DNA of 64,000 bases, taken from Acidobacteriota bacterium. Its GTDB lineage: Bacteria > Acidobacteriota > Vicinamibacteria > Vicinamibacterales > SCN-69-37. The notes under the pieces are model-generated. The model worked only from the letters and a program-made list of their open reading frames with translations. It made no database searches and had not been told where the DNA came from. Position numbers and translations under genes: made by a program. This document shows positions 1 to 64,000 of the stretch, piece after piece. The DNA lies in the NCBI GenBank assembly GCA_016716905.1, contig JADJUS010000004.1, positions 326,249 to 390,248 of the forward strand, read 5' to 3'. The number at the start of each line of letters is the position of its first letter. Within the stretch, counting starts at the first letter, position 1.

Positions 1-1670
1 GTCGCGACGCGGGGCAGGCAGGCTGGGTGTACTCCACCTACATCAACGACGACACGGAAAGCCTGAACGCCCGGGCGAATCAGAAGTACATCGAGGCGAT
101 CGCGCGGTTTGCCAAGGACGCCGTCAAGTACGACGGTGTGAACGTTTCTCCGGATGCACGGCGCCAACTGGATCTGCTGAAAGTGTCATTGGTGCTGGTC
201 ACTCCAGGCAACCCGCAGGAGGCAGCGGAACTGACCACGATTGCTGCAGGCCTGGAAGGCACGTACGGCAAAGGCCGATGGTGCCAGGACGCGGCGAAAC
301 CGTCGGAGTGCCTCGACATCGAACAGATCACCGACATCATGGCCACCTCGCGTGATGAAGCCCGACTTCGCGCCGTCTGGGAGGGCTGGCACACCATCTC
401 GACGCCGATGCGGTCTGACTACACCCGATTTGTGGAACTGGGAAACAAGGGTGCGCGCGAACTCGGCTTCGCCGATACCGGAGCCATGTGGCGGATGAAG
501 TACGACATGCCCGCCGATGACTTCACGAAGGAACTCGACCGCCTATGGCAGCAGGTCCGGCCGCTGTATGAGTCGCTGCACGCGTACGTGCGTCTCAAAC
601 TGCGGGAAAAATATGGCGACGTCGTTCCTGCCGACGGCCCTATCCCGGCCCACCTGTTAGGCAATATCTGGGCACAGGATTGGTCGAATGTGTATGGGCT
701 CGTCTCGCCGGGGAGCGCGGATCCCGGGTACTCGTTGTCCGACATCCTCAAGGGCAGGAAAGCGTCGGCCGTGGACATGGTCAAGATGGGTGAGCGATTC
801 TATTCGTCGCTCGGCCTGGCACCGATGCCCGGCACGTTCTGGACGCGGTCCTTGTTCACCAAGCCGCAGGACCGTGATGTGGTGTGCCACGCCAGCGCCT
901 GGGACGTGGACTACGAAGACGACTTGCGCATCAAGATGTGCATCGATGCGACCGATGAAGACTTTTCGACGATCCATCACGAGCTTGGGCACAACTACTA
1001 CCAGCGCGCGTACAAGGCCCTGCCGACGATTTATCGTGACAGCGCCAACGATGGGTTCCACGAAGCCATCGGCGACACGATTGCGTTGTCCATCACGCCC
1101 GAGTACCTCGTCAAGATCGGCCTGATCGACAAGGCGCCTGATGCATCGCGAGACCTCGGTCTGCTCATGGGGCGTGCGCTCGAAAAGGTGGCCTTCCTGC
1201 CCTTCAGCCTGCTGGTGGATCAGTGGAGATGGCAGGTGTTCTCCGGGCAGATCGCTCCGGCCGACTACAACAAGGCGTGGTGGGCATTGCGGCTCAAGTA
1301 CCAGGGCGTCGCGCCGGCCTCGGCACGGGGCGAGGAATATTTTGATCCGGGCGCGAAGTATCACGTGCCGGGGAACACGCCCTATACCCGGTACTTCCTT
1401 GCCCACATCCTGCAGTTCCAGTTCCATCGCGAATTGTCCAAAACCGCTGGATGCACGTCGCCGCTCCACAGATGTTCGATTTACAACAGTGCAGACGCTG
1501 GCAGGCGTCTGGATGCCATGATGAAGATGGGGCTGTCAAAACCGTGGCCCGACGCGCTCGACGCCCTGGCCGGATCGCGCCAGATGGATGCCACCGCGAT
1601 CGTGGACTACTTCGCGCCGCTCAAAACATGGCTTGACGCGCAACTCAAGGGCACACCGGTAGGATGGTAG
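1..1670 (+). CDS. M2-family peptidyl-dipeptidase (angiotensin-converting-enzyme-like zinc peptidase), 5' end cut by window edge
   Basis: The frame of ORF 27..1670 stays open to the window start. HHELGHNYY (HEXXH) zinc motif with downstream HEAIGD. ACE-like sequence throughout. Confidence 0.85.
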   Translation, partial: RDAGQAGWVYSTYINDDTESLNARANQKYIEAIARFAKDAVKYDGVNVSPDARRQLDLLKVSLVLVTPGNPQEAAELTTIAAGLEGTYGKGRWCQDAAKPSECLDIEQITDIMATSRDEARLRAVWEGWHTISTPMRSDYTRFVELGNKGARELGFADTGAMWRMKYDMPADDFTKELDRLWQQVRPLYESLHAYVRLKLREKYGDVVPADGPIPAHLLGNIWAQDWSNVYGLVSPGSADPGYSLSDILKGRKASAVDMVKMGERFYSSLGLAPMPGTFWTRSLFTKPQDRDVVCHASAWDVDYEDDLRIKMCIDATDEDFSTIHHELGHNYYQRAYKALPTIYRDSANDGFHEAIGDTIALSITPEYLVKIGLIDKAPDASRDLGLLMGRALEKVAFLPFSLLVDQWRWQVFSGQIAPADYNKAWWALRLKYQGVAPASARGEEYFDPGAKYHVPGNTPYTRYFLAHILQFQFHRELSKTAGCTSPLHRCSIYNSADAGRRLDAMMKMGLSKPWPDALDALAGSRQMDATAIVDYFAPLKTWLDAQLKGTPVGW

Positions 1671-1693
1671 GGAACTGGGGAACTGGGGAACTG
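1670..1693. repeat. Tandem octamer GGGAACTG/GGGGAACT x3 between the M2 peptidase stop and the DinB start
   Basis: Read directly: gggaactggggaactggggaactg, immediately before ATGATG at 1694. Confidence 0.7.
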
Positions 1694-2227
1694 ATGATGA
1701 CGATTGAGGAATTGAGATACCCGACGGGCAAGTGGGTGAAAGTGCCGAACCCTGACGCTGCCACACGGGAGGCCCTGATCGCGGCGGTGGCCGGTGTTCC
1801 GTCGGCGTTGAGCATCGCCCTCACCGGACTCACAGAGGCGCAGCTCGACACTCCGTATCGACCCGGTGGATGGAGCCCGCGCCAGATCGTGCACCACCTG
1901 GCCGACAGCCACATGAATGCATTCATCCGCCTCAAACTGGGCATCACGGAAACCAATCCCACGATCAAGCCCTACGAGGAGCAGACCTGGGCGGAAACGC
2001 CAGACAGTAGAGACGCGCCCATCGCGTGTTCAATGTCGATCATCGAAGGTCTGCACGCCCGCTGGGCGCAGCTGCTGCGATCACTCGACGCATCGGCGTT
2101 CGACAGGACGATTCAGCACCCTGAGCGCGGCCCGATGAGCCTGGGCGACTTGCTCGGGTTGTACGCGTGGCACGGCAATCACCACACCGTGCAGATCCTG
2201 AAGATGCGCGAACGGATGGGCTGGTAG
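1694..2227 (+). CDS. DinB/YfiT-like metal-dependent hydrolase family protein
   Basis: His-rich DinB_2/YfiT-type motifs (HHLADSH, WHGNHH). ATG 1694 preferred over 1664, which overlaps the upstream stop. Confidence 0.8.
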   Translation: MMTIEELRYPTGKWVKVPNPDAATREALIAAVAGVPSALSIALTGLTEAQLDTPYRPGGWSPRQIVHHLADSHMNAFIRLKLGITETNPTIKPYEEQTWAETPDSRDAPIACSMSIIEGLHARWAQLLRSLDASAFDRTIQHPERGPMSLGDLLGLYAWHGNHHTVQILKMRERMGW

Positions 2228-5095
2228 TTAACGCAGAATCGCCGGGACGCCCGCTGTGATCCACGTCGGCGCCGGTTCGCCCTTGAGATAGTGGGCGAAC
2301 CAGGCACCGATGCGGCGATGGTAGTCCACCTGGTTCTTCTTCACCCGCAGGCCGTGGTCTTCGTTGTTGTAGACCAGCATGACCACGTTCTTCTTTGCTC
2401 GCCGTGCGATGTTGTAGAGCTCCACCGACTGGTGCCAGTAGACGGTGCCGTCGTTGTCGCCGGTCATCAGCAACAGGGGCGTGGTCATCGTGGAGATGCC
2501 GAACACGGCTGAGTTCCTGATGTAGGCCTGCAAGTCTTCGTAGAGCGGCACCACCATGCGCTGCTGCCCGGTCTCGATGTGATCGGTCTCGGCGATGCCC
2601 GAACTCCAGTGGCCGTTGCCGTAGTTGCTGATGAGGTTCGAGATGCCCGCGCCCGAGATCGCCGCCGCAAAAATCTTCGAATGCGTCGCCAGATACATGG
2701 CGTCGAACCCACCCCACGAGTGGCCCATCACGCCAACCTTGGCCGCATCCACCACGCCCATGTCGATGACCTTCTTTACCGCAGCCGTGACGCACTCCAC
2801 GACTGAGACGCCGGGCTCGCGTGGCTGAAACACGATGTCGGGCTGGAAGTAGAAGTAGCCCTGCTGCGTGAGGGCAGTACCGTTGTAGTAGCTGCGCTCG
2901 GACGGATTGCTGAACTGGTGCAGGCCGTCCGAAAGCTTTTCGTAGAGGTAGACCACCATCGGGTACTTCTTGCCGGGCTCGTAATTCGCCGGGTAATAGA
3001 GCGAACCCTGGAGCGTCATCTTCGGTTGGCCCTTCGGCTGCACCTCGTAGCTCACCAGTTCCGTACGGCCCCACGCGTACTTCGAGAGGAACGGATTCGT
3101 CGTGGTGACCTGGATGGCCTTTGCCAGGTCGGCGCCGCCGACGAAGAGGTCCGGCGAGTCATCAGACCCCTGAACGGTGTAGCTGAAGACGTCCGCGTTT
3201 TCGGCCTTTGCGAGGCCGGTCACGCTCTTGTCGAGCCAGACCAACTGCGTCACCGCGCCGCCGGCGCCGGAGGTGAAGCGTCCATAGCCCGATTTCTTGG
3301 TGCGCGTGCCGAACAGCGACAGGAAGCCACTCTCAAGATCCACTGGCTCGGCTGGGGCTCCGAAGCCGGCCGCATCGACGCGCAGATAGCGGTGACGCAC
3401 TTGCGACGCTGCGCCCGAGGTGAGTTTCACCGCGGTCTGGCCATCCGGCGACACTTTCCACAAATCGAATGCGTCATTGATCACGACCGACGCATCGTCT
3501 TTCGTCCAGCCGGCAACGCCGAACATGGGCTTCTCGGGGGCGGTGCTGTCGGAGTCCAAATCGACGAAGGACGTCTTCGCGCCTTTCGTGATGTTCGTGA
3601 CCGCCTTGGTGGTGAGGTTGATCGTCCAGTAGTGGCCGCCCTCAGAGTAGATGGCGTACTTGCCGGCAGGGCTGACCTGCAGGCCGCTCGTCGCGCGGGT
3701 CTTGAGAGGTGTGCGTATGCCGGTGGTGAGATCCACCACCTGCACGTCCGATGCCGGCCGTCCGATTGATCGGTCCATCAAGTACGGCGTGAATTCAGAG
3801 ACGATTGCGAGCCTGGTGGCGCGAATGGGTGTGACCTGTTCGTCGAACGTTTTGCCGACCACCACAAGCTGGCCAGTGGCGAGATTCCAGACAGCAGGGA
3901 GGTTGCGACGCCGATCAGCGGCGACGCTCAGCTTCTGCGCGGACATGACGGTGGTGTCGTTCCAGTGCCAGACATCGACGTCCGCTTTTTCCGGGACCGC
4001 GGCCGAGCCCCGGCCGCCCCGGCCTCCTTCGGGTGCCGCCGGCTTCGGCGTCCAGTCGGCCACGCCCAGCAGGATCATCGCGCCGTCATTCGCGCCCGTT
4101 TCGAGCCAAGACGGCCGGCGGAACGTGACGAGGCGCTTCGACATCGGCAGCGCGCCCGCGGTAGGGTCCAGCGTCAGCGCTTTCTCACTCGACTGTCCCA
4201 GCGAGGTCCACGCCATCACCACCTGCGTCGGGCCGTCGTACTTCTCGTTGGTCCTGGATTTCAGCGCGACGAGGTCGGCCGAGTCGTTCCGCCAGGTCAG
4301 ACCCGAGTAGTCCGCCGCGGATGCGTCGAGTGCTCTGAGGACCGACGTTGCGGGGTTGTACAGATGAATGCCGTTGCCCGCCTGGCCTTCGGCACTGATG
4401 ACCATCGCCAGCAGGTGGCCGTTGTCGGAAGGCTGCCACGCGTATTCCGACACGTTGCCGAACGTCGTCGTGGCGCCCGTCTTCAGGTCGCGCACCAACA
4501 AGGTGGTGCCGATGGCTGTTGCGGGCGCGGCCTGCGCGCCTCCACGGCCGCCCGCCGGTGGCGCTGGTGCGGTAGCGGGTGCGCCGCTGGCGGCACCGGC
4601 CGGCGGAGCCGGCGCATAACGTTTCATCGCGATCGACTGGCCGGTGCGATCAAAGGCAAACGACTCGATGCCGTCGATGATGGTCTCAGTCTTTGTGGCG
4701 AGATTGAGCAGGCCCAGCTTGCGCTGAATCGGTTGCCGCGCCGTGCGCAGCCGCTCCTGCTCGGCTTCCGACTGGCCGATGCCGTAGGCCAGCCATTCCG
4801 AGCTCAACGTGAATGACGCTCCCGACCCGAAAGGCACGATGCGCGCGGTGTCTGACGCGGTGGCGCCGGTGGCCGGAATGATCCGGAGTTCGTTGTCCCC
4901 GCCGATGCGCGTAATGCCGTACGCCAGCCACTTGCCGTTTGGAGAAAGACCGCCGCGAGCGGCGCTGGGCGTCACGCTCTCGAACTGGTCGTAATCGGCG
5001 GGCGTGAGCGTGGGTTTGTTCTGGGCAGTGGGAGCGGCCGTTGAGGCCAGAACGAACGCAATAAACGAGGCGGCAATAAACCCGGACCGGCGCAT
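2228..5095 (-). CDS. Secreted S9-family serine peptidase (prolyl oligopeptidase / dipeptidyl peptidase type) with N-terminal beta-propeller region
   Basis: Signal peptide MRRSGFIAASFIAFVLASTAAPTAQ. GHSWGG nucleophile elbow. Later GDNDG and EDHG acid/His motifs. 955 aa. Confidence 0.85.
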   Translation of the reverse strand: MRRSGFIAASFIAFVLASTAAPTAQNKPTLTPADYDQFESVTPSAARGGLSPNGKWLAYGITRIGGDNELRIIPATGATASDTARIVPFGSGASFTLSSEWLAYGIGQSEAEQERLRTARQPIQRKLGLLNLATKTETIIDGIESFAFDRTGQSIAMKRYAPAPPAGAASGAPATAPAPPAGGRGGAQAAPATAIGTTLLVRDLKTGATTTFGNVSEYAWQPSDNGHLLAMVISAEGQAGNGIHLYNPATSVLRALDASAADYSGLTWRNDSADLVALKSRTNEKYDGPTQVVMAWTSLGQSSEKALTLDPTAGALPMSKRLVTFRRPSWLETGANDGAMILLGVADWTPKPAAPEGGRGGRGSAAVPEKADVDVWHWNDTTVMSAQKLSVAADRRRNLPAVWNLATGQLVVVGKTFDEQVTPIRATRLAIVSEFTPYLMDRSIGRPASDVQVVDLTTGIRTPLKTRATSGLQVSPAGKYAIYSEGGHYWTINLTTKAVTNITKGAKTSFVDLDSDSTAPEKPMFGVAGWTKDDASVVINDAFDLWKVSPDGQTAVKLTSGAASQVRHRYLRVDAAGFGAPAEPVDLESGFLSLFGTRTKKSGYGRFTSGAGGAVTQLVWLDKSVTGLAKAENADVFSYTVQGSDDSPDLFVGGADLAKAIQVTTTNPFLSKYAWGRTELVSYEVQPKGQPKMTLQGSLYYPANYEPGKKYPMVVYLYEKLSDGLHQFSNPSERSYYNGTALTQQGYFYFQPDIVFQPREPGVSVVECVTAAVKKVIDMGVVDAAKVGVMGHSWGGFDAMYLATHSKIFAAAISGAGISNLISNYGNGHWSSGIAETDHIETGQQRMVVPLYEDLQAYIRNSAVFGISTMTTPLLLMTGDNDGTVYWHQSVELYNIARRAKKNVVMLVYNNEDHGLRVKKNQVDYHRRIGAWFAHYLKGEPAPTWITAGVPAILR

Positions 5096-5138
5096 GGCAT
5101 TCCCCTTTGCAAGACGTGAGGGAATTCTAACGCAGGGC

Positions 5139-6380
5139 TCAGGGTGTGGGATACGTGCGCGCCACGTAGTCGTCCACGAGCGCCTGGAACGCCACGGCCA
5201 ATTCGCTATAGGTGCCCCGCAGTGAGGTCACGTGCTGGCCGTCGATGTAAATCGGGCAGTTGGGCGACTCGCCGGTGCCGGGCAGCGAAATCCCGATGTT
5301 GGCCGCCTTTGATTCGCCCGGGCCGTTGACGACGCAGCCCATGACCGCCACCGTCATCGTCTCGACGCCGGGGTGCCGCGTCTTCCAGACGGGCATCATC
5401 TCTCGCACGTAGCCCTGGATGCGTTCGGCCAGTTCCTGGAACGTCGTAGACGTGGTGCGGCCGCAACCAGGGCAGGCGGTGATCGCAGGTGAAAACGCGC
5501 GGAGCCCCAGCGCCTGCAGGATTTCGCAGGCGGCGTAGACTTCCTCGCGCCGGTCACCATCGGGCCGCGGCGTGAGCGAGACACGGATGGTGTCGCCGAT
5601 CCCTTCCGCCAGCAGCACGCCGAGCGCCGCGGCGGACCAGGCAATGCCTTTGATCCCCATGCCGGCTTCAGTGAGACCCAGGTGCAGTGGCTGATGGGTC
5701 TTGCGCGCCAGATCGCGATACACGCTGATCAAATCGCGCGGCCGCGACACTTTGCACGAGATGATGATCTGGTCGGTGCGAAGGCCGCAGTCGAGCGCCA
5801 GTTCCGTGGACTGCAGCGCCGACAGCACCATGCATTCGTTCACGATGTCCTCGGACGACTTGCCGAGATTGCGGTCTGTGTTCTCCTGCATCTTCGCCAT
5901 CACGAGTTCCTGATTCAGGGACCCGCCGTTCACGCCGATGCGCACCGGTCTCTGGTGATCGACCGCGACCTGGCAGATGGTGGAGAACTGCTCGTCGCGC
6001 CGGCGACCGGTGCCGACGTTGCCGGGATTGATGCGGTATTTGTCCAGAGCCGAGGCCGCGCCGGGCTGCCGGGTCAGCAATTGGTGGCCGTTGTAGTGGA
6101 AGTCTCCAATGAGCGGCGCCGTACAGCCGGCGTCGATCATGCGCTGCTTGATCTCGGGCACCGCGGCGGCGGCTTCCGGCGTGTTGACGGTGATGCGCAC
6201 CATCTCGGAGCCGGCTTCGGCCAGCTCCACACACTGGCGCGCCGTGGCCGCCGCATCGCTCGTATCGGTCATCGTCATGCTCTGCACCACGATGGGGGCG
6301 CCGCCGCCGACCTGGACGTTACCCACGCGCACGCCGAATGTCTTGTGCAGCCGAACCGGAATGGCCATGAAAATGATCAT
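5139..6380 (-). CDS. ispG: 4-hydroxy-3-methylbut-2-en-1-yl diphosphate synthase (flavodoxin)
   Basis: GcpE family hallmarks: PIVVQSMT, CPGCGRT and MGCVVNGPGE Fe-S cysteine motifs. The true start may be the internal Met at 6368. Confidence 0.92.
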   Translation of the reverse strand: MIIFMAIPVRLHKTFGVRVGNVQVGGGAPIVVQSMTMTDTSDAAATARQCVELAEAGSEMVRITVNTPEAAAAVPEIKQRMIDAGCTAPLIGDFHYNGHQLLTRQPGAASALDKYRINPGNVGTGRRRDEQFSTICQVAVDHQRPVRIGVNGGSLNQELVMAKMQENTDRNLGKSSEDIVNECMVLSALQSTELALDCGLRTDQIIISCKVSRPRDLISVYRDLARKTHQPLHLGLTEAGMGIKGIAWSAAALGVLLAEGIGDTIRVSLTPRPDGDRREEVYAACEILQALGLRAFSPAITACPGCGRTTSTTFQELAERIQGYVREMMPVWKTRHPGVETMTVAVMGCVVNGPGESKAANIGISLPGTGESPNCPIYIDGQHVTSLRGTYSELAVAFQALVDDYVARTYPTP

Positions 6381-6456
6381 ACGACGGCCAGCCCGTGTTC
6401 ACCGGAGTCACAAGGGATGATGGGCTCCAGCTGAGGGGCCGATAGAATGAGTTGGG

Positions 6457-7317
6457 GTGGTGTGTATGGGCAGGATGAAGATTGCGCTGATTGGGTTGTT
6501 GGTGGTGGGGCTGGCCGGGTCGATGATGGCGCAGGCCGTCACGGAGGCTGACCTGGGCCGGTTGGACGTGGCCGCGGCCGAAGTAACGCGCCATGCAGCG
6601 GTCCTCAAAACGTCGGACGCGACGTTGGCGTCCGAGGTGGACAAAGCCGTGGCCCTGCTCAAGGAAGAGATTATTTATCTGCGCGTCCGCCTGCGGCGGG
6701 AGGGTACGGTGCCGCGTACCGAGTACATCGACCTGCGCGACCGTCTAGAGACACTGCGGGTGAAGGCCGTCGGCCAGAAGGTGACCGCGCATCCGGTAAT
6801 TACCGATGACCCCGTCAGTGGTGGGTGGATCGTTCCTGTCGGCACCGAGATGGACGTGAGACTGCAGACCCCGCTCAGTTCGCGCACCGCCAGAGTGGAG
6901 CAGCGGTTTGAGGCGACGAGCGTGGTCGACCTGAAGATCAAAGGGGACGTGGTTCTGCCGGCCGGCACCGTCGTCCGCGGATTTGTCGGATCGGTGCAGC
7001 CTGCCGGACGTGTGGAGCGCCGCGGGAGCCTGACGTTGGCTTTTGACGAAGTGGTGCTCAGGAAGGGGCCGGTTCGTTTGAGGGCGTCGGTGACTCAGGC
7101 ACTCGACGGCAAAATGAGCGAAGACGTCAGCCGGATTGGCACCGGTGCCGCGATAGGCGCGATCATCGGGGGACTGCTGGGGGGCGGGAAGGGTTTGCTG
7201 GTGGGTGTGCTGGTCGGTGGCGGCGGCACGATCGCGGCGACTGACGGGACCGATGTGGACCTGCCGGCCGGCACCCTGTTGCGGCTGCGAATCGATTCTC
7301 CGCTCGAGGTTCGATAG
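6457..7317 (+). CDS. Secreted hypothetical protein with C-terminal glycine-zipper segment
   Basis: N-terminal hydrophobic signal (KIALIGLLVVGLAGSMMAQA). C-terminal GAAIGAIIGGLLGGGKGLLVGVLVGGGG. Confidence 0.6.
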   Translation: MVCMGRMKIALIGLLVVGLAGSMMAQAVTEADLGRLDVAAAEVTRHAAVLKTSDATLASEVDKAVALLKEEIIYLRVRLRREGTVPRTEYIDLRDRLETLRVKAVGQKVTAHPVITDDPVSGGWIVPVGTEMDVRLQTPLSSRTARVEQRFEATSVVDLKIKGDVVLPAGTVVRGFVGSVQPAGRVERRGSLTLAFDEVVLRKGPVRLRASVTQALDGKMSEDVSRIGTGAAIGAIIGGLLGGGKGLLVGVLVGGGGTIAATDGTDVDLPAGTLLRLRIDSPLEVR

Positions 7318-7326
7318 ACTCGGCGG

Positions 7327-7854
7327 ATGACGTCCGGGTTGGATCACGCGCGGCGAGTGGCCGCCACGGCAGATGCCTTTGAGGCGTCAATGACGCGCTT
7401 TCTGTCGCGCGTGGAGCAGACCTCCGAGGCGGATGCGGAGCGGGTGCCTCCCGATGGCGGCTGGTCGGTGGCCGGCATTGCCTGGCACGTGGCGGTGACC
7501 AACGAACAATTCGCCGCGCTGGTGGATGGCTCGGTGCCGCTTGCCATCGCGCCCGAGGCGGATTTCTCCGAAACGCCGTTTTCCGAGATTACCGCGCTGG
7601 TCCCGGACAAGCTCGAGGCGCCAGAGAAGTTTCATCCACCCGAAGGTGTGACCAAAGCCGAAGCGCTGGCCAGAGCGCGTGCTTCGCAAGAGCGCCTGGC
7701 TCGGGCTTTGCGGGAAATGCCGGAATCACGTGGCTTGTGGTCGGTCCACTCCATCCTCGGCCAGGTCACCGTGTATCAGGTGGGCGACTGGGCCACAGCC
7801 CATGTGGCACGCCACAACGCACAGGCGAAGCGCCTGATCTACAATTCCCAGTGA
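7327..7854 (+). CDS. DinB family protein
   Basis: WSVAGIAWHV...DWATAHVARH pattern of DinB four-helix-bundle proteins. Confidence 0.7.
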   Translation: MTSGLDHARRVAATADAFEASMTRFLSRVEQTSEADAERVPPDGGWSVAGIAWHVAVTNEQFAALVDGSVPLAIAPEADFSETPFSEITALVPDKLEAPEKFHPPEGVTKAEALARARASQERLARALREMPESRGLWSVHSILGQVTVYQVGDWATAHVARHNAQAKRLIYNSQ

Positions 7855-7883
7855 TTCACTACCTCCGGGGGAGAGGCAAGGCC

Positions 7884-9359
7884 ATGTCCACACACACGCT
7901 GAGTTCTGCCGCTGCCGTCGCATTGAGCGGCGCCGTTGTTGCCACGATGTTCACGATCTCGCCCGTCAGCGCGCAGGCGCCGACGGCTGAACAGGCCCTG
8001 ATCACAAAAGCTCGTGGCATCCACGAGCGTGTGATCACGCTTGATACGCATGACGACATCAACGCGAACAACTTCCGCGCGGACTGCAACTACACGATGC
8101 GCCTGACGACACAGGTCAACCTGCCGAAGATGAAAGAGGGCGGGCTGGATGTGTCGTTCATGATTGTGTATGTCGGCCAGGGCGCGCTGACCGAGGAAGG
8201 GTATGCCGGCGCGTATCGACAGGCGGTGGAGAAGTTCGACGCCGTGCATCGCCTGACGAAGGAGATTGCCCCGAACGAGATCGAACTCGCGCTGACGCCT
8301 GCGGATGTGGTGCGCATCGCGAAGAGCGGCAAGAAGGTGGCCGTCATCGGGATCGAGAACGGTTACGCGATCGGCACCGACCTCGAGCGTGTGAAGGAGT
8401 TCTGGACACGCGGCGGCCGGTACATGTCATTGGCGCACAACGGCAACAGCCAGCTGGCTGATTCCAACAGCACCGAAGCGGCGAATGGCGGCATTCATGG
8501 CGGCTTGAGTCCTCTGGGCAAGCAGGTCATTGCCGAGATGAACAAGTGGGGGATCATGGTGGACATCTCCCATCCCTCCAAGCAGGCCAACATGCAGGCG
8601 ATTGCGTTGTCGAAGGCGCCCGTGATTGCGTCGCATTCTTCGACGCGCGCGCTCGCCAATCACACCCGCAATATGGACGACGAGCTGTTGCTCGCGCTCA
8701 AGAAGAATGGCGGCGTGATGCAGACCGTGGCGTTTGCCACCTACGTGAAGGTTGATGACAAGGCGGCCGACCGGCAGGCCGCGACCACCGCACTGAACAC
8801 CGAGTTTGGTATTGCCGCGCCCGCCGGACGGGGTGCTGGTGGCGGTGGCCGTGCAGGCGGCGCCGGCGGGGGACGTGCGGGTGGCGAAGGACGCGGGCAG
8901 GGGGCCACGCCGGCGGCACCGCCTCCCTGTTCGATCGAGGATCCGAACACGGGGACCGCACCGCAGGCGGCGCGTGGGGGCGGGGCCGGCCGTGGCGGCA
9001 ATCAGGCGGCCCTTGCCGCACTGACTCCGGAACGTCGCGCGGAGTACGACACGAAGCTGGCGGCCATTCAGGCCAAGTTCCCAGCACCGGCGCGGGCGAC
9101 GGTCTCGGATTTTGTGGACCACATCGACTATGCCGTGAAGCTCATCGGCGTCGATCACGTGGGCATTTCATCGGATTTTGATGGCGGGGGCGGGGTCACT
9201 GGCTGGAACAGCGCGGCGGAGACCTTCAATGTGACCCTGGAGTTGGTCCGCCGAGGCTACACCGAGGAACAGATTGGCAAGATGTGGAGCGGCAACCTGT
9301 TGCGGGTGTGGGCCGAGGTTGAAAAGGTAGCCAAACAGCTTCAGGCTGGGTCGAAATAG
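7884..9359 (+). CDS. Membrane dipeptidase (peptidase M19, renal dipeptidase family) with Gly/Arg-rich insertion
   Basis: TLDTHDD, AHNGNS, VDISH, ASHSS and SSDFDGG motifs. ATG 7884 is preceded by GGGGGAGAGG. Signal-like N-terminus. Confidence 0.85.
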   Translation: MSTHTLSSAAAVALSGAVVATMFTISPVSAQAPTAEQALITKARGIHERVITLDTHDDINANNFRADCNYTMRLTTQVNLPKMKEGGLDVSFMIVYVGQGALTEEGYAGAYRQAVEKFDAVHRLTKEIAPNEIELALTPADVVRIAKSGKKVAVIGIENGYAIGTDLERVKEFWTRGGRYMSLAHNGNSQLADSNSTEAANGGIHGGLSPLGKQVIAEMNKWGIMVDISHPSKQANMQAIALSKAPVIASHSSTRALANHTRNMDDELLLALKKNGGVMQTVAFATYVKVDDKAADRQAATTALNTEFGIAAPAGRGAGGGGRAGGAGGGRAGGEGRGQGATPAAPPPCSIEDPNTGTAPQAARGGGAGRGGNQAALAALTPERRAEYDTKLAAIQAKFPAPARATVSDFVDHIDYAVKLIGVDHVGISSDFDGGGGVTGWNSAAETFNVTLELVRRGYTEEQIGKMWSGNLLRVWAEVEKVAKQLQAGSK

Positions 9360-9386
9360 ATCCTCGCTATTAATAAGGATACAAAT

Positions 9387-9413
9387 CGGCGCGGGGCCAA
9401 TGGCTCCGCGCCG
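9387..9413. terminator. GC-rich hairpin between convergent genes (possible bidirectional terminator)
   Basis: CGGCGCGG-ggccaatggct-CCGCGCCG, 8-bp perfect stem abutting the stop of the minus-strand activator. No clear U-tract. Confidence 0.45.
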
Positions 9414-12047
9414 TCACTCCATCCCCAGCTTCTTCCGCTTCAAAAACAGGCCTTTTCTCGAAATCCCGAGCAATTTCGCCGCATCTGACACCCGGCCGCC
9501 GGTGTGTTCGATCGCCCGGGCGACAAACGCCCTTTCGATATGGGCGATGGCCTGGTCGAGGGGCTGGTCCAGTCGCACGCTGACGACCGGTCCGGCCGGA
9601 GCAGACTGAGCGGCCGGCCGCCTCGACCTCCACCCCTGAGCAATTTCCGCCGACAGGTCATCCGCACCAAGCGTCGCGCCATCGTCGGCAAGGGCGACCA
9701 CGCGCCGCACTTCGTTGGCGAGCTCCCGGATGTTGCCAGGCCAGTCATGGAGCAGAAGTGCGGCAATGAAGTCGTCGGCGACATTCAAGCGTTGCCGGCC
9801 GGCCTCTTCGCACGCTTTGCGGACAAAGAGCGCGGCAAGGGCGGGAATCTCGTCCTTGCGTTCGCGCAGGGGCGGCAGCCAGAGCGGCGCGACCCGCAGC
9901 CGATAGAACAGATCACTTCGGAAGCGGCCCTGGCTGACCAGTGCGTCGAGCGAGGCGTTCGTGGCCGCCACGATTCGCACGCGCGTGTGGGTGGGGCGGG
10001 GTTCGCCAACGACATGAATCTCGCCCGATTCCAGGAATCGCAGCAACTTTGGCTGGATGGCCGGATCCAGATCGCCGATCTCATCAAGAAACAACGTGCC
10101 ATGTTCGGCGGCGCGAAACACCCCTCCCGATGTTTCGAAGGCGCCGGTGAACGCGCCGCGGCGATGGCCGAAGAGCTGACTCTCCACCAGGTCCTTCGGG
10201 ATCGCTGACGCATTAAAAGGCACGAATGGGCCTCGCGACCATTTGCTATGGGTGTGGATGACCCTGGCCACCACTTCTTTTCCCGTTCCCGTTTCCCCCA
10301 TGATCAAGACGGGCAGTTCGCTCGAGGCCAGCTTGATCGCGACGCGCAGCACCTCCTGCATGCGCGGAGACCAGAACACGGAGTCGCCGCCGCTTGGGAG
10401 TGAGACCTGCGGCCAGAGGAGGTCTTCGTCGAGCACGTGTGGATCCCCGGAGCGGCTGATCCCCGCTTTCGCGATTTCGACAAGATTGCGAATCAGCGAG
10501 ACGTCTTCAAGGGCAAACACGTCACGGAAACGCAGCACTGCCCGCCGGTCGATGTCCGACAGGATGATCCGGTGCGTGCCGTCCGCAGCGGTCTCCCAGG
10601 CGACGGGGCCGCCGGTGGCCTCGTTGGCGGTTGTCTCGGTGGTCACGTCGAGCCGCGTGCGCAACGCGGTGGTGGAGACCACGGCTGCGAGGCGCTGGCT
10701 CATCACGTCAATGGAATGTCCGGCGCTGAGGGCGGTGGCGATGTCGGTCAGGATGAGATTCGTACTCTCGGTGTCGGTCTGATCCCGGCGTGCGGCGGGG
10801 AGCTCGGTCCTGTCGTGGGCCGGCAAGGCCTCGCGTTCCTTGGTGACCACCCATTCCTGAAACCGATGGGAGATGGCCTGGCACGCGCGAAGGGCCCGAT
10901 CGAAGTGCCTGTTTCCGCGCGCGGCGTCGCCTCGAAGCGTGAGGCACGTGCCGGTGGCGGCTTCGACGGTGATGAGGGGATCGACGGCACCTCTGGGACA
11001 CAATCGCAGCGCGGCGACCAGCGCTTTGTCGGCATCGTCGTGTTGACCGAGGAACGCCAGGGCGCGGGCTTTTGCGCTCAGGAGCGACGCGTGCCAGACG
11101 CGCAGCTGACGGCGTTCCAGTTCCGGGTGTGCGGCGTCGACGATGGTGACGATGCCTTCCCAGTCTCGAATGTGGCTGAGGTAGAGGCACCGGGTGATCT
11201 GATGGGCGAGGTCGTACCAGGATCGCGCCGGTACGTGTTGACGTCGAATGAGTGCCTCGGCTTCGTCGAGGTGAGCGACGCACTCAGGCAAGTTGCCTTC
11301 GTATAAGGCGACGTTGGCTAGGCTGTCGGCAAGGCCTAGCTGAACGAACGACATTTCGCCGCCGACTTGACCGGCCTGATTGAGGTAGTGACGCGCCTGC
11401 TTCGCGTTGCCAAGGTACAACGTGAACAGACCAATGTTGCCTAATGCTCGGGCGCGGGGGACTTGCTTGTCGTTCTGATTCGCCTCCTCAAAAGCTCTCA
11501 CTGCGGCGCGACGGGCTTGATCCACGCTACCGACATCTAGGAGAGGTGATGCGGAAACAAGTTCGATTGAGCACCTGAGGTCGCTTGATCCCGATTCCAC
11601 TGCAAGGCGCTTAGCGATGTCTAGGTGCAGCCGCGCGTCCGAACTTGAACCGCGAAGAGCTTCGATTCGCGCAACTGCGAGATGAAGCCCTGCGAGTGAC
11701 GATGCGTCTCCGATGGCAGTAGCGAGTTGCCGAAGGGTCGCCAGGCGCGATGCGGCGTCTGCAGGAGCCTGAAATGTGGACTCCCTCACGAAGAGCGAGA
11801 ACTCTGCGCCAAACCTTGCACTGTCCGGTTGGTCCCGGAGTTCCCCACATAAGTCTGAAAGCAGCCCGAGTGCCTTAACGACATCGCCGGTGTCATACAG
11901 CGCCGTGGCGTGAACCAGCCGGCCAGGGAAATCGGTTAATCCATCGCCCTCCACTGCGGCGATAGCCTCGGAGAGACGACCGTTCCGGTACAGGGACTGG
12001 GCCTGCTCCGTCGATGGCGACACACTGGCGAATGTGCGTCCGGGCAT
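9414..12047 (-). CDS. Sigma-54-dependent transcriptional activator (bEBP) with long N-terminal TPR-like sensor region, AAA+ core and C-terminal Fis-type HTH
   Basis: GETGTGKE Walker A, GAFTGA sigma-54 contact loop, GNIRELANEV, C-terminal AAKLLGISRKGLFLKRKKLG. No receiver domain. About 420 aa helical-repeat N-terminus. Confidence 0.9.
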   Translation of the reverse strand: MPGRTFASVSPSTEQAQSLYRNGRLSEAIAAVEGDGLTDFPGRLVHATALYDTGDVVKALGLLSDLCGELRDQPDSARFGAEFSLFVRESTFQAPADAASRLATLRQLATAIGDASSLAGLHLAVARIEALRGSSSDARLHLDIAKRLAVESGSSDLRCSIELVSASPLLDVGSVDQARRAAVRAFEEANQNDKQVPRARALGNIGLFTLYLGNAKQARHYLNQAGQVGGEMSFVQLGLADSLANVALYEGNLPECVAHLDEAEALIRRQHVPARSWYDLAHQITRCLYLSHIRDWEGIVTIVDAAHPELERRQLRVWHASLLSAKARALAFLGQHDDADKALVAALRLCPRGAVDPLITVEAATGTCLTLRGDAARGNRHFDRALRACQAISHRFQEWVVTKEREALPAHDRTELPAARRDQTDTESTNLILTDIATALSAGHSIDVMSQRLAAVVSTTALRTRLDVTTETTANEATGGPVAWETAADGTHRIILSDIDRRAVLRFRDVFALEDVSLIRNLVEIAKAGISRSGDPHVLDEDLLWPQVSLPSGGDSVFWSPRMQEVLRVAIKLASSELPVLIMGETGTGKEVVARVIHTHSKWSRGPFVPFNASAIPKDLVESQLFGHRRGAFTGAFETSGGVFRAAEHGTLFLDEIGDLDPAIQPKLLRFLESGEIHVVGEPRPTHTRVRIVAATNASLDALVSQGRFRSDLFYRLRVAPLWLPPLRERKDEIPALAALFVRKACEEAGRQRLNVADDFIAALLLHDWPGNIRELANEVRRVVALADDGATLGADDLSAEIAQGWRSRRPAAQSAPAGPVVSVRLDQPLDQAIAHIERAFVARAIEHTGGRVSDAAKLLGISRKGLFLKRKKLGME

Positions 12048-12066
12048 GATCGCGCGGACAATACCA

Positions 12067-12128
12067 GATTCGGCCCTGCTACGGGGTGCCCTCAGTGCGG
12101 CCCAAGCCGAATCATGTACAAGATTCGG
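12067..12128 (-). promoter_or_regulatory. Three-part alternative-pairing element between the HD-GYP stop and the activator start
   Basis: Minus-strand RNA reads CCGAATC-TTGTACAT-GATTCGG ...33 nt... CCGAATC. The middle arm can pair with either flanking arm. The last arm lies about 20 nt before the ATG at 12047. Confidence 0.35.
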
Positions 12129-12146
12129 TGGGGCCGGCGGCCAAGA

Positions 12147-14087
12147 CTAGTGGACCTGTCGACCGTCCCGTCGGCCGGCCAAATGATTCGCCAGCCCGTG
12201 TTCCTGCGGCAGAACTGAGCCCGGAGCGAACAGTAGCGCCGCGGATTCAAGCATCCGGCTGTGGTTTTTGTGAAATTCTTCGCCCGCGTACAGGGCAATC
12301 ACACCAACTACCTGGTCGCCATCGAAGACCGGGGTCGCCAGTGTAAAACGCAAAGGTACGGGCAGGACGCGGGCCACCGGTCCCAGGTCGAGGGCGGCGT
12401 CGGAGTTGAAGACGATCTGCCGATGGGCAAACGCCCAGCCGGAGATTCGCTCACCCACGGGAATTCTGGTTGATTCAATCGTCGACGAGCCGGAGCCGGC
12501 GCAATACACAGCCGTGAGATCGCCCTGGCCGGGCGACTGCGTATAGAAGGCCACCGCAGCGGCCGGCACCACGCGGCGCACATGACGGAAGAAGATCTCA
12601 GCCGCGGCCTCGAGCGACGGCGCCTTGGGCAACTCGCGCCGAAGTTCTCCAAACTCCCGTTCCTCGGCCGTCGCCGCGCTGATGACGTCCAGGGCCGAGT
12701 GCGCGAGGTGGCCCACCGCCGCGCCAGCGCCTGGGACGCTGCGGCCCTCCGCTTCATCGATGGCTTCAAGCCGGTCGAGGATCCGGAGGAATCCATCCAC
12801 GACCCAGGGGTCATACATGGTGCCCCTGCGGTCAATCAGGATGTGCTCAGCCTGCTGTCGGCTCATCCGCGGACGATAGGGGCGGTCGGAGGTGAGTGCG
12901 TCGTAACAGTCAACCACCGATAGAATCCTGGCGCCGAGCGGGATCTCCTGTCCCTTCAATCCATCGGGATATCCCTGGCCGTTCCAGTTCTCGTGGTGAT
13001 GCCTGACGATAGGTTCCACCGGGTACGGGAATTCGATGCTTTTGAGGATGTTTGCGCCGACGGCCGCGTGTTCCTTCATCTTCTCGAACTCGGCCGTGGT
13101 TAGCGGACCGGGTTTGTTGAGGATGTACTCGGGCACGGCCAGCTTTCCAGTGTCGTGCAGGAGGGCCGCCGCCTCGATAGCCTTGATCTGCCGATCATCG
13201 GTGACCCCGAGTGCGCGCGCGGTTTCCATCGTGTACTGCTGCACGCGCCGGATGTGACCGTGAGTGACCTGGTCCTTCGCATCAATGGCCATCGCGAACG
13301 CCGCGATCGTGGACATATGGACCTTCTCGATAGCGTCGATTTTTGCCTGCATTTCTTCGACCCTACTTGCGGAGTTCCGATACGTGAAGTAGAGCATCGT
13401 CATCAGCGGGAGGATGACGAGTATCCGTGCGAAGATGCCGTCTGGGGAAGCCAAGAGCGCTGCGATCGATGCGCCGGCGATATAAGTCAGAAATCCGTCT
13501 CGAATCCCCCACCAAGTGACTGCGAAGTCGCGCAACAGCCTTGTTCGGCTCTTTGATTGGGTCAGGGCAATCGCCATCGCGACGAGGCAGGAATTGACCA
13601 AGAAATACAAGATGGCAAAAATGGCCAAGCCGAAAACGAAGAGCGATGGATCGTCCTGTAGTTGCAGTGGAGGCGGTCCAGTAATCGAAAAAAGCGCCTT
13701 TGACGCCAGCCAGACAGAAAGTGGAGGCGCCGCCAAGTTAAACGGCGTTCGATTCCAGTCAAAACGGCCCTTCGAGTAGCAAATTGTGGCAGAAAGAACT
13801 ACCGCGTCGAGCAATACCAGCACCGTGCCCACTGCTGGGCCGTACACCAAGGTTCCCCAGATTACGAACGTCTCGGAGATTGAGTAACGGGCGCCCACGG
13901 ACTGAAACTTGACTGACAAGAACCCGCTGACCAAGGTCAGTAATGTCAACGACAGCCACTCGCTAGCGGGCGGGTCGACAATCACCTGGCGGATGTTAAT
14001 CGCCGATGTCAGGAATCCACTGACGACAACAGTCACCCAGAAGGCTCGGGCTGTCGCTGAAAAAGTTGGGCTAGTTGGCTTGGTCAT
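12147..14087 (-). CDS. Integral-membrane HD-GYP domain protein (putative c-di-GMP phosphodiesterase) with C-terminal GAF domain
   Basis: About 230 aa N-terminus with multiple hydrophobic helices. HGHIRRV...LHDTGK...HHENWNGQGYPDGL (HD-GYP). GAF-like C-terminus. Confidence 0.85.
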   Translation of the reverse strand: MTKPTSPTFSATARAFWVTVVVSGFLTSAINIRQVIVDPPASEWLSLTLLTLVSGFLSVKFQSVGARYSISETFVIWGTLVYGPAVGTVLVLLDAVVLSATICYSKGRFDWNRTPFNLAAPPLSVWLASKALFSITGPPPLQLQDDPSLFVFGLAIFAILYFLVNSCLVAMAIALTQSKSRTRLLRDFAVTWWGIRDGFLTYIAGASIAALLASPDGIFARILVILPLMTMLYFTYRNSASRVEEMQAKIDAIEKVHMSTIAAFAMAIDAKDQVTHGHIRRVQQYTMETARALGVTDDRQIKAIEAAALLHDTGKLAVPEYILNKPGPLTTAEFEKMKEHAAVGANILKSIEFPYPVEPIVRHHHENWNGQGYPDGLKGQEIPLGARILSVVDCYDALTSDRPYRPRMSRQQAEHILIDRRGTMYDPWVVDGFLRILDRLEAIDEAEGRSVPGAGAAVGHLAHSALDVISAATAEEREFGELRRELPKAPSLEAAAEIFFRHVRRVVPAAAVAFYTQSPGQGDLTAVYCAGSGSSTIESTRIPVGERISGWAFAHRQIVFNSDAALDLGPVARVLPVPLRFTLATPVFDGDQVVGVIALYAGEEFHKNHSRMLESAALLFAPGSVLPQEHGLANHLAGRRDGRQVH

Positions 14088-14143
14088 CGTGGAGAAGGGA
14101 CCGGAGTGGCCGACGAGTCGGGGCGTGCCCGTCGATTCGTGGC

Positions 14144-14173
14144 TCAGTCCAAGTGATGACCGTAAGAAATCAT
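14144..14173 (-). pseudogene. Mini-ORF P8, highly diverged copy (MISYGHHLD)
   Basis: ATG ATT TCT TAC GGT CAT CAC TTG GAC TGA. Same length and GAC TGA ending as P7, but the core is lost. Confidence 0.2.
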
Positions 14174-14205
14174 GGTTTCAAAAAGAATCGCGCTAAGCAG
14201 AGCAA

Positions 14206-14235
14206 TCAGTCCCAAACAACAATTGTGCAAGTCAT
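14206..14235 (-). CDS. Mini-ORF P7, peptide MTCTIVVWD
   Basis: ATG ACT TGC ACA ATT GTT GTT TGG GAC TGA. An in-frame ATG two codons upstream is also possible. Confidence 0.35.
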   Translation of the reverse strand: MTCTIVVWD

Positions 14236-14287
14236 AGTCATCCTTCGACAGGAACGAGCAAAAGGCGAGAACGTCAAGAAGGGCAAC

Positions 14288-14317
14288 TCAGCTCCAAACG
14301 ATAATTGTGCAAATCAT
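14288..14317 (-). CDS. Mini-ORF P6, peptide MICTIIVWS
   Basis: ATG ATT TGC ACA ATT ATC GTT TGG AGC TGA. 9-codon length retained. Confidence 0.4.
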   Translation of the reverse strand: MICTIIVWS

Positions 14318-14331
14318 GGCCGTCACTGCTT

Positions 14332-14388
14332 TCAAGCGATCAGTAGCGTTAACGAACTGTCAGCCCAAACGATAGTCGTGCGAATCAT
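14332..14388 (-). pseudogene. Mini-ORF P5, degenerate copy (MIRTTIVWADSSLTLLIA)
   Basis: ATG ATT CGC ACG ACT ATC GTT TGG GCT GAC... The stop at codon 10 is lost, so it reads on to TGA at 14332. Confidence 0.3.
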
Positions 14389-14427
14389 GTCGTCCTGCTT
14401 TCAGAGCTACTAGCGTTGGCGACCGTC

Positions 14428-14457
14428 TCAACCCCAAACGATAATTGTGCGAATCAT
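14428..14457 (-). CDS. Mini-ORF P4, peptide MIRTIIVWG
   Basis: Same 30 nt as P3, preceded by AGCAGGACACC. Confidence 0.55.
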   Translation of the reverse strand: MIRTIIVWG

Positions 14458-14496
14458 GGTGTCCTGCTTTCAGAGCTACTGGCGTTGGCGACCGTC

Positions 14497-14526
14497 TCAA
14501 CCCCAAACGATAATTGTGCGAATCAT
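14497..14526 (-). CDS. Mini-ORF P3, peptide MIRTIIVWG
   Basis: ATG ATT CGC ACA ATT ATC GTT TGG GGT TGA, preceded by AACAGGACACC. Confidence 0.55.
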   Translation of the reverse strand: MIRTIIVWG

Positions 14527-14565
14527 GGTGTCCTGTTTTCAGAGCTACTGGCGTTGGCGACCGTC

Positions 14566-14595
14566 TTAACCCCAAACGATGATTGTGCGAATCAT
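14566..14595 (-). CDS. Mini-ORF P2, peptide MIRTIIVWG
   Basis: ATG ATT CGC ACA ATC ATC GTT TGG GGT TAA, preceded by GGAAGCAGGACATC. Confidence 0.55.
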   Translation of the reverse strand: MIRTIIVWG

Positions 14596-14635
14596 GATGT
14601 CCTGCTTCCTAGAATCAAGGCCTTGAAGTGAGTCA

Positions 14636-14665
14636 CTAACCCCAAACAATAATCGTGCGGTTCAT
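14636..14665 (-). CDS. Mini-ORF P1, peptide MNRTIIVWG
   Basis: ATG AAC CGC ACG ATT ATT GTT TGG GGT TAG. The ATG overlaps the protease TGA (cgATGAac). Confidence 0.55.
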   Translation of the reverse strand: MNRTIIVWG

Positions 14666-16506
14666 CGCTGGCCTCCACTGGTGACGTCGGCTTGGATTGC
14701 GTTGTCCCACACCAAGGTGTTGTCCCAAACCAAAGTGTTATCCCAGACCAAGGTGTTGTCCCAGACGAGCGTGTTGTCCCAGACCAACGTCTCGCCCCAG
14801 ACTCGGTTGTCCCAGACCAAGGTGTTATCCCAGACAAGCGTGTTGTCCCAGACCAAGGTGTTGTCCCAAACCAAGGTGTTGTCCCAGACCAAGGTGTTGT
14901 CCCAGACCAGGGTGTTGTCCCAGACCAAGGTGTTGTCCCAGACCAGCGTGTTATCCCAGACCAGGGTGTTGTCCCAAACGAGAGTCGTTCCCCACGTCGA
15001 CTGTTGGCCGAAGGCCATTCCGCCGCCGAAGGATTGTTCGCCGCCGATCGTGTTCGACGTCTGCACCTTGTCGCCGTCCTCGCGCATGGCAAACTTCACG
15101 GCCAGGGCGACGTTGATCGACCCGGCGCCTTGCGAGATGAGTCCCTCGCCCGGGATGAACTGCGCCGTGAGCTGCAGCGCCGTCTTCACCTGACGCGGAG
15201 TCAGATCCTCATTCGCCTGCAGCAACATTGCCGCCGCGCCGCTCACCACCGCCGCAGCCATGCTCGACCCCGACAGCACCAGGTAGGCCCCGCCGTTCGC
15301 GCCGGTCACACGACGCTCCGGCAGCATCTCCCACAGCAGGCTCCGCTTCGAAATGGTCGACACAATCGCATTGCCCGGCGCCACCACGTCCGGCTTCAAC
15401 AGCGTGTTCTTCGGCAGATCCTGGGGCGTGGCAGGCGCCGGCGTGCCCGGGTCCACAACGGGACCACGCGAGCTGTACGTCGCGACCTTGTCGTCACTCC
15501 GGAACACCGTGCCGTTGGTGTTCAACGCGCCCACCGTCAGCGCACCAGGCGTGAAGCCGGGCGACACAATGGCGCCGACAATCGGCACACCCGCCGCGTT
15601 CTTGCCCATGTTGCCGGCCGATGCCACCACCACAATGCCCGCGGCCACGGCGCGCTCCACCGCGAGCGCCAGCGGATCGTCGCGATACGCTTCCGATGCC
15701 GGGTGACCCAGCGAGAGGTTGATAACTCTGATGTCGAGGCGATAGCGGTATTTGATGCAGTAGTCGATCGCCTCGATCACGTCCGACACATACCCCGAAC
15801 CATCGTCGCTCAGCACTTTCATGCTGATGAGCGACACGCCCGGCGCCATGCCGATATACGGCGTGCCCTCTGCACTGCGGCTGCCGGCGCCGCTGCCCGC
15901 AATCGTGCCCGCCACGTGCGTGCCGTGGCCGTAGCCGTCGCGACCGCCTTCGCGCACGCCGCCCCGCGGGTCCGTGAAGTCGTACGACACCTGCAGGCGA
16001 TTATTCAGGTCCCCATGCGACGACACGCCGGAGTCCAGCACCGCGACGCCCACTCTCCGGCCGGTGATGCCGCCAAACGCCGAACCCGATTCGCCGCGCC
16101 ACACCTGGTCGGCGCCTGTGGCCTGCGGCGTGATGGCCATGGTGCTGTAAATCGGCCGGTCTTCCTCGATGAACTTCACGCCAGGGTCGGAAGACAGCGA
16201 GTTGACCTCGGTCGACGTCCCGTAAAACACCGCACCCGACGCCATCCGCTTGACCCGCATTTTGTGCGTCCGCTCAAGGCGGTCCACTTCGTCCTGGGGC
16301 GCCGTCACGATGACCGGAATCTGCCTGCCGTCGTCGGGCTTTGCCAGCTTCTGCGACAACTCGCGCGACATCCGGGCTCGCTGGCCGTCAGCGGCCATCG
16401 CGATGGACGGAAGGGCAAGTCCGACGACGAGAGCGAAGCCCAGGAGGGCGACCCAGACGTGTGACAGGCGATTGGGCGTGTTGTGTGCGTTCATAAAAGC
16501 ATTCAT
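14662..16506 (-). CDS. Secreted subtilisin-like serine protease (peptidase S8) with C-terminal (TLVWDN)15 repeat domain
   Basis: Signal/TM segment WVALLGFALVVGLALPSIAMA. Catalytic triad contexts VLDSGV, HGTHVAGTIAG and SGSSMAAAVVSGAAAML. 614 aa. Confidence 0.92.
   Translation of the reverse strand: MNAFMNAHNTPNRLSHVWVALLGFALVVGLALPSIAMAADGQRARMSRELSQKLAKPDDGRQIPVIVTAPQDEVDRLERTHKMRVKRMASGAVFYGTSTEVNSLSSDPGVKFIEEDRPIYSTMAITPQATGADQVWRGESGSAFGGITGRRVGVAVLDSGVSSHGDLNNRLQVSYDFTDPRGGVREGGRDGYGHGTHVAGTIAGSGAGSRSAEGTPYIGMAPGVSLISMKVLSDDGSGYVSDVIEAIDYCIKYRYRLDIRVINLSLGHPASEAYRDDPLALAVERAVAAGIVVVASAGNMGKNAAGVPIVGAIVSPGFTPGALTVGALNTNGTVFRSDDKVATYSSRGPVVDPGTPAPATPQDLPKNTLLKPDVVAPGNAIVSTISKRSLLWEMLPERRVTGANGGAYLVLSGSSMAAAVVSGAAAMLLQANEDLTPRQVKTALQLTAQFIPGEGLISQGAGSINVALAVKFAMREDGDKVQTSNTIGGEQSFGGGMAFGQQSTWGTTLVWDNTLVWDNTLVWDNTLVWDNTLVWDNTLVWDNTLVWDNTLVWDNTLVWDNTLVWDNRVWGETLVWDNTLVWDNTLVWDNTLVWDNTLVWDNAIQADVTSGGQR
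14701..14985 (-). repeat. In-frame 18-bp tandem repeat encoding TLVWDN x10, RVWGE, then TLVWDN x5
   Basis: 15 units have identical peptide sequence but at least 9 different nucleotide versions (Thr ACC/ACT/ACG, Leu TTG/CTC/CTT/CTG, Val GTG/GTT/GTC, Asp GAC/GAT). Confidence 0.95.
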
Positions 16507-16557
16507 TCGAAAACGGGGCGAAGACCACCGTGGGCTTGCCGCTGAACCCCGCTCGTA

Positions 16558-16573
16558 CGCACATACCGTACCA
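16558..16573 (-). promoter_or_regulatory. Candidate sigma-54 (-24/-12) promoter for the S8 protease operon
   Basis: Minus strand TGGTACGGTATGTGCG versus consensus TGGCACG-N4-TTGCW. GG and GC have the correct 10-nt spacing. About 52 nt lie between the -12 element and the ATG at 16506. Confidence 0.5.
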
Positions 16574-16606
16574 CCGACGCGCTATAGAGATAACTAGATG
16601 GGGATG

Positions 16607-16629
16607 AAAAAACCGGCCGAAAAGGCCGG
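16607..16629 (-). terminator. Rho-independent-terminator-like hairpin on the minus strand, upstream of the sigma-54 promoter
   Basis: Minus strand CCGGCC-TTTTC-GGCCGG followed by TTTTTT. No annotated minus-strand gene lies upstream of it. Confidence 0.5.
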
Positions 16630-16660
16630 ATCTCCGTACACTCCTTATTGGCATGCGATC

Positions 16661-16683
16661 CTGACGCATTACAAAATCGTCAG
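16661..16683. promoter_or_regulatory. Inverted repeat CTGACG-N11-CGTCAG, candidate activator-binding site (UAS)
   Basis: Perfect 6-bp arms about 90-110 bp upstream of the -24 element, inside the A/T-rich divergent intergenic region. Confidence 0.35.
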
Positions 16684-16818
16684 CCAAACCGCAAAAATGT
16701 GTAATTTGTGAGTGTAAGGTCTTCAGGGGAGGGCGACCCCTAAGTCCCATAATTGCCTCATAATACGCCCCATCTGCGTTGGCCGAATGACACTTTTGGA
16801 CCCGATTTTAGGAGCGTT

Positions 16819-18549
16819 ATGACCCCCTCCCGTATCCTGCGCCTGGCCCTGCTGATAGCACTAGGTGTGGCGGTGGTCATGTTTGCCCGGCAGTGTGGTA
16901 CCCCACAATCCGGGGCCGATACGGCGCCTCAAACCGGCGGCAAATTGGTGGCCAGTTACCGCACAGAACCCACCCATTTCAACCGTCTCGTGGAGGCGCG
17001 GCCGGGGGCTCGTCTGACGGCGTTACTCACGCAGGCCACCCTGCTCCGCGTGGACCCGAACACAGCAGAGTTGGTGCCGCGCCTTGCCACAGAGTGGACC
17101 GGAACACCCGACGGATTGACGTGGACGATCACCCTTCGCAGTGGCGTACGTTTTTCCGACGGCACGGCCTTCACCGCGTCGGATGTGTTGTTCACATTCC
17201 AGGCGATCTACGACGACCGCGTGAAGAGTCCTCTGGCGCAGGACATGCGCGCCAAAGGCCAGCCCTTCCAGCTGCGCGCCATCGACGATCACCACATCGT
17301 GCTCACCTTCCCCTCCCCGTTCGGACAAGGCCTGGCCATTCTCGATAGCGTGCCTATCCTGCCTCGCCACAAACTCCAGGCAGCGTTTGATGCCGGTACG
17401 TTCCGCGACGCCTGGAGCCCGAGCTCGAATCTCTCGGAGATGGCTGGTCTGGGCCCGTTCATCCTCAAGGAGTACGTGCCTGCGCAGCACCTGCGATTTG
17501 TCAGGAACCCCAACTTCTGGCGCACGGACGCCACTGGACAGAAGCTGCCGTATCTCGACGAACTCGAGGTGCAGATTGTGCCCGAACAAAATGCCGAACT
17601 CCTGCGCCTGCAGTCGGGCACGACAGATCTCACCAACGGCGGTGCGCGCGCGGAAGACCTCGCCATGCTGCGCGATGCGGAAACCGCCGGCCGCGTCAGG
17701 CTCGTTGATGCCGGCCCCGCGATAGACGTCAGCACACTCTGGTTCAATCTCACTCCAGGTTCGAAGGCCGTCGCTGACAAACCCTGGCTGGCGCAGGAGG
17801 CATTTCGCCGTGCGATCTCACACGCGGTGAACCGGCAGGCCATCGTTGACACCGTGCATCTGGGCGCCGCGGTGGTGGTGTATGGCCCGGTGTCACCGGG
17901 CCATGGCGACTGGTTCGTGCCCGATCTTGGAGCCACGCCGTTTGACCTCGCTCGCGCGCTCACGCTCCTCACGTCGATCGGTCTGCAGGATCGCAACGGC
18001 GACGGCGTGCTTGACGACGCGTCCAATCGGCCCGTCGAGTTTTCGCTCTTCACGCAGAGTGGACACACCGAGCGCGAACGCACGAGCACACTCGTGGGCG
18101 AACAGTTGCGCCAGGTCGGCATCAAGGTGAATGTGGTCCCGATGGATCAGCGGGTCGTACAGGCGCGGTTCGGGAGTGGCGACTACGAAGCGATCTACTA
18201 CGGCGCGCAGGCCAGCTCAAAAGACCCGACCAGCAACCGTGGGTTCTGGTTAAGCAATGGCCCCATGCACTTCTGGAACCCCAATCAGCTGACGCCGGGC
18301 TCGGAGTGGGAAGGCCGCATCGACGCGCTCCTGCAGCAGGTGGCCGAGACGATGGACCCTGCCGAACGAAAGCGGCTGTTCACCGAGGCGCAGCAACTCC
18401 TCGCCGACCATGTGCCGGCGCTGTGGTTTGCGGCGCCGCATGTGTCCGTGCCGATGAGTGCGCGGGTGGGCGGAGCGAGGCCAACAGTCATCCAGCCGCC
18501 GGTGTTGTGGAACGCGGAAGAACTGTTCGTCCTGGGTCCGCGTCGGTGA
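16819..18549 (+). CDS. ABC transporter substrate-binding protein, family 5 (Opp/Dpp peptide-binding type)
   Basis: AGGAG 5 nt before ATG 16819. Signal/anchor RILRLALLIALGVAVVMFA. SBP_bac_5-like sequence (LVPRLATEWT..DGLTWTITLR.GVRFSDG). Confidence 0.85.
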   Translation: MTPSRILRLALLIALGVAVVMFARQCGTPQSGADTAPQTGGKLVASYRTEPTHFNRLVEARPGARLTALLTQATLLRVDPNTAELVPRLATEWTGTPDGLTWTITLRSGVRFSDGTAFTASDVLFTFQAIYDDRVKSPLAQDMRAKGQPFQLRAIDDHHIVLTFPSPFGQGLAILDSVPILPRHKLQAAFDAGTFRDAWSPSSNLSEMAGLGPFILKEYVPAQHLRFVRNPNFWRTDATGQKLPYLDELEVQIVPEQNAELLRLQSGTTDLTNGGARAEDLAMLRDAETAGRVRLVDAGPAIDVSTLWFNLTPGSKAVADKPWLAQEAFRRAISHAVNRQAIVDTVHLGAAVVVYGPVSPGHGDWFVPDLGATPFDLARALTLLTSIGLQDRNGDGVLDDASNRPVEFSLFTQSGHTERERTSTLVGEQLRQVGIKVNVVPMDQRVVQARFGSGDYEAIYYGAQASSKDPTSNRGFWLSNGPMHFWNPNQLTPGSEWEGRIDALLQQVAETMDPAERKRLFTEAQQLLADHVPALWFAAPHVSVPMSARVGGARPTVIQPPVLWNAEELFVLGPRR

Positions 18550-19466
18550 TCCACGCCACGGCGGCGTACGTCGCACGCCGACTGGTGGCCGCGCTCGTTC
18601 TCGTGCTCTCGGTGTCAACCGCCGCGTTCGTCCTGGCGCGTCTCGCACCCGGAGATGAAACCACGGCTGACGTGATGGAAGGTGTCGACCCGAAGGTGAC
18701 CGCGGACACGCGGGAACGGCTCGGACTCGACCGGCCGTTTCCTGTCCAGTTGGCGCACTTCACCTGGGACTTGCTGCGACTCGATCTGGGCGAATCCGCA
18801 AGGTACGATCGGCCCGTTGCGGCACTGGTCGGCGAACGCGGCGCCAACACCGCCCGCCTGGCGTTTGTCGCACTGTTGCTCGCCACACTCATCGGACTCC
18901 CTCTCGGCGTGGTGACCGGCGCCTACTCCGGGACGTGGTTTTCAAGGCTGCTGTCGATCGCCTCGATCGCCGTACTCGCCTGTCCGCCTCTGGTCGCGGT
19001 GTTGGTTCTGCTGTATGTCGCGGCGATCACAGGGTGGGTGTCGGTGGCGTCTGGAGATCTGCTGGTGCCGGCGCTCGCCCTCGGACTGCCTGTCGGCGCG
19101 GCACTCGAGCGCCTGCAATCGCAGGCCACACACGACGCCATGGCATCACCCGACCTGCTGGCGGCCGCCGCTCGCGGCATCCCGCCTCATCGGCTGGTCT
19201 GGGTGCATGCCGCACGCCAGTCGTTGCGACCCGTGCTGGGCGTCTACGGCATCGTGATCGGCAGCCTCTTCAGCGGTTCGATGGCCGTTGAGTTCGCCAC
19301 GTCATGGCCCGGACTTGGCCGTTTAATGCTCGAGGCGGTGCAGCACGGCGACGTCCGCCTGGTGGCTGGATGTGTGTTCGCCGGTGGCATCTGCCTCGCC
19401 GTCGGCAACCTTGCGGCTGATGCCCTTCGGTCACTCGCCGACCCCAGAGTGAGGGACCTGTCGTGA
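18546..19466 (+). CDS. ABC transporter permease (OppB/DppB type)
   Basis: GTG 18546 overlaps the SBP stop (GTGA). YVARRL... N-terminus typical of OppB. Multiple TM segments. Confidence 0.8.
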   Translation: MIHATAAYVARRLVAALVLVLSVSTAAFVLARLAPGDETTADVMEGVDPKVTADTRERLGLDRPFPVQLAHFTWDLLRLDLGESARYDRPVAALVGERGANTARLAFVALLLATLIGLPLGVVTGAYSGTWFSRLLSIASIAVLACPPLVAVLVLLYVAAITGWVSVASGDLLVPALALGLPVGAALERLQSQATHDAMASPDLLAAAARGIPPHRLVWVHAARQSLRPVLGVYGIVIGSLFSGSMAVEFATSWPGLGRLMLEAVQHGDVRLVAGCVFAGGICLAVGNLAADALRSLADPRVRDLS

Positions 19467-20455
19467 TTCGCCGCGCTGCAGGCGCCGTGTTGCTCGCCAT
19501 CGTGCTGATGGCGACGGCCGCGCCGTGGATTTCGTCCAACCGTCCCGATCTGCCGTTTGACGATCGCGCGTACGCGCCGCCCATGCGCGTGCATCTGCGC
19601 GATGCCGCCGGGTGGCACGCGCCGTTTGTCTACCAGCAGCGTCTCGTCCATCGCATCAACCGCACGTATGTCGACGATCACACGGCCCGCGTGCCGCTGC
19701 GATGGTTTGCGAACGGTCACCTCGTGTCGATCGATCCCGGCGCCGGCCCGTTGCTCTGGTGCGGCGCAGACGCACTGGGCCGCGATCTGTGTGCCCGACT
19801 CGTGTACGGCGCCAGGTTGTCGCTTGGTGTTGCCGCGCTTGGCGCATTCGGGGCGTTGCTGCTCGGCGCGTTGCTCGGCGCCGTGGCTGGATCCTCCGGT
19901 GGCCGCCTCGACACACTCATCACAACAGTGGCCGATTTCGTGCTGGTTCTTCCCGTCGTGTACCTCGTGATCGTGCTGCGCGCCACGCGCCCCCTCGTCA
20001 TCAGCCCGGCTGAAATGTTCTGGCTCATGACGATCCTGTTCGCGCTTGCGGCCTGGCCCGACGTCGCCCGAGGGGTGCGCGCGATCGTCGCCACCGAGCG
20101 TACGCGCGATTATGCCGCCGCCGCACGCGCCCTTGGCGCCGGGCCCTGGCGAGTGATGACCCACCTGTTACCGGCCGCCTACGGATTTCTGCGCATCGAG
20201 TTTGTCCTGCTCATCCCGGCACTTCTCGTGGCCGAGTCCACGCTTTCATTCGTTGGCTTTGGATTCGGAGGGGCGACGCCCAGCTGGGGCGGACTGCTGA
20301 AGGACGGCGAAGCGTTGACGGCCATGTACTCGGCGCCATGGCTCCTGCTGCCGGCCGCCGCACTCTTTGTCGTCGTGCTCGCGCTCCAAACGGTGGCAGG
20401 CGGAAGGCCCGGTTTCCCCGCATCGATCGTTGACACAACGGCCGCGCGCCGATAG
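19463..20455 (+). CDS. ABC transporter permease (OppC/DppC type)
   Basis: Start overlaps the previous stop. LGADALGRDLCARLVYGARLSL motif typical of OppC. TM-rich. Confidence 0.8.
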   Translation: MIRRAAGAVLLAIVLMATAAPWISSNRPDLPFDDRAYAPPMRVHLRDAAGWHAPFVYQQRLVHRINRTYVDDHTARVPLRWFANGHLVSIDPGAGPLLWCGADALGRDLCARLVYGARLSLGVAALGAFGALLLGALLGAVAGSSGGRLDTLITTVADFVLVLPVVYLVIVLRATRPLVISPAEMFWLMTILFALAAWPDVARGVRAIVATERTRDYAAAARALGAGPWRVMTHLLPAAYGFLRIEFVLLIPALLVAESTLSFVGFGFGGATPSWGGLLKDGEALTAMYSAPWLLLPAAALFVVVLALQTVAGGRPGFPASIVDTTAARR

Positions 20456-20480
20456 CCTCCGGAAGGACGATGAAGATCCG

Positions 20481-21365
20481 ATGAATCTCAGTGGCGTATT
20501 TCCCCCGGTGCCGACACCGTTTGATTCGGCGACCGGCGAATTCACACCGGCGGCCCTGACAGCCAACATCAACCGGTTGCTGCGCGCACCGGTGGCCGGC
20601 GTACTCGTGCTCGGCTCGAATGGCGAAGCCGGCCTGCTCGATGAGACTGAGGCCGATCGTGTCGTCGCTGCCGCCCGCGCAGTCGTGCCGGCCGGCCGCA
20701 CGCTGCTGGTGGGCGCCGGGCGCGAGTCCACACGCGCCACGATCGCGGCGTGCGTCCGCGCTGCGGGCAATGGCGCGGACAGCGTGCTCGTTCGTGCGCC
20801 GTCGTTTTTTAAGGCGCAGATGACGCACGAGGCGCTCGTCACGCACTACCGCGCGGTGGCCGACGCCTCACCGGTGCCCGTGATGCTCTACAACGTGCCC
20901 GGCATGGCAGGCTTCAGCCTCACGGTGCCCATGGTGCGCACGCTGGCCGCACACGCGAACGTGATCGGGATCAAGGAAACCAGCAACGACCTGGAACGCC
21001 TCGGCCAGTTCGCGGCGATCACCGACAGCGGTTTCGACGTGCTGGTGGGCTGGGCGCCGGTGGCACACAGCGCGGCCGTGGCGGGTGCGCGCGGTGCCAT
21101 CATTGCCGTGGCCAACGTGCTGCCTGACGTGTGCACGCAACTGTGGTCCCTGGCCACGGCGGGCCGGCACGCCGAGGCACTTGTGCTGCAACGCCGTATC
21201 ACCACCATCGCACAGCTGGTGTCGAGCGTGCATGGTGTGGCCGGTCTCAAGTGCGCGCTCGATCTGGTGGGCGCGTATGGCGGGCCCGTGCGCGCCCCGC
21301 TCCTGCCGGTGACCGCGGCCGTGGCCGAGGACATCCGCTCGGCGCTTGCTCCATGGCAAGCGTGA
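20481..21365 (+). CDS. DapA/DHDPS-family aldolase, HOGA1-like (putative 4-hydroxy-2-oxoglutarate aldolase)
   Basis: GVFPPVPTPF, LGSNGEA (GSNGE rather than the GTTGE of DapA proper), and Schiff-base Lys context IGIKETS. Confidence 0.7.
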   Translation: MNLSGVFPPVPTPFDSATGEFTPAALTANINRLLRAPVAGVLVLGSNGEAGLLDETEADRVVAAARAVVPAGRTLLVGAGRESTRATIAACVRAAGNGADSVLVRAPSFFKAQMTHEALVTHYRAVADASPVPVMLYNVPGMAGFSLTVPMVRTLAAHANVIGIKETSNDLERLGQFAAITDSGFDVLVGWAPVAHSAAVAGARGAIIAVANVLPDVCTQLWSLATAGRHAEALVLQRRITTIAQLVSSVHGVAGLKCALDLVGAYGGPVRAPLLPVTAAVAEDIRSALAPWQA

Positions 21366-21387
21366 GACACACGCGAAGAATGTGACC

Positions 21388-22503
21388 ATGCCAAAATCCG
21401 CTCTGCCCACCACTCCACGGCTCCTCATGGGACCCGGTCCATCTCCCGTGTCGGATCGCGTGATGCAGGCCATGGCCGCACCTCCGCGATCACACCTCGA
21501 CCCGGAGTTTGTTCTCCTGCTCGACGATGTCCGCGCCCGGCTGACGACGCTGTTTCAGGCGCCGGCGGATCACTTCTCATTCGCACTCTCGGGCACCGGC
21601 ACCACGGGCATGGATGCCGCCGCCGCGAATCTGCTTGAGCCCGGCATGATGGTGCTCTGCGTCGTCAACGGCTATTTCGGCGATCGGCTGGCGCAGGTGT
21701 GCGCGCTCCATGGCGCATTTGTCGAGCGGCTCCAGGGCGAGTGGGGACAGGCGATTGATCCCGCGCAGGTTGAGCGGGCGATGAGCGACGGGCGCTTCGA
21801 CGTGGTGGCCGTCGTCCATGGGGAAACATCCACTGGTGTGCTCAATCCGGTGGGGGACATCGCCGCGATCGCGCAACAACACGATGCCCTGCTGATCGTT
21901 GATGCCGTGACGTCGCTCGGGACGGTCCCGGTGGATGTGACGTCGTGGAACGCGGACGCGTGTTATTCCTGTTCGCAGAAAGGGATTGGCGCCCCGTCGG
22001 GCCTGGCGCCGATCACGTTCTCGGCGCGCGCGCGCCAGGGGCGCGCAGACACCACGCCGTTTTCACTCGATGTTCAGAAGCTTGAGGACTTCTGGGTCCG
22101 GCGCAAGTATCACCACACGATTTCCGCGCCGATGATTTATGCCCTGCACGCCGCCCTCGCCGAGGCTGCTGAAGAGGGCCTTGAGGCGCGCTGGAAGCGG
22201 CATGCGGACGCGCACGCCGCGCTGATCTCGGGACTGGACGCCATCGGCCTTCGCCTGCTTCCGGCTCCCGCCCATCGCCTCCCAAGCCTGAACACCGTTT
22301 GTGTGCCCGACGGCGTGGACGCGGCCGAGGTGAAGGACCGCATGCTGACCAAGCACCAGATCGAAATTGGTGCCGGACTCGGGCCGCTCGCGGGCAAGGT
22401 CTGGCGAATCGGGTTGATGGGAAGCGGCGCCACCATCCACAATGTGGAGAAGGTGGTGACGGCGCTCGCAAAGTCGCTTGGCCGCACACCTCCCCGGAGG
22501 TAG
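21388..22503 (+). CDS. Class V aminotransferase (alanine-glyoxylate / serine-pyruvate aminotransferase type)
   Basis: LLMGPGPSPV N-terminus. PLP-lysine context CSQKGIGAPSGLAPITFS. Confidence 0.8.
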   Translation: MPKSALPTTPRLLMGPGPSPVSDRVMQAMAAPPRSHLDPEFVLLLDDVRARLTTLFQAPADHFSFALSGTGTTGMDAAAANLLEPGMMVLCVVNGYFGDRLAQVCALHGAFVERLQGEWGQAIDPAQVERAMSDGRFDVVAVVHGETSTGVLNPVGDIAAIAQQHDALLIVDAVTSLGTVPVDVTSWNADACYSCSQKGIGAPSGLAPITFSARARQGRADTTPFSLDVQKLEDFWVRRKYHHTISAPMIYALHAALAEAAEEGLEARWKRHADAHAALISGLDAIGLRLLPAPAHRLPSLNTVCVPDGVDAAEVKDRMLTKHQIEIGAGLGPLAGKVWRIGLMGSGATIHNVEKVVTALAKSLGRTPPRR

Positions 22504-22507
22504 GCGC

Positions 22508-23935
22508 ATGGTTCGTCGATATGGGCTCGTGGTTGTCGCCGTTGTCGCGATGGCCTGTGTCACCAATCCCGCCACCGGCCGCAGCCAGCTGAACATGCTG
22601 TCCGAAGCCCAGGAGATCGCCCTGGGACGCGAGGCCGATCAGCAAGTTCGTGCCGAGATGGGGGTCTACGACGACGCGGGTTGGCAAGCCTACGTCACGC
22701 GTGTGGGTATGGCGATGGCAAAAAAATCGCATCGCCCAAACCTGCCATGGTCGTTTGTCGTCGTGGACGCCTCGGCGGTCAATGCGTTTGCGTTGCCGGG
22801 CGGGTTCATCTACGTCACGCGTGGCATCCTGCCGTTTCTGCAGAGTGAAGCGGAACTGGCGAATGTGTTGGGGCATGAGATTGCACACGTCACGGCACTA
22901 CATGGCGCCAGTGCGTACTCCAAACAACAGCTCAGCGGTATTGGGCTCGGTGTCGGGCGGATCCTTGCGCCCGAGCGGTACCAGGTGCTGTTCGGCGTGG
23001 CTGAGGCTTCGCTGAGCTTGTTGTATCTCAAACATGGCCGTGCCGCGGAGATTGAAGCCGATCGCCTCGGCGTGGGCTACGCCTCGTCCAGCGGTTGGGA
23101 TCCGGCGGGGATGGTCGGTCTCCTCAGCACGCTCGGCCGACTGTCGGAGGCCTCGGGTTCGAGTCGCGGCGTGCCGAACTTCCTCACCACGCATCCGTTG
23201 CCTGCCGATCGCATCGAGTCCGTGAAAGCGCTGGTGACTGCCGCCCAGGGACCGGGCGCACAGACGATCAATGCGGCCGAGTTCAGTGGACGGTTGCCTG
23301 GCGTGGTGTGGGGTGACAGCCGCGAACAGGGAATCGTGCGCGGACGCGAGTTCGTGCATCCCATCCTGCGGATCGCCCTTCGATTCCCCGACGGCTGGGA
23401 GATCAGCAATGGGGCCTCGCAGGTTACGGCGCAGCCTGCGGGCGAGGCGCAGGCGGCAGTGGTGCTGCGAGTGGTGCCGAACGCCACCGGTGGGCCAGCA
23501 CAGACGGCGCGGGCCCAGATGGCGGCCGCGAAGCTCACCGAAGTCAGTGGCGGCGAAACCACCATCAACGGCCAGCGTGCCTATGTTGGCACCTATCGCG
23601 GTGAGCAGGAGGTGGTGCGCGCGGCGTTCATCGTCGCTGGGTCAACAACGTACTTGGTGGCCGGCGTCGCCACCACCCAGGCGTTTGGCAGTGCGCAGGG
23701 CACATTCGCGAACACGATCGAATCGTTCCGGACGATGACGCAGGCAGAGGCGGATCAGATCCAGCCCTTCCGCGTCGGCCAGTACACCGTGCGATCGGGC
23801 GACACGTGGTCGTCGCTCGCCGCCGCAGCGGCGCCGCGGCCGATTGGCCCGGCCACACTCGCGATCATGAACGGCGCCACGGCCGCGTCCACGCCGCCCG
23901 TTAATGCACGCATCCGCGTCGTGGTCGGCGGCTGA
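22508..23935 (+). CDS. M48-family zinc metallopeptidase lipoprotein with C-terminal LysM domain
   Basis: Lipobox-like VVAMAC. HEIAHV (HEXXH). C-terminal YTVRSGDTWSSLA LysM-like segment. Confidence 0.8.
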   Translation: MVRRYGLVVVAVVAMACVTNPATGRSQLNMLSEAQEIALGREADQQVRAEMGVYDDAGWQAYVTRVGMAMAKKSHRPNLPWSFVVVDASAVNAFALPGGFIYVTRGILPFLQSEAELANVLGHEIAHVTALHGASAYSKQQLSGIGLGVGRILAPERYQVLFGVAEASLSLLYLKHGRAAEIEADRLGVGYASSSGWDPAGMVGLLSTLGRLSEASGSSRGVPNFLTTHPLPADRIESVKALVTAAQGPGAQTINAAEFSGRLPGVVWGDSREQGIVRGREFVHPILRIALRFPDGWEISNGASQVTAQPAGEAQAAVVLRVVPNATGGPAQTARAQMAAAKLTEVSGGETTINGQRAYVGTYRGEQEVVRAAFIVAGSTTYLVAGVATTQAFGSAQGTFANTIESFRTMTQAEADQIQPFRVGQYTVRSGDTWSSLAAAAAPRPIGPATLAIMNGATAASTPPVNARIRVVVGG

Positions 23936-24618
23936 TGCGGCGAGCGCTGCGATTCGCGCTGGCGGCCGGCGCGATCATGTTCGCAATGCTCTCGTATACG
24001 TGGATGACACTGCCGGACGTGCGAGCGCTCGCGAAGACCCCACCGGCGTCAACGGCATTCATGCGCATGCGAGAGGCGCAGGCCGCGTCCCAGGACCGTA
24101 CGGCGAGGCGGCGCCACCAGTGGGTGAGTTACGACCGCATCTCGCCGAACCTGAAGCGCGCGGTGCAGGTGGCCGAGGACGCGGCGTTCTGGCAGCACCA
24201 GGGCCTGGACTTCGACGAGATTCGCGCATCACTCGAGTCCAACTGGGAGCGCGGAGAATTCGCGCGCGGCGCCTCCACCATCACGCAGCAACTTGCGAAG
24301 AACCTGTATCTGTCACCCTCGCGGAACCCGTATCGAAAAGTGCGTGAGTTGTTCATCACGCGTCGGCTCGAAGCGGAACTGTCCAAGCGCCGCATTTTTG
24401 AGCTCTACCTGAATCTGATCGAGTGGGGCGATGGCATCTGGGGCGCCCAGGCAGCTTCGCTGATCTATTTCGGGATCCCTGCGTCGGACCTGAACCAGAC
24501 GCAGGCCGCGCTGCTGGCCGGCGCGATCATCAACCCGCGCGTCTACAGCCCCGCGCGTCCCAATGCGCGGTTGCTGCGCCGTCAGCAGATCATTCTGTCG
24601 CGAATGGGCTCGGAGTAG
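23935..24618 (+). CDS. mtgA: Monofunctional biosynthetic peptidoglycan transglycosylase
   Basis: GT51 motifs EDAAFWQHQG and GASTITQQLAKN. 227 aa, single domain. Confidence 0.88.
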   Translation: MRRALRFALAAGAIMFAMLSYTWMTLPDVRALAKTPPASTAFMRMREAQAASQDRTARRRHQWVSYDRISPNLKRAVQVAEDAAFWQHQGLDFDEIRASLESNWERGEFARGASTITQQLAKNLYLSPSRNPYRKVRELFITRRLEAELSKRRIFELYLNLIEWGDGIWGAQAASLIYFGIPASDLNQTQAALLAGAIINPRVYSPARPNARLLRRQQIILSRMGSE

Positions 24619-25198
24619 CTGCCAGCACCCGTCGCGCGCCCACGTACCGCGATGTCCAATACGACGCTCGCATCTGGTCGATGCGCACCACACCCGATGC
24701 GGCGGGCGCGTGCACAAACTCAACGGCACTGATCGCCAATCCCACATGAGACGGCCCGGGTGCGACGGTGGAGAAGAACACCAGGTCGCCCGCACGCACG
24801 TTCCGCAGATCCACGCGGGTGCCGAGCGCATACTGCTCGGCGGCGGTGCGGGGTGCCGGCACCGAATGCTGCGCCAGCACGTATCGGACGAATCCGCTGC
24901 AATCAAATCCGCTCGCCGGGCTGTCGCCGCCCCAGAGATACGGTACGCCCTGGAATCGCAGCGCGGTCTTCAGCACGGCGCTCGCGACGGGGCTCCACGG
25001 CGCCTGATCCGCATTGGGCTTGATCGCAGTCGGCGATGGTACGTTGGGAAACGGCGACGGGTAGGCGCCGCCTTGTGTCATCGCCCGTGCGGCACAGACC
25101 GCCGACGACATTGAGAGCACCATTACCAGGCCGATCCGCCAGGCGCGGTTCGCGCGTTGCATCACCGCCATATCGGCCGTTCGGGTGCCGGCCGCCAT
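24590..25198 (-). CDS. C40-family peptidoglycan endopeptidase (NlpC/P60)
   Basis: FDCSGFVRYV catalytic Cys context, GDLVFF, SHVGLAI. Signal peptide. Confidence 0.85.
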   Translation of the reverse strand: MAAGTRTADMAVMQRANRAWRIGLVMVLSMSSAVCAARAMTQGGAYPSPFPNVPSPTAIKPNADQAPWSPVASAVLKTALRFQGVPYLWGGDSPASGFDCSGFVRYVLAQHSVPAPRTAAEQYALGTRVDLRNVRAGDLVFFSTVAPGPSHVGLAISAVEFVHAPAASGVVRIDQMRASYWTSRYVGARRVLAATPSPFATE

Positions 25199-25274
25199 GG
25201 CATGGCTCTAACCTGCTGATAACGTTGATGTTACCTCCCGTCACCGCTTGACACCGCGTCCCAGCTGACCGACA

Positions 25275-25826
25275 ATGAGCGCCAGTACCGTCATGGAACA
25301 GACGCTGTTGCTCAACGCCACCTACGAACCCTTGCGGGTCGTTCACTGGCAAAAAGCGATCACGCTTTGGTGCCAGGGCAAGGTCGAGATCGTTTCGGTG
25401 TACGACCGCGAGATACGCGCGGTCACATTCAGCATGAAGTTGCCGTCGGTCATTCGCCTTCTTCGAAGGATTCGGGTGCGGCGACGGTTGGACTACGTGC
25501 CGTTTTCACGCGCCAACATCTACGCGCGGGATGATCATCGTTGTCAATATTGCGGAGCCGTGTTCCCGACGGCCGAACTGACGTTTGACCACGTCGTACC
25601 GGTCGCGCAGGGCGGTCGCAAGGACTGGGAAAATATTGTGACCTGCTGCATCACCTGCAATCGGCGCAAGGGTGGTCGCACGCCGGCTCAGGCGCACCTG
25701 CACTTGATTCGACCACCCAAACGTCCCGACAAGGCGCCGGCGATTCGCATCACGTTCGGCTTGCGGAACGCGCCCGAGAGCTGGCGCGACTACGTCTACT
25801 GGAACGTCGAATTGGACGACGTGTAG
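25275..25826 (+). CDS. HNH endonuclease family protein
   Basis: CQYCG...FDHVVPVAQGG...WENIVTCCITCNRRKG (HNH with zinc-binding cysteines). Confidence 0.85.
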   Translation: MSASTVMEQTLLLNATYEPLRVVHWQKAITLWCQGKVEIVSVYDREIRAVTFSMKLPSVIRLLRRIRVRRRLDYVPFSRANIYARDDHRCQYCGAVFPTAELTFDHVVPVAQGGRKDWENIVTCCITCNRRKGGRTPAQAHLHLIRPPKRPDKAPAIRITFGLRNAPESWRDYVYWNVELDDV

Positions 25827-25829
25827 TTC

Positions 25830-26849
25830 GTGCCGGTGCTGACCTCTCTCCGTCCGAGCGCCGCGGTACACGGCGGACGGGTCACGTTGCTGGGTACGGA
25901 TCTCCCGATTCCATCCGACGGTCCTCCGGACGTCACGATCGGCGGCGTGAAGAGTCGCGTCGTGTTTGCGTCGCGCCGGGCCATCGAGGTGCTGGTGCCC
26001 GCCGATGCGGCAGGGGGGAGATTGCCGGTGCAGGTCGCTGACGTGCCGGAAGGCGCGCTGGCGCTCGACGTCGCGACCGTGTTGGTGAGTGGCGTCCACC
26101 AGGTCGATAGCCCGCTCTGTACCGCGGACGGCGCGGTGTACTTCACCCATAGCGGCACCCGTGGCGCGAAGGCTCCAGTGCCACTCGGCCGGTTGAATCC
26201 CGACGGCACACAGGATGCGATGGCGGTCGACATCGCCAACCCCACGTCACTGGCCCTGGGACCCGATGGCACCGTCTATGTGTCCAGCCGCTTCGAGGGG
26301 CAGATCTACCAGCTCACTCGGGATGGCCGCGCCGAACTGTACGCGACCGACCTCGGCGTGGCGACCGGCCTGGCGTGCGGCGCAGACGGCACCCTGTACG
26401 TCGGCGATCGCACCGGCACCATCTTCCGGATCAGCGCGGGCAAGTCAGGCGAGTCCACGCGCCATGTGGAGCCATTCGCGACGATTCCAGCGAGCGTGGC
26501 GGCGTTCCACCTTGCGATGGGGCCCGATGGATGCCTCTATGTCACGGCGCCCACCCTTGCGGCACACGATGTGATCTACCGCGTGACGCCGCAGCGCGAA
26601 GTGCAGGTGGTGTGCGGAGGGTTCGGGCGTCCGCAGGGACTCGCCTTCGACGCGTCGGGCATGCTCTTCGTGGCCGACGCGCTGGCCGGGGCCTCGGGGC
26701 TCTATCGCGTGGACGTGTGCGACACAGCGCCCGTTGCCGAACTGGTGATTGCGGCGCCGCACCTGGTCGGCGTCGCGTTCGACGCGCAGGGCCGATGGTT
26801 GTTGTCGTCGAGCGACACCCTCTTTCGGATGCCGCCCTCAGGCGTCTGA
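25830..26849 (+). CDS. IPT/TIG domain plus six-bladed beta-propeller (NHL/SMP-30-like) repeat protein
   Basis: N-terminal Ig-like segment (GGRVTLLGTDL...IGGV...). Repeated DG(T/A)(L/V)YV(S/G/T) blade motifs. GTG start 3 nt after the HNH stop. Confidence 0.65.
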   Translation: MPVLTSLRPSAAVHGGRVTLLGTDLPIPSDGPPDVTIGGVKSRVVFASRRAIEVLVPADAAGGRLPVQVADVPEGALALDVATVLVSGVHQVDSPLCTADGAVYFTHSGTRGAKAPVPLGRLNPDGTQDAMAVDIANPTSLALGPDGTVYVSSRFEGQIYQLTRDGRAELYATDLGVATGLACGADGTLYVGDRTGTIFRISAGKSGESTRHVEPFATIPASVAAFHLAMGPDGCLYVTAPTLAAHDVIYRVTPQREVQVVCGGFGRPQGLAFDASGMLFVADALAGASGLYRVDVCDTAPVAELVIAAPHLVGVAFDAQGRWLLSSSDTLFRMPPSGV

Positions 26850-28292
26850 GTCCTCGTCCAGCCTGGTGATGGTGAATCCGGTGAACCCGTAGATCGCCGA
26901 CACGACCGGGTTGATCAGATTAAAGAATGCGTACGGCAGGTACGCGATGGTGGCCACGCCAAGCGTCTGCGCCATGAACGCCCCGCAGGTGTTCCATGGC
27001 ACCAGCGGGGAGGTCAGGGTGCCGGCATCCTCCAGGCATCGTGAGAGATTCTGGGGCGCCAGTTGGCGACGCTTGAACTCGGCCTTGAACATGCGCCCTG
27101 GCAGCACGATCGCCATGTACTGGTCGGAGGCCAGGATGTTCATGCCGATCGAGGTGGCGAGCGTGGCGGCAATCAGGCTACCCGTGCCGCGGACGGCCCC
27201 GAGGATGGCCTCGGCGATGCGACCGAGCATGCCGGTTTTCTCCATCACGGCGCCAAACGTCATCGCCGCCAGAATCAGCCACACCGTATTGAGCATACTG
27301 GCCATGCCGCCGCGCGACAGCAAGTCGTCGAGGGCCGCATTCCCCGAGGTCAGGGCAAAACCCGTGGCCAGTGATTGCCAGCAGCCCTTGACGAGGGCAG
27401 CCCAGTGGGGAATGTCCGGCGAGGCCGCGAGTGTCGTCACCGCGCCGGGCTGAAAGATCACAGCGAAGACACACCCGATGAGCGTGCCCACCATCAGAGC
27501 GGGCGTCGCCGGCACTTTTTTCACGACCAAGATCAAAACCAGCACCACGGGCAGCAGCAGATGCGGGCCGATGGCGAAGCTGGCGCCAAGTGATGCGCGA
27601 ATCGCATTGACGGCGGCGGTGTCGTGGGGCGCCGCCGTGGTGAGCCCGATCACGGTGAACAGGATCAGGGCGAGCAGGATGCTCGGCGTGGTGGTCCACA
27701 GCATGTGGCGGATGTGGGTGAACAGTTCGGTGCCGGCCATGGCAGGAGCCAGGTTGGTGGTGTCGGACAGTGGCGACATCTTGTCGCCGAAATAGGCTCC
27801 GGAGATGACGGCGCCGGCGGCCAGGCCCATGTTCAGGTTCTGCGCGGCCGCAATCCCGATGAGCGCCACTCCCACCGTGCCCGCCGTCGTCCAGGAGCTT
27901 CCGGTGGCGAGCGACACGAGGCAACACAACACGCATGCGCTTGGAAAAAACACGGCCGGTGTGAGCAGCTGCAGGCCGTAGTAGATCATCGTGGGCACCA
28001 CGCCCGCGAGAATCCATGAGCCGATCAGCGCGCCCACAATCAGCAGGATCAAGACGGCGCTCATCGAGAGCGAGATCCCGTGCACAATGCCGTCCTGCAG
28101 GTCCTTCCACGAGTGGCCCAAACGCAGGCCGACGGCGGCGGCGATGGTTGCCGCGAGGATCAGCGCGATTTGATTCGGTCCTCCCGAGTTCGAGTCGCCG
28201 AACAGGGCCACCGACCCCGCCAGGAGCATGACGAGCATGGCGACGGGGAACAGCGAAAGGGCGAGCGACGGCTTTTTGATCAGTGTGCTCAT
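26838..28292 (-). CDS. Na+/H+ antiporter NhaC family transporter
   Basis: 484 aa polytopic membrane protein with NhaC-like sequence (GPNQIALILAA..., FGDKMSPLSDTTNLAPA). Confidence 0.8.
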   Translation of the reverse strand: MSTLIKKPSLALSLFPVAMLVMLLAGSVALFGDSNSGGPNQIALILAATIAAAVGLRLGHSWKDLQDGIVHGISLSMSAVLILLIVGALIGSWILAGVVPTMIYYGLQLLTPAVFFPSACVLCCLVSLATGSSWTTAGTVGVALIGIAAAQNLNMGLAAGAVISGAYFGDKMSPLSDTTNLAPAMAGTELFTHIRHMLWTTTPSILLALILFTVIGLTTAAPHDTAAVNAIRASLGASFAIGPHLLLPVVLVLILVVKKVPATPALMVGTLIGCVFAVIFQPGAVTTLAASPDIPHWAALVKGCWQSLATGFALTSGNAALDDLLSRGGMASMLNTVWLILAAMTFGAVMEKTGMLGRIAEAILGAVRGTGSLIAATLATSIGMNILASDQYMAIVLPGRMFKAEFKRRQLAPQNLSRCLEDAGTLTSPLVPWNTCGAFMAQTLGVATIAYLPYAFFNLINPVVSAIYGFTGFTITRLDEDSDA

Positions 28293-28344
28293 ATCTGTCT
28301 CAGGAATCTTCCGAGGGCCGCGATGATAGCATCCCTACTTTCCC

Positions 28345-29451
28345 ATGGCTGCGCTGTCTGGTGTCCGTGTGCTCGACTTGTCGAGACTCCTGCCCGGTGG
28401 GTTCGCCACCCTGATGCTCGCGGAGTTGGGCGCCGAGGTCATCAAGGTCGAAGACCCGCGTGGCGGCGATCCCATGCGCCAGTTGCCGCCGTTTGTCGAA
28501 GGACGCAGCGTCTACGACCTGCTGCTCAATCGCGGCAAACGCAGCATCGTCCTTGACCTGCGCAAGCCCGAGTCCGGCACTGTGCTCGACGCACTGGTGG
28601 CGCGCGCCGACGTTGTCGTGGAGAGCTTTCGTCCGGCGACGGCGCGCCGCCTTGGAGTCTCTGGTCCTCAACTTCGGGAAAAATATCCGCGCCTGGTGCA
28701 CGCGGCGATCACCGGATACGGCCAGACGGGACCGTACGCCGAACGCCCCGGTCACGACCTGAACTATGTGGCGGTCACCGGCGTGCTCGCGGCCGACCGC
28801 CCGCATCCCGCGCATTTGCCGAAGATGTTCATGGCCGATGTCGGTGGCGGCGCGATGAGCGCAGTAGTCGCCATGATCGCCGCGCTGTTTGCCCGCACGA
28901 CGACCGGGCAGGGCGCGAGCCTGGACCTGTCGATGCAGGATGCGGCGTTGTTCTGGGTGATGCTGCCTGGCGCGGCGGACCTCGTCGACGGCGGCGGCGC
29001 CGCAGTCGGCGAGTTGCCGACGTTCGGCGAACACGCCTGTTACAACGTCTACGAGACGCATGATGGGCGCCAGGTCGCGCTTGGTGCGATGGAAACGAAA
29101 TTCTGGACGACCTTTTGTGACGCGATCGGCAGGCCCGACCTTCGCGCCCGTCATCTGACCGGCCCCGAGGATCAAGCTGCGGTCATTCGGGATGTGCGCG
29201 AGATCTTCCGTTCGCGGACACAAGCGGAATGGCTGGCGTTTTTTGAAGGGCGAGACGTTTGCCTGTCGCCCGTCAACACACCCGCCGAGGCATTTGCCGA
29301 CCCCAACATTGCCGCTCGAGGCACGATGGTGCAGGGAAATGGGCTTCGCGCGGTGCGATCGCCGTTCGGACACGCGCCCGTTGCCCTGGGCGCCGCGCCA
29401 ATGTTGGGCCAGGATACGGCCGACGTTCTCGGGGCGCTCGGCATAAAATAA
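28345..29451 (+). CDS. CaiB/BaiF family III CoA-transferase / alpha-methylacyl-CoA racemase-like
   Basis: [34 protein letters not shown]-terminus and mid-protein GHDLNY motif. Confidence 0.85.
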
Positions 29452-29461
29452 CAAGAACCAC

Positions 29462-32284
<2,823 letters not shown>

Positions 32285-32299
32285 CGCTGTGTCAGGAAA

Positions 32300-32344
32300 C
32301 ACACAAGCCGAAGGGCGCCTTGTGTGGCTCATCGGCCACACAAG
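32300..32344 (+). promoter_or_regulatory. Triple-segment alternative hairpin (CACACAAG / CTTGTGTGG / CCACACAAG) after the uvrA stop
   Basis: Segment 2 can pair with segment 1 (8 bp) or segment 3 (9 bp). An A/T-rich inverted repeat AAGTCTT-N8-AAGACTT follows at about 32385-32406. Confidence 0.35.
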
Positions 32345-32461
32345 CGCCAGACTGGCAGAATTCGTGTTCCTGAATTGTATGGATAAGTCTTTCTATTTGA
32401 AGACTTTAGGTGGCTTCGTGCCCTGTCAACCGGAGTTGGCAGTGAGATTGCTATAGGAAGG

Positions 32462-33376
32462 GTGTCAGCGTTCTCGATGCCTGCTCAACGCACCCTTCGC
32501 AAAGTGGCCTCCTGCACCGGGATTGGTCTGCATTCCGGCCAGAGAGTGTCGATTTCTCTCAAGCCCGCTCCGGCCAACTTCGGGATCCGGTTCCTGCGCG
32601 CCGACCTCGGCGTGGAGATTCCGGCCGACGTCTCCTGCCTCGGGGCTGTTCAGCAACTCCAGACCGGCCTGCGGAAAGGCGACGCGTCGGTTGAGACCGT
32701 GGAGCACCTGCTGTCGGCCCTGACATCGCTCGGGGTGGACAACGTGCTGGTGGAACTGAACCAGGCCGAAGTGCCCATCATGGACGGCTCGGCTGCGCCC
32801 TGGGTGTATCTGATTCAGAGCGCCGGGACACGGGACCTGGCCGCGCCGCGGCAGACGATGGAGATTCTGTCCACGGTGGAAGTGCGTGACGGAGACAAAC
32901 GCATCGCGGTGCACCCGTCAGATCGTTTCAAGGTCAGCTACACCATCAGCTTTGACCACCCCCTGCTGCGCCATCAGGAGATGACGCTCGATATCAACGA
33001 ACAGACATTCGTGGATGAAATTGCGCCGGCGCGCACCTTTGGTTTCCTCAAGGAAGTGGAAATCCTGCGCCAGCGCGGACAGGCCCTTGGCGGTTCCCTC
33101 GACAACGCGGTGGTGATTGGCGAGACCGGCGTGCTGAACCCGCTGCGGTTTGATGATGAATTTGTGCGGCACAAGATGCTGGACGCGATTGGCGACCTGG
33201 CCCTGGTGGGGCACCCGATTCGCGGGCATCTGGTGGTGCAGCGGGGCGGACACGCCCTGCATACGGCGTTCGCCAAAGAACTTCTCCGCCGGCCCGACGC
33301 GTGGCGCCTGGTGGATTCGCGTGAGCACGTCCCGGCCACCGCCGTGGCCGTTCCCGTCCGTCAGTCCGCCCGCTAG
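32462..33376 (+). CDS. lpxC: UDP-3-O-acyl-N-acetylglucosamine deacetylase
   Basis: QRTL...GIGLHSG, ETVEHLLSAL and HKMLDAIGDLAL motifs. The start is either GTG 32462 or ATG 32477. Confidence 0.93.
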   Translation: MSAFSMPAQRTLRKVASCTGIGLHSGQRVSISLKPAPANFGIRFLRADLGVEIPADVSCLGAVQQLQTGLRKGDASVETVEHLLSALTSLGVDNVLVELNQAEVPIMDGSAAPWVYLIQSAGTRDLAAPRQTMEILSTVEVRDGDKRIAVHPSDRFKVSYTISFDHPLLRHQEMTLDINEQTFVDEIAPARTFGFLKEVEILRQRGQALGGSLDNAVVIGETGVLNPLRFDDEFVRHKMLDAIGDLALVGHPIRGHLVVQRGGHALHTAFAKELLRRPDAWRLVDSREHVPATAVAVPVRQSAR

Positions 33377-33396
33377 GCGGCCCTTCCTTCCACTTT

Positions 33397-33675
33397 TCAG
33401 TCGCCGTCCGTGGCTTCGCTGGCCTTGCGGACCACCGCGATCAGCCGTTCGTTTTCGAACCGGTTGAAGCTCATGAACAGGCTTTCCTTCAGATAGACAC
33501 GCAGCTCCTCGGGCGTGAGCTGGTTGATCAGATGCTGGAACTCCCGCTCCACTTCCTCGAAGCCGTAGTCGAGGTCGGCTCGCCGCGCGAGGTCGCGCGA
33601 GATGGTCTCGATCACGGCGAGTACGTCGCCATCGGTGTCCACAGGGGTGCCGGCGCTGGTGGTGATCGTGCGCAT
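33397..33675 (-). CDS. Hypothetical acidic 92-aa protein, last gene of the ECF sigma-STAS operon
   Basis: ATG 33675 lies 1 nt after the STAS stop. No recognisable motif. Internal Met chosen because the longer ORF overlaps the STAS gene by 50 nt. Confidence 0.5.
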   Translation of the reverse strand: MRTITTSAGTPVDTDGDVLAVIETISRDLARRADLDYGFEEVEREFQHLINQLTPEELRVYLKESLFMSFNRFENERLIAVVRKASEATDGD

Positions 33676-33676
33676 C

Positions 33677-34018
33677 TCAGCCTCCGAAACTGGCCAACGC
33701 CGAGGCCTGATCGGCGTAGACCTCAAGGAAGTTGTGGGCCCCGGTCATGGTCAGCATGGTCTCAACCCGCTTCTGCACGCCTGAGAGCTTCAACTGGCCC
33801 CCGGCGGTGCTGGCCTGCCGGTACAGGTCCATCAGACAGCCAATCGTGGCGCTGTCCACGTAACTGACGGTGCCCAGGTCCACCAGGATCTGTTTTTCCC
33901 CTGCGGCCACCAGGCCGGCGACCGTGGTCGCAAAGTCCGAGAGGATGGGATAAGTCAGCCGCGTTTCGGTGACGTGCGCCACCACCACGTTGCCGTGACG
34001 AGAAGTCGTGACATTCAT
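33677..34018 (-). CDS. STAS-domain anti-sigma-factor antagonist (SpoIIAA/RsbV-like)
   Basis: LVDLGTVSYVDSATIGCL with the conserved phosphorylatable Ser context. 113 aa. The ATG overlaps the sigma factor stop (ATGA). Confidence 0.8.
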   Translation of the reverse strand: MNVTTSRHGNVVVAHVTETRLTYPILSDFATTVAGLVAAGEKQILVDLGTVSYVDSATIGCLMDLYRQASTAGGQLKLSGVQKRVETMLTMTGAHNFLEVYADQASALASFGG

Positions 34019-34638
34019 TCGTTTCCTCCGCGCGAAGCCATGGAGCCCGGCGGCCTGTGTGATTGAAGACGGCGGATTTGACGGGCCAGTTCAAGCCGCC
34101 CTCGATTGATACGCGATTTGACGGTGCCTTCGGGAAGTCCCAGCTGATCGGCAATTTCCTGGTACGAGAACTCCTGCAGGTCACGCAGCGTCACCGCCTG
34201 ACGCAGCGTGGCCGGCAGCTCCGCCAGCGCCTGGCGGATGAGGGACTTCAGATCGACCTGTTCGAGTTCTCCAAGTGGTGTGCGCTCATGGGAGACGGGC
34301 GACAGCTCCGACGCGTCCACGCCCCGCGCCATCGTGGCGCGTTCCTTGCGCACCGAGCGGTAGTGATCGATGCAGAGATTCCGGCTGATGCTGATGAGCC
34401 AGGTCTGGAAGTTGGCGCGGCGGTCGAAGGTGTGCAGCGCCTTGAAAATTTTGATGAAGACATCCTGCGTGAGGTCTTCGGCCTCGTCGTGACGGCCGAC
34501 AAACTTGTACGCCAGGTTGAAGATCTTGCGGCGATGCGTGCGTACGATCTCCTCCCACGCGACCTGGTCACCTGCCAGGCAGCGTGCGATCAAGGCGTCC
34601 ATGGCCTCGTTGGGCGCGGGGGAGGGATCAGATGACAT
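34015..34638 (-). CDS. ECF-type sigma-70 family RNA polymerase sigma factor
   Basis: Region 2 (DLTQDVFIKIFKAL, FQTWLISISRNLCIDHYR) and region 4 (FSYQEIADQLGLPEGTVKSRINRGR). Confidence 0.88.
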   Translation of the reverse strand: MSSDPSPAPNEAMDALIARCLAGDQVAWEEIVRTHRRKIFNLAYKFVGRHDEAEDLTQDVFIKIFKALHTFDRRANFQTWLISISRNLCIDHYRSVRKERATMARGVDASELSPVSHERTPLGELEQVDLKSLIRQALAELPATLRQAVTLRDLQEFSYQEIADQLGLPEGTVKSRINRGRLELARQIRRLQSHRPPGSMASRGGNE

Positions 34639-34701
34639 CAGACGGGCCGTGACCGCAAATCATATCGTGGAAACGGCCCCGCCCTGCGCCGATCAGCGGC
34701 A

Positions 34702-35973
34702 GTGCGGTGGGCTACAATCAGAGGCCCTGTGCCTGGATTCCACCGCCGCCACGGCGCACTGATGTGCGATGACGTGCCGCTCACGGCCATAGCCGAGGCA
34801 GCCGGTACGCCGTTGCACGTGTACAGCCGGGCGCTGCTCAGCACGCGCGTCCGGGAACTGGACGCGGCGTTTGCGGCGTACCCGCACGACCTCCACTACG
34901 CCATCAAGGCCAACGCCACGCTGGCCGTGGTGCGCGAGATTCGGAGTCAGGGCGCGCATGCCGACGCCAATTCCGGCGGCGAGATTGACGTCGCCCTGCG
35001 TGCCGGATTTGCGCCGGACCAGATTGTGTTTACCGGCGTGGGCAAAACACACGATGAGCTGGTGCGAGCCGTCACGATGGGCCTCAAGGCCATCAACGCC
35101 GAATCGCCCGGTGAAATGGAACGCATCGACGCCATCGCCACGGCGCATGGCACTCGTGCCCGGGTCGCACTGCGGATCAACCCGGACGTGGACGCGGGCA
35201 GCCATCCCCACATTTCCACGGGCCTTCGCGCCAACAAGTTCGGCATGACTCCCGCGCAGGCACACGGCATGGCCACGGCCATGGCCGCGCGGGATCACCT
35301 GCATGTGGTGGGCCTGCATGTGCACGTGGGCTCACAAATCACCAGCGCTGATCCGCTACGCCTTGGTGCGGCTGCGATCGCCGATCTGGCGCGGGCGCTG
35401 GCTGCAGACGGCATCCCACTCGAGCACCTCGACGTGGGCGGCGGACTCGGCATTGCGTACGAACCGGGCCAGGCCGTGTTGTCGGTGGACGACTACGCGG
35501 CCGCCGTGTTGCCGGTGGTCCGCCCCACCGGCCTGCGCCTGATCCTCGAGCCCGGACGATGGATTACCGCGCCCGCCGGTGTGCTCCTCACGCGCGTCGT
35601 GGACATGAAAGAACAAGCCGGCGGGCGCTGGTTCGTGATTGTGGACGCCGGCATGACCGACCTGCTGCGCCCGGCCCTGTACGGCGCGTGGCACACCATC
35701 GAGGCCGTGACGCCGCGTGAGGGCGCGCCCATCGCGTGCGACGTGGTGGGGCCGGTGTGCGAATCCAGCGACACCCTCGGCCGCGGCCGGGAATTGCCGC
35801 CGGTCGTTGTCGGAGACTTGCTGGCGGTCCGCGACACCGGTGCGTATGGGGCGATAATGGCGTCGAATTACAACCGCCGGCCCATGGCGGCCGAGACCAT
35901 GGTCGACGGCCCCAACTGGCGCCTGGTACGGCGCCGCCAGACCGTAGACGACATGTTGCAGTGGGATGAGTGA
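34702..35973 (+). CDS. lysA: Diaminopimelate decarboxylase
   Basis: PLP-Lys context YAIKAN, HVHVGSQI, GGGLGI and CESSD motifs. The exact start is uncertain. Confidence 0.92.
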   Translation: MRWATIRGPVPGFHRRHGALMCDDVPLTAIAEAAGTPLHVYSRALLSTRVRELDAAFAAYPHDLHYAIKANATLAVVREIRSQGAHADANSGGEIDVALRAGFAPDQIVFTGVGKTHDELVRAVTMGLKAINAESPGEMERIDAIATAHGTRARVALRINPDVDAGSHPHISTGLRANKFGMTPAQAHGMATAMAARDHLHVVGLHVHVGSQITSADPLRLGAAAIADLARALAADGIPLEHLDVGGGLGIAYEPGQAVLSVDDYAAAVLPVVRPTGLRLILEPGRWITAPAGVLLTRVVDMKEQAGGRWFVIVDAGMTDLLRPALYGAWHTIEAVTPREGAPIACDVVGPVCESSDTLGRGRELPPVVVGDLLAVRDTGAYGAIMASNYNRRPMAAETMVDGPNWRLVRRRQTVDDMLQWDE

Positions 35974-36554
35974 TGCTGATTGCGTTTGAAGGTCTGGATC
36001 AGAGCGGCAAGGAAACCCAGGCTCGGCACCTGCGTGCGCGGATCGAACAGGACCGGAAGGTCCATCCGCTGTCGTTTCCGGACTATGAGACGCCGATTGG
36101 CCGCGAGATTGCCAAGGCGCTGGCCGGCGAGCGGGAGTTTGGCCCCGACGTGATGCAACTCCTCTACGTCGCCAATCGGTGCGAGTACCTGCCAAAAATC
36201 GAGATGTGGCTCGCGGCAGGTTCTGTGGTGATGTGCGATCGCTACCGGGCGTCGAGCATCGCGTATGGCGAGGCGCAGGGCCTCGATCCCGCGTGGCTCA
36301 ACGACATTCAGCGCTATCTGCCGCCGGCCACGATCACGGTCCTGCTCGACATCGCGCCTGAGACTGCGGTTGAGCGCAAGGCGACGGGACGCGATCGGTA
36401 CGAGCGCGATTTGTCGCTGCTGTCGCGCGTGCGCGAGAGCTACCGGCGCCAGGCGGAGCAGTCCGACTGGGTGCTCATCAACGGCGAGGCATCAAAAGAC
36501 GACGTGTGTGCGGCGGTGGAGGCCGCCGTGCTGCCCCGGTTGCCCCAGCGGTAA
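35970..36554 (+). CDS. tmk: dTMP (thymidylate) kinase
   Basis: IAFEGLDQSGKETQ P-loop, DRY motif. 194 aa. Start overlaps the lysA stop. Confidence 0.9.
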   Translation: MMLIAFEGLDQSGKETQARHLRARIEQDRKVHPLSFPDYETPIGREIAKALAGEREFGPDVMQLLYVANRCEYLPKIEMWLAAGSVVMCDRYRASSIAYGEAQGLDPAWLNDIQRYLPPATITVLLDIAPETAVERKATGRDRYERDLSLLSRVRESYRRQAEQSDWVLINGEASKDDVCAAVEAAVLPRLPQR

Positions 36555-37296
36555 GCGTGACGGCGCGCGCGGCGGTCAACGCGCCGATCCACTCCACACC
36601 TTCCGCGCGCAGCACGCGGCTGCACGCATCCAGCGTCGCCCCCGTCGTCATCACGTCGTCGACCAGGACGACCCGCCGCGGGTGGCGGGCACGAGGACCG
36701 GCCCAGAGCGGCGAGAGCGCATACGCCCCCACCACATTGGCCCGCCGATCATCGCCGCTGAGCCCTGCCTGGGGCGGGCGAAGTGACCATCGCTTCAATG
36801 GGCGCCACACCGGCTGCCCGAGGGCCATTGCCAACTCGTCGGCCTGATTGAACCCGCGGCGCAATCGCCGCCAGGGGTGCAGCGGAACGGGTACAACCGC
36901 ATCGGCCTCGGCGAGCAGGCCTGCGCCTGCGTGGCGCATCAGGGCGCCCAGCGGCGCCCCCAGCGACCGAAGACCCCGGTACTTGAGGGCGTGGATGATC
37001 TGCCGCAGCGGGCCCTCGTACAGCCCGCAGGCGCGGGCCTGGTCAAATGGTGGGGGATGGGCGATGCAACGCGCGCATCGGCCGGTGGTGATGATTCGCC
37101 ACGACTTCAGAGGTTCGCCGCAGGAGTCGCACCACGGCGGGCTTACTGTCCGGATGGAGTTCCAGCACAGACGGCAAACCGGTCCACGGCGGCCGGTGCC
37201 GAGTGTCAGGCCGCAGGCCGCACATGCCGGATCAAACAGCGCGGCCAGTGCGGCGTCGGCCCATTGATTGATTGCCACCGCGCTGTCCGGGTCCAA
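36478..37296 (-). CDS. comF: ComF family protein (phosphoribosyltransferase domain with N-terminal zinc-ribbon cysteines)
   Basis: CAACG...CRLCW...CDSCG...CARC. PRT motif VVLVDDVMTTGATL. The 3' end overlaps tmk convergently by 77 nt. Confidence 0.8.
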   Translation of the reverse strand: MDPDSAVAINQWADAALAALFDPACAACGLTLGTGRRGPVCRLCWNSIRTVSPPWCDSCGEPLKSWRIITTGRCARCIAHPPPFDQARACGLYEGPLRQIIHALKYRGLRSLGAPLGALMRHAGAGLLAEADAVVPVPLHPWRRLRRGFNQADELAMALGQPVWRPLKRWSLRPPQAGLSGDDRRANVVGAYALSPLWAGPRARHPRRVVLVDDVMTTGATLDACSRVLRAEGVEWIGALTAARAVTLTAGATGAARRPPPPHTRRLLMPRR

Positions 37297-37386
37297 GAAC
37301 CCTGCCAGCGTCTCGTGGCGCGCGGCTGGAGTTCAGCGCGGTCTAGACCCGCGCTGTGTGTAAATTTCTGCGATGTCCGCGCCCGT

Positions 37387-37953
37387 TCAGGGTGCAGAAA
37401 CCTCGATCGGTTCGGCGCCGCCCCACAAGCGCTCAAGCGCATAAAACGTGCGCCGCGTCGGCAGGAAGATGTGGACGATGAAGTCGAAGTAGTCCATCAG
37501 GATCCACTCACCGCGCCGGTAGCCTTCAACAAGCGCCGGCTTCTGGCCGGCAACCCTGAGGGCGGCCTCGATGCCATCGGCAATCGCCTGCACTTGTCTC
37601 ATATTCGTCCCGGTGCAGACGATGAAGAAGTCGGTAAAGGCTGTGGAGTTGCGCAAGTCCAGGACCGTGAGGTCCACCGCGAGTTTGTCCTGCGCAGCGG
37701 CGATGGCGGCCTTGACGTCGGCGGGCAGGCGCGGCTTGGCCACGCGTTTTTCCGGAGCGGCCTGGGCGGCGGCCTTTGCGGTCGCCGGTCTCGGCTTTGC
37801 CCCGCCCGCCGGCCTCGGCCTTGACGCAGCCGCTGGCCGTCGGGCCGGCGCGGCCTTGGCTTTGGCCTTTTTCTTCACGGGGGCTTTTTTTGCACGTGCA
37901 GCGGACGTGGTGCGGGGGGCGGCGGTGCGCGCGGGCCTGGCGGTCTTACTCAT
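37387..37953 (-). CDS. rsfS: Ribosome silencing factor RsfS with about 80-aa Lys/Ala/Pro-rich N-terminal extension
   Basis: C-terminal FFIVCTG.N.RQVQAIADGI...WILMDY.DFIVHIF core. ATG 37953 overlaps the nadD stop (ATGA). Confidence 0.85.
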   Translation of the reverse strand: MSKTARPARTAAPRTTSAARAKKAPVKKKAKAKAAPARRPAAASRPRPAGGAKPRPATAKAAAQAAPEKRVAKPRLPADVKAAIAAAQDKLAVDLTVLDLRNSTAFTDFFIVCTGTNMRQVQAIADGIEAALRVAGQKPALVEGYRRGEWILMDYFDFIVHIFLPTRRTFYALERLWGGAEPIEVSAP

Positions 37954-38597
37954 GCGACTCCTCGGTAAAGAGCGTTTCTGTCGATATATTCGGCCACCGC
38001 TGGCGGCACGAGACCCGCGAGCGATGAACCGGCAGACGCCAGTGCCCGGATCTTCGTTGAAGACACCGGCGCGGTTGGCGCGTCCACTAAGAAGATACTC
38101 GGTTGCAACCGGTCGTCGTAGTCGCCGGGGTCGCGCATGCGCGCGGCAAGAGCCGGCAGGGTCTGGCGCAGGCCAGGTGCCGGATGCCCCGGGCGTGACA
38201 CGACGACGAAGTGGCAGCGGCTCAGCAACGTTTCGGCGGCTTTCCACGAGAGGATACCCGCGAACGCGTCGGCGCCGGTGATCACGTGCAAGGTATCCAG
38301 TGCCGTGCCTGCTGCCACAAGCCGGTCAAGGGTGTCCACGGTGTACGACGGCGTGTCGGCCGTCATCTCAATGTCCGAAACCCGGAGCCAGGCGGCCGAC
38401 TTTGCGGCCAGAGCCACCATCGCCCGGCGGTGTGCTGCCGTCGCCTGCGGAGCCAATCGATGCGGCGGGACACGTGCCGGCACCAGGTGGACCGTCTCGA
38501 GCGACAGGGCGTCATGCGCGGCCCGTGCCACGTCAAGATGGCCGCAGTGAATCGGGTCGAACGTCCCACCAAGCCAGCCCTGACGGACGCGGCTCAC
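37950..38597 (-). CDS. nadD: Nicotinate-nucleotide adenylyltransferase
   Basis: [11 protein letters not shown] motif. GTG 38597 overlaps the obg stop (GTGA). The track ORF extends to 38636. Confidence 0.88.
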
Positions 38598-39640
38598 TGC
38601 GGCTGCGACTCCGCGTGCGCCGCGACAGCCGTCCACATGGCTTCAAGCAGCGCCGGCAGGCCTTCTCCGGTCACCGCGGAGATGGGATAGAGAGGGACCT
38701 TGTGTTTCTTGAGGTGCTTGGTCAGTTTCTTCAGGCGCTCCGGATCGTCGAGGGCGTCGATCTTGTTGGCCACCGCGATTTGCGGCTTGGACGCCAGGGC
38801 CTCGGCCATGTCGTCGCCGCTGCCCTGGAACATCTTCAACTCGTTGCGGATGACATCGAAGTCGCTGACCGGGTCGCGTCCTGAGAATGACGACACGTCA
38901 ATGAGATGCACCAGCACCTTGGTGCGTTCCAGATGCGCAAGAAATTTCATCCCGAGCCCGTGGCCCTCGTGCGCGCCTTCGATAAGGCCCGGCACGTCGG
39001 CCACCACAAAGTTCCGGTCGCCTGTGAGACTGACCACGCCCAGGTTGGGCGTGAGCGTCGTGAACGGGTAATCCGCAATCTTGGGCTTGGCCGCCGAGAT
39101 GCGGGCGATGAGGGTGGACTTGCCGGCGTTGGGATATCCCACGAGACCGACATCCGCCAGCAGTTTCAAGCGGAGGCGCAGCGTGCGTCCTTCGCCGGCT
39201 TCACCGGGCTCGTGTTTGCGGGGCGCGCGGTTGGTGGCGGTCGCAAACGCGGAGTTGCCTCGTCCGCCACGTCCACCCCTGGCGACGAGGACGCGGTCTC
39301 CCACTGCGGCGAGGTCCCCGAGGGGAATCAGGTCGCCGTCTTCAGTTTTTTCGTACACGACCGTGCCTGGCGGAACCTCTAGCGTCAGGTCGTCGCCGTC
39401 GGCGCCGGTGCAATTGGAGCCTTGCCCGTGCACGCCGCGCTGGCCGTTGAACTCAGGATGGAAGCGGTAGGTAACGAGCGTGTTCTGGTGGAGTGTGGCG
39501 ACGAGGTAAACCGACCCGCCATGGCCGCCATCTCCGCCGCTTGGCCCGCCGCGGGGTACAAACTTCTCGCGGCGGAAGGCCATGCAGCCGTTGCCGCCAT
39601 CGCCCGCCTGAACGCGAATCTCGACTTCGTCTACGAACAA
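38594..39640 (-). CDS. obg: GTPase Obg/CgtA
   Basis: [27 protein letters not shown] Obg fold, then G-domain [22 protein letters not shown]. Confidence 0.96.
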
Positions 39641-39919
39641 CTACGCCTTGTCGGCGCTCGGCGCTGCGCTGGGGACGATGCTGATGAAGCGGCCGCGCTG
39701 GCCCTGATCACTGAACTTGACGGTGCCGGTGACCTTGGCGAAGAGCGTGTCGTCTTTACCGAGGCCCACGAACAGGCCCGGCTTGAACTTCCGGCCGCGC
39801 TGCCGCACGAGGATGGAACCACCCGGCACGAGTTTGCCGTCGTGTTCCTTGACCCCAAGGCGCTGCGCGTTACTGTCGCGACCGTTACGGGAACTTCCCT
39901 GACCTTTTTTAGTAGCCAT
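39641..39919 (-). CDS. rpmA: 50S ribosomal protein L27
   Basis: [24 protein letters not shown]...G.I.VRQRG. Confidence 0.96.
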
Positions 39920-39952
39920 CGTGCTGTCCTGATGTCGTAAAGCGCCTGGGCG

Positions 39953-40267
39953 TCAGGCGTTGATTGCCGTGACCTTCACGCGGGTGGACTGCGTGCGGTG
40001 GCCGATCGTCTTGCGCTCCGTCTTGCGGCGCTTCATTTTGAAGACGCGAATCTTTTTTCCCTGCGTCTGCTCTTCGATCACTCCGGTGACCGTGGCGCCG
40101 GCCACATAGGGAGCGCCGGTCACGATGTCGCCAGTGGCGGTCTCGAGCAGCAGCACCCGTTCAAACGTGTATTCCGCGCCGGGTTCAAGGTCCAGGCGGT
40201 CGACCACAACAACTGCGCCCGGGGTGACCTTTTCCTGCCGGCCACCGGCTTCGACAATGGCGAACAT
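39953..40267 (-). CDS. rplU: 50S ribosomal protein L21
   Basis: MFAIVEAGGRQEKV start at 40267. KKIRVFKMKRRK near the C-terminus. The upstream extension in the track ORF is not L21-like. Confidence 0.93.
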   Translation of the reverse strand: MFAIVEAGGRQEKVTPGAVVVVDRLDLEPGAEYTFERVLLLETATGDIVTGAPYVAGATVTGVIEEQTQGKKIRVFKMKRRKTERKTIGHRTQSTRVKVTAINA

Positions 40268-40399
40268 CTGCAACTCTCCCAACAATCTTCGAGGAATACC
40301 CATATGGACCCCCTGGAGGGGGCCCCGTGGAACCTCCAAGGCTACCACTTCGGCCCCATTCATTTCAAATGAGGCCAGGGGCCGGCCCATTACGGGCGT

Positions 40400-41179
40400 T
40401 CAGCGCAGAAGTGTCCTTGTGCCCTTGATCTTCTGCGTACTAAGCGTGCTCAGGAACCCCGGGAGGAGCCTGTCGATCAGCTCGAAATACGATGACAGCG
40501 GAGGGGTGTTGTTCGTCGCGCTGTACAGCGTCTCCTCGCGGAACGACTCGCTGTAGAGCTGCACCCCGGTCCGGCCATCAATAAAGATGAACTTCGGCAC
40601 CAGCGCATACCCCCGGCGGTCTTCGAACCGGCGTACCGGCGTCACCGCCCGGCGGCCGGTCTGATCGATGGTCTCCTGGGTGGTCGAAAACATGCCGCTG
40701 GACTGCACATCGGTGAACAGCACCGAGCCGGTGATGATCAACGGAGCCTGGTACTCCTCGCCAATCTTCTTCCAGTAGTCCACGTCGGCGAAGATGGCCT
40801 CGTATTCCTGCAGGTCCTTCTCGTTCTTAATCCGCGGCTCGTCGGCAGCGGTAGCGGCGGGCGTCGTGGCCGGGATTTCTCCCGACGCGCGCCGCCGGCG
40901 GTCGACCTCGTCCACCAGCGACAACACGTCGGAGTCAATGACCTTCAGGTCCGACTTCGTGCGCAACTGGCTGCGCAGCAGGCGCACCGTCTCGGTATTG
41001 GGGTCCACGTCTTTTGACCCGCCTCCGAGGAAGCCGAGAATCAGGACGCGCTGAAACGACGAGACATCGAGCTTGGCCTGGATAGGCGTCTCGATCCCGA
41101 TGTCGTAAAACCGCAGGCAACTGGACGCGCCAACGGTCAACCCGAGGCTAACGAGTGCGGCGACGGTTTTGGCGCTCAT
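40400..41179 (-). CDS. Hypothetical lipoprotein
   Basis: MSAKTVAALVSLGLTVGASSC lipobox at internal Met 41179. The longer track ORF overlaps the TPR gene in another frame. Confidence 0.55.
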   Translation of the reverse strand: MSAKTVAALVSLGLTVGASSCLRFYDIGIETPIQAKLDVSSFQRVLILGFLGGGSKDVDPNTETVRLLRSQLRTKSDLKVIDSDVLSLVDEVDRRRRASGEIPATTPAATAADEPRIKNEKDLQEYEAIFADVDYWKKIGEEYQAPLIITGSVLFTDVQSSGMFSTTQETIDQTGRRAVTPVRRFEDRRGYALVPKFIFIDGRTGVQLYSESFREETLYSATNNTPPLSSYFELIDRLLPGFLSTLSTQKIKGTRTLLR

Positions 41180-41495
41180 AGATCTCCATGAACATGTCGT
41201 AGTTCTGCCGGATGAAGTTGTTCTTCGGATCGAGGGTCGTGGCCTTGTCGTAGGCCTTCTTGGCTTCGGCAAATTTGCCCTGCTGCTCGTACGCAATGCC
41301 GAGGTTGTTCCACGCCGCGCTGTACGTCGGGTCCAGCTCGACGGCTTTCTCCCACCGGAACTCTGCTTCTTTCCAGAGCGCCTTCTGGGCAAGTTCAATA
41401 CCGAAATCCACCTGCTCCTTGGCTTCCGAGCGGCGGTCTGCAGACAGCGGCGCAGCGAACACCAGCGCCAGCACAAGTGATAACGCGTATTTCAT
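41148..41495 (-). CDS. Small secreted TPR-repeat protein
   Basis: Signal MKYALSLVLALVFAAPLSA. TPR consensus (AAWNNLGIAYEQQGKFAEAKKAYDKATTLDP). Confidence 0.7.
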   Translation of the reverse strand: MKYALSLVLALVFAAPLSADRRSEAKEQVDFGIELAQKALWKEAEFRWEKAVELDPTYSAAWNNLGIAYEQQGKFAEAKKAYDKATTLDPKNNFIRQNYDMFMEIYERQNRRRTR

Positions 41496-41668
41496 AGCTG
41501 TGTGCCCCACTATACCCCCGTACGTCTCCCGGGATTCACTGTTGTTGACGCGCAGATTCTGCAAGGGTCTTGCCGCTCCGAGATCGCAGTAAATGCACAC
41601 CTGCCACCTCACACCGTGTCACCTTGGCCGGGAATATGTGGCACCGAGGGTGCAAGTCCTGCGAGGGC

Positions 41669-42751
41669 ATGACCCCTGCAGACATCACCGCCGTTGCCCT
41701 GTCCTTCCTCCGGCCCGGTCCCGACACCCAGGCCTGCAAACTGATCAGGCAGGAGGCGATGGGACTCATGGAGCTGGGTTTTCGCGTCGGGTTCCCGCCC
41801 GACGAGGTCCGCGCCCGTGTGGCCGACGCGCTGCGCCGGGCCGAGGCCGCCCTCACGGACGCCGCCCGTCTGGGCCTCCGCGTTGTCGCCGCGCGTACAC
41901 CGGCATATCCGTCCCGTCTGGCCGAGATCATCGACCCCCCAATTGTCTTGTGGACGAGCGGGGATGGATGTCTCGAACGGCGCAGTGTGGCCATTGTGGG
42001 ATCGCGGCGAGCCACGCCCGCCGGCCTCCACGTGGCGCGCCAGTTGGGGCGTGATCTCGCAGGCGCCGGCTGGACCATCGTGAGCGGCATGGCCCTGGGT
42101 GTGGATGGCGCCGCGCACGAAGGCGCGCTCGAGGCCGGCGGGGAAACACTGGCCGTGCTCGGGTGTGGGGCCGATATCGTGTATCCCTACGCGCATCGGG
42201 CCCTGGCGGCGCGAATCGCCGGACACGGCCGGATTCTGAGCGAGTTTCCGCCCGGTACGGCGCCGCGGCCCTGGCACTTTCCGCTGCGCAACCGGATCAT
42301 CAGCGGACTGGCCCGGGCGATCGTGGTGGTGGAAGCGTCGGAAAAGAGCGGGTCGCTCATCACGGCCCGGCTTGCCATGGAACAGGGCCGCGACGTGCTC
42401 GCGGTACCGGGCAGCGCTGCGTCGGGCCGCTACCGCGGCAGTCACGCGCTCATCAAAGATGGCGCCCGGCTGGTCGAGACCATGGATGATGTGCTGGACG
42501 AAATCGAAGGTGTGTCGAGAATTCGCGCCGGGCACGCAGACAAGACTTGCGTTATCAGTGAATTGGAAGGAATGATGGCGGTCGGGGAGCCCTACAGTGT
42601 TGACGAATTGGCGGCGTTGAGTCGCCTGCCGGCGCCCGATTTGCTGGCCCAGTTGGGCCGCCTGGAAGTGGAAGGCAGGATGAGCCGAACGGCCGGGGGG
42701 AATTTTGTCCGGCTTGACTCGACTGCTAGTGTTAGGGGAATCGGCTCATAA
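41669..42751 (+). CDS. dprA: DNA-processing protein DprA (Smf)
   Basis: AIVGSRRATP.G...A..L...LA.AGWTIVSGMALGVDGAAHEGAL Rossmann core. Start set to Met 41669 (uncertain). Confidence 0.88.
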   Translation: MTPADITAVALSFLRPGPDTQACKLIRQEAMGLMELGFRVGFPPDEVRARVADALRRAEAALTDAARLGLRVVAARTPAYPSRLAEIIDPPIVLWTSGDGCLERRSVAIVGSRRATPAGLHVARQLGRDLAGAGWTIVSGMALGVDGAAHEGALEAGGETLAVLGCGADIVYPYAHRALAARIAGHGRILSEFPPGTAPRPWHFPLRNRIISGLARAIVVVEASEKSGSLITARLAMEQGRDVLAVPGSAASGRYRGSHALIKDGARLVETMDDVLDEIEGVSRIRAGHADKTCVISELEGMMAVGEPYSVDELAALSRLPAPDLLAQLGRLEVEGRMSRTAGGNFVRLDSTASVRGIGS

Positions 42752-42755
42752 AATT

Positions 42756-45200
42756 ATGGCAAAGGTATTGGTAGTGGTCGAGTCGCCGGCGAAGGCGAAA
42801 ACGATCAACAAGTATTTGGGGCGCGACTACACGGTACTCGCGTCCATGGGGCACGTTCGGGATCTTCCCAAGAACAAGCTGGGTGTGGATGTCGAGGACG
42901 GGTTCAAACCCGACTACGTCGTCATTCCGGATCGCGCCAAAGTCATCAAGGAACTGAAGGCCGCCGCCAAGTCAGTGTCCGAGATATTCGTCGCAACCGA
43001 CCCTGACCGCGAGGGCGAGGCGATCGGCTGGCATCTGGCCGAGGAACTGGGCACCAAAAAGCGGAAAGTCCGCCGCCTGATGTTCAACGAAATCACCAAG
43101 AAGGCCATCCTCGAAGCGGTGGCCAACCCGGGTGAGATCGACATGGACATGGTGGACGCCCAACAGGCGCGCCGCGTGCTCGACCGCCTCGTGGGATACA
43201 AAATCAGCCCACTGCTGTGGGACAAGGTGCGCCGTGGCCTGAGTGCCGGACGCGTCCAGTCGGTGGCGCTCAAGTTGATCTGCGACCGCGAGCGCGAGAT
43301 CGAGGCGTTCATCCCCGAAGAGTACTGGCACGTCACCGCCCGCCTGGCGGCAGCGCTGCCACCCGAGTTCGATGCACGCCTGGCGCGCAAGGGCAGCGCG
43401 GCCGTGAAGATCACGAACGAGGCCGAGTCCAAGGCGGTGCTGGCCGATCTGGCCAAGGCGCCGTTTGTGGTGTCCTCGGTCCAGACAAAAGAGCGCAAGA
43501 AGAACCCGGTTCCTCCGTTCATCACGAGCAAGCTGCAGCAGGCGTCCCGCTTCCCGGTGAAGAAGACGATGATGATTGCGCAGCAGTTGTATGAGGGCAT
43601 TGAGCTGCCCGGCGAAGAAGCGGCAGTAGGTCTCATCACGTACATGAGAACCGACTCGGTGCGCGTGGCCGATCAGGCCCTCGTCGACGTGCGCGAACAC
43701 ATCGGCAAGGCCTATGGGGCCGATTACCTGCCGGCCCAGGCCAATCAGTACCGTGTGAAGCAGACCGCGCAGGATGCCCACGAAGCCATCCGGCCGACCT
43801 CGATGGGATATCCGCCCGAGCGCGTGGCGGCCCATCTCACGCCGGATCAGTTTTACCTGTATCGCTTGATCTGGAACCGGTTCGTCGCGTCGCAGATGAT
43901 GCCGGCGACGTTCGACGATACGACGGTGGAGATCACTGCACTCGACTACCTCTTCCGGGCCAAGGGATCGGTGCCGAAGTTCGCCGGCTGGCTCGCGGTG
44001 TATGGCCAGGCGAAGGACGAAGCCGAGGAAAGTGAGCGAACGGAACGTCCGGCGCCGGCCGCGGGTGCCCAGACCGACGCCGAAGAAGACAGCGGAAGCG
44101 CCGTGTTGCCGCTCGTGAAAGAAGGCCAGACGCTGGCGGTGCGAAGCCTGACGCCCGATCAGAAGTTCACGCAGCCACCGCCGCGGTTCAACGAAGGGTC
44201 GCTCGTGAAGGCGCTGGAAGAAAACGGCATCGGCCGGCCCAGCACCTACGCGTCGATCATCAACGTCCTGCAGTCGCGCGAGTACGTGAACAAAAACGAG
44301 GGCCGGTTCAAGCCCACGATTCTGGGTCGCCGGCTCGTGGACAAACTGCTGCATCCCGCGTTTGATGACATTCTCGACATCGAGTACACGGCCCGCATGG
44401 AGGACGAACTCGACCAGATCGAAAAGGGCAAGGCGAAGTACGGCGCCATCCTTTCGAAGTTCTACAAGAAGTTCGTCAAGGATCTGGCCAAGGCCGAGAA
44501 GATCATGCCCAGCTTCAAGGAAGGGCAGCCGACCGACATCGTGTGCGAGAAATGCGGCGCGCCGATGGTGGAGAAGTCGGGCAAGTTCGGCATCTTCCTG
44601 GCCTGCAGCACCTATCCGGCGTGTGACAACACGAAGGAAATTGAGGTGGCCGACACGCCAACGGAAGAACTGGAAGAGGCGTGTGAGAACTGCGGGAAGC
44701 CGATGGTGCTCAAGCGCGGCCGGTTCGGCATGTTCCTGGCGTGCACGGGATATCCCGAGTGCAAGACCACTCGCAAGGTCATCGCCACCAGACAGGGTGT
44801 GACCGCGGCGAAAGCGGATCAGATCCTGGACGAGAAGTGCCCGAACTGCGGCAAGAACCTCGTGGTGAAACAGGGGCGCTTCGGTGAATTCACCGCGTGC
44901 ACCGGGTATCCCGAGTGCAAGTACGTGAAGCAGCAGTTGACGGGGATCAAGTGTCCGAAGGATGGCGGTGACGTGGCCGAGCGGAAGTCGCGGCGCGGTA
45001 AGGTGTTTTTCGGCTGCGTGAATTATCCGAAGTGCGACTTCACGCTGTGGAACAAGCCCATCATTGAGCCGTGTCCGAAGTGCCAGCGGCCGTTCCTCAC
45101 CGAGAAGATCACCAAGCGTCACGGGCGCCAGTTGATCTGCAGCAACGAGGAATGCGACTACCTGCGCAGTGAGGCGCTCGAAGAGACGACGGCCGGGTAA
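42756..45200 (+). CDS. topA: DNA topoisomerase I with C-terminal zinc-ribbon repeats
   Basis: LVVVESPAKAKTINKYLG Toprim start, catalytic ITYMRTDS, four C-terminal C4 zinc-ribbon modules (CEKCGAPM..., CENCGKPM..., CPNCGKNL..., CPKCQRPF...). Confidence 0.96.
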   Translation: MAKVLVVVESPAKAKTINKYLGRDYTVLASMGHVRDLPKNKLGVDVEDGFKPDYVVIPDRAKVIKELKAAAKSVSEIFVATDPDREGEAIGWHLAEELGTKKRKVRRLMFNEITKKAILEAVANPGEIDMDMVDAQQARRVLDRLVGYKISPLLWDKVRRGLSAGRVQSVALKLICDREREIEAFIPEEYWHVTARLAAALPPEFDARLARKGSAAVKITNEAESKAVLADLAKAPFVVSSVQTKERKKNPVPPFITSKLQQASRFPVKKTMMIAQQLYEGIELPGEEAAVGLITYMRTDSVRVADQALVDVREHIGKAYGADYLPAQANQYRVKQTAQDAHEAIRPTSMGYPPERVAAHLTPDQFYLYRLIWNRFVASQMMPATFDDTTVEITALDYLFRAKGSVPKFAGWLAVYGQAKDEAEESERTERPAPAAGAQTDAEEDSGSAVLPLVKEGQTLAVRSLTPDQKFTQPPPRFNEGSLVKALEENGIGRPSTYASIINVLQSREYVNKNEGRFKPTILGRRLVDKLLHPAFDDILDIEYTARMEDELDQIEKGKAKYGAILSKFYKKFVKDLAKAEKIMPSFKEGQPTDIVCEKCGAPMVEKSGKFGIFLACSTYPACDNTKEIEVADTPTEELEEACENCGKPMVLKRGRFGMFLACTGYPECKTTRKVIATRQGVTAAKADQILDEKCPNCGKNLVVKQGRFGEFTACTGYPECKYVKQQLTGIKCPKDGGDVAERKSRRGKVFFGCVNYPKCDFTLWNKPIIEPCPKCQRPFLTEKITKRHGRQLICSNEECDYLRSEALEETTAG

Positions 45201-45208
45201 CGCGTCAC

Positions 45209-46618
45209 ATGGTGCATATCATCGGTGGCGGGCTCGCCGGTTGCGAGGCAGCCTGGCAGGCGGCCTCGATGGGCGCGGACGTCACCCTCTACGAAATGCG
45301 GCCGGTGCGGCCGACGGCCGTTCACCAGACCGACGGCCTCGCCGAACTCGTCTGCAGCAATTCGTTTCGCGGCGACAAACTCGACAACGCCGTCGGGCTC
45401 CTCAAGGAGGAGATGCGGCGGCTCGGGTCGATCATCATGCGCATCGCCGACGAGGTGCGTGTGCCGGCCGGCGCAGCACTCGCCGTGGATCGGCATCTCT
45501 TCTCGGAACGCGTGACGGCCGCCATCACGTCACACCCGCGCATTCGCGTTGACCGCCGCGAGATCACACACGTGCCGACGCCGGCCGAGATGTCGCCGGT
45601 CGTTATTGCCACCGGCCCCCTGACATCGGACGCGCTGTCGGCCTCCATCGCGACGTTCCTTGGACGCGAACACCTCGCGTTTTTTGATGCGATCAGCCCG
45701 ATCGTGCTGGCCGAGACCATCGATATGTCGAAGGTCTTTCGGGCGTCGCGCTGGGATCGGTCGCTGCGAGGGCCTGCGCCGGAAACGACCTCAGAGGTCG
45801 TTTCGCCGGCGGTGACCGAAACGACCTCTGAGGTCGTTTCCGGGGGCACGTCCGAAGGTGACTACCTCAACTGTCCCTTCACGAAAGACGAATACGTCGC
45901 CTTCCACCAGGCCATCGTCTCTGCCGAAAAGGCGGAGGTGCACGACTTCGACAACACGAAGTTCTTCGAAGGGTGCCTGCCCATTGAAGTGATGGCGCAC
46001 CGGGGCGTAGATACCTTGCGGTTTGGCCCGATGAAACCCGCCGGACTTGACGACCCGCGCACGGGCCGGTGGCCGTATGCCGTTGTGCAACTGCGGCAGG
46101 ACACACTCGCCGGTGACCACTACAGCCTCGTGGGATTCCAGACGCAGTTGAAGTGGCCGGAACAGAAGCGGGTGTTCGGGATGATTCCGGGACTCGAGCA
46201 CGCCGAGTTTGTGCGGTTCGGCATGATTCACCGGAACACCTACATCAACGGTCCGACCGTGCTGACGAGCACGTGGCAGACCCGCAGGCGTCCGGACCTG
46301 TTCTTCGCCGGGCAGGTATCGGGTGTGGAAGGGTATGTCGAGTCGGCGGCGTCCGGCCTTGTGGCGGGAAGAAATGCGGCGCGCCTGTCGCTGGGACATG
46401 ACCCGGTGGCTCCACCACGCACGACCGCGATCGGGGCGTTGGCCCACTACGTGGCCCACGCTGATCCGGCGCACTACAACCCGACCAACATCACGTTCGG
46501 GATCATCCCCGCGCTCGACGCACCGCCAAAAAGCCGGCATGACCGGAGCATGGCGACAAGCGCGCGTGCCCTGGCCGATCTTGAACCCTGGAGCACGGCT
46601 ACCGCCGGCGGGGTGTGA
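45209..46618 (+). CDS. trmFO: Methylenetetrahydrofolate--tRNA-(uracil-5-)-methyltransferase TrmFO (Gid)
   Basis: IIGGGLAGCEAAWQ FAD motif. ELVCSNSFR. YLNCP. FAGQ.SGVEGY.ES. Confidence 0.93.
   Translation: MVHIIGGGLAGCEAAWQAASMGADVTLYEMRPVRPTAVHQTDGLAELVCSNSFRGDKLDNAVGLLKEEMRRLGSIIMRIADEVRVPAGAALAVDRHLFSERVTAAITSHPRIRVDRREITHVPTPAEMSPVVIATGPLTSDALSASIATFLGREHLAFFDAISPIVLAETIDMSKVFRASRWDRSLRGPAPETTSEVVSPAVTETTSEVVSGGTSEGDYLNCPFTKDEYVAFHQAIVSAEKAEVHDFDNTKFFEGCLPIEVMAHRGVDTLRFGPMKPAGLDDPRTGRWPYAVVQLRQDTLAGDHYSLVGFQTQLKWPEQKRVFGMIPGLEHAEFVRFGMIHRNTYINGPTVLTSTWQTRRRPDLFFAGQVSGVEGYVESAASGLVAGRNAARLSLGHDPVAPPRTTAIGALAHYVAHADPAHYNPTNITFGIIPALDAPPKSRHDRSMATSARALADLEPWSTATAGGV
45782..45840. repeat. Two 23-bp perfect palindromic hairpin elements, mutually inverted, in frame inside trmFO
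   Basis: GAAACGACC-TCAGA-GGTCGTTTC (45782-45804) and GAAACGACC-TCTGA-GGTCGTTTC (45818-45840). Each encodes ETTSEVVS. Confidence 0.9.
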
Positions 46619-47577
46619 TGAGCGTGATGCTGAGGGACGCCACGCGGGAGTTCCTGCAGTTCCTGAAGTTCAACAGGAACGCCTCGCCGCATACGGTGCG
46701 CGCCTACGAGACCGACCTGACCCAGTTTCTCGATTTCCTCAGCGCACGCGACGCGACCAAGCCCAGCAAGGTGCCGGTGACCGCGCTTGACGCCGACGGG
46801 GTGCGCGGGTTCCTCGAATCGCTGCACGATCGCGGCAACAGCCGCGCCTCTGCCGCCCGGCGCCTGGCTGCCTTGCGCACGTTCGCGCGGTACCTGGTGC
46901 GCGAGGGCCGGCTGGCCGACGACCCGACACAGATGGTTGGGGCACCGCGCAAGGAGCAGACCCTGCCCCAACATCTCGACCTGGCGCAGGTGGACAGCGT
47001 GATCGGCACACCCGATCTGGACCGCGCCGCAGGACGGCGAGACCGCGCGATCCTCGAGTTGTTCTACGCGTCCGGTCTGCGGCTCAGTGAGCTGGTGGGG
47101 CTCGATATCGAAGACGTGAATCTCCCCGGTCGCGTGGTCAGGGTACGGGGCAAGGGCGGCAAGGAACGGCTGGTACCGTTTAACCACTCCACAGCCGACG
47201 CGCTCAAAGTGATGCTGCAGGACGCCCGCGCGCTGAAGCCCGAAACGACCTCGCGGCGATCGCGTGGCTCGGGTCCCCACGCGCGGACGCGCCATGCGAT
47301 GTTCCTCAACCTGCGTGGCGGGCGGCTCACCACGCGCAGCGTGGATCGCATTGTGCGTCAGGCGGCGCGGGCGGCGGCAGTACCTGGCGGGCTGAGTCCG
47401 CACGCACTGCGGCACACGTTTGCCACGCACCTGTTGCAGGCCGGAGCCGACCTGAGGGCGATTCAGGAGTTACTGGGTCACGAGCGCCTCAGCACGACGC
47501 AACGGTACACACATCTCGACATCGGCCGGCTGATGGAGGTGTACCGCGCGTCACACCCGCGCGCACGCAAGTCCTGA
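46615..47577 (+). CDS. xerC: Tyrosine site-specific recombinase XerC/XerD family
   Basis: N-terminal SAM-like domain (ASPHTVRAYETDL). Catalytic ELFYASGLRLSEL, HALRHTFATHLL, LLGHERLSTTQRYTH. Confidence 0.9.
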   Translation: MMSVMLRDATREFLQFLKFNRNASPHTVRAYETDLTQFLDFLSARDATKPSKVPVTALDADGVRGFLESLHDRGNSRASAARRLAALRTFARYLVREGRLADDPTQMVGAPRKEQTLPQHLDLAQVDSVIGTPDLDRAAGRRDRAILELFYASGLRLSELVGLDIEDVNLPGRVVRVRGKGGKERLVPFNHSTADALKVMLQDARALKPETTSRRSRGSGPHARTRHAMFLNLRGGRLTTRSVDRIVRQAARAAAVPGGLSPHALRHTFATHLLQAGADLRAIQELLGHERLSTTQRYTHLDIGRLMEVYRASHPRARKS

Positions 47578-48978
47578 CTACACTTCTTCCAGGGCCGTCA
47601 AGTGCCGACGGGATCGGGGAATCTCGATGTTCAGGATTTTGATCTTGTAGTTCATGACCCGCGGACTGATATCGAGCAGGTCCGCCGCATCCTTCTGGAT
47701 CCAGTTCGACATCTTGAGCGCCTCGACCACGGCCTGGCGTTCAATTTCCTCGAGACGGATCCCGGTCGCCGGGATGTTGACCACAAGCGATTGCCCGCGC
47801 GATGTGGTCACCGCCTGATCGCCAATCTGCAAATCGCTCAGCGTCACCGTACTGCCATCGGTGAGCAGGACGGCCCGCTCCACCACATTCTCCAGTTCCC
47901 GAATGTTGCCGGGCCAGTGATGCCGCTGCAGCACCTTCATCGCGTCAGACGCCACGCTGTCGACCTTCTTCTTCAACTCCGCCGAGAAGCGGCGCACGAA
48001 GAACTCGACGAGCGCAGGAATGTCGTCCTTGCGGTCGCGCAGGGGAGGCATGTCCACCGACACCACGTTCAGGCGATAGAACAAGTCTTCGCGGAATCGC
48101 CCGTCCTGCACCATCTGCGACAGGTTTCGGTTGGTGGCCGTGATGATGCGCACATCGACGCCCACCGTGCGTGTGCCGCCCAGCCGTTCGAACTCATGCT
48201 CCTGCAACACGCGCAGGATCTTCGCCTGCGTGCTGGGACTCATGTCGCCGATTTCATCCAGGAACAACGTGCCACCGTCTGCCTGTTCGAACCGGCCAAT
48301 CCGCTGCTTGTCGGCGCTCGTGAACGCGCCCTTTTCGTGACCAAACAGTTCCGACTCGAGCAGGTTCTCCTGCAGGGCTGCGCAGTTGACCTTTACGAAC
48401 GCCTTGCTGGCCCGCAGCGAGTTGTGGTGAATGGCGCCGGCAATCAACTCCTTGCCCGTGCCCGTTTCGCCGCGGATGAGCACCGTGGAATTGCTCCGCG
48501 CCACTTTCGAGACGATGCTGAGCACGTGCTGGAGGGCGCCACTGGCGCCCACGATCTTGTCGAAGTTGTAGAAATCCTGCTGGGCATGCCGCAGGTATTC
48601 CACCTGATGTTTGAGATGCCGGAGCTCGATCGCTTTTTCGATCTTCAGCTCCATCTCCTCGATCTCGAATGGCTTCTGCACAAAATCCACGGCGCCGATC
48701 TTCATCGCCTCAACGGCGGTATGGATCGATCCGAAAGCCGTCATCAGGATGACCGCGGCATTGGGCTGGAGCGACCGTGCGGTCCGCAGCACGTCCATGC
48801 CGTCGGCGCCGCCCATCCGCAGGTCCGTCAGCACCACATCGTACTGGCTGGCCTGCAGCCGCTCGATGGCGCCGGTTCCGTTCGGCGCGTCCTCGACCTC
48901 GTGGCCAGCGCTGGTTAACGCTTTGACAAGGCCCTTGCGAAGCGAATCGTGATCATCAACGACGAGAATGCGTCCCAT
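47578..48978 (-). CDS. Sigma-54-dependent response regulator (NtrC family)
   Basis: Receiver (ILVVDDHDS...TDLRMGG), AAA+ core GETGTGKE / GAFTSA / GNIRELEN, and C-terminal HTH. Confidence 0.92.
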   Translation of the reverse strand: MGRILVVDDHDSLRKGLVKALTSAGHEVEDAPNGTGAIERLQASQYDVVLTDLRMGGADGMDVLRTARSLQPNAAVILMTAFGSIHTAVEAMKIGAVDFVQKPFEIEEMELKIEKAIELRHLKHQVEYLRHAQQDFYNFDKIVGASGALQHVLSIVSKVARSNSTVLIRGETGTGKELIAGAIHHNSLRASKAFVKVNCAALQENLLESELFGHEKGAFTSADKQRIGRFEQADGGTLFLDEIGDMSPSTQAKILRVLQEHEFERLGGTRTVGVDVRIITATNRNLSQMVQDGRFREDLFYRLNVVSVDMPPLRDRKDDIPALVEFFVRRFSAELKKKVDSVASDAMKVLQRHHWPGNIRELENVVERAVLLTDGSTVTLSDLQIGDQAVTTSRGQSLVVNIPATGIRLEEIERQAVVEALKMSNWIQKDAADLLDISPRVMNYKIKILNIEIPRSRRHLTALEEV

Positions 48979-50224
48979 AAATACTCTTCTGCAGGAAGGG
49001 GCCGGCCTTTACCACCGGCAACGTGACCCGAAAGGTGGTGCCGCGGCCGGGTGCGGATGCGGCTTCGATAATTCCGTCGTGGGCGTCCACGACTTTTCGC
49101 ACAATCGACAGACCGAGGCCGGTGCCCTTGGGTTTGGTCGTGAAAAACGGGCTGAAAATTCGTTCGAGGTCGCCTTCGGATATCCCAATGCCCTGGTCGC
49201 GGACTTCGATGGTCACTTGCGCGGGCATCGGTTGTCCGGCACTCGCCAACTCGGCGTCTTCCGCCACGTGGGACACCCGCACGTACACCGTTCCTTCCGG
49301 CTCCATCGCCTCAATCGCGTTGGTGATCAGGTTGGTCAGGAGCTGCCGCAACTGGCTGGCGTCGGCCATCAATTCCGGAACGTCTTTATCGACATCCACC
49401 TGCACCTGCGAGGCGCCCAGTTCGAGGGTGTCGATCGCATCCCGCACGACCTCGCCCACGACCACCGGCTCAACCTGGAGACGGATGGGTCGAACGAATT
49501 CCAGGACCTCCACCACGATGGAATTGGCGAGCTTGGACTCCTTGATGATCTCGCTCAGCGTTTCCATCGCCTCGGGGCGGTCTTTCAGCTGGCGCCGGAG
49601 TGTGCCTGCCATGATTTCAATGCTGGCGAGCGGATTCTTCACCTCGTGCGCGATGGTGGCCGCCATGCCGCCGAGCGTCGCCAGCCGGTCGCGGAGACGC
49701 TGCCGCTCTTCAATCTGCTCCACCCGCGTCAGGTCCTTCACAAACAGCGTCAGCCCGACTTCGGCGCGCGAGTCATCATGAATTTTCGAAATGGTGTAGC
49801 CAATCGCCCGCCCGCTCTTGCGCAGGCGCAGTTCCGCGCGGTTCGGCAGGTCCGACGTTTCGAATGCCGACTGCACGATGCGTACGACTTCGGGGCAGTC
49901 CTGAAGCACCTCAAGGTAGGACCGCCCGAGATCGGTTTGGCGGGGCTGCAGCCCCAGCACGCGATACGCGATGCTGTTCATGGCCGCGATCCGCCCATCC
50001 CGGGTGATGGCCAGCACACCGTTGCGGAGGTTGAACACCAGGTGGCGGAAGAACCGGTCCGGCAGCACGTCTGGCGCCGCAGCCCCGCTTTCGCGCGGGT
50101 CATTCTCCGCCTTGGGCTCCGCCTTGGGCTCCGCCTTGGGCTCCGCCTTGGACCCTGGACTCTGGACCCTGGACCCCGGACTATCCTCGGGTGGCGACGG
50201 ATGTGGCGAGGCAGACAGCAACAT
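48956..50224 (-). CDS. Sensor histidine kinase (PAS-HisKA-HATPase)
   Basis: H-box IAHEVKNPL, N-box LTNLITNAIEA, G-boxes DQGIGI and GTGLGL. N-terminal KAEP x4 low-complexity repeat. Confidence 0.9.
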   Translation of the reverse strand: MLLSASPHPSPPEDSPGSRVQSPGSKAEPKAEPKAEPKAENDPRESGAAAPDVLPDRFFRHLVFNLRNGVLAITRDGRIAAMNSIAYRVLGLQPRQTDLGRSYLEVLQDCPEVVRIVQSAFETSDLPNRAELRLRKSGRAIGYTISKIHDDSRAEVGLTLFVKDLTRVEQIEERQRLRDRLATLGGMAATIAHEVKNPLASIEIMAGTLRRQLKDRPEAMETLSEIIKESKLANSIVVEVLEFVRPIRLQVEPVVVGEVVRDAIDTLELGASQVQVDVDKDVPELMADASQLRQLLTNLITNAIEAMEPEGTVYVRVSHVAEDAELASAGQPMPAQVTIEVRDQGIGISEGDLERIFSPFFTTKPKGTGLGLSIVRKVVDAHDGIIEAASAPGRGTTFRVTLPVVKAGPFLQKSIYGTHSRR

Positions 50225-50385
50225 ATCCAGATATCTGACGTGAGCGTGGGAGCAAGGGGCGTACCGACCATGGCGCCCGGTCCAAACACAGAATTGCGCG
50301 TAAACGCTTGCGCGCTCCAGACTAAACGGGCCGGTTGGCCTGCAAAATTAGCCGAGAATTACAAATTTCGTCAAACCAGGTGTCG

Positions 50386-52368
50386 CTACTCGTCGGGCTG
50401 TTGCAGGGTTTCCCAGCGGTTCATCAGGTCGCCAACCTCCCACATGAGCTGCTTGTGGAGGGCCACGGCGGCTTCGGCCGCCGGCCGGTCGTCGTAGAAG
50501 CCCGGCCCGCTCATTTGGGTCTCGATGTCCCGGATCTTTCCCTCGTGCGCGGCGATACGTTGTTCGAGCTCGTTGACCTTGCCCCGGCGCTCATCATCGG
50601 CCCGGCGGCGCCGCCGGGCATCGGCGTCCGCACGTTTTTTGTGTTCGTAGGACACCGGCGCGGCCACCGGAGCGGGAGCCGCCGGCGCGGTCGGGCTGGC
50701 CTGGGCCTGACGAGCCTTCGACGGAGCAGCGGCCTTGGAGCTGGGGGCGTCAACCGCGGCCTGGCGCTGTTTCTTGCTCCACAGGTATTCCTCGTATGTG
50801 CCCGGATAGACCTCCACCTTTCCGTGGCCGACCGCGATGATCTTCGTTGCCAGACGGTCCACAAAGTAGCGGTCGTGCGACACAAAGATCAGGGTGCCGC
50901 CAAAGGCGGCGAGCGCCTCGAGCAGGACGTCTTTTGAGTCAAGGTCGAGGTGATTGGTCGGTTCGTCGAGCAGCAACGTGTTGGCCGGACGCAGGAGCAT
51001 GCGCGCCACGGCCAGTCGGGTGCGTTCCCCGCCCGACAGGACGCCGGCCTTCTTGTAGATGTCGTCGCCGGCGAACAGAAACCCGCCGAGGAGATTGCGA
51101 ATCATCGGCACCATGTTGATCGGGGCGTCCGATTCCAGCGTCTGGTAGACGGTCTTCACCGGGTCGAGGCGTGTGGCCTCATCCTGGGCGAAGTACTGCT
51201 TCACGACCTGGTGTCCCTCGCGGCAGGAGCCGGAGTCAGGCGCCTCGGCCCCCGACAGCATGCGCATCAGCGTGGACTTGCCCGCGCCGTTTGGCGCGAC
51301 CAGCGCAATGCGATCGCCGCGTTCGATGTGCAGATTGAGGCGATCAAAAACCACCAGGTCGCCGTAAGCCTTGCGCACGTCGGTCAACTCCATCACCATG
51401 CGGCCGCTTTTGGGGCAGCTCGGGAAGGTGAAGTGCACATGCTTCCGCTCGGGTGGGACCTCGATGATCTCGACCTTGTCGAGCATCTTGATCCGGCTCT
51501 GCACCTGGGCCGCCTTGGTGGCCTGGTAGCGGAACCGATCGATGAACGCCTTCATTCGGGCGACCTCATCGTCCTGCTCCTGCTTCGCCTTGCGCAGGCG
51601 GTTCATCCGGGCGTCGTACTCGGTGAGGTAGAACGAATACGTGCCGATGTAATCGGTAATCGTGCGCAGCGACAGGTCAGCGACTTTGGTGACCACTGCG
51701 TCAAGGAAGTACCGGTCGTGCGAGACGAGGATGACCGGATGGGGATAGGCGATCAGGTAGGACTCAAGCCAGTTGCGCGCGTCCAGATCCAAATGGTTCG
51801 TCGGTTCGTCGAGCAGCAGGAGGCCGGGACGGCCCAACAGCAACGTGGCGAGCGCGATGCGCATCTGCCAGCCGCCAGAAAACGTCTCAACAGCCTTGTT
51901 CGCGTCCGAGCGTGCGAAGCCCAGACCATCCAGCACCTGCGTGACTCGGAGGTCGATGCTGTAACCCTCTTCGCGACGGAAAAATTCGCTGAGGTCGTGA
52001 TACCGCTCGAGCAACCGCTCGTGTTCGCCCTCGGGGAGTGTTGGCTCGGCCAGTGCGTGTTCAATGCGCGTCAGTTCCTCGCGCGCGTCGAGCAACGGCC
52101 TGAACGCCTGCGAGACTTCGTCCACCAGAGTCCGACCGGCGTGCGCCAGCCCATCCTGTGGCAGGTAACCGACGGTGAGGCCTGTGGGTCTGACGATGGT
52201 GCCCGAGTCGGGCTCGTCGAGCCCGGCGAGCATCCGCAGGAGCGTGGTTTTGCCCGCGCCATTGGGCCCGCACAGGCCGACGCGATCGCCGTCCGAGACC
52301 TGCCAGGTGACGCGGTCGAGCAGTACACGCTCGCCGAACCGTTTCGTGAGGGCGGAAAGTTGAATCAA
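50386..52368 (-). CDS. ABC-F family ATPase (Uup/YheS/EttA-like translation factor type)
   Basis: Two ABC cassettes (GPNGAGKTT and APNGAGKST, two LSGG signatures), no TM domain. Charged C-terminal coiled region. Confidence 0.9.
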   Translation of the reverse strand: MIQLSALTKRFGERVLLDRVTWQVSDGDRVGLCGPNGAGKTTLLRMLAGLDEPDSGTIVRPTGLTVGYLPQDGLAHAGRTLVDEVSQAFRPLLDAREELTRIEHALAEPTLPEGEHERLLERYHDLSEFFRREEGYSIDLRVTQVLDGLGFARSDANKAVETFSGGWQMRIALATLLLGRPGLLLLDEPTNHLDLDARNWLESYLIAYPHPVILVSHDRYFLDAVVTKVADLSLRTITDYIGTYSFYLTEYDARMNRLRKAKQEQDDEVARMKAFIDRFRYQATKAAQVQSRIKMLDKVEIIEVPPERKHVHFTFPSCPKSGRMVMELTDVRKAYGDLVVFDRLNLHIERGDRIALVAPNGAGKSTLMRMLSGAEAPDSGSCREGHQVVKQYFAQDEATRLDPVKTVYQTLESDAPINMVPMIRNLLGGFLFAGDDIYKKAGVLSGGERTRLAVARMLLRPANTLLLDEPTNHLDLDSKDVLLEALAAFGGTLIFVSHDRYFVDRLATKIIAVGHGKVEVYPGTYEEYLWSKKQRQAAVDAPSSKAAAPSKARQAQASPTAPAAPAPVAAPVSYEHKKRADADARRRRRADDERRGKVNELEQRIAAHEGKIRDIETQMSGPGFYDDRPAAEAAVALHKQLMWEVGDLMNRWETLQQPDE

Positions 52369-52376
52369 ACGAGGCG

Positions 52377-52970
52377 TCAGGCTTCGGCGGCCGGTACCGG
52401 CTCGCCGAGTGCCCGCGCGGTGGCCGCAAGAATGCGGGGCAGGCGGAAGGGCTTGGTGATGTAGCCGGCGACGCCGAGGTTGATGGCCTCGATGGCGGCC
52501 GCTTCAGTGGAATAGCCCGTGATGATGATGACCGGCAGGTCCGGGGCCGTGCGCCGGGCCTCGCGAATCACCGACAGGCCGTCCATCCCGGGCATCTTCA
52601 GGTCGGTGATGAGCAGGTCGTACGCCCGTGCGCGCAACTGCTCAACAGCGGCCGCGCCGTCGATCGCCGAATCCACGTCGTAGTCGGCGCCGGCCAGCGC
52701 TTTGGCCAGCAACTCCCGCACCGAGGGTTCATCATCGACCACGAGCACCCGCGGGCGCTCGTCACCGGTATGGGTCCCGTCGCTGATCTGGGCCATCTCG
52801 CGGCTGACGTCGAGCCATGTGTCGATATCGCTTCGGCGGAACAGCCATTGCCGCCCCACCCTGACGGCCGGGATCTTGCCGGCCTTAATCAGGCGGTAGA
52901 CCGTACGCAGGTTTACCTGCATGTAGTCCAGCACCTGCTCGGTGGTCAGAAATTGGTCGTTGGTCATCAC
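52377..52970 (-). CDS. Response regulator with N-terminal excisionase/MerR-type HTH followed by a receiver domain
   Basis: LTTEQVLDYMQVNLRTVYRLIKAGKIPAVRVGRQWLFRRSDIDTWL, then VLVVDDEP...TDLKMPGMDG...KPF. Confidence 0.8.
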   Translation of the reverse strand: MMTNDQFLTTEQVLDYMQVNLRTVYRLIKAGKIPAVRVGRQWLFRRSDIDTWLDVSREMAQISDGTHTGDERPRVLVVDDEPSVRELLAKALAGADYDVDSAIDGAAAVEQLRARAYDLLITDLKMPGMDGLSVIREARRTAPDLPVIIITGYSTEAAAIEAINLGVAGYITKPFRLPRILAATARALGEPVPAAEA

Positions 52971-53041
52971 CGGAAGCTGCCAAGTGTAACACCTGGCGCA
53001 AGGGGGGCGGGGTACCCCTCCCCAGGACCCGGCGCCGAAGG

Positions 53042-53320
53042 ATGGGGGAAGGCTGGAGGGAGGGTAGCCGGGCCGACCAGGAGATTCCCATTCGAGTGGT
53101 GGCCACGGCCCTGCCCGCCGTGAAGCTCGACCCCGACACCGTCGTGAAGCTCGCCCGGCCTCAATGGGAGTACAGGGAACTACGCATTCCGACCATTCCA
53201 GGCACGACGCCCAACGCCATCGCGGCGCTGGCCAGTGCCGGCGCGGATGGATGGGAAACGACGGGCATCACATTCAGCGCGCCCGGCGCTACTGTGCTGG
53301 TGATGAAGAGAATGAGGTGA
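53042..53320 (+). CDS. DUF4177-like small protein
   Basis: WEYREL...GADGWETTGI...VLVMKR resembles the DUF4177 pattern. The real start is probably internal (for example GTG near 53144). Confidence 0.45.
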   Translation: MGEGWREGSRADQEIPIRVVATALPAVKLDPDTVVKLARPQWEYRELRIPTIPGTTPNAIAALASAGADGWETTGITFSAPGATVLVMKRMR

Positions 53321-53490
53321 AGATCTGGTTTTCATCGCACGAGCGCCGTCGCCTACTTTGTTCGTATTAGTCAAATGACTTTCTCTATAGGTGAATCTTT
53401 GCCTGTCCAAGGCCGTCTGAGCCACTGAGAGGAGCCGATGATGACCATGGGCTCCGGACGAAACTCAGACAGAAAGGGAAAAGACTCATC

Positions 53491-54225
53491 ATGAAGACAG
53501 CTCGAATCAGCGCCGTTTTGTGCGCGCTTACAGTGGCCGCCGCGCCGGCCTTCGCCCAGACCTCAGAGAAGCCCTGGTCGGTGTCATTCGACATCGGGGC
53601 AGAACGCGCGCTCTCCGGCGACCTGCATGGGGGAGCGAACGGCACGGTGCTCGGCCTGCCGACGCAGGTGGCCGCTCGCACCTACGACGACATTTACGGC
53701 ATGGGTTTTCGCTGGACGGCCGGTCTCGGGTATGCCGTCACACCGTCGGGCGAATTGCGCGCGCAGTTCGCCTGGGCGAAGGGCACTGCGGACCGGCTGA
53801 AGGTCGGCACGGTCGCCAACTTCGATCTCCTTGGCCTGTTCGACGACGACAAGTCGATGGAATTTGACCTGGGCTACCGGCAGTACCTCGGCGGGGCCGA
53901 GAGCCGGGTGCGCCCGTACCTCGGCGTCTTCGGCGGCGTGTCACGCGTGGACGCGATCAAAGCCGAATTCACCGTACCGGCCGCCAGCGTCACGCTGCCC
54001 GGCGTGGACATGTATGAAGAGTCCACCGTTCCGGTGTTCGGCGCCAGCGCCGGCCTTCAGGCGAAGCTCACTGATGCGCTGTCGCTACAGGTGGGGGCCG
54101 ACCTTCGCTGGCGCGGGGATCTCTCGCCGAAAGATGGCCTTGCCGGCACGGGCCTCGACGGCATCAACGACAAAAGCCGGCGCTGGTCGCTTCCGGTTTT
54201 CGCGGGCCTGACGGTCCGCTTCTGA
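53491..54225 (+). CDS. Outer-membrane beta-barrel protein (OmpW/porin-like)
   Basis: Signal MKTARISAVLCALTVAAAPAFAQ. Alternating amphipathic strands. C-terminal GLTVRF aromatic terminus. Confidence 0.75.
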   Translation: MKTARISAVLCALTVAAAPAFAQTSEKPWSVSFDIGAERALSGDLHGGANGTVLGLPTQVAARTYDDIYGMGFRWTAGLGYAVTPSGELRAQFAWAKGTADRLKVGTVANFDLLGLFDDDKSMEFDLGYRQYLGGAESRVRPYLGVFGGVSRVDAIKAEFTVPAASVTLPGVDMYEESTVPVFGASAGLQAKLTDALSLQVGADLRWRGDLSPKDGLAGTGLDGINDKSRRWSLPVFAGLTVRF

Positions 54226-54419
54226 CCGTTTCCTCCGATGGCGGTCTGGCGCAGATTCGCGCGCCAGGCCGCCCTGATTAAGCTCCCGGCCATCCCCCGG
54301 CTGCCTACATGGAGCACCAACCGCGAGACTTGCCGGCCGGCCCCTATACTGGGTAGGCCTGTTCCCCCCGTACAGACTCTTGGCCCCTCCGGGTCGTCAG
54401 AATGGGCAAGTGCGGCACG

Positions 54420-55028
54420 ATGACGTCAGATGAAGAACTGGTCGCACGGGCGACCGCCGGAGATCACGACGCGTTCGCCCAGCTGGTCACCCGCTGGGAA
54501 CGGCCGATCTACGCGCTGGCCTACCGCACCCTCCGGCGGGAAGAAGAGGCGCGGGATGTGGTGCAGGACGCGTTCCTGCGGGCCTATCGCGGGCTGAAGG
54601 GGTTCAAGGGCGAGGCCAAGTTCTCGTCGTGGCTGTATCGAATCACCCTGAATCTCTGCCGCGACTGGATGCGCAAGGAACGGCGGGCGCCCGTCGCGCA
54701 GGTCCCCGAGGGCACCGACCCACTGGACCTGGCCGACCAGCAGGCGGCACCGACCGAGTCGGTGGAGGATTTGGTGGCGCGCCGGGAAATGTCGGCGGCC
54801 GTGCAGCTGGCCATGGCCGACCTGCCTGAAGAGCAGCGCACGGCCATCATGCTGAAGGAATACCACGGCCTGACGTTTCAGGAAATTGCCGAGATGCTTG
54901 ATTGTCCCCTGAGCACCGTCAAGACGCGGCTGTATCAGGGATTGTCGGTGCTGCGGCGACGGTTGGAGCGGCAACAGGCCGAGGCCACGCGGGTGCGGCG
55001 CGCGACATGGGAACGAACACTGTTGTGA
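54420..55028 (+). CDS. ECF sigma factor (RpoE-like)
   Basis: Region 2 DVVQDAFLRAYRGL / FSSWLYRITLNLCRDWMR. Region 4 LTFQEIAEMLDCPLSTVKTRLYQG. Confidence 0.9.
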   Translation: MTSDEELVARATAGDHDAFAQLVTRWERPIYALAYRTLRREEEARDVVQDAFLRAYRGLKGFKGEAKFSSWLYRITLNLCRDWMRKERRAPVAQVPEGTDPLDLADQQAAPTESVEDLVARREMSAAVQLAMADLPEEQRTAIMLKEYHGLTFQEIAEMLDCPLSTVKTRLYQGLSVLRRRLERQQAEATRVRRATWERTLL

Positions 55029-55045
55029 AGTTGAGGAATAGATCT

Positions 55046-55747
55046 ATGTGTGATCAGCGTGAACGTGTGTTGGATTACATCTACGACGAGGTGACCGACG
55101 CGAGTCGCCGCGACATGGAACAACATCTGGAATCGTGCGACGACTGCCGCGACGAGCTGCGCGCGTTGCGTAGCGTGAGGACCGACTTGCTCGCGTGGTC
55201 GGTGCCGAATCCTCCGTCCGTGTGGACGCCGTTTGCCCCGGTCCCGGTGGTGCCATGGTTCCGTCAGGTGCCCGCGTGGGCGATGGCGGCCGCGGCGAGT
55301 GTGATGTTTGTCATGGGCGCCGGCGGCGGGTTTGCGGCGTATGCGTTGGGCGCACGCGGTGCGGTGCAGGCGTCGGCTGTGACGCCCTCCGCAGTGGTGG
55401 CCCAGACGCCCGGGCTTGACGCCGAGACCGTGAGCGCGTTGGTGCGGCGCGAACTGGCCAGTGCGCAAGTGACTTCCGAAAAACCGATGGCGGTGCCTGC
55501 GGCGGCGCCGGCGTATCGGTTGGACCCGGCCACCGAGAAGCGGTTTCTGGCTCGTGCGACTGAACTCGTGGGCGCGAGTGAGGAACGGCAGCTGATCCTC
55601 GTGCGGGACTATCTCTATGAAGTGGGGCGGGACGCAGAGCGGCAGCGGCGCGCAGACGGGCAGACGCTGACCGCGCTGAAGGCCCAGGTCGACCAGTTGC
55701 AGGCGGTCCTGAGCCAGCTGGTGCAACAGCAGATGAAGGTGCAGTGA
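55046..55747 (+). CDS. Anti-sigma factor (zf-HC2 type, single-pass membrane)
   Basis: HLESCDDCRDEL zinc motif. TM WAMAAAASVMFVMGAGGGFAAYAL. Lies directly after the ECF sigma gene. Confidence 0.75.
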   Translation: MCDQRERVLDYIYDEVTDASRRDMEQHLESCDDCRDELRALRSVRTDLLAWSVPNPPSVWTPFAPVPVVPWFRQVPAWAMAAAASVMFVMGAGGGFAAYALGARGAVQASAVTPSAVVAQTPGLDAETVSALVRRELASAQVTSEKPMAVPAAAPAYRLDPATEKRFLARATELVGASEERQLILVRDYLYEVGRDAERQRRADGQTLTALKAQVDQLQAVLSQLVQQQMKVQ

Positions 55748-56481
55748 TGAATCGAGTTCATGTTGTCGTGATCGCGGTGGTGTTGGCCTCGGGCCAGGTG
55801 GCGGCAGGGCAGGTGCGGCCCGTCCCCAATGTGTCGCCCGAGGTGCAACTGCAGCAGCGCCGGTTCCAGTTCCAGTTGATGGAGGGCGTGCTTGAAAACG
55901 CCGTGCGCCAGGGCGCCCAGGAAGTGGCGCAGGAAGTGGCCACCCGTGCGCAGGGCGTGATGCCCATCGGCATGCTCTTTTTTGGCCGGGGCAAAGCGCG
56001 CGGATTTCCCCTGGAGCAGTACGGCGTCGTGTTCGACGTGGAGATCCCGGAAATTCGCGAGAGCGCGGTGCTGTTGAACCAGTTTCCCCGGCCGACCGTG
56101 ACACCACAGGCCTCGAACCAGCCGGTGCGGAACACCGGAGCCGCCACGACACGCGCCGCCGGAGTGGTGGCGGATGACCCGATGGTGCGGTCGTCGGTGG
56201 CCGTCGATCCGTTCCTGGCTGATCCGAACCAGTTCTATCGCGACGTCATCAAGGCCAAGCTGATTGACGCCATGCTGGACTATTCGAAGTCACTGGAAAT
56301 CCCGGAGAACGAGTCGCTGTCGGTGGTGGCACGCGGCGAGGAAGATCCGATTCCGACCAGTCTCTACGACGACTCCCGCGCGCTGATCCTGAAAATCAGA
56401 GGATCCGACCTGGCGTTGTTCTATAGCGGAAAAATCACGCGCGAGGAGGCCCGGAAGCGGGTCGTTGAAACGCAATTCTGA
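55744..56481 (+). CDS. Hypothetical secreted protein (sigma/anti-sigma operon member)
   Basis: Start overlaps the upstream stop. N-terminal signal VVVIAVVLASGQVAAGQ. No known motif. Confidence 0.5.
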   Translation: MMNRVHVVVIAVVLASGQVAAGQVRPVPNVSPEVQLQQRRFQFQLMEGVLENAVRQGAQEVAQEVATRAQGVMPIGMLFFGRGKARGFPLEQYGVVFDVEIPEIRESAVLLNQFPRPTVTPQASNQPVRNTGAATTRAAGVVADDPMVRSSVAVDPFLADPNQFYRDVIKAKLIDAMLDYSKSLEIPENESLSVVARGEEDPIPTSLYDDSRALILKIRGSDLALFYSGKITREEARKRVVETQF

Positions 56482-56498
56482 TCTACAATCGGCGGGCA

Positions 56499-56999
56499 AT
56501 GTCCCGCCGACTTCTGCTCGTGCGCGCGGCCCTGTGTGTGGCGCTGGCCGCTGCCTCCAGTTGCGGCGAAATTGATCTGAAAACGGCCGTTCAGATCGCC
56601 GACGTGTCGTCGGGCTACTATGACGCTGGCATCACGCCTGAAGGGCTCAACAAACTCGTTCCGAGCCTGACGTTCACGGTGCGCAACGGCGCGGATGCGC
56701 CGCTGTCGTCCATCGACATGGTGGTGCTGTTCTGGCAAACCGGCAAAGACGCCGAGATGGATGAACTCGTCGTCAAGGTCATTGGCGGCGAGGGGCTGGC
56801 GCCAGGCGCCAGTTCCGAACCCGTGGTGCTGCGCGCCAGCGTCGGCTACACCACTGGCGGGGCTCGGGCAGAACTCTTCGGTCACCGCGACTTTCTCGAC
56901 ATCACGGCGAAACTCTTCGTCAAGCGGGGCGGCCGCATCATGCCGGCCGGCGAATACAAGATCGATCGAAAGCTCCTGTTAAGCGCGCCCACAAAGTGA
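56499..56999 (+). CDS. Hypothetical lipoprotein
   Basis: Lipobox LAAASSC near the N-terminus. 166 aa. Confidence 0.55.
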   Translation: MSRRLLLVRAALCVALAAASSCGEIDLKTAVQIADVSSGYYDAGITPEGLNKLVPSLTFTVRNGADAPLSSIDMVVLFWQTGKDAEMDELVVKVIGGEGLAPGASSEPVVLRASVGYTTGGARAELFGHRDFLDITAKLFVKRGGRIMPAGEYKIDRKLLLSAPTK

Positions 57000-58393
57000 C
57001 GCCGCCAACCGAGGCCGTTCCGGCTCACGCCCCTCCCTCGCTCGAACGCCGCCTCGGGCCGCTCGACGCGGCGGCCATCATCCTGTCGAACGTCATCGGC
57101 GGCGGCATCTTCTACGTGCCCGTCCTCGTCGCCGCGCTCGTGCCTGTCGCCGCCGGCATGCTCGGTGTGTGGGTGCTCGGCGGGGTGCTCGCCTTTGCCG
57201 GCGCCATGGCGTACGCCGAACTGGCGGCGCTCCGTCCCCGTTCAGGCGGCGAATATGTCTACCTGCGCGAGGCCTTCGGGCCCCTCGCGGCGTTCCTCAC
57301 GGGATGGACGTCGTTTGTCGCCGGGTTCTCTGGTGCCATCGCAGCCTCCGCGTTGTTTCTGGCCGATGCGATCGGCCGCTTCGTGCCGGCGGCGGCGGAT
57401 CGCACGCCGATTCTCCAACTCCCCCTGCCGTTCGTGCCACTGGTGGTCACGAAGCAGACGCTGGTCGCGCTCGCCGCCATCGCGCTCCTGTCGTTCATCC
57501 ATATGCGCGGCCTCGGGCCAGGCCGGCTTGTCCACAATTTCCTTGCGGGGCTCAAGGTCTCGGGCATCCTGATCTTCCTGGCTCTGGGGTTGGCTCTGGG
57601 CTCGGGCTCGTGGGGCAACGTGGCTTCGAGCCACGCGGTTGCGGCGCCGGCCACGGGCTGGCTGCTCGCATTGATTCCCGTGATGTTCAGCTACTCGGGG
57701 TGGAATGCTGCGGCGTACGTCGCCGAGGAGATTCGTGACCCGGGCCGCAACGTGCCGATCGCGCTCGGGCTCGGGACTGCGGCCGTGGTCGCGATCTACG
57801 TGGCGCTGAACGTGCTCTATCTGTATGCGATGCCGCTGGCCGATCTCGCGGTGGTGGCCGATGGCCGGCTCACCGATACCGTCGCCGAGCGACTCTTCGG
57901 CTTCGTGGCCGGCAACGTCATCGCCATCTTCACCATCGTGAGCGTCGCCGCAAGCATCAGCGCGATGGTGCTCGCGGGTCCGCGCGTGTATTTCGCGATG
58001 GCGCGTGACGGCGCCTTCCTGCCGTCGGTCGCCCAGGTGCACCCGCGTTACCGCACTCCTGCGCGCGCCATCTGGGCCCAGGCCGCGTGGAGCGCTGTAC
58101 TCGTGCTCTCATCGACGCTGTCGGGATTGGTGAACTACACCGGCTTCGCCATTGTGCTGTTCTCAGGCATCGCCGTCGCGTCCCTGTTTGTGCTGCGCAT
58201 GCGCGAACCAGGAGCCGATCGCCCGTTCCGCGCCTGGGGATATCCCTTCGCGCCTGGACTGTTTGTGGCCGCCTCTGCGGCGATGATTCTGCACCGCCTC
58301 TGGACCGAACCGAGCCAGACGCTCTACGGCCTCATCATCATTGGGGCTGGCGTGCCGCTATACCTCGCCTTTGCGCGCAAAGTGGCTCGGTAG
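56996..58393 (+). CDS. APC-superfamily amino acid permease
   Basis: About 12 TM segments. IGGGIF, YAELA...P.SGGEY.Y motifs. Confidence 0.85.
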   Translation: MTPPTEAVPAHAPPSLERRLGPLDAAAIILSNVIGGGIFYVPVLVAALVPVAAGMLGVWVLGGVLAFAGAMAYAELAALRPRSGGEYVYLREAFGPLAAFLTGWTSFVAGFSGAIAASALFLADAIGRFVPAAADRTPILQLPLPFVPLVVTKQTLVALAAIALLSFIHMRGLGPGRLVHNFLAGLKVSGILIFLALGLALGSGSWGNVASSHAVAAPATGWLLALIPVMFSYSGWNAAAYVAEEIRDPGRNVPIALGLGTAAVVAIYVALNVLYLYAMPLADLAVVADGRLTDTVAERLFGFVAGNVIAIFTIVSVAASISAMVLAGPRVYFAMARDGAFLPSVAQVHPRYRTPARAIWAQAAWSAVLVLSSTLSGLVNYTGFAIVLFSGIAVASLFVLRMREPGADRPFRAWGYPFAPGLFVAASAAMILHRLWTEPSQTLYGLIIIGAGVPLYLAFARKVAR

Positions 58394-58759
58394 CGCCAGC
58401 GCTGCCAACGTCGCGAGCGCAAGCGTGCCGTCAGTTGCAGCAAATAGAAGGTACGACGAAGGCGCGTTGCCAACGACGTAGTAGCCGATGAAGACCGACG
58501 CGCCTGCAGTTTTGAGGAGCACGCCAAAGACCCACATGTACGCGCGGTGACGAACCGGGTCGCGCAGGGGGGGCAGGTAGCCCAGCCCGACGCACACAAG
58601 AAACACACCCAACAGTGTCACAAAGATGCGCGGCTCAGGGACCACCACGCCGAAGAGAGACGCGAAGCTGTCGGGCGCCGCGAGCAGCGCCAGTCCGATC
58701 ACGAGATCGTAGACCAGCGAAATGCCCGCGACGACCGACAGCGCGCGTCCGGCGTGCAC
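58358..58759 (-). CDS. Hypothetical small membrane protein (about 4 TM)
   Basis: Hydrophobic throughout. Tightly linked (2 nt) downstream of the PEGA gene. The 3' end overlaps the permease convergently. Confidence 0.5.
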   Translation of the reverse strand: MHAGRALSVVAGISLVYDLVIGLALLAAPDSFASLFGVVVPEPRIFVTLLGVFLVCVGLGYLPPLRDPVRHRAYMWVFGVLLKTAGASVFIGYYVVGNAPSSYLLFAATDGTLALATLAALALPSHFARKGEV

Positions 58760-58761
58760 GC

Positions 58762-59772
58762 CTACTTGACGGCCTTCTTCAACGCTCCTCGCACCGTGGT
58801 GGTTTTGCCTTCCACGATCGAAAGCTGCGGCACGAACGTTTCGTACCCGTCAGCCTTGATTTCCACCAGATGCGTGCCGAGCGTGAGTTTCAGATGCCCG
58901 CCCAGGCCGTCAAAATCGTCCACGACGCCGACCAGTGCGCCGTCCACGAAGACCTTCGCGTGGGCCGGAGACACCCGCAGCCGAACCGAACCCGTCGGCT
59001 CCGATGAGGACTCATCGTTGCGACCGCCACCGCCGCCGCCCGCGCCCACCGTGTACGAATCACACGGCCAGTAGCCCGAGCCGTAGCAATAGGGATCGTA
59101 AGGGCTGTACCAGGAGCCGTATCGCCACAGCGAATACCGGGAACTGCCGTAGCGCCACGGGTCATACGAGACGTATCCGAAGCCGCCGTTATACCAGGGG
59201 TACCATCGGCCCCACGGGCTGAACGGGTTGTAGCCGGAGTAGTAGTTGTAGTCAACGGCACCGCCGCCGTATTGCCGCGCAGGCCGGTCTGCTGCCGTGC
59301 CGACCGCTTCCCGCGACCCGCGCGACCGCGAACCTGACGATCGACTGGATGCCGATCCGGTGGCCCCGCCGCGGCTCACAGACGAGCTTGTGGACCCTGA
59401 CGATCCTGACGACACCGAAGATCCCCGAGACGACGCCGAACCCGAGCTGCCGCCAGACGACGAGCTCGATCCGCCTCCGCTCCGTGACGACGCCGACCCG
59501 GACGATGTCCCGGATGAAGTGGGTGTGCGCGACCCGGCCTGAGACTGCTCACGCGGCGGCTCCACCTCACGGGCCGGCATCGAAACTTCGCGCATTGGCA
59601 ACGCGGGTGGAGCCTCAGATCCAGTCGAACCCGAGGATCCCGACGAGCCCGATCCAGGGGCCGGACGGGGGATGGCCTGGGCCAGGGCCGCGGCCGGCGC
59701 GGCCAGTGCCAATGCCAGGGCGGTGGCGACCAACAAGCGGGGATTTCTATCCATGTCCATGCACTCCTTCAA
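58762..59772 (-). CDS. Secreted PEGA-domain protein with Ser/Gly-rich and Trp/Tyr-rich low-complexity regions
   Basis: Signal LLVATALALALAAPAAALA. C-terminal PEGA-like VRLRVSPAHAKVFVDGALVG...HLVEIKADGYETF. Confidence 0.75.
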   Translation of the reverse strand: MKECMDMDRNPRLLVATALALALAAPAAALAQAIPRPAPGSGSSGSSGSTGSEAPPALPMREVSMPAREVEPPREQSQAGSRTPTSSGTSSGSASSRSGGGSSSSSGGSSGSASSRGSSVSSGSSGSTSSSVSRGGATGSASSRSSGSRSRGSREAVGTAADRPARQYGGGAVDYNYYSGYNPFSPWGRWYPWYNGGFGYVSYDPWRYGSSRYSLWRYGSWYSPYDPYCYGSGYWPCDSYTVGAGGGGGGRNDESSSEPTGSVRLRVSPAHAKVFVDGALVGVVDDFDGLGGHLKLTLGTHLVEIKADGYETFVPQLSIVEGKTTTVRGALKKAVK

Positions 59773-59947
59773 CCGAGATGACTCGACAGCGCGGCTTCAG
59801 TCTGTGACTCTGCAACAATACTGCCATCAAACCCCGCCCAAATACTGTGACAAAGTGGGTGGTGAATGGGACGAGTGTCCTCATCACTGGCCGGCCTTGC
59901 CCTCTACGGCGGACGGCCTTACGATGCCAGTTCCGGCCTGTTTTCTT

Positions 59948-60481
59948 ATGCCTGAAACCCACGCAACGACAGTGCTCGCCGTCCGACACCACGGAAAGGT
60001 CGTGATGGCGTCCGACGGCCAGGTCACACTGGGCCAAACCGTCGTCAAACACCGCGCCCGGAAGGTCCGCCGGCTGTACGAAAACCGGGTACTGGCCGGG
60101 TTCGCCGGCACGGCGTCCGATGGGTTCGCGTTGTTCTCGCGTTTTGAGAGCAAGCTCGAGGCCCACCGGGGCAATCTGGAGCGCGCGTCGGTCGAACTGG
60201 CCCGCGAATGGCGTACGGATCGCGCCATGCGACGCCTCGAAGCGATGCTGCTCGTGGCCGACCCCGGCGCGATGTATCTGCTGTCAGGCACCGGTGACCT
60301 CATCGAACCCGACGACGGCATCATGGGTATTGGGTCGGGCGGCGCGTTTGCCATGGCCGCCGCGCGCGCGCTCGTGGCGCATACGCCGCTTCCGCCGCGG
60401 GCCATTGTGGAACACGCCATGGCGATAGCCGCTGACCTCTGCATCTACACCAATACGTCGTTGACGCTGGAAGAACTCTGA
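59948..60481 (+). CDS. hslV: ATP-dependent protease subunit HslV (ClpQ/CodW-like)
   Basis: [33 protein letters not shown]. Start at internal Met 59948. Confidence 0.92.
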
Positions 60482-60482
60482 A

Positions 60483-61877
60483 ATGCCCACTGTCGCATTA
60501 CCTGCACCCGTACTGGCCGGCGGTGCAATGACACCGCGCGAAATCGTCGCCGAGCTCGACAAGTACGTTGTCGGGCAGGCCAAGGCGAAACGCGCGGTGG
60601 CGATCGCCCTTCGCAACCGCCACCGGCGGCAGCGCCTTCCGGCCGAGATGGCCGAGGACGTCGCGCCGAAGAACATCCTGATGATTGGGCCCACCGGCGT
60701 CGGCAAGACCGAGATCGCACGGCGACTGGCCAAGCTCGCGCATTCGCCGTTCCTGAAGATCGAAGCCTCCAAGTTTACCGAGGTGGGGTACGTCGGCCGT
60801 GACGTGGAGTCGATGGTGCGGGACCTGGTGGAAATCGGCGTGAAGCTGGTGCGCGAAGAACGCGAGGCGGAAGTGCGGAGCCGTGCGACGCAGGCGGCCG
60901 AAGAGCGCGTGCTCGACCTGCTTCTGCCGCCGTCCCCGTCGGGCCCCGGATTTGGTGCAGGGTCGCACGAGGAACAACTGGCGCGCGACCAGGTGGTGTC
61001 CACGCGCGAGAAGCTGCGCGAGCAACTGCGCGCCGGCAAACTCGACGGCAAGATGGTCGAGGTTGATGTCGCGCAACGGGCGGCGATGCCGTCGTTTGAG
61101 GTCGTTTCGGGATCATCCGTCGAGGAGATCGGCGTCAACCTGCGCGACATGATGCCGGGGTTGTTTCAGGGCAAGACCCGGCGCCGGCTCCTGCCTGTGT
61201 CTGAGGCGCGTGAGCATCTGGTGCAGGAAGAGACGCAGAAACTGATCGACATGGATGGTGTGGCCCGCGCGGCCATCGAACGCGTCGAGAATTCGGGCAT
61301 CATTTTTCTCGACGAGATCGACAAGATCGCCGGAAAGGACGGCGGTCATGGCCCGGATATCAGCCGCGAGGGCGTGCAACGCGATATCCTGCCCATTGTC
61401 GAAGGCACCACGGTCAGTACGAAACACGGCATGGTCAAGACCGATCACATCCTGTTCATTGCCGCCGGCGCGTTTCACGTGTCGAAGCCGTCGGACCTGA
61501 TTCCCGAACTGCAGGGCCGGTTCCCCATTCGCGTGGAACTCGAGGCGCTGGGCCGCGACGAGTTCATCCGCATCCTGACCGAGCCGCGCAACGCCCTGAT
61601 CAAGCAGTACATGGCGCTGATGCTGACCGAGGGGCTGCGGCTGGAGTTCACACCCGAGGCCATTGCGCGCGTCGCCGAACTGGCCACCCTCGTGAACGAC
61701 CGCACAGAAAATATCGGCGCACGCCGCCTGCACACGGTACTTGAGCGCTTGCTCGACGACGTGTCATTTCATGCACCCGAACTGGACGGCCAATCGATTA
61801 CGATCGACCCGGCCTATGTGGATCGCATGCTTGCCGATATAGCGAAGAGCGACGACCTGTCGCGGTACATCCTGTGA
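60483..61877 (+). CDS. hslU: ATP-dependent protease ATPase subunit HslU
   Basis: [53 protein letters not shown]. Confidence 0.96.
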
Positions 61878-63100
61878 CCGTTCGCGCGTGCATCATCGCG
61901 GGACTGGGCCTCGTCGCGATCATTGCGGCCGGGTGCGGGTCGAAAGGACCGCCGCTGGCGCCGTTGCGTCCCGTGCCCGAAGCCCCGGGCGGCCTGGCGG
62001 TGCGTCGCGTGGGTGATCGGATCACCCTGAACCTGAAGGTGCCGGGCGCCAGCGCCGATCCCAACGCAGAGGTGGTGATCGCCGCGGTGGAAATTTACGC
62101 CCGCACGCTGCCCCTGGGTTCAGAGACGCCAACAGTGGCCCAGCTCCTGCGTAAGGAAAACCTCGTCGGGAGGATTGAGGTCCGCCCGGATCCCGTGACG
62201 CCAGAGCCCGGGGCTGACGCCACCACGACGCCCGTGCCTGCGGCCGCGCCCGCGGGGCCGCCCGACGCGCGTCCCGCCCGCGGCGAAACCACCGTGTGGA
62301 CCGAGACGATTCCGACCACCGCACCGCGCCCGTTGGAGTTGAACCGCCAGCAGCAGACAACCGCCGGGCGTCGACGGCCCGTGTGGGTTCCTCTGCGACC
62401 AACTGGGCTGACGGTGCCGATCAGCCGCGAGACCGTGCCAGGCGTTCTACCGACCAGGTATTACGTCGCTGTTGGCGTGTCCGATCGAGGCCGGCCGGGC
62501 CCGGCGTCAGTGGTTGTGGCCCTGCCCTTTGGTCCCGCGCCTGCGACTCCGGTCCTGAGCACGCCCACGTACGACGAAACAGAACTGACCGTGACGTGGA
62601 CGACCGCTCTGCCCGGCACCCCCGTAACCATTGTCGAAGCGACCAGTGCGGGCGTGGAGCAACCGGTGCCGGTGCAGGTTGCGCCATTGACGCGCGGCTC
62701 CTGGTCCACACCGTTTGAGTTCGGCAAGGAGCGCTGTTTCGTGGCGCGCGGTGTCGTGCGCCGCGGAGTCTCATCCACGGAAAGTGAAACCGCCGGGCCC
62801 GTCTGCGTCACCCCGGTGGACAAATTCCCGCCGGCCGCACCTGCCGGTCTGGTGCCGGTCTCTGATCCGGGCGGCGTGACGCTGCTGTGGGATCCAGTCT
62901 CAGCTGCTGACCTGGCCGGGTACCTGGTGTTGCGCGCCGAGGGCGCCAGTGAGACCTTTCTGGAACTGACGCCGAAACCCATTACGTCGGTGCAGTACGT
63001 GGATACCACCGTGCGCGCCGGTGTGCGTTACGTGTACGTTGTGGTGGCGGTGGACGCGTCCGGGAACCGAAGCCCACGGTCCAATGCCGTCAATCGCTGA
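61874..63100 (+). CDS. Hypothetical lipoprotein with C-terminal fibronectin type III domain
   Basis: Lipobox IIAAGCG. Pro/Ala/Thr-rich linker. FN3-like P.AP.GL....[10 protein letters not shown]...DLAGY.V.R. Confidence 0.6.
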
Positions 63101-63124
63101 TCCACTCAGACCCAAGGGAGAGAG

Positions 63125-63883
63125 ATGATTCGACTGTATCGCATCGAGCATGAGGGCGGTCCGAGGTACGCGGCCGAAAGTGAAGGCACTTGGCGGCTGG
63201 TTGAGGGCGACATCTTCGGCGTGTGGAATGAAGGCCCCGAAATTTCGTCAGAGGGTGTGCGTCTCCTCGCGCCTGTCCAGCCCTCGAAGATTGTCTGCGT
63301 GGGCCTGAACTATCGGGATCACGCGGCCGAGCAGAACAAGGCCTTGCCGGCCGAGCCGCTGCTGTTCATCAAGCCCTCAACGTCCGTGGTGGGGCCCGAT
63401 GCTGTGATTGAGGCGCCGGCGTGGGCGGGGCGAATCGATCACGAGGCTGAACTGGGCATCGTGATCGGCAAACGTGCCCATCGCGTGCCCCTGCACCAGA
63501 CGCAGGACTACGTGCTCGGCCTCATCGCGGTGAATGACGTCACCGCCAGGGACCTGCAGAACAAAGATGGCCAGTACACCCGCTGCAAGGGGTTCGATAC
63601 CTTCGCGCCCATCGGGCCGTGTGTCGCGATGGGGCTCGACGGCCGCGACCTGAGCGTGCGTGCCTACGTCAACGGCCAACTGCGGCAGGATTCGCGCACG
63701 CGTGAGCTGATCTTTACCATCCCGGAGCTCATCACGTTCATCACGTCGGTGATGACCCTGCTGCCCGGCGATATCATTTCGACCGGCACACCATCGGGAA
63801 TCGGTCCGATTGTGCCTGGCGATTCAGTCACCGTGCATGTCGAAGGCGTGGGCGCGCTGACCAACAAGGTGGTGGCGCAGTGA
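63125..63883 (+). CDS. Fumarylacetoacetate hydrolase (FAH) family protein
   Basis: [43 protein letters not shown] motifs. Confidence 0.9.
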
Positions 63884-64000
63884 AGATTTTTCTCGATACT
63901 GGCAACCTGAAGGAGATCGAAGCCCTGGTGCCCCTGGGCATTGTGGACGGTGTCACGACCAACCCGTCATTGATGGCGAAAGAAGGCGGCGACCCGCGCG
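63880..64000 (+). CDS. tal: Transaldolase / fructose-6-phosphate aldolase family (type 3B), 3' end cut by window edge
   Basis: GTG overlaps the upstream stop. [30 protein letters not shown]. Confidence 0.85.

Follow-up and report, generated by a model that had tools for sequence, protein, structure and literature searches.

Genetic organization of the locus

The stretch of DNA analyzed here (the window, 64,000 nt from a soil acidobacterium) carries on the minus strand, at 14144-14665, an array of eight units of 69-82 bp each, lying between the gene for a secreted S8 protease and two regulator genes. The array forms part of a cassette whose order is a sigma-54-type promoter, the protease, the mini-gene(s), a membrane HD-GYP/GAF protein and a TPR-containing sigma-54 activator. 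The protease (14662-16506, minus strand) is a subtilisin-family enzyme of 614 aa with a signal-peptide-like N-terminal segment, a propeptide and a catalytic domain, for which an exact look-up in a public collection returned no match. The HD-GYP and GAF protein (12147-14087, minus strand), a predicted c-di-GMP phosphodiesterase, has a MASE9-like N-terminus with multiple TM segments. The final gene (9414-12047, minus strand) encodes a sigma-54 activator (bEBP) in which an N-terminal TPR array of about 550 aa precedes an AAA+ sigma-54 interaction domain and a Fis-type HTH (Pfam domains Sigma54_activat, AAA_lid_14 and HTH_8).

The promoter motif, TGGTACGGTATGTGCG (GG-N10-GC; 16558-16573, minus strand), lies 67 nt upstream of the protease ATG. 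No other block of the intergenic alignment is invariant, and the motif is found upstream of the S8 gene in most related loci. About 100 nt further upstream is an imperfect inverted repeat, CTGACGCATTACA / TGTAATTTGTGAG (16661-16712), partly conserved in orthologues, which we regard as a candidate binding site for the activator. Beyond it, on the plus strand, a divergent Opp-like peptide ABC importer occupies 16753-20455 (SBP_bac_5, 16753-18549; permeases, 18306-19466 and 19463-20455). No terminator-like site was found between the S8 and HD-GYP genes, and no sigma-54 promoter within the array or before the HD-GYP gene; a two-mismatch match at 14215-14230 is P7 coding sequence and was discarded.

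Each unit of the array holds, or once held, a very short ORF. P1 (14636-14665; ATGAACCGCACGATTATTGTTTGGGGTTAG) encodes MNRTIIVWG followed by TAG, has a strong Shine-Dalgarno (SD) sequence, GGAGG, 6 nt upstream, and overlaps with its ATG the TGA stop of the protease (14664-14662). MIRTIIVWG is encoded three times, by P2 (14566-14595; stop TAA, with an AGGA box upstream), P3 (14497-14526; TGA) and P4 (14428-14457; TGA). Two further copies are intact variants with weaker ribosome-binding sites: P6 (14288-14317) reads MICTIIVWS, its Arg replaced by Cys, and P7 (14206-14241) has likewise lost the Arg and reads MTMTCTIVVWD, or MTCTIVVWD if the ATG at 14235 is used. The remaining two have decayed, P5 (14332-14388) having lost its stop through an indel, so that it reads MIRTTIVWADSSLTLLIA, and P8 (14144-14173; MISYGHHLD) having lost the motif. 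All sequence statements made in a preliminary description of this DNA, including copies, coordinates, peptides and stop codons, were reproduced. Its phrase "eight mini-genes" is right for the number of units, but only four of them are canonical.

Tandem Repeats Finder reports a period of 69 bp at 14287-14607 (4.6 copies, 87% matches), and a repeat search recovers a 33-nt ORF core in seven copies spaced 69-82 nt apart. When the units are aligned, the conserved block is the ORF, and the flanks of P1 are unrelated to those of the other units except for the AGGA-type box. No further copy of the repeat occurs in the 64-kb window (chance expectation, 0 matches), and the repeat search revealed no inverted repeats inside the array. 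Permissive Rfam searches of 13500-15300 identified no family for the units; the sole match, a sub-threshold IRES_Bag1, falls on the 18-bp coding repeats of the protease and is a repeat artefact. Whether one unit or two were folded, or the region of P1, or a spacer from an orthologous locus, the result was no more stable than shuffled sequence (z = +0.9 to +1.5 for the units), and we therefore reject a structured sRNA, a riboswitch or a REP hairpin.

Conservation of the mini-ORF in related loci

An ATG-initiated mini-ORF is present at the equivalent position after the S8 gene in about 23 Acidobacteriota loci, whose S8 proteins share 38-67% identity. We tabulated 30 such ORFs from these loci, representing 18 distinct core sequences, with the consensus M-(1-5 residues, often basic)-[ILT]-I-[IV]-W-[GSTD]-[DE]?-stop. 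All 30 start with ATG, and by our own count from the table 28 of them are preceded, at a distance of 6-13 nt, by a GGAG/GAGG/AGGA-type box. Lengths run from 7 to 11 aa, with 28 of the 30 at 8-10 aa, and TAG, TAA and TGA all serve as stops. Changes in the length of the N-terminal part keep the frame, while the flanks and the rest of the intergenic DNA cannot be aligned between loci. The three aliphatic codons have T at their second position in 17, 18 and 18 of the 18 distinct cores, and their third position is free; Leu codons in the cores include TTG, CTA, CTC, CTG and TTA. The two copies at one locus (L013) encode the identical peptide MKLIIWGE within unrelated flanks, and their five nucleotide differences are four synonymous changes and a TAG/TAA swap. 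A motif scan returned 29 matches in 63.5 kb of sequence downstream of S8 genes, against 1 in 2.18 Mb elsewhere.

The preliminary description had argued that these are real coding genes and not REP-like elements, and had proposed a search for the motif downstream of related S8 genes with attention to frame and synonymous bias. Such a search bears the argument out. Start codon, SD-like box, peptide and stop are all kept, in frame and with free third positions, whereas the 69-bp repeat and its spacers are missing from the orthologues; this is the reverse of a repeat retained while its ORF is lost, the pattern that the description had set against its own proposal. We conclude, from sequence comparison, that the units are very probably copies of a real ultrasmall gene, and we infer that it is translated in vivo.

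The opposing view is that the array has no function and that its ORFs arise by chance. It would then be an intergenic repeat of the REP type, or else the decaying remains of protease 3' ends that were once duplicated. The visible decay of P5-P8 would fit this view, as would the near-identity of P2-P4, which, being recent duplicates, make the synonymous pattern within the array weak evidence by itself. However, the ORF, its start, SD and stop are conserved across loci whose S8 proteins share only 38-60% identity and whose intergenic DNA cannot be aligned, and the repeat is unique within the window and has no hairpin structure. The conservation of the mini-ORF effectively refutes the non-functional reading, which we consider hardly credible.

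Orthologues hold one or two mini-ORFs, so the array is best seen as a local amplification that has partly decayed. The contig of the closest orthologue ends within the S8 repeats, and its sequence does not extend to the array region. Two copies occur at four other loci (L005, L010, L013 and L083), and the independent rise in copy number there and in the window suggests that dosage is under selection. That P1 overlaps the protease stop, by contrast, is peculiar to this window: in orthologues 6-370 nt, and in most cases 23-100, separate the mini-ORF from the end of the S8 gene, so the translational coupling put forward in the preliminary description is not a conserved feature.

The surrounding gene order, including the divergent SBP_bac_5 and permease genes, is kept in all informative mini-ORF loci. 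The Opp-like importer is syntenic at every mini-gene locus with upstream sequence, an association confounded by phylogeny, since all mini-ORF loci fall in a single S8 clade. In every orthologous locus the next gene after the mini-gene(s) is that for the HD-GYP protein. The final mini-ORF of the orthologues ends 22-60 nt ahead of the start of this gene, some spacers measuring only 22-30 nt. In some loci this interval contains a short hairpin or a CCGATA motif.

Such spacing is also compatible with a leader-peptide role. A cis-acting uORF would tune translation or transcription of the HD-GYP gene through a nascent-peptide pause at ...I-[IV]-W-x-stop, and the free peptide would be idle. The residues adjoining the stop are indeed the most conserved part of the peptide, a Trp near the stop recalls TnaC, and the hairpin or CCGATA motif of some loci could also be counted in favor of this explanation. 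On the other hand, four to eight copies in the window and two at four other loci are hard to square with a single uORF, and in the window some 340 nt separate the final canonical copy from the HD-GYP gene. The spacers, often too short for a terminator or antiterminator, revealed no conserved structure of either kind, and a pause would leave the likeness of the peptide to the protease repeat unit unexplained. We regard a cis-acting leader as unlikely, while retaining it as a competitor.

The constant proximity of the HD-GYP gene would also suit an intracellular modulator, that is, an amphipathic peptide that would bind the MASE9-like or GAF domain and set phosphodiesterase activity with no need for export, in the manner of the small proteins that modulate sensor kinases. 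The mini-ORF always adjoins the HD-GYP gene and is, judging from the layout of the cassette, co-transcribed with it, and the peptide is basic at its N-terminus, hydrophobic in its core and acidic at its end. It is also, as described below, better conserved than the S8 repeats. Yet 8-10 residues are too few to span a membrane, known small-protein modulators have at least 20 aa, and many pairs of S8 and HD-GYP genes have no mini-ORF at all. A modulator of this kind seems to us distinctly improbable.

Relation to the protease repeats

The last 100 or so residues of the protease consist of about 15 hexapeptide repeats of the type TLVWDN, encoded with an 18-bp period at 14701-14976. The preliminary description had noticed that the tail of the mini-gene peptide echoes this unit, and the resemblance holds family-wide: the S8 repeats follow the pattern x-T-[ILM]-[IV]-W-x, and the core of the mini-ORF peptide fits the repeat motif shared by the family (aliphatic-aliphatic-W-small/acidic). 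The end of the peptide is often like the C-terminus of the protease, as at locus L012, where the protease ends in SIIWGE and the peptide is MRPLIIWDE. The peptide is nevertheless better conserved than the repeats. At two loci (L089 and L090) MNRLIIWGE is identical, whereas the repeats are TVVWS and TIIWA, which points to a conserved partner for the peptide.

This likeness is the basis for supposing that the peptide is a partner of the protease, a free repeat strand that would cap, nucleate, compete with or inhibit the beta-strand repeats, or else a product-like ligand of the active site. The match of the peptide core to the repeat motif and the shared ends agree with this proposal, and AlphaFold2 places a short strand in each hexapeptide, albeit with low confidence. 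With alignments of 20 and then 97 sequences, the catalytic domain was predicted confidently and the repeats at a pLDDT of about 26 and then 30-50, yielding no usable fold for the repeat region. Against a pairing of this kind, peptides do not covary with the repeats of their own protease (permutation p = 0.64), which argues against specific peptide-repeat pairing and led us to drop the idea of locus-specific pairs. In addition, S8 paralogues and distant S8 genes with similar Trp repeats have no mini-ORFs (L007, L008, L084, L087, L088 and many others), and the protease has a signal peptide, while the mini-gene product would be cytoplasmic and has no export signal. We hold a repeat partner to be a quite doubtful explanation, less so only than a chance ORF.

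Comparison with known short-peptide systems

The preliminary description recognized no described family like this one, a statement that proves too strong. The closest described analogue, to judge by shared features, is the leaderless communication peptide (LCP) or SIP-RopB class of Firmicutes, found in Streptococcus pyogenes and its relatives (PMC10518010). In that class an ultrasmall ORF of some 24-30 bp directly specifies the mature hydrophobic peptide of 8-10 aa, which has neither leader nor cleavage site (PMC10518010). Here as there, the ORF has a Shine-Dalgarno motif, lacks secretion leader and processing sites and is missed by annotation pipelines. The peptides of that class are highly hydrophobic and made mostly of aliphatic and aromatic residues; in our loci the core, [ILT]-I-[IV]-W, is of this composition, but most peptides have K or R near the N-terminus and many end in D or E. 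Both systems have as neighbors a cytosolic TPR-domain regulator and the gene of a secreted protease, speB in the one and S8 in the other, which is controlled by the system in the former case and may be in the latter. An LCP is secreted, taken up again and bound by its receptor, which activates an adjacent target; for our loci the sigma-54 promoter ahead of the S8 gene and the neighboring Opp-like importer are suggestive as context. The differences are also clear. The candidate receptor here is a TPR-AAA+-HTH_8 sigma-54 activator in place of an Rgg/RopB HTH-TPR protein, and the host is a diderm acidobacterium in place of a member of the Firmicutes. The peptide has a basic N-terminus, often an acidic C-terminus, and a likeness to the repeat of the neighboring protease; and the operon includes an HD-GYP c-di-GMP enzyme and shows, in the window, tandem gene amplification.

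The RRNPP and Rgg-SHP systems (see also PMC10518010), which pair short hydrophobic linear peptides (such as the SHP DIIIIVGG) with TPR-type cytosolic receptors, are a second point of comparison. They share with our loci an Opp-family importer, extracellular or membrane proteases and a peptide gene beside the receptor gene, and differ in receptor family, sigma-factor dependence and phylum. Their peptides are made as propeptides of 20-50 aa with export and cleavage signals, neither of which is present here, since 7-11 codons leave no room for a secretion signal.

The leader peptides TnaC, Erm and ToiL are single-copy and act via defined RNA structures or Rho sites. Our mini-ORFs resemble them in being very short, hydrophobic, conserved in amino-acid sequence and directly upstream of a gene, and differ in their tandem copies, in having no conserved structure and in their likeness to the repeat of a neighboring protein; the single-copy feature of such arrest uORFs, which work by ligand-dependent ribosome stalling, fails in the window and at L005, L010, L013 and L083. 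The attenuators trpL, thrL and ilvL have a run of regulatory codons followed by alternative terminator and antiterminator hairpins; the mini-ORF has only one Trp codon, no terminator-like site, no folding above shuffled sequence and, in orthologues, a spacer as short as 22-30 nt. The yeast alpha-factor and the KEX2-processed repeat peptides of fungi are multi-copy precursors cut by S8 (kexin/subtilisin) proteases, and so also associate tandem short-peptide repeats in one polypeptide with an S8 enzyme; in our loci it is the protease that bears the repeats, and those systems have nothing that corresponds to the stand-alone mini-gene. REP elements are dispersed in many copies over unrelated intergenic regions and have palindromic or hairpin-forming units; the array is confined to one place in the window and its unit is neither palindromic nor hairpin-forming. 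No literature was found on an acidobacterial peptide system or on one built from S8, HD-GYP and bEBP proteins.

The idea that the peptides are leaderless RiPP cores, also raised in the preliminary description, is without support, because the cassette holds no modifying enzyme, such as would be expected beside any RiPP precursor, mccA-type heptapeptide genes included: Pfam and NCBIfam searches of the cassette and about 25 kb of neighbors detected no YcaO, rSAM, lanthipeptide synthetase or MccB-like protein, their content being confined to S8, HD-GYP/GAF, sigma-54 activator, ABC importer parts, peptidases, DHDPS and aminotransferase. NCBIfam has no dedicated family for the four cassette proteins, all of which score below cut-off except for a generic HDIG assignment of the HD-GYP protein.

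A possible leaderless peptide ligand

Among the four functional hypotheses of the preliminary description, that of a signal or ligand peptide fits best, with the uORF and the repeat-domain cap as rivals. We tentatively propose that the mini-gene is a directly translated gene of a conserved operon, amplified in this genome, and that its peptide is a leaderless ligand or signal read by the regulator of the operon, a proposal to which we attach a little less than even confidence. The array product may, then, belong to a class of leaderless signalling peptides otherwise known only from Gram-positive bacteria.

As we envisage it, each mini-gene would yield an unprocessed 8-10-mer that starts with Met and 1-5 often basic residues, continues with three aliphatic residues and Trp, and closes with small and/or acidic residues, and tandem amplification of the 69-bp unit would raise its dosage in this genome. 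The peptide would serve as a ligand or signal analogous to the SIP/LCP peptides of Firmicutes, and its receptor would be the TPR domain of the sigma-54 activator or, as an alternative, the HD-GYP membrane domain. The sigma-54 promoter driving protease, peptide and regulators would thereby come under positive feedback, and this loop would be coupled to c-di-GMP turnover. The S8 repeats, which present the motif about 15 times, may also supply related peptides extracellularly for re-import by the adjacent Opp-like system.

The activator, the sole TPR protein of the cassette, does not belong to the RopB clan (Rgg-type HTH plus TPR). Its N-terminus, searched as a single sequence against the PDB, gave nothing significant (RapJ, E = 0.11). 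A profile of the same region matched the peptide receptors NprR (4.8e-5) and RapJ (6.7e-5) and other peptide-binding TPR proteins, matches that are generic and non-discriminating, as designed TPRs and LGN score far above NprR or Rap; RopB/Rgg was absent among the best 60 of 110 matches. The signal model is further opposed by a 9-mer with no export signal and a cassette with no exporter, and the Acidobacteria are diderm. On the side of uptake, Opp is dispensable for import in known LCP systems (PMC10518010).

An extended form of the model would have two sources of peptide, the 8-10-mer of the mini-gene and the S8 repeats as a polyprecursor released by autoproteolysis, with re-import by the Opp-like system, readout by the TPR-sigma-54 activator and a link to c-di-GMP. 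We put this forward as a speculative scheme with a small chance of being right.

Implications for the Acidobacteriota

The Acidobacteriota are among the most abundant and least understood soil phyla. To our knowledge, annotation pipelines overlook genes as short as 8-10 codons, communication between cells by peptides counts as a Gram-positive trait, and the LCP class is known only from Firmicutes, and there only because genetics turned up one example. The family of 8-10-codon genes described here is supported by unusually clean comparative evidence in the Acidobacteriota, and the compact operon in which it resides joins a secreted protease, c-di-GMP turnover and sigma-54 transcription. Should the peptide prove to be a cis-acting leader instead, it would be a new sequence-specific leader peptide. 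If it is a ligand, leaderless peptide signalling would extend to diderm bacteria, the TPR-sigma-54 activator would be a new class of sensor, and synthetic 9-mers would give a testable handle on regulation in organisms that are genetically hard to work with. And if the two-source communication system were true, it would be the first case of leaderless peptide communication outside the Firmicutes.

Mini-genes downstream of the S8 protease gene

Direct reading of the minus strand of 13900-14900 reproduced each of the ORFs that the preliminary description had listed in this interval: P1 (14665-14636, MNRTIIVWG, ATGAACCGCACGATTATTGTTTGGGGTTAG); P2 (14595-14566, stop TAA), P3 (14526-14497, stop TGA) and P4 (14457-14428, stop TGA), all three encoding MIRTIIVWG; P5 (14388-14332), whose stop is lost; P6 (14317-14288, MICTIIVWS); P7 (14241-14206, MTMTCTIVVWD); and P8 (14173-14144, MISYGHHLD). 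The ATG of P1 overlaps the TGA of the S8 ORF (614 aa, 14662-16506, minus strand), a subtilase by Pfam (6e-49). The array is real, with a 69-bp period, 4.6 copies and 87% identity in Tandem Repeats Finder and seven in-register copies of a 33-nt ORF core, spaced 69-82 nt apart, in the repeat search; only four of the eight reported mini-genes, however, are canonical copies. Alignment of the units identifies the ORF as their conserved block and P2-P4 as near-identical recent duplicates, with divergence rising through P5-P8. No other copy of the repeat occurs within the 64-kb window, the chance expectation being zero matches. On the opposite (plus) strand, sigma-70-like promoter matches (TTGGCG-18-GATAAT, 14416-14445 and 14485-14514) fall once per 69-bp unit; the repetition of the coding sequence probably accounts for them.

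Relatives of the S8 protease number in the thousands, with source names of Acidobacteriota and Vicinamibacterales; an S8 profile served to fetch 80 loci from genomes and 80 from metagenomes, which were scanned for mini-ORFs (7-11 aa, after the S8 stop). At locus L002, where S8 is 60% identical, the 149-bp gap to the next gene holds one ORF, ATGGTGACCGCACGCATCATCGTTTGGAGCTAA, encoding MVTARIIVWS and preceded by GGAG. The positive loci carry one or two ATG mini-ORFs each, mostly within 23-100 nt of the S8 stop: MLVRAIIVWS (L003), MVKRPIIVWS (L004), MRNQMIIVWS and MTQQIIVWT (L005), MKLIIWGE (L009, and in two copies in L013), MVTKEIVIWS and MKSRIIVWS (L010), MARIIVWGD (L011), MRPLIIWDE (L012), MRIIVWTD (L015), MAKLIIWGE (L017, L091), MSRLIIWGE (L018), MKPLIIWGE (L019), MRQLILWED (L023), MNRLIIWGD (L026), MRRFETIIWT and MQRPSTIIIWG (L083), MNPIIVWTD (L085), MTIIIWG (L086), MNRLIIWGE (L089, L090) and MKSIIVWD (L096). 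On four long-read MAG contigs (L014, L015, L019, L023) the S8 frame is broken within the repeat region, probably an effect of indel errors where the sequence is repetitive, rather than a mark of real pseudogenes; L014 has a mini-ORF-like VNPIIVWTD without a stop.

All 30 mini-ORFs start with ATG; in 28 of them (our own count from the ORF table) a GGAG/GAGG/AGGA(G) box precedes the ATG by 6-13 nt, and all three stop codons are used. Length differences in the N-terminal part are multiples of a codon. Ahead of the Trp stand three aliphatic codons, with T as second base in 17/18, 18/18 and 18/18 distinct cores and a freely varying third base, Leu being written TTG, CTA, CTC, CTG and TTA. The two L013 copies differ at five nucleotides yet specify one peptide: four changes are synonymous, and the fifth exchanges the stop (TAG/TAA). 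A control scan with M-x(0,6)-[ILVM][ILV][ILV]-W-x(1,2)-stop gave 29 matches in the 63.5 kb of S8-downstream windows against 1 in all other fetched sequence (2.18 Mb, both strands). The preliminary description had named a repeat kept without its ORF as the observation that would count against coding, and the reverse was found: what related loci have in common is the ORF rather than the DNA, and retention of the ORF between flanks that cannot be aligned from locus to locus supports the coding interpretation. These sequence patterns make it very probable that the mini-ORFs are a genuine translated gene family.

An RNA element or generic repeat was ruled out by Rfam, by folding and by the lack of inverted repeats and terminator-like sites. 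At permissive thresholds Rfam returned nothing beyond a sub-threshold artefact over the protease coding repeats, shuffled controls folded more stably than single or double units (z = +0.9 to +1.5), the repeat search found no inverted repeats in the array, and the interval from the S8 stop to the following gene is free of terminator-like sites. That the array is repeat DNA without function is extremely improbable. The Rfam artefact, IRES_Bag1 at 14674-14935 (plus strand; 28.9 bits against a gathering threshold of 37), sits wholly within the 18-bp coding repeats of S8, which drive this false positive.

Conserved neighbourhood and promoter

The mini-ORF is always followed by a gene for a multi-TM (MASE9-like) HD-GYP protein (12147-14087, minus strand, in the window), usually with GAF and sometimes with GGDEF, and then by a TPR protein gene (9414-12047, minus strand), in which a sigma-54 AAA+ domain follows the TPR where the contig is long enough; an SBP_bac_5 binding protein and two permeases (16753-20455, plus strand) lie upstream and divergent. 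The gene set is complete at all mini-ORF loci whose available sequence is long enough to show it. None of the ~17 loci with S8 then HD-GYP but without SBP_bac_5 has a mini-ORF, nor do the S8 paralogues without HD-GYP (L007, L008, L084, L087, L088). The association with SBP_bac_5 is perfect but coincides with one S8 clade, and may be purely phylogenetic in origin.

A rival reading, favoured by the 22-60-nt spacing in orthologues, is that the mini-ORF encodes a cis-acting leader peptide for HD-GYP; its tandem arrangement, its likeness to the protease repeat and the absence of RNA structure all speak against this, and we consider it unlikely. Distinctly unlikely, too, is a peptide that modulates the HD-GYP protein inside the cell.

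Several observations concern the surroundings. CCGATA[AG] recurs between mini-ORF stop and HD-GYP start in eight loci (L009, L019, L023, L083, L085, L086, L089, L096) within spacers that cannot otherwise be aligned, and in L009 it belongs to a 7-bp hairpin directly before the HD-GYP ATG; the window has no clear copy. Peptide-catabolism genes are abundant around the cassette (27-9359 and 16753-23935), including an ACE-like M2 peptidase (27-1670), an S9 prolyl-oligopeptidase-family protein (2228-5095) and an M19 membrane dipeptidase (7737-9359). The set extends to the Opp-like importer, after which come DHDPS, a class-V aminotransferase and an M48 peptidase, a block syntenic in L001 from SBP_bac_5 to the aminotransferase, with no M48 on that contig. 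Farther away, a 422-aa ORF (48956-50224, minus strand) has an N-terminal (AEPK)n low-complexity stretch encoded by repeats within 50105-50181 (a perfect 12-bp repeat of 3.9 copies and a 7-bp repeat), and its C-terminal half looks by eye histidine kinase-like.

At 67 nt before the S8 ATG (16573-16558, minus strand) stands TGGTACGGTATGTGCG, with the GG-N10-GC spacing of sigma-54 promoters. TGG[CT]AC-N6-TGC has 51 matches in the fetched loci (2.25 Mb), the majority of them on the strand of S8 and no more than a few hundred nt ahead of it, and only two in the window, one being this site. When seven intergenic regions are aligned, this sequence is the sole block that is invariant, the rest having diverged, and a partly conserved inverted repeat lies ~100 nt upstream of it. 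Motif, position and gene content together suggest a sigma-54-dependent operon whose likely regulator is its own TPR activator. Between this putative promoter and the divergent SBP_bac_5 start, a perfect GC-rich hairpin (16613-16629, minus strand) runs into TTTTTT (CCGGCCTTTTCGGCCGG TTTTTTC; T-run to ~16604) and looks like an intrinsic minus-strand terminator, with no upstream minus-strand gene evident; a GGTTTT stretch of similar kind aligns in L001, L003 and L004.

Protease repeats and the mini-gene peptide

The S8 protein of the window ends in about 15 TLVWDN hexapeptide repeats, and many relatives have C-terminal repeats, such as DTIVWGGRGVSG, DTIIWGNRGGG and NAIIWGHRS. AlphaFold2 models the catalytic domain well but reaches no more than pLDDT 30-50 in the repeats, where it places a short strand in each hexapeptide at low confidence. 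The peptide core, aliphatic-aliphatic-Trp-small/acidic, matches the family-wide S8 repeat motif, and the peptide often ends like the protease itself. A partnership with the protease repeat domain would be one reading of this likeness; in a permutation test, however, the match between peptide and protease repeat was not closer within a locus than between loci (p = 0.64), and we judge such a partnership improbable. Since there is no locus-specific covariation and the peptide is more conserved than the S8 repeats, its partner is suggested to be a conserved component (regulator, transporter or ribosome) and not a fast-evolving repeat array. Distant S8 relatives (Pyrinomonadaceae, Blastocatellia) have G-V-L-[VLI]-[SG]-D-type repeats in place of Trp hexapeptides (L024, L035, L039, L042, L046, L056, L059, L060, L065, L067, L068, L070, L071 and others), and the L017 protease has DIIVFGE repeats; judged by sequence, the C-terminal short-repeat module is widespread and fast-evolving in acidobacterial S8 proteases.

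Discussion

The tentative reading that we favour, as quite possible if somewhat short of probable, is that the mini-gene peptide serves as a leaderless ligand or signal. Its sensor would be the TPR-sigma-54 activator or, as an alternative, the HD-GYP protein, and the signal would act back on the sigma-54 promoter. This proposal draws on purifying selection on the peptide at the sequence level, on repeated independent copy-number gains (the window, L005, L010, L013, L083), which point to a product acting by dosage, on the predicted TPR sensor encoded in the operon, on the adjoining peptide importer and on a close published analogue. The TPR profile of the activator matches peptide-binding TPRs including NprR and RapJ, a similarity that is generic.

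[quoted passage not shown] LCPs control the adjoining secreted protease gene, are imported independently of Opp and have been reported from Firmicutes only (PMC10518010). The acidobacterial mini-genes share their gene architecture, peptide size, core composition, and protease and TPR neighbours. We nevertheless do not file them as LCP members, because the protein proposed as their receptor is a sigma-54 AAA+ activator rather than Rgg/RopB, they belong to a different, diderm phylum, and their cassette has an HD-GYP partner and a peptide resembling the protease's own repeats; by analogy, we rate them as a candidate system that would work like an LCP. The mini-genes also lacked the features tested for RRNPP propeptides, for attenuator leaders, for RiPP precursors and, within the 64-kb window, for REP elements.

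Mini-gene function is now constrained to a small set of candidate models, which synthetic peptides make open to experiment at once. What emerges is a cleanly conserved, unannotated family of putative 8-10-codon genes in a major soil phylum, located in a compact protease / c-di-GMP / sigma-54 cassette.

Follow-up and report, generated by a model that had tools for sequence, protein, structure and literature searches.

Introduction

Enterococcal sex pheromones use the OppA-like protein PrgZ, and SHP-type pheromones are peptides of 7–9 residues that are rich in Ile and Val, e.g. DIIIIVGG. Multi-core or enzyme-fused precursors include cyanobactin PatE with PatA/PatG, the Kex2-processed ustiloxin, the borosins, and the plant BURP-domain cyclases. 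Borosins and BURP proteins carry their cores on an enzyme of the same pathway, and the cyanobactin and Kex2 systems employ a protease of the S8 family. Typical of multi-core RiPP loci are identical cores in several copies, precursor genes of very small size, and an S8 protease gene next to them. Biarylitides originate from a pentapeptide gene, bytA, and an adjacent P450 is needed. C-terminal pro-regions are removed after export in some bacterial subtilases, such as aqualysin I, and near-perfect identity of repeats within one protein is known from ice-nucleation and antifreeze solenoids. The streptococcal SHP/Rgg pheromones are exported via PptAB (PMC7564271). In the RRNPP(A) systems of Bacillota (Phr/Rap, NprX/NprR), Phr propeptides may be tandemly duplicated, with several pheromone copies per precursor (PMC11343458). 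The logic of these systems, namely short peptides, subtilisin-type extracellular processing, Opp uptake, and a TPR receptor, is similar to that which may be proposed for the locus described here.

To our knowledge, peptide-pheromone-like systems are unknown in the Acidobacteriota, a diderm soil phylum for which almost no regulatory biology has been worked out. The window analysed in this study is a stretch of 64,000 nt from an Acidobacteriota bacterium (SCN-69-37; assembly GCA_016716905.1, contig JADJUS010000004.1, positions 326,249–390,248, forward strand). The homologous loci compared are labelled L001, L002, and so on, with WIN denoting the window's own locus. No description of the protease tail or of its operon was found in the full-text literature searched, including the 2008 survey of subtilase domain architectures (PMC2605481), and a search for the motif strings returned unrelated acronyms only.

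The S8 Protease and its Repeat Tail

An earlier note on this DNA had assigned the repeat-bearing gene to the S8 (subtilisin) family. This agrees with the Pfam match to Peptidase_S8 (PF00082; E 6e-49, 167.3 bits versus a cut-off of 21.8, residues 149–448). Both the catalytic triad and the oxyanion residue are present, i.e. D158 (DSG), H194 (HGTH), S415 (GSSM), and N299 (AGN); the four columns are invariant in a 25-sequence alignment (A1), and the enzyme is predicted to be catalytically intact. It is probably exported via a Sec signal peptide: the N-terminus contains a hydrophobic stretch (residues 17–36) followed by A-x-A, and AF2 places a helix at residues 11–38. The coordinates of all features are listed in Table 1.

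Table 1. Features of the protease locus in window coordinates
Feature	Position	Strand	Basis or remark
Two ABC permease genes (BPD_transp_1)	18306..20455	+	Pfam; first start codon uncertain
Opp/Dpp-type peptide-binding protein (SBP_bac_5), divergent	16753..18549	+	Pfam E 2e-76
Sigma-54-type -24/-12 element TGGTACGGTATGTGCG	16558..16573	-	Cross-locus pattern; 52–67 nt upstream of protease ATG
S8 (subtilisin-family) protease gene, 614 aa	14662..16506	-	ORF, Pfam
Probable Sec signal peptide, residues 1–38 (...SIAMA/AD)	16393..16506	-	Read from sequence
Catalytic domain, residues 149–448	15163..16062	-	Pfam; AF2 pLDDT mostly 70–97
Lead-in pseudo-unit STWGT	14986..15000	-	Kept as STWG[TQ] in L003, L004, L083–L088
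TLVWDN units 1–10, residues 508–567	14806..14985	-	Sequence
Five-residue interrupter RVWGE	14791..14805	-	Kept as RVWG[ED] in L083, L084
TLVWDN units 11–15, residues 573–602	14701..14790	-	Sequence
C-terminal AIQADVTSGGQR and stop codon	14662..14700	-	TGA overlaps mini-ORF 1 ATG (ATGA)
Mini-ORF 1, MNRTIIVWG	14636..14665	-	Sequence
Mini-ORF 2, MIRTIIVWG	14566..14595	-	Sequence; AGGA 6–9 nt upstream of ATG
Mini-ORF 3, MIRTIIVWG	14497..14526	-	Sequence
Mini-ORF 4, MIRTIIVWG	14428..14457	-	Sequence
Decayed mini-ORF copy MIRTTIVWADSSLTLLIA	14332..14388	-	Sequence; stop codon lost
Mini-ORF 6, MICTIIVWS	14288..14317	-	Sequence
Mini-ORF 7, MTCTIVVWD	14206..14235	-	Sequence
Decayed mini-ORF copy MISYGHHLD	14144..14173	-	Sequence
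69-bp tandem repeat, 4.6 copies, each SD + mini-ORF + spacer	14287..14607	-	TRF
Membrane sensor (MASE9-like) + HD-GYP + GAF c-di-GMP phosphodiesterase	12147..14087	-	Pfam HD_5 E 8.5e-40, GAF_2 E 7e-10
Sigma-54 enhancer-binding protein, 550-aa N-terminal TPR sensor domain	9414..12047	-	Pfam Sigma54_activat E 2e-60, HTH_8

The protein ends in STWGT-(TLVWDN)10-RVWGE-(TLVWDN)5-AIQADVTSGGQR, followed by the stop codon. Half of the tail composition is accounted for by Trp, Leu, and Val. At the DNA level, the array has a period of 18 with 15.5 copies (TRF). The boundaries given previously for the array (14,701–14,985) are exact, and the codon tally bears out the claim of 15 identical units whose DNA differs only synonymously; the number of different 18-mers, put at a minimum of nine, is 12. 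The units use the codons ACC/ACT/ACG for Thr, TTG/CTG/CTC/CTT for Leu, GTC/GTT/GTG for Val, and GAC/GAT for Asp, while AAC (Asn) and TGG (Trp) are invariant. The 22 nucleotide differences from the consensus unit represent eight distinct combinations of site and base, all of them synonymous. Given that 10 of the 54 possible single-base changes per unit are synonymous, the probability of this outcome for eight independent events is about 1.4e-6.

Conservation of the Repeat Units

The protease has about 4000 homologues, mostly in Vicinamibacterales/Acidobacteriota. Most of the best 120 among these carry a tail, and the tail type is family-wide, with hundreds of S8 proteases from Acidobacteriota carrying such arrays. 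Units are identical inside one protein and different between species. Silent-only variation among units was repeated in about 40 independent arrays, in which dN is essentially zero and silent sites are diverse. Examples are the arrays of L003 (TLIWDN; 14 units in 12 DNA versions), L005 (TMVWGS; 17 units, 13 versions), and L079 (STVWGS; 14 units, 12 versions). The peptide is therefore held by selection and not by slippage alone, as the earlier note had proposed.

A common architecture, with 2–3 units followed by blocks of five, three, and three, is shared by L003, L004, L085, L087, and L088, including the interrupters, and is kept across species that are 58–62% identical. The unit in these arrays is TLVWDN, TLIWDN, or TMIWDN and is uniform along each array, which implies that all units changed together.

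Slippage is also ongoing in close relatives. L083 and L084 (86–89% identical) show runs of DNA-identical units and differ in copy number; the edge units of L083 are diverged, and an IS element disrupts the array in L084. These observations would suit an array that is just a recent product of slippage or a functionless low-complexity tail. We consider this reading barely credible: it is already contradicted by silent-only variation, seen in the window and in dozens of lineages, and by the conserved architecture, and it sits poorly with the frequency of tails among the best homologues.

Period 6 is the modal period in most genome loci. Periods of 8, 10, and 14–16 also occur among the homologues, and the spacing between Trp residues is irregular inside single proteins in 40 of 72 cases. 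In 59 proteins the modal W–W spacing is an even number, as against 13 with an odd one, which suggests a constraint from beta-structure rather than free linkers. A search of 1.84 billion proteins yielded five Trp-type arrays among the 150 matches listed, four in S8 proteins and the fifth in a short fragment; among the matches examined, the array is restricted to S8 proteins.

Relation to Hexapeptide Repeats and Predicted Fold

The tail has 29 weak matches in the PDB, every one of them to a left-handed beta-helix (LbH) protein, including the LbH domain of eIF2B-epsilon (E 5e-5), gamma-carbonic anhydrases, LpxA/D, and WxcM. The best non-S8 matches (phmmer, 1.84 billion proteins) are YdcK-type/Hexapep solenoids, which have the hexad [VI]-[YW]-[GD]-N-[AT]-x in common with the array. 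The strict period of six residues and, in the register V-W-D-N-T-L, the aliphatic residue at position i and the small Ser/Thr/Ala at i+4 are the same as in Hexapep/LbH (PF00132) and YdcK (PF18836; PDB 2F9C) solenoids, and the window array, with 15 units of six residues, has the tandem period of the PF00132 class. If the signature [LIV]-[GAED]-X2-[STAV]-X is read in the register V-W-D-N-T-L, Val (i) and Thr (i+4) fit, but position i+1, canonically Gly, Ala, Glu, or Asp, is occupied by Trp; the HMMER alignment to eIF2B-epsilon sets Trp at position i instead. The window array further differs from these solenoids in its perfectly identical units, its location on an exported protease instead of an acyltransferase or carbonic anhydrase, and homologue periods of 8–16. 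By its sequence, the array belongs to the hexapeptide class, and the hexad signature points to its derivation from a repeat of the hexapeptide/LbH type.

The Trp-less paralogue tail of L029 exceeds the Pfam threshold for Hexapep (37.3 bits versus 27). The window tail scores 15.6 bits against the same model, 19.2 bits against LbH_EIF2B (cut-off 54), and 17.2 bits against NCBIfam YdcK_fam (cut-off 350); it gave no hit to the YdcK repeat PF18836, and no family in Pfam or NCBIfam matched it above threshold. The Hexapep score of the L007 tail is 14.6 bits, and the tails of L005, L009, L023, and L079 gave no hit. Sub-threshold hits of homologues to Lysostaphin_N, Multi_ubiq, DUF963, and LbR_Ice_bind were regarded as repeat noise. 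The earlier statement that the tail is not a named domain is only half right, since the array borders on PF00132.

AF2 found no fold for the tail. The full protein, modelled with the 25-sequence alignment, gave pLDDT 24–34 at residues 495–614, and the tail alone gave pLDDT 36 and no secondary structure. The suggestion of a left-handed beta-helix, also made in the earlier note, therefore agrees with the LbH-only PDB matches, the YdcK/Hexapep neighbours, and the L029 tail, but not with the AF2 models, the sub-threshold scores of the window tail, or the homologue periods, which are unfit for a simple LbH. The array may be beta-structured before any cleavage.

The main rival of the peptide-module reading set out below is a purely structural tail. 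In this case, an LbH or a related beta-solenoid or hairpin stack with a Trp/Asp/Asn ladder would oligomerise the protease or fix it to the envelope, the membrane interface, or a polymer and would never be released, and the mini-gene peptides would be independent of it or descended from tail DNA. Besides the matches just listed, the excess of even W–W spacings and a hydrophobic composition unlike that of a disordered region speak for such a tail; so do its distribution, far wider than that of the mini-gene operon, and the diverged edge units of L083, which are expected under ordinary concerted evolution of a repeat. Near-perfect unit identity is shared with ice-nucleation and antifreeze solenoids, where the ladder surface offers a possible functional reason; LbR_Ice_bind, however, reached only E 2.6e-4, below its cut-off, in one homologue (P0011), and the context here is a protease. 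A solenoid does not account for the low pLDDT values obtained with or without an alignment. Periods of 8, 10, and 14–16 and irregular spacing misfit an 18-residue coil, and the five-residue interrupter of the window breaks the register. Six positions that are invariant within each protein yet variable among species would also be unusual for solenoids, and amplified free-standing genes for one or two unit-like peptides, translationally coupled to the protease, are left without explanation. We regard a purely structural role as possible but doubtful.

The lack of a predicted fold is also compatible with a sacrificial C-terminal pro-region, which would act as an auto-inhibitor, export helper, or timing device and be trimmed after export, its fragments having no signalling role. 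The removable pro-regions of some subtilases, the association of the examined arrays with S8 proteins, and a copy number free to vary among close relatives fit this explanation. A disposable part should tolerate conservative substitutions, yet dN is near zero while silent sites are diverse; the unit-like mini-genes and the synteny with sensor, regulator, and Opp genes would remain unexplained as well. This makes a pro-region improbable in our view.

Mini-Genes Downstream of the Protease

The mini-ORFs reported next to the protease gene (MNRTIIVWG and others) are real. They are leaderless, 7–10 residues long, and end in ...IIVWG/S. Judged by their SD sites and by codons that vary silently between species in otherwise unalignable DNA, the mini-genes are coding. 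The ATGA overlap between the protease stop and the first mini-ORF start also occurs in L083 and L089. Mini-genes of this kind (...IIVWS, IIVWG, IIWGE/D, IIVWTD) directly follow the S8 stop codon in 15 of the 22 loci with an HD-GYP gene after the protease and in two of the 60 others (Fisher p = 2e-9; background mini-gene rate 0.009 per kb). This co-occurrence and the conserved synteny support the link between tail and mini-ORFs that the earlier note had suggested.

Amplification of the mini-genes was independent: the window repeats a unit of 69 bp, L089 one of 77 bp. Each 23-aa ORF of L089 consists of two units, MTTQTIIVWG-AKP-MATQLIIVWG, a form that would need proteolytic release. The rare W-T-D ending is common to the tail unit SIVWTD and the mini-peptide RIIVWTD in L010 and L012, and the codons differ in L012. 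Strict covariation of mini-peptide and tail unit was considered and rejected: it is confined to the TD and GD endings (L010, L012, L061) and is absent in the subclade of the window (WIN, L003, L004, L085), where the mini-peptide core IIVWS/G is constant while the tail unit varies. This counts against the peptide-module reading. A structured RNA was also dismissed for the 69-bp units, which fold less stably than shuffled controls (z +1.4 to +1.6). The sole Rfam hit, IRES_Bag1, is below the gathering score and represents a repeat artefact.

Operon Structure and Neighbouring Genes

The gene order protease, mini-genes, HD-GYP phosphodiesterase, and TPR–sigma-54 activator is conserved as an operon in the clade of the window. 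The MASE9 annotation is recorded on the L001 orthologue of the HD-GYP protein. Ligand binding within the membrane was proposed for MASE9 by the definers of this domain (bioRxiv 10.1101/2021.11.05.467447). A profile of the N-terminal domain of the activator found its best natural PDB matches in NprR (E 7e-4) and RapJ (0.018) over about 135 residues, which is similarity at the generic TPR level.

A strict scan for the sigma-54 consensus gave no match near the protease gene, and a loose pattern (GG-N10-GC; background 0.17 per kb per strand) was compared across loci. L001, L003, L004, L005, and L008 keep the element of the window as GGTACGGTAcnTGC (GGTAC-type) 44–67 nt ahead of the protease gene, and in L089 it lies at -125. 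GGCA-type variants occur at -48 to -59 in L002, L010, and L012; in L007, L009, and L061 they lie some 300 nt upstream. The loose pattern had no match upstream of nine checked element-less S8 loci with HD-GYP after the protease. By this pattern, only the core loci keep a sigma-54-like element ahead of their protease gene. With a -24 GG/-12 GC element and an adjacent activator gene, the window has the features of a sigma-54-dependent operon with a predicted promoter.

The gene for the peptide-binding protein keeps its divergent position in 11 of 13 core loci as well as in L083–L089. Neither an ABC ATPase gene nor an exporter gene is adjacent in the window.

The composition of the neighbourhood also bears on a RiPP pathway, in which the units and mini-peptides would be modified cores (W-x-N triceptide cross-links or ComX-like prenylation of Trp) and the S8 enzyme their maturation protease. 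The resemblance to multi-core RiPP loci favours this idea, and the W-D-N of the unit fits the aromatic-x-Asn cyclophane motif. Many identical cores per polypeptide are a further likeness to multi-core and enzyme-fused precursors, but neither dibasic sites nor recognition sequences lie between the hexads here. The conserved neighbours (window, L001, L002, L089) include no tailoring gene, be it radical-SAM, P450, prenyltransferase, YcaO, or another type; they encode signalling and peptide-uptake functions instead, and the PatA/PatG protease model TIGR03895 scored 48 bits versus a cut-off of 421. Because tailoring genes are not conserved nearby, we consider a RiPP pathway very improbable.

A Possible Peptide-Signalling Device

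Taken together, a protease tail and similar mini-gene peptides in a sensor/regulator operon suggest an undescribed peptide-signalling (or anchoring) device. We tentatively favour the view that the unit does not serve only as scaffold but is a discrete peptide module, set free or displayed outside the cell and detected by the circuit of the operon. Exported together with the protease, the array would act as precursor or presenter of a short Trp peptide in many copies, and units could be freed by proteolysis, either by the protease itself or by others. The peptides might then enter the cell through the Opp-like system and/or be recognised within the membrane by the MASE9 sensor. Sensing would next fall to the TPR domain of the activator, and the activator could fire the sigma-54 promoter ahead of the protease gene, closing a positive loop. 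Mini-genes would deliver the same class of ligand without export signals, their number setting the dosage.

In its fullest form, this scheme is an acidobacterial circuit for peptide cell–cell communication or self-reporting, with the signal encoded twice (protease-fused polyprotein and mini-genes), Opp return, a TPR and/or MASE9–HD-GYP readout coupling c-di-GMP and sigma-54, and species-specific unit variants (TLVWDN, TLIWDN, TMIWDN, TMVWGS, among others) serving as pherotypes. Such a combination of parts would be without precedent. We regard the complete circuit as rather unlikely.

The absence of a stable tail fold in AF2 was counted for the peptide-module reading, together with the selection on the units, the ties of the array to S8 proteins and mini-genes, and the sigma-54, TPR, Opp, and MASE9 observations given above. 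Counted against it were the LbH sequence signature, the L029 Hexapep match, and the even W–W spacings. The hydrophobic composition, unlike that of a soluble disordered precursor, weighs on the same side, as do similar tails, which are common in S8 paralogues that lack the mini-genes, HD-GYP, and the sigma-54 element. The modest NprR match and the missing ATPase/exporter gene next door were counted likewise. At the position of subtilisin G166 (aligned by eye), the Trp-less clade has His, whereas the Trp clade has Val, Ile, Thr, Ser, or Ala. Val or Ile at this site would not favour Trp at P1, a weak argument against this reading. Covariation of the S1 pocket with the tail was rejected as evidence, since this residue follows phylogeny and is not independent.

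The components shared with RRNPP(A) systems, i.e. an exported S8 protease with its array and SBP_bac_5 with two permeases, are encoded here. The locus differs from them in its phylum and diderm envelope, in an output through a sigma-54 AAA+ activator and HD-GYP rather than an RRNPP regulator, in the fusion of the putative precursor to the protease, and in its leaderless mini-genes. The likeness to NprR is weak (E ~1e-3), and the candidate receptor is a sigma-54 activator, not a member of the Rap/NprR/PlcR/PrgX/Rgg family. The ending ...TIIVWG resembles SHP and enterococcal pheromones, and a dedicated OppA-type binding protein is encoded nearby; those pheromones, however, arise by cleavage of lipoprotein signal peptides or of precursors longer than 20 residues, whereas the ORFs here have 7–10 codons and no exporter gene in the vicinity. 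Like the biarylitide loci, this one has protein-coding genes shorter than 10 codons whose product is a functional (here putative) peptide, but it has no adjacent P450, and its mini-genes form tandem arrays with translational coupling to the protease gene.

If units are released and sensed, the locus would represent a peptide-pheromone-like system in Acidobacteriota whose architecture is new, the enzyme bearing many copies of its own signal, and its mini-genes would rank among the smallest protein-coding genes known. Should the tail fold as a solenoid, it would add a new variant with a Trp ladder, borne by an exported protease, to the hexapeptide repeats and offer a clean natural case of units that are identical as protein while silent sites drift. 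Under either reading, the family is large and unannotated. A metagenome scan with one protein as the query returned only six loci.

The S8 protease and its repeat array

The protease gene of the window encodes an exported enzyme with an intact catalytic domain. Pfam Peptidase_S8 matches residues 149–448 (E 6e-49), and D158, H194, N299, and S415 lie in canonical motifs, in columns that are invariant in a 25-sequence alignment. AlphaFold2 modelled the catalytic domain confidently. The N-terminus, judged from its residues, reads as a Sec signal peptide (...SIAMA/AD). The C-terminus is STWGT-(TLVWDN)10-RVWGE-(TLVWDN)5-AIQADVTSGGQR, and its 15 perfect units lie exactly where an earlier note on this DNA had placed them.

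Features of the protease locus in the window
Feature	Position	Strand	Remark
S8 protease ORF	14662..16506	minus	614 residues
Array, ten units	14985..14806	minus	
Array, five units	14790..14701	minus	
Sigma-54-type element TGGTACGGTATGTGCG	16558-16573	minus	52-67 nt upstream of protease ATG
Terminator-like hairpin	16613-16629	minus	GC-rich, followed by T-run
Opp-type binding protein gene	16753..18549	plus	
Sigma-54 activator gene	9414..12047	minus	

TRF reported a period of 18 with 15.5 copies. The earlier note had counted at least 9 different 18-mers differing only silently; we counted 12 over the 15 units, with 22 nucleotide deviations from the consensus unit, every one synonymous. These collapse to 8 distinct (site, base) variants. 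Since only 10 of the 54 possible single-base changes in the unit are synonymous, an all-synonymous outcome has a P of about 1.4e-6, even counting one origin per variant. An Rfam match to IRES_Bag1 at 14674-14935 (+) was rejected as an artefact of the 18-nt repeat (28.9 bits, below the gathering score of 37).

Variation of the array among homologues

A search of 5.8 billion proteins revealed about 4000 protease homologues, labelled mostly Vicinamibacterales or Acidobacteriota; among the top 120, a majority end in repeats built on the core [DNS]-[TS]-[ILM]-[IV]-W-[GDS]-x. Comparison of 80 genome and 7 metagenome loci identified about 40 arrays whose units are identical inside each protein and silently different in DNA, for example 14 TLIWDN units in 12 DNA versions (locus L003), 17 TMVWGS units in 13 (L005), and 14 STVWGS units in 12 (L079). 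Amino-acid drift inside units was nearly absent, hexad-only arrays having almost no non-synonymous variants. Five loci (L003, L004, L085, L087, and L088) share one array layout, namely STWGQ, 2-3 units, a loop ending in WGE, 5 units, xHIWGD, 3 units, SHFWGQ, and 3 units. Within this layout the unit is uniform per array (TLIWDN, TMIWDN, or TLVWDN), so all units changed together between species.

Slippage also operates in these arrays. Two relatives at 86-89% identity differ in copy number, L083 with 9+4 units and L084 with at least 8+1, and stretches of copies with the same DNA occur; units at the array edges of L083 have drifted to TMIWDN and TMVWDN. The proposal that selection, and not slippage alone, maintains the peptide is therefore right, with both processes at work; an array produced by functionless slippage is scarcely credible against silent-only diversity in about 40 arrays.

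In the 89% identical relative L084, an IS3-like transposase ORF (MKKRFTEAQIVDFLREA...) inserted at the array end (about 6720-7130) shortens the tail and deletes most mini-ORFs, leaving remnants that include MIRTIIV followed by a stop (TGG to TGA). In L010 (8001-9700), the S8 frame ends early and (SIVWTD)x10 runs on in a different frame, which therefore represents a frameshift, either genuine or a long-read assembly error.

Relationship to hexapeptide repeats

A left-handed beta-helix (LbH) with a Trp ladder had been suggested for the tail, and this idea stood in part. When 1.84 billion representatives were searched by phmmer with the tail, 1197 matched; outside S8 proteins, the top-scoring ones were solenoid proteins of the YdcK-type/Hexapep kind, whose hexad is V-Y-G/D-N-A-x. 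All 29 PDB matches were LbH proteins, all weak, headed by the LbH domain of eIF2B-epsilon (E 5e-5). The Trp-less tail (GVLVGD) of a paralogue in L029 exceeds the Pfam Hexapep gathering score with 37.3 bits. Against a simple beta-helix, the window tail stays under the Pfam thresholds (Hexapep, 15.6 bits vs 27; LbH_EIF2B, 19.2 vs 54), AlphaFold2 gave no fold for residues 495-614 (pLDDT 24-34) and no secondary structure for the tail alone (pLDDT 36), and periods vary: modal periods of 8, 10, 12, 14, and 15 also occur among homologues, and spacing takes at least four values in 40 of 72 proteins. Among the tails of the best 120 homologues, 59 have an even modal spacing of successive h-h-W motifs (6, 8, 10, 12, 14) and 13 an odd one (binomial 4e-8, kinship among proteins ignored), which hints at a beta-structure constraint and not at free linkers.

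The array may work like a hexapeptide/LbH repeat, from which it probably descends, but it fails the membership threshold. Among 150 listed phmmer matches, five were Trp-type arrays, four in S8 proteins and the fifth a short fragment; the Trp-type arrays examined are restricted to S8 proteins. A purely structural role of the tail as a Trp-ladder solenoid is the main rival to the signalling role considered below. It draws support from the hexapeptide/LbH-class matches, the hydrophobic composition of the tail, and the wide occurrence of tails where mini-genes are absent, but gives no account of the mini-genes, and we regard it as somewhat unlikely.

Trp-less hexapeptide tails (GVLVGD, GILLAD, GVITGD, GTVISD, GILYGD) occur on S8 paralogues mostly from Blastocatellia and Pyrinomonadaceae MAGs (L022, L026, L029, L038, L063-L065, L068, L070, L073-L075, and L077). 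The residue before the conserved SPG motif is His in most of these paralogues and Val, Ile, Thr, Ser, or Ala in the Trp clade. Two or three tandem S8 paralogues, each with its own hexapeptide tail, are present in L026, L036, L046, L063, L069, L074, and L075. L069 is assigned to Armatimonadota and the single-S8 locus L031 to Gemmatimonadales; the tail is therefore not limited to Acidobacteriota.

Mini-genes following the protease gene

Six ORFs of 9 codons (MNRTIIVWG, MIRTIIVWG x3, MICTIIVWS, and MTCTIVVWD) lie intact between the protease and HD-GYP genes of the window, together with two decayed copies. Most lie inside 69-bp tandem units that have an AGGA ahead of each ATG, and the protease stop codon shares bases with the first of these ATGs (ATGA). 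Among the 22 loci with HD-GYP next, 15 have such mini-ORFs directly behind the S8 stop, vs 2 of 60 others (Fisher p = 2e-9), against a background of 0.009 per kb elsewhere in the loci. Their codons differ silently between species, the flanking DNA is unalignable, and the 69-nt units fold worse than shuffled sequences; we therefore conclude from sequence comparison that the mini-genes are coding. L089 (5319-5827) carries a 77-bp unit repeated five times; each repeat encodes a pair of IIVWG units in one 23-residue ORF (MTTQTIIVWG-AKP-MATQLIIVWG), and just 5 nt separate its stop from the next ATG. This amplification is independent of the 69-bp units, and the paired form would have to be cut by proteolysis to give single units.

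The mini-peptide resembles a tail unit in which a hydrophobic residue stands in place of Ser/Thr, with Arg or Lys in front. In L010 and L012, unit and mini-peptide have the rare ending W-T-D in common, encoded by different codons in L012; 15 nucleotides of the L010 mini-ORF MRIIVWTD are identical to those of the array units. In the window's subclade, by contrast, the mini-peptide IIVWS/G is constant and the tail unit variable. That units and mini-peptides are RiPPs is very unlikely, as tailoring genes are not conserved around the locus in the window, L001, L002, or L089.

Stable hairpins without a T-run lie between the mini-ORF stop and the HD-GYP gene in L088 (534-600; z = -3.8), L004 (9905-9960), and L001 (10022-10118). 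They may process or stabilise RNA, or partly terminate transcription.

Operon context and proposed mechanism

The order S8 gene with array, mini-ORFs, HD-GYP-GAF gene, and sigma-54 activator gene is kept in the window's clade, with an Opp-type binding protein and two permeases encoded divergently from the S8 gene. The sigma-54-type element recurs as GGTACGGTAcnTGC, located 44-67 nt upstream in L001, L003, L004, L005, and L008 and at -125 in L089. GGCA-type variants are found at -48 to -59 in L002, L010, and L012; those of L007, L009, and L061 lie farther upstream, at about 300 nt. With the loose pattern, whose background is 0.17 per kb per strand, no match appeared upstream of the nine other S8 loci checked with HD-GYP after the protease. 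Mini-ORFs are present despite the lack of a match in L042 and L056, both among these nine, and in L014.

The activator has a 550-residue N-terminal domain whose profile matches TPR proteins; among natural PDB proteins, it scores best against NprR (E 7e-4) and RapJ (E 0.018), both peptide receptors. The HD-GYP-GAF phosphodiesterase is a membrane protein, and its L001 orthologue carries a MASE9 annotation; intramembrane ligand binding was proposed by the authors who defined MASE9 (bioRxiv 10.1101/2021.11.05.467447).

The reading that we rank first, though only tentatively, is that the tail unit acts as a discrete peptide. The unit would be freed from the tail outside the cytoplasm, imported via the Opp-like system and/or detected within the membrane, and sensed by the TPR domain of the activator, which would act back on the promoter; the mini-genes would provide the same ligand class. 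A tail that serves as a sacrificial pro-region is improbable and, like the RiPP and functionless-slippage explanations, ranks lower than the peptide and solenoid readings.

The circuit resembles RRNPP systems, including their tandemly duplicated Phr propeptides (PMC11343458), and is similar to those of short hydrophobic pheromones. It falls outside both families: its receptor candidate is a sigma-54 activator, its putative precursor is fused to the protease, and its mini-genes are leaderless. Neither the full-text literature searched nor a published overview of subtilase architectures (PMC2605481) described this tail or operon. That the circuit represents a new type of peptide-signalling system is rather unlikely.

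The divergent protease and Opp-type genes are separated by 247 nt, and within this stretch, just upstream of the sigma-54-like element, sits the terminator-like hairpin, which may insulate or attenuate. No gene for an ABC ATPase lies beside the window's two permease genes. The locus flanks (7737-9359 and 20367-23935, both +) encode an M19 membrane dipeptidase, a DHDPS-family enzyme, a class-V aminotransferase, and an M48 peptidase; two of these genes, M19 and M48, were found again in related loci.

Follow-up and report, generated by a model that had tools for sequence, protein, structure and literature searches.

The protease operon described here very probably starts from a genuine sigma-54 promoter, because the motif flagged in front of it by an initial annotation is conserved, before the same operon, in about 30 related uncultured soil Acidobacteria. 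From the comparison of these loci, it is highly likely that TGGTACGGTATGTGCG is this promoter, that transcription starts near position 16547 and that the promoter is opened by the operon's own activator, a bEBP, bound at an upstream element, CTGACGATTTTGTAAT.

The window, by which we mean the whole stretch of 64,000 nucleotides analysed, has a GC content of 64%, and the top matches of its proteins come from Vicinamibacterales and other Acidobacteriota MAGs. Four consecutive units, the S8 protease, mini-ORFs, an HD-GYP/GAF protein and the bEBP, lie on the minus strand, next to a divergent transporter gene:

14662..16506, minus strand: S8 (subtilase) protease, secreted, first gene of the operon (Pfam Peptidase_S8, E = 6e-49)
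14144..14665, minus strand: array of eight mini-ORFs with a repeat period of 69 bp, most of them preceded by AGGA; the peptides are MNRTIIVWG, MIRTIIVWG (three times), MIRTTIVWADSSLTLLIA, MICTIIVWS, MTCTIVVWD and MISYGHHLD
12147..14087, minus strand: membrane phosphodiesterase of the HD-GYP type with a C-terminal GAF domain (Pfam HD_5, HD, GAF_2)
9414..12047, minus strand: bEBP of 877 aa (Sigma54_activat, AAA_lid_14 and HTH_8 domains; GAFTGA)
16819..18549, plus strand: divergent gene for a solute-binding protein of family 5, Opp/Dpp-type (Pfam SBP_bac_5; start verified)

The protease ends with about 20 TLVWDN repeats at its C-terminus, and its in-frame ATG at 16494 aligns better than the ATG at 16506 with the N-termini of orthologous proteases. 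The AGGA found before most mini-ORFs is a ribosome-binding site. AGGAG precedes the gene for the binding protein, a conserved CATAAT stands at 16759..16764 (plus strand), and two permease genes run in the direction of the binding-protein gene, opposite to the protease operon. The protease and binding-protein genes are separated by the region 16507..16818. A search of the whole window at Rfam gathering thresholds recovered no family, so that no riboswitch or small RNA explains this intergenic region. Elsewhere the window carries another bEBP gene and, in intergenic positions, two sigma-54 sites close to the canonical form, and there is no rpoN within these 64 kb.

The promoter and the start that it would specify are placed as follows:

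16558..16573, minus strand: sigma-54 -24/-12 element TGGTACGGTATGTGCG, with its GG at 16572/16571 (-25/-24) and its GC at 16560/16559 (-13/-12)
16547 +/-2, minus strand: predicted transcription start, deduced from standard geometry with the C of GC as -12

The initial annotation had described the invariant GG and GC at correct spacing, some 52 nt before the protease ATG. The element is indeed there, at 16573..16558 of the minus strand, with 51 nt between it and the ATG at 16506; its two doublets lie exactly 10 nt apart, the spacing that defines membership of the sigma-54 class. It is intergenic, on the correct strand and a short distance before a gene, where such a promoter belongs. The predicted 5' UTR would measure about 41 nt to the ATG at 16506, or 53 nt to that at 16494. 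One mismatch had been counted in each half. This is correct for the -24 half when compared with TGGCACG, but the -12 half, GTGCG against TTGCW, has two, since -15 is not the usual T and -11 is neither A nor T.

Within the window the score of the motif is unimpressive. With an approximate sigma-54 PWM based on the published consensus, TGGTACGGTATGTGCG reaches 10.7 bits against 18.7 for the consensus and ranks 17 of about 128,000 window positions, while the relaxed pattern TGGYAY-N6-YGC has 10 window matches against 6.65 expected. In the window alone, neither the promoter motif nor the inverted repeat that lies upstream of it exceeds chance. The annotation had proposed to give up the site if it scored no better than random GC-rich sequence, and on score alone this would nearly have been its fate; it is conservation in other genomes, not the score in the window, that leads us to judge the promoter real. 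A scan of the protease strand gave no candidate for a sigma-70-like promoter. A further match, TGGTATTGTCCGCGC at 12066..12052, was considered as a promoter of the bEBP gene; it lies too near the ATG of that gene and was treated as chance.

Orthologous loci were gathered by three routes, none of which made use of the promoter motif: protease homology in GTDB species genomes (MAGs), the contigs on which the nearest protease homologues in databases are encoded, and metagenome contigs reached via the N-terminal TPR domain of the bEBP. Among the metagenome contigs, those of Ga0138256 and Ga0163153 are 100% and 86% identical in the N-terminal domain. Thirty-two loci had the same order of S8, (mini-ORF) and HD-GYP genes together with enough upstream DNA, the identity of their proteases to that of the window ranging from 42 to 89%. 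The HD-GYP gene lies directly 3' of the S8 gene and mini-ORFs in the loci whose contig reaches so far, and the TPR-bEBP gene is present in every locus whose contig extends far enough. Of 30 loci, 27 also have homologous mini-ORFs, which are 7-11 aa long and end in [IV][ILV][IV]W[SGT]. The divergent gene for the binding protein is present in most, as judged from Pfam, gene calls and ORF sizes.

A GG-N10-GC site stands, counted from the T of the motif, 46-81 nt before the S8 start in 31 of the 32 loci, and this phylogenetic footprint, with its -24/-12 pattern, bears out the sigma-54 reading proposed at the outset. The exception, L084, has a TGGTAA..GGGCT stretch with 11-nt spacing, in a frameshift-ridden long-read assembly. 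When the 29 unique promoters are compared, T-26, G-25, G-24, A-22, G-13 and C-12 are invariant (29/29), a T occupies -14 in 28 of them, and two positions alternate between pyrimidines, -23 (T or C) and -21 (C or T). Already at -27, and again at -9 and all positions after it, there is next to no information (about 0 outside -26..-10); the DNA around the promoter is unalignable between clades. As to background, positions of at least 9 bits on the PWM occur at 0.18 per kb in the same loci, which gives about 0.009 expected per 50-nt window, and TGGTAC-N6-YGC has 54 matches in 2.05 Mb (both strands), 28 of them at the promoter position. The site is massively enriched at one position across orthologs. 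Divergent lineages alter the spacer and keep TGG[TC]A[CT] and [TC]GC (TGGTACGTAATCTGCG, TGGTACAGGATCTGCG, TGGCATGTGAAGTGCC, TGGCATACGACGTGCC), a combination that fits the signature of sigma-54 rather than that of a palindromic operator. A more distant clade of the protease/HD-GYP module has TGGCAC-N5-GTGCC before a small HTH gene that precedes the S8 gene, and on this account sigma-54 control looks ancestral to the module.

A palindrome may nevertheless be read in these letters. The block TGGTACGGTAC might be an operator of the form GGTAC-N-GTACC, recognised by a conventional dimeric regulator, with a merely coincidental match to sigma-54. L001, L002 and L097 do read GGTACGGTACC, a perfect 5-1-5 palindrome, and the conservation of T, A and C at -18 to -16 exceeds sigma-54 contacts. 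Because this TAC is conserved beyond what sigma-54 recognition requires, something besides sigma-54 may read the promoter DNA too. Yet conservation does not extend to the second half of the palindrome, which is GTATG in the window, GTACA or GTACG in most loci, and TAATC, GGATC, TGAAG or CGACG in others, and the operator was rejected on these spacer variants. The TGC at -14..-12, with its nearly complete conservation, falls outside the palindrome, T-26 is also invariant, and the TGGCAC-N5-GTGCC of the distant clade does the same job. The constant company of a bEBP, noted above, is likewise at odds with an operator for a conventional regulator. We consider a coincidental sigma-54 match highly improbable, and keep to the sigma-54 promoter in what follows.

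Further upstream, three stretches of the minus strand have to be distinguished:

16668..16683, minus strand: conserved 16-bp upstream element (site 1), CTGACGATTTTGTAAT, with the family consensus CTGACGRWTYYGTAAK
16661..16666, minus strand: CGTCAG, right arm of the inverted repeat, not conserved
16689..16704, minus strand: weaker block, possible site 2, TTACACATTTTTGCGG, with a core CA-N4-TG, centred about 20 bp upstream of site 1

The initial annotation had proposed as activating site a perfect inverted repeat, CTGACG-N11-CGTCAG. It is present at 16683..16661 (minus strand), 88-110 nt upstream of TGG. The proposal was right as to location, and the left arm is conserved, but the right arm is not: the conserved unit is the 16-bp element, which consists of the left arm and of what had been taken as the spacer. 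No other locus, L088, L090 and L092 included, has CGTCAG at the corresponding place, which reads gtccgaag in L088 and gctccagg in L090; the operon proteins of these two are 81-91% identical to those of the window. It could still be supposed that, with a real promoter, the repeat itself is the activator site of this genome, as a symmetric 6-11-6 operator. Its perfection, its distance from the promoter and the conserved left arm speak for this. Against it, the right arm is lost in these closest relatives though the DNA-binding helix of the activator is invariant, and the conserved unit CTGACGRWTYYGTAAK has an internal dyad of its own. Repeats of this kind are, besides, frequent: perfect ones whose arms measure 6 nt and whose spacers range from 0 to 20 nt occur at 1.09 per 100 bp in the window, and the 304-bp intergenic region has 2 where 3.3 are expected. 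A symmetric operator is thus, to our mind, very unlikely, and the 16-bp element is the unit that we retain. One weak sigma-70 candidate on the plus strand overlaps the inverted repeat.

Site 1 is an imperfect dyad of two halves, TKACGRA and TYCGTAA, in which 5-6 of 7 positions match in most loci and 4 of 7 in the window. At no more than one mismatch, CTGACGRWTYYGTAAK has 19 matches, all of them at -125..-80 on the strand of the promoter, and the two strands of the 592 kb searched hold no other; site 1 is the sole match in the window at up to 2 mismatches. From its first base to the T of TGG, the offset is -107..-111 in 17 unique loci, -98/-99 in 7 and -88 in 1. These offsets step by about 10 bp, approximately one helical turn, and the shorter spacings appear in at least four separate lineages. 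The centre of the site lies about 128 bp upstream of the predicted start (about 118 or 108 in the shorter-spaced lineages), inside the range of 100-150 bp upstream reported for bEBP sites (PMC7057263) and hence where an enhancer should be. The dyad, and conservation alongside the HTH recognition region of the activator, are further features of an enhancer. Conservation of the site is expected, because that recognition region, ...SRKGLFLKR..., is itself conserved, without change among 7 orthologs and to at least 90% across 47 members of the family. Site 1 is a probable upstream activating site, which the TPR-AAA+-HTH activator of the operon would bind. CTGACGRWTYYGTAAK is not known to resemble the sites of NtrC or NifA.

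Two accompanying features are less marked. When 31 unique sequences are aligned on site 1, the CA and TG columns of site 2 hold 0.7-1.4 bits, which is suggestive only of a second activator site. In orthologs, the 40 bp upstream of the -24 box have an A/T content of 0.55-0.63, against roughly 0.4-0.5 nearby, and this is compatible with DNA bending.

Because the transporter gene too is conserved in nearly all loci, site 1 could serve the divergent transporter promoter as well, or instead, or could serve another regulator. The exclusive form of this view, in which the element belongs to the binding-protein/permease operon or to a regulator encoded elsewhere and not to the protease promoter, keeps a minor though appreciable probability. 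A divergent ORF of about 575-600 aa (SBP_bac_5 where gene calls exist) is found in nearly all loci, starting about 240 nt from TGG, and the conserved CATAAT is located on the other strand, about 90 bp downstream of the element. Moreover, L086 and L124, orthologs that have lost the transporter, match site 1 poorly; these two, however, group together in a separate clade, whose promoter has diverged as well. Several features of the element point rather to the sigma-54 promoter. The distance between them shifts by about 10 bp in at least four separate lineages, steps that are predicted by face-of-helix constraints on looping, and the element always has the same orientation with respect to the promoter. 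Its location and dyad form fit bEBP enhancers, and so does the possible second site, about 20 bp away. We prefer to see in site 1 the probable enhancer of the protease promoter.

Between site 1 and the promoter there is a further structure, which the initial annotation did not mention:

16607..16629, minus strand: terminator-like hairpin CCGGCC-TTTTC-GGCCGG followed by T6, with a 6-bp all-GC stem and a 5-nt loop

Its predicted fold has an energy of -15.4 kcal/mol (z = -2.4), and in form, a GC-rich stem-loop followed by a U-tract, it is that of a Rho-independent terminator. If it did terminate transcription, it could do so at the end of a small transcript from further upstream, or protect the promoter against read-through. 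We find this quite unlikely, since it neither stands at the 3' end of a transcription unit nor is conserved in relatives. On the minus strand upstream of it there is no transcription unit, with neither a gene nor a recognisable promoter, and the window is devoid of Rfam matches. In L088 the fold of the corresponding stretch reaches -6.1 kcal/mol (z = -0.35), and L090 has a different hairpin without a T-tail; a conserved terminator was rejected, as the structure is absent or different in L088, L090 and L092 despite alignable flanks. Terminator-like sites are no commoner here than in shuffled sequence, and the run of T is in keeping with the A/T-rich character that the 40 bp before the -24 box generally have in orthologs. 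The hairpin is regarded as incidental, or at most particular to this genome.

The activator itself has what a cognate bEBP should have. The intact GAFTGA loop that had been noticed in the cluster's own bEBP is confirmed (it reads ...GHRRGAFTGA...) and is conserved in 47 members of the family. After an N-terminal TPR solenoid, which occupies about residues 10-407, the protein continues with a small alpha/beta domain, the sigma-54 AAA+ domain and a Fis-type HTH. The structure predicted for the N-terminal 550 residues (pLDDT 85.8, pTM 0.81) makes the sensor a solenoid of about 21 helices, followed by the small alpha/beta domain. In structure it resembles TPR proteins at large; bacterial neighbours include Rap receptors bound to pheromone peptides (4gyo, 8rtc, 8rsv; target-normalised TM of 0.6-0.7) and domain III of MalT (1hz4), and sequence-profile matches to NprR are not significant (E about 0.08). 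The likeness of this modelled fold to Rap and MalT is a lead on the signal, not evidence.

The way in which the parts may work together can now be outlined. Sequence features, conservation, spacing and gene order are its observed base; sigma-54 dependence, the start site, the protein that binds the upstream element and co-transcription are what we infer from it. RNA polymerase with sigma-54 would sit on 16573..16558 as a closed complex, while the TPR-bEBP would bind 16683..16668, and perhaps also the weaker block at 16704..16689. On sensing its ligand, the bEBP would oligomerise, loop the DNA to the promoter and open the complex with ATP. A transcript started near 16547 on the minus strand would then run through the S8 gene, the mini-ORF array and the HD-GYP/GAF gene, and probably through the bEBP gene as well, since the gaps of the window operon between the S8 and bEBP genes showed no intrinsic terminator. 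Co-transcription of the bEBP gene would make the circuit positively autoregulated, so that the activator may amplify its own synthesis. The regulatory loop put forward by the initial annotation is in this sense plausible, because the operon always carries the same family of bEBP with GAFTGA.

It is tempting, but unlikely to be correct, to go one step further and to see in the promoter the output of an undescribed peptide-sensing autoinduction circuit. The modelled TPR solenoid would in this case bind short hydrophobic peptides ending in ..I-I-V-W-[SG]. They might be the 7-11-aa products of the mini-ORFs, directly translated, or else come from the secreted protease, whose C-terminal repeats would be cleaved into T[ILM][IV]W[GD][NS] units and taken up again through the Opp-type binding protein of the divergent gene and its permeases. 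The bound peptide would switch the sigma-54 promoter on, yielding more protease, more peptide, more HD-GYP c-di-GMP phosphodiesterase and more activator. If this is true, Acidobacteria would have a form of quorum or nutrient sensing that resembles RRNPP systems and is coupled to sigma-54 and c-di-GMP.

Independently of the nature of the signal, the outcome is a well-supported cis-regulatory map for an uncultured lineage of the Vicinamibacterales type, with a promoter, a probable enhancer and helical phasing between them. It ties together, as one unit under probable sigma-54/bEBP control, an unusual and widely conserved gene set: an S8 protease with a tail of Trp-containing hexapeptide repeats, micro-genes of 7-11 codons and related sequence, an HD-GYP/GAF protein and an activator with a TPR sensor. 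The function of the mini-ORFs and of the repeats becomes testable, and the promoter with its upstream element could be used as a reporter for the signal of the TPR domain.

In the searchable literature we found no description of sigma-54 regulation in this Vicinamibacterales-type lineage or for this operon, and nothing relevant on peptide sensing by a TPR-bEBP or on HD-GYP proteins with subtilisin in Acidobacteria. A single rpoN was reported in each of 8 Acidobacteriota genomes, all of them Terriglobia, not Vicinamibacteria (PMC12316311). The predicted sensor does have counterparts in other signalling systems. Like the RRNPP receptors (Rap, NprR, PlcR) and MalT, the activator has a predicted N-terminal TPR superhelix (pLDDT 85.8), and its neighbourhood is akin to that of RRNPP systems in that it encodes short peptides, a protease that is secreted and a binding protein of the Opp type. 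The structural likeness is generic to TPR solenoids, eukaryotic TPR proteins scoring equally, and peptide binding here would be a reading of the model. The output also differs, with an AAA+ activator of sigma-54 in the place of an HTH repressor/activator or a phosphatase, and the mini-ORF peptides have no export signal, unlike those of RRNPP systems.

The closer relatives are the enhancer-dependent sigma-54 promoters with a cognate bEBP, such as glnAp2 with NtrC, nifH with NifA, pspA with PspF and Pu with XylR. As in these systems, GG and GC doublets lie 10 nt apart at -24/-12, a conserved dyad-like site is placed about 100-150 bp upstream (PMC7057263), an activator with AAA+, GAFTGA and Fis-type HTH is encoded beside its target, and an A/T-rich stretch separates enhancer and promoter. 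The differences begin with the boxes. The consensus has boxes like TGGCAC-N5-TTGC (PMC12316311), whereas here the -24 box is TGGTAC, not TGGCAC, and the -12 box is RTGCG, not TTGCW. TGGTAC is a minority variant of the -24 box, attested among validated promoters: in a set of 720, string matches number 16 for TGGTAC and 236 for TGGCAC (PMC12316311). The sensor is a TPR solenoid of about 400 residues in place of a receiver, GAF, PAS or V4R domain, and the targets are a repeat-bearing protease, mini-ORFs and an HD-GYP protein. The architecture is that of a standard, textbook enhancer-dependent sigma-54 promoter; what sets this one apart is that its boxes (TGGTAC, RTGCG) are specific to the lineage, its probable enhancer is new in sequence and its sensor domain is uncommon. 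What is unusual is the operon thus controlled, together with the possible peptide signal, and not the promoter itself.

The S8 protease and the micro-genes that follow it in the operon share a tryptophan-centred sequence theme, carried by two adjacent features:

14662..15000, minus strand: hexapeptide repeat tail of the S8 protease C-terminus
14144..14665, minus strand: micro-genes of 7-11 codons, with C-terminal [IV][ILV][IV]W[SGT], found also in the orthologous loci L001-L006 and L082-L131

Every S8 protease ortholog ends in tandem hexapeptides of the form T[ILM][IV]W[GDS][NS], with a number of units that varies between 7 and 23; the unit of the window's protease is TLVWDN, present in 15 exact copies. 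Most of the micro-genes are preceded by a Shine-Dalgarno sequence, and 27 of 30 unique orthologous loci carry them in the interval that separates the S8 gene from the HD-GYP gene. The encoded peptides include MIRTIIVWG, MLVRAIIVWS and MVASIIIWS, and more distant relatives have versions of the MKLIIWGE type. The micro-genes are amplified, with eight copies in the window and five in the related locus L088. Because the tryptophan-centred core of the protease repeats resembles the C-terminus of these peptides, the sequences suggest a functional link between the repeat tail and the micro-gene products.

Further along the operon, the gap between the HD-GYP gene and that of the activator (bEBP) displays a symmetrical element:

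12047..12147, minus strand: gap holding the perfect inverted repeat CCGAATC-N8-GATTCGG, with 7-nt arms

A third CCGAATC is found some 40 nt beyond it, directly 5' of the bEBP ATG. The inverted repeat could act as an internal regulatory site, or form a hairpin in the RNA. In two metagenome loci, L095 and L096, bEBP orthologs with a TPR domain 44% identical have neither an S8 nor an HD-GYP gene upstream, and therefore the TPR-bEBP family is not in every case coupled to the protease operon. Their activator gene has, about 190 nt upstream, a TGGTAC-N7-TGC string whose spacing departs from the consensus.

At the head of the operon, the probable sigma-54 promoter is followed by a motif similar to the half-sites of the conserved upstream element:

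16545..16558, minus strand: stretch directly 3' of the -12 GC, with GTACGAG as the window's counterpart of the half-site-like motif

Many orthologs have T[GTA]ACG or CGTAA at this very place. The strict pattern, whose background frequency is 4.7%, is seen at 11 of the 30 loci. This motif may be a promoter-proximal contact, either for the protein that would bind the upstream element or for a second regulator. On the divergent side, the region carries a conserved hexamer, and peptidase and peptide-use genes are abundant around the operon:

16759..16764, plus strand: CATAAT, inside the conserved block gggcgtattatg (minus-strand reading)
27..9359 and 20367..23935: peptidase genes (ACE-like peptidase M2, S9, M19 dipeptidase, M48)

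The block, CATAAT included, is kept in the window and in L088, L090, L092, L001, L002 and L131. Placed about 55 nt upstream of the divergent solute-binding-protein ATG, CATAAT probably serves the transporter operon as the -10 box of a sigma-70-type promoter. This ABC transporter operon (solute-binding protein and permeases) is without an ATPase gene; DHDPS-family and class-V aminotransferase genes lie 3' of the permease genes, and the gene order of the neighbourhood is shared with relatives L081-L087.

Other sigma-54-related features lie elsewhere in the window:

32437..32452, plus strand: near-canonical site TGGCAGTGAGATTGCT, intergenic, 10-25 nt upstream of lpxC (32462..33376)
59811..59826, minus strand: near-canonical site TGGCAGTATTGTTGCA, intergenic, about 50 nt upstream of a PEGA-domain ORF
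47578..50224, minus strand: second sigma-54 activator, of response-regulator (NtrC) type, adjoining a PAS histidine kinase gene

The two sites are the window's top two matches to an approximate sigma-54 matrix; the PEGA-domain ORF has its ATG at 59760, with AGGAG ahead of it. The second activator is indirect evidence that this genome uses sigma-54.

A more distant clade (L005, L007, L011, L012, L014, L021 and L064) shows a different succession: a sigma-54-like site, TGGCAC-N5-GTGCC, then a small HTH gene, then the protease gene, the site and HTH gene region lying about 250-350 nt upstream of the S8 genes. The inserted gene encodes 70-97 residues containing GRSVSIEQAAQLLGVSRRTVYYRIRDGRL, and its domain, PF12728, is fused to the protease in the database homologue P0053.
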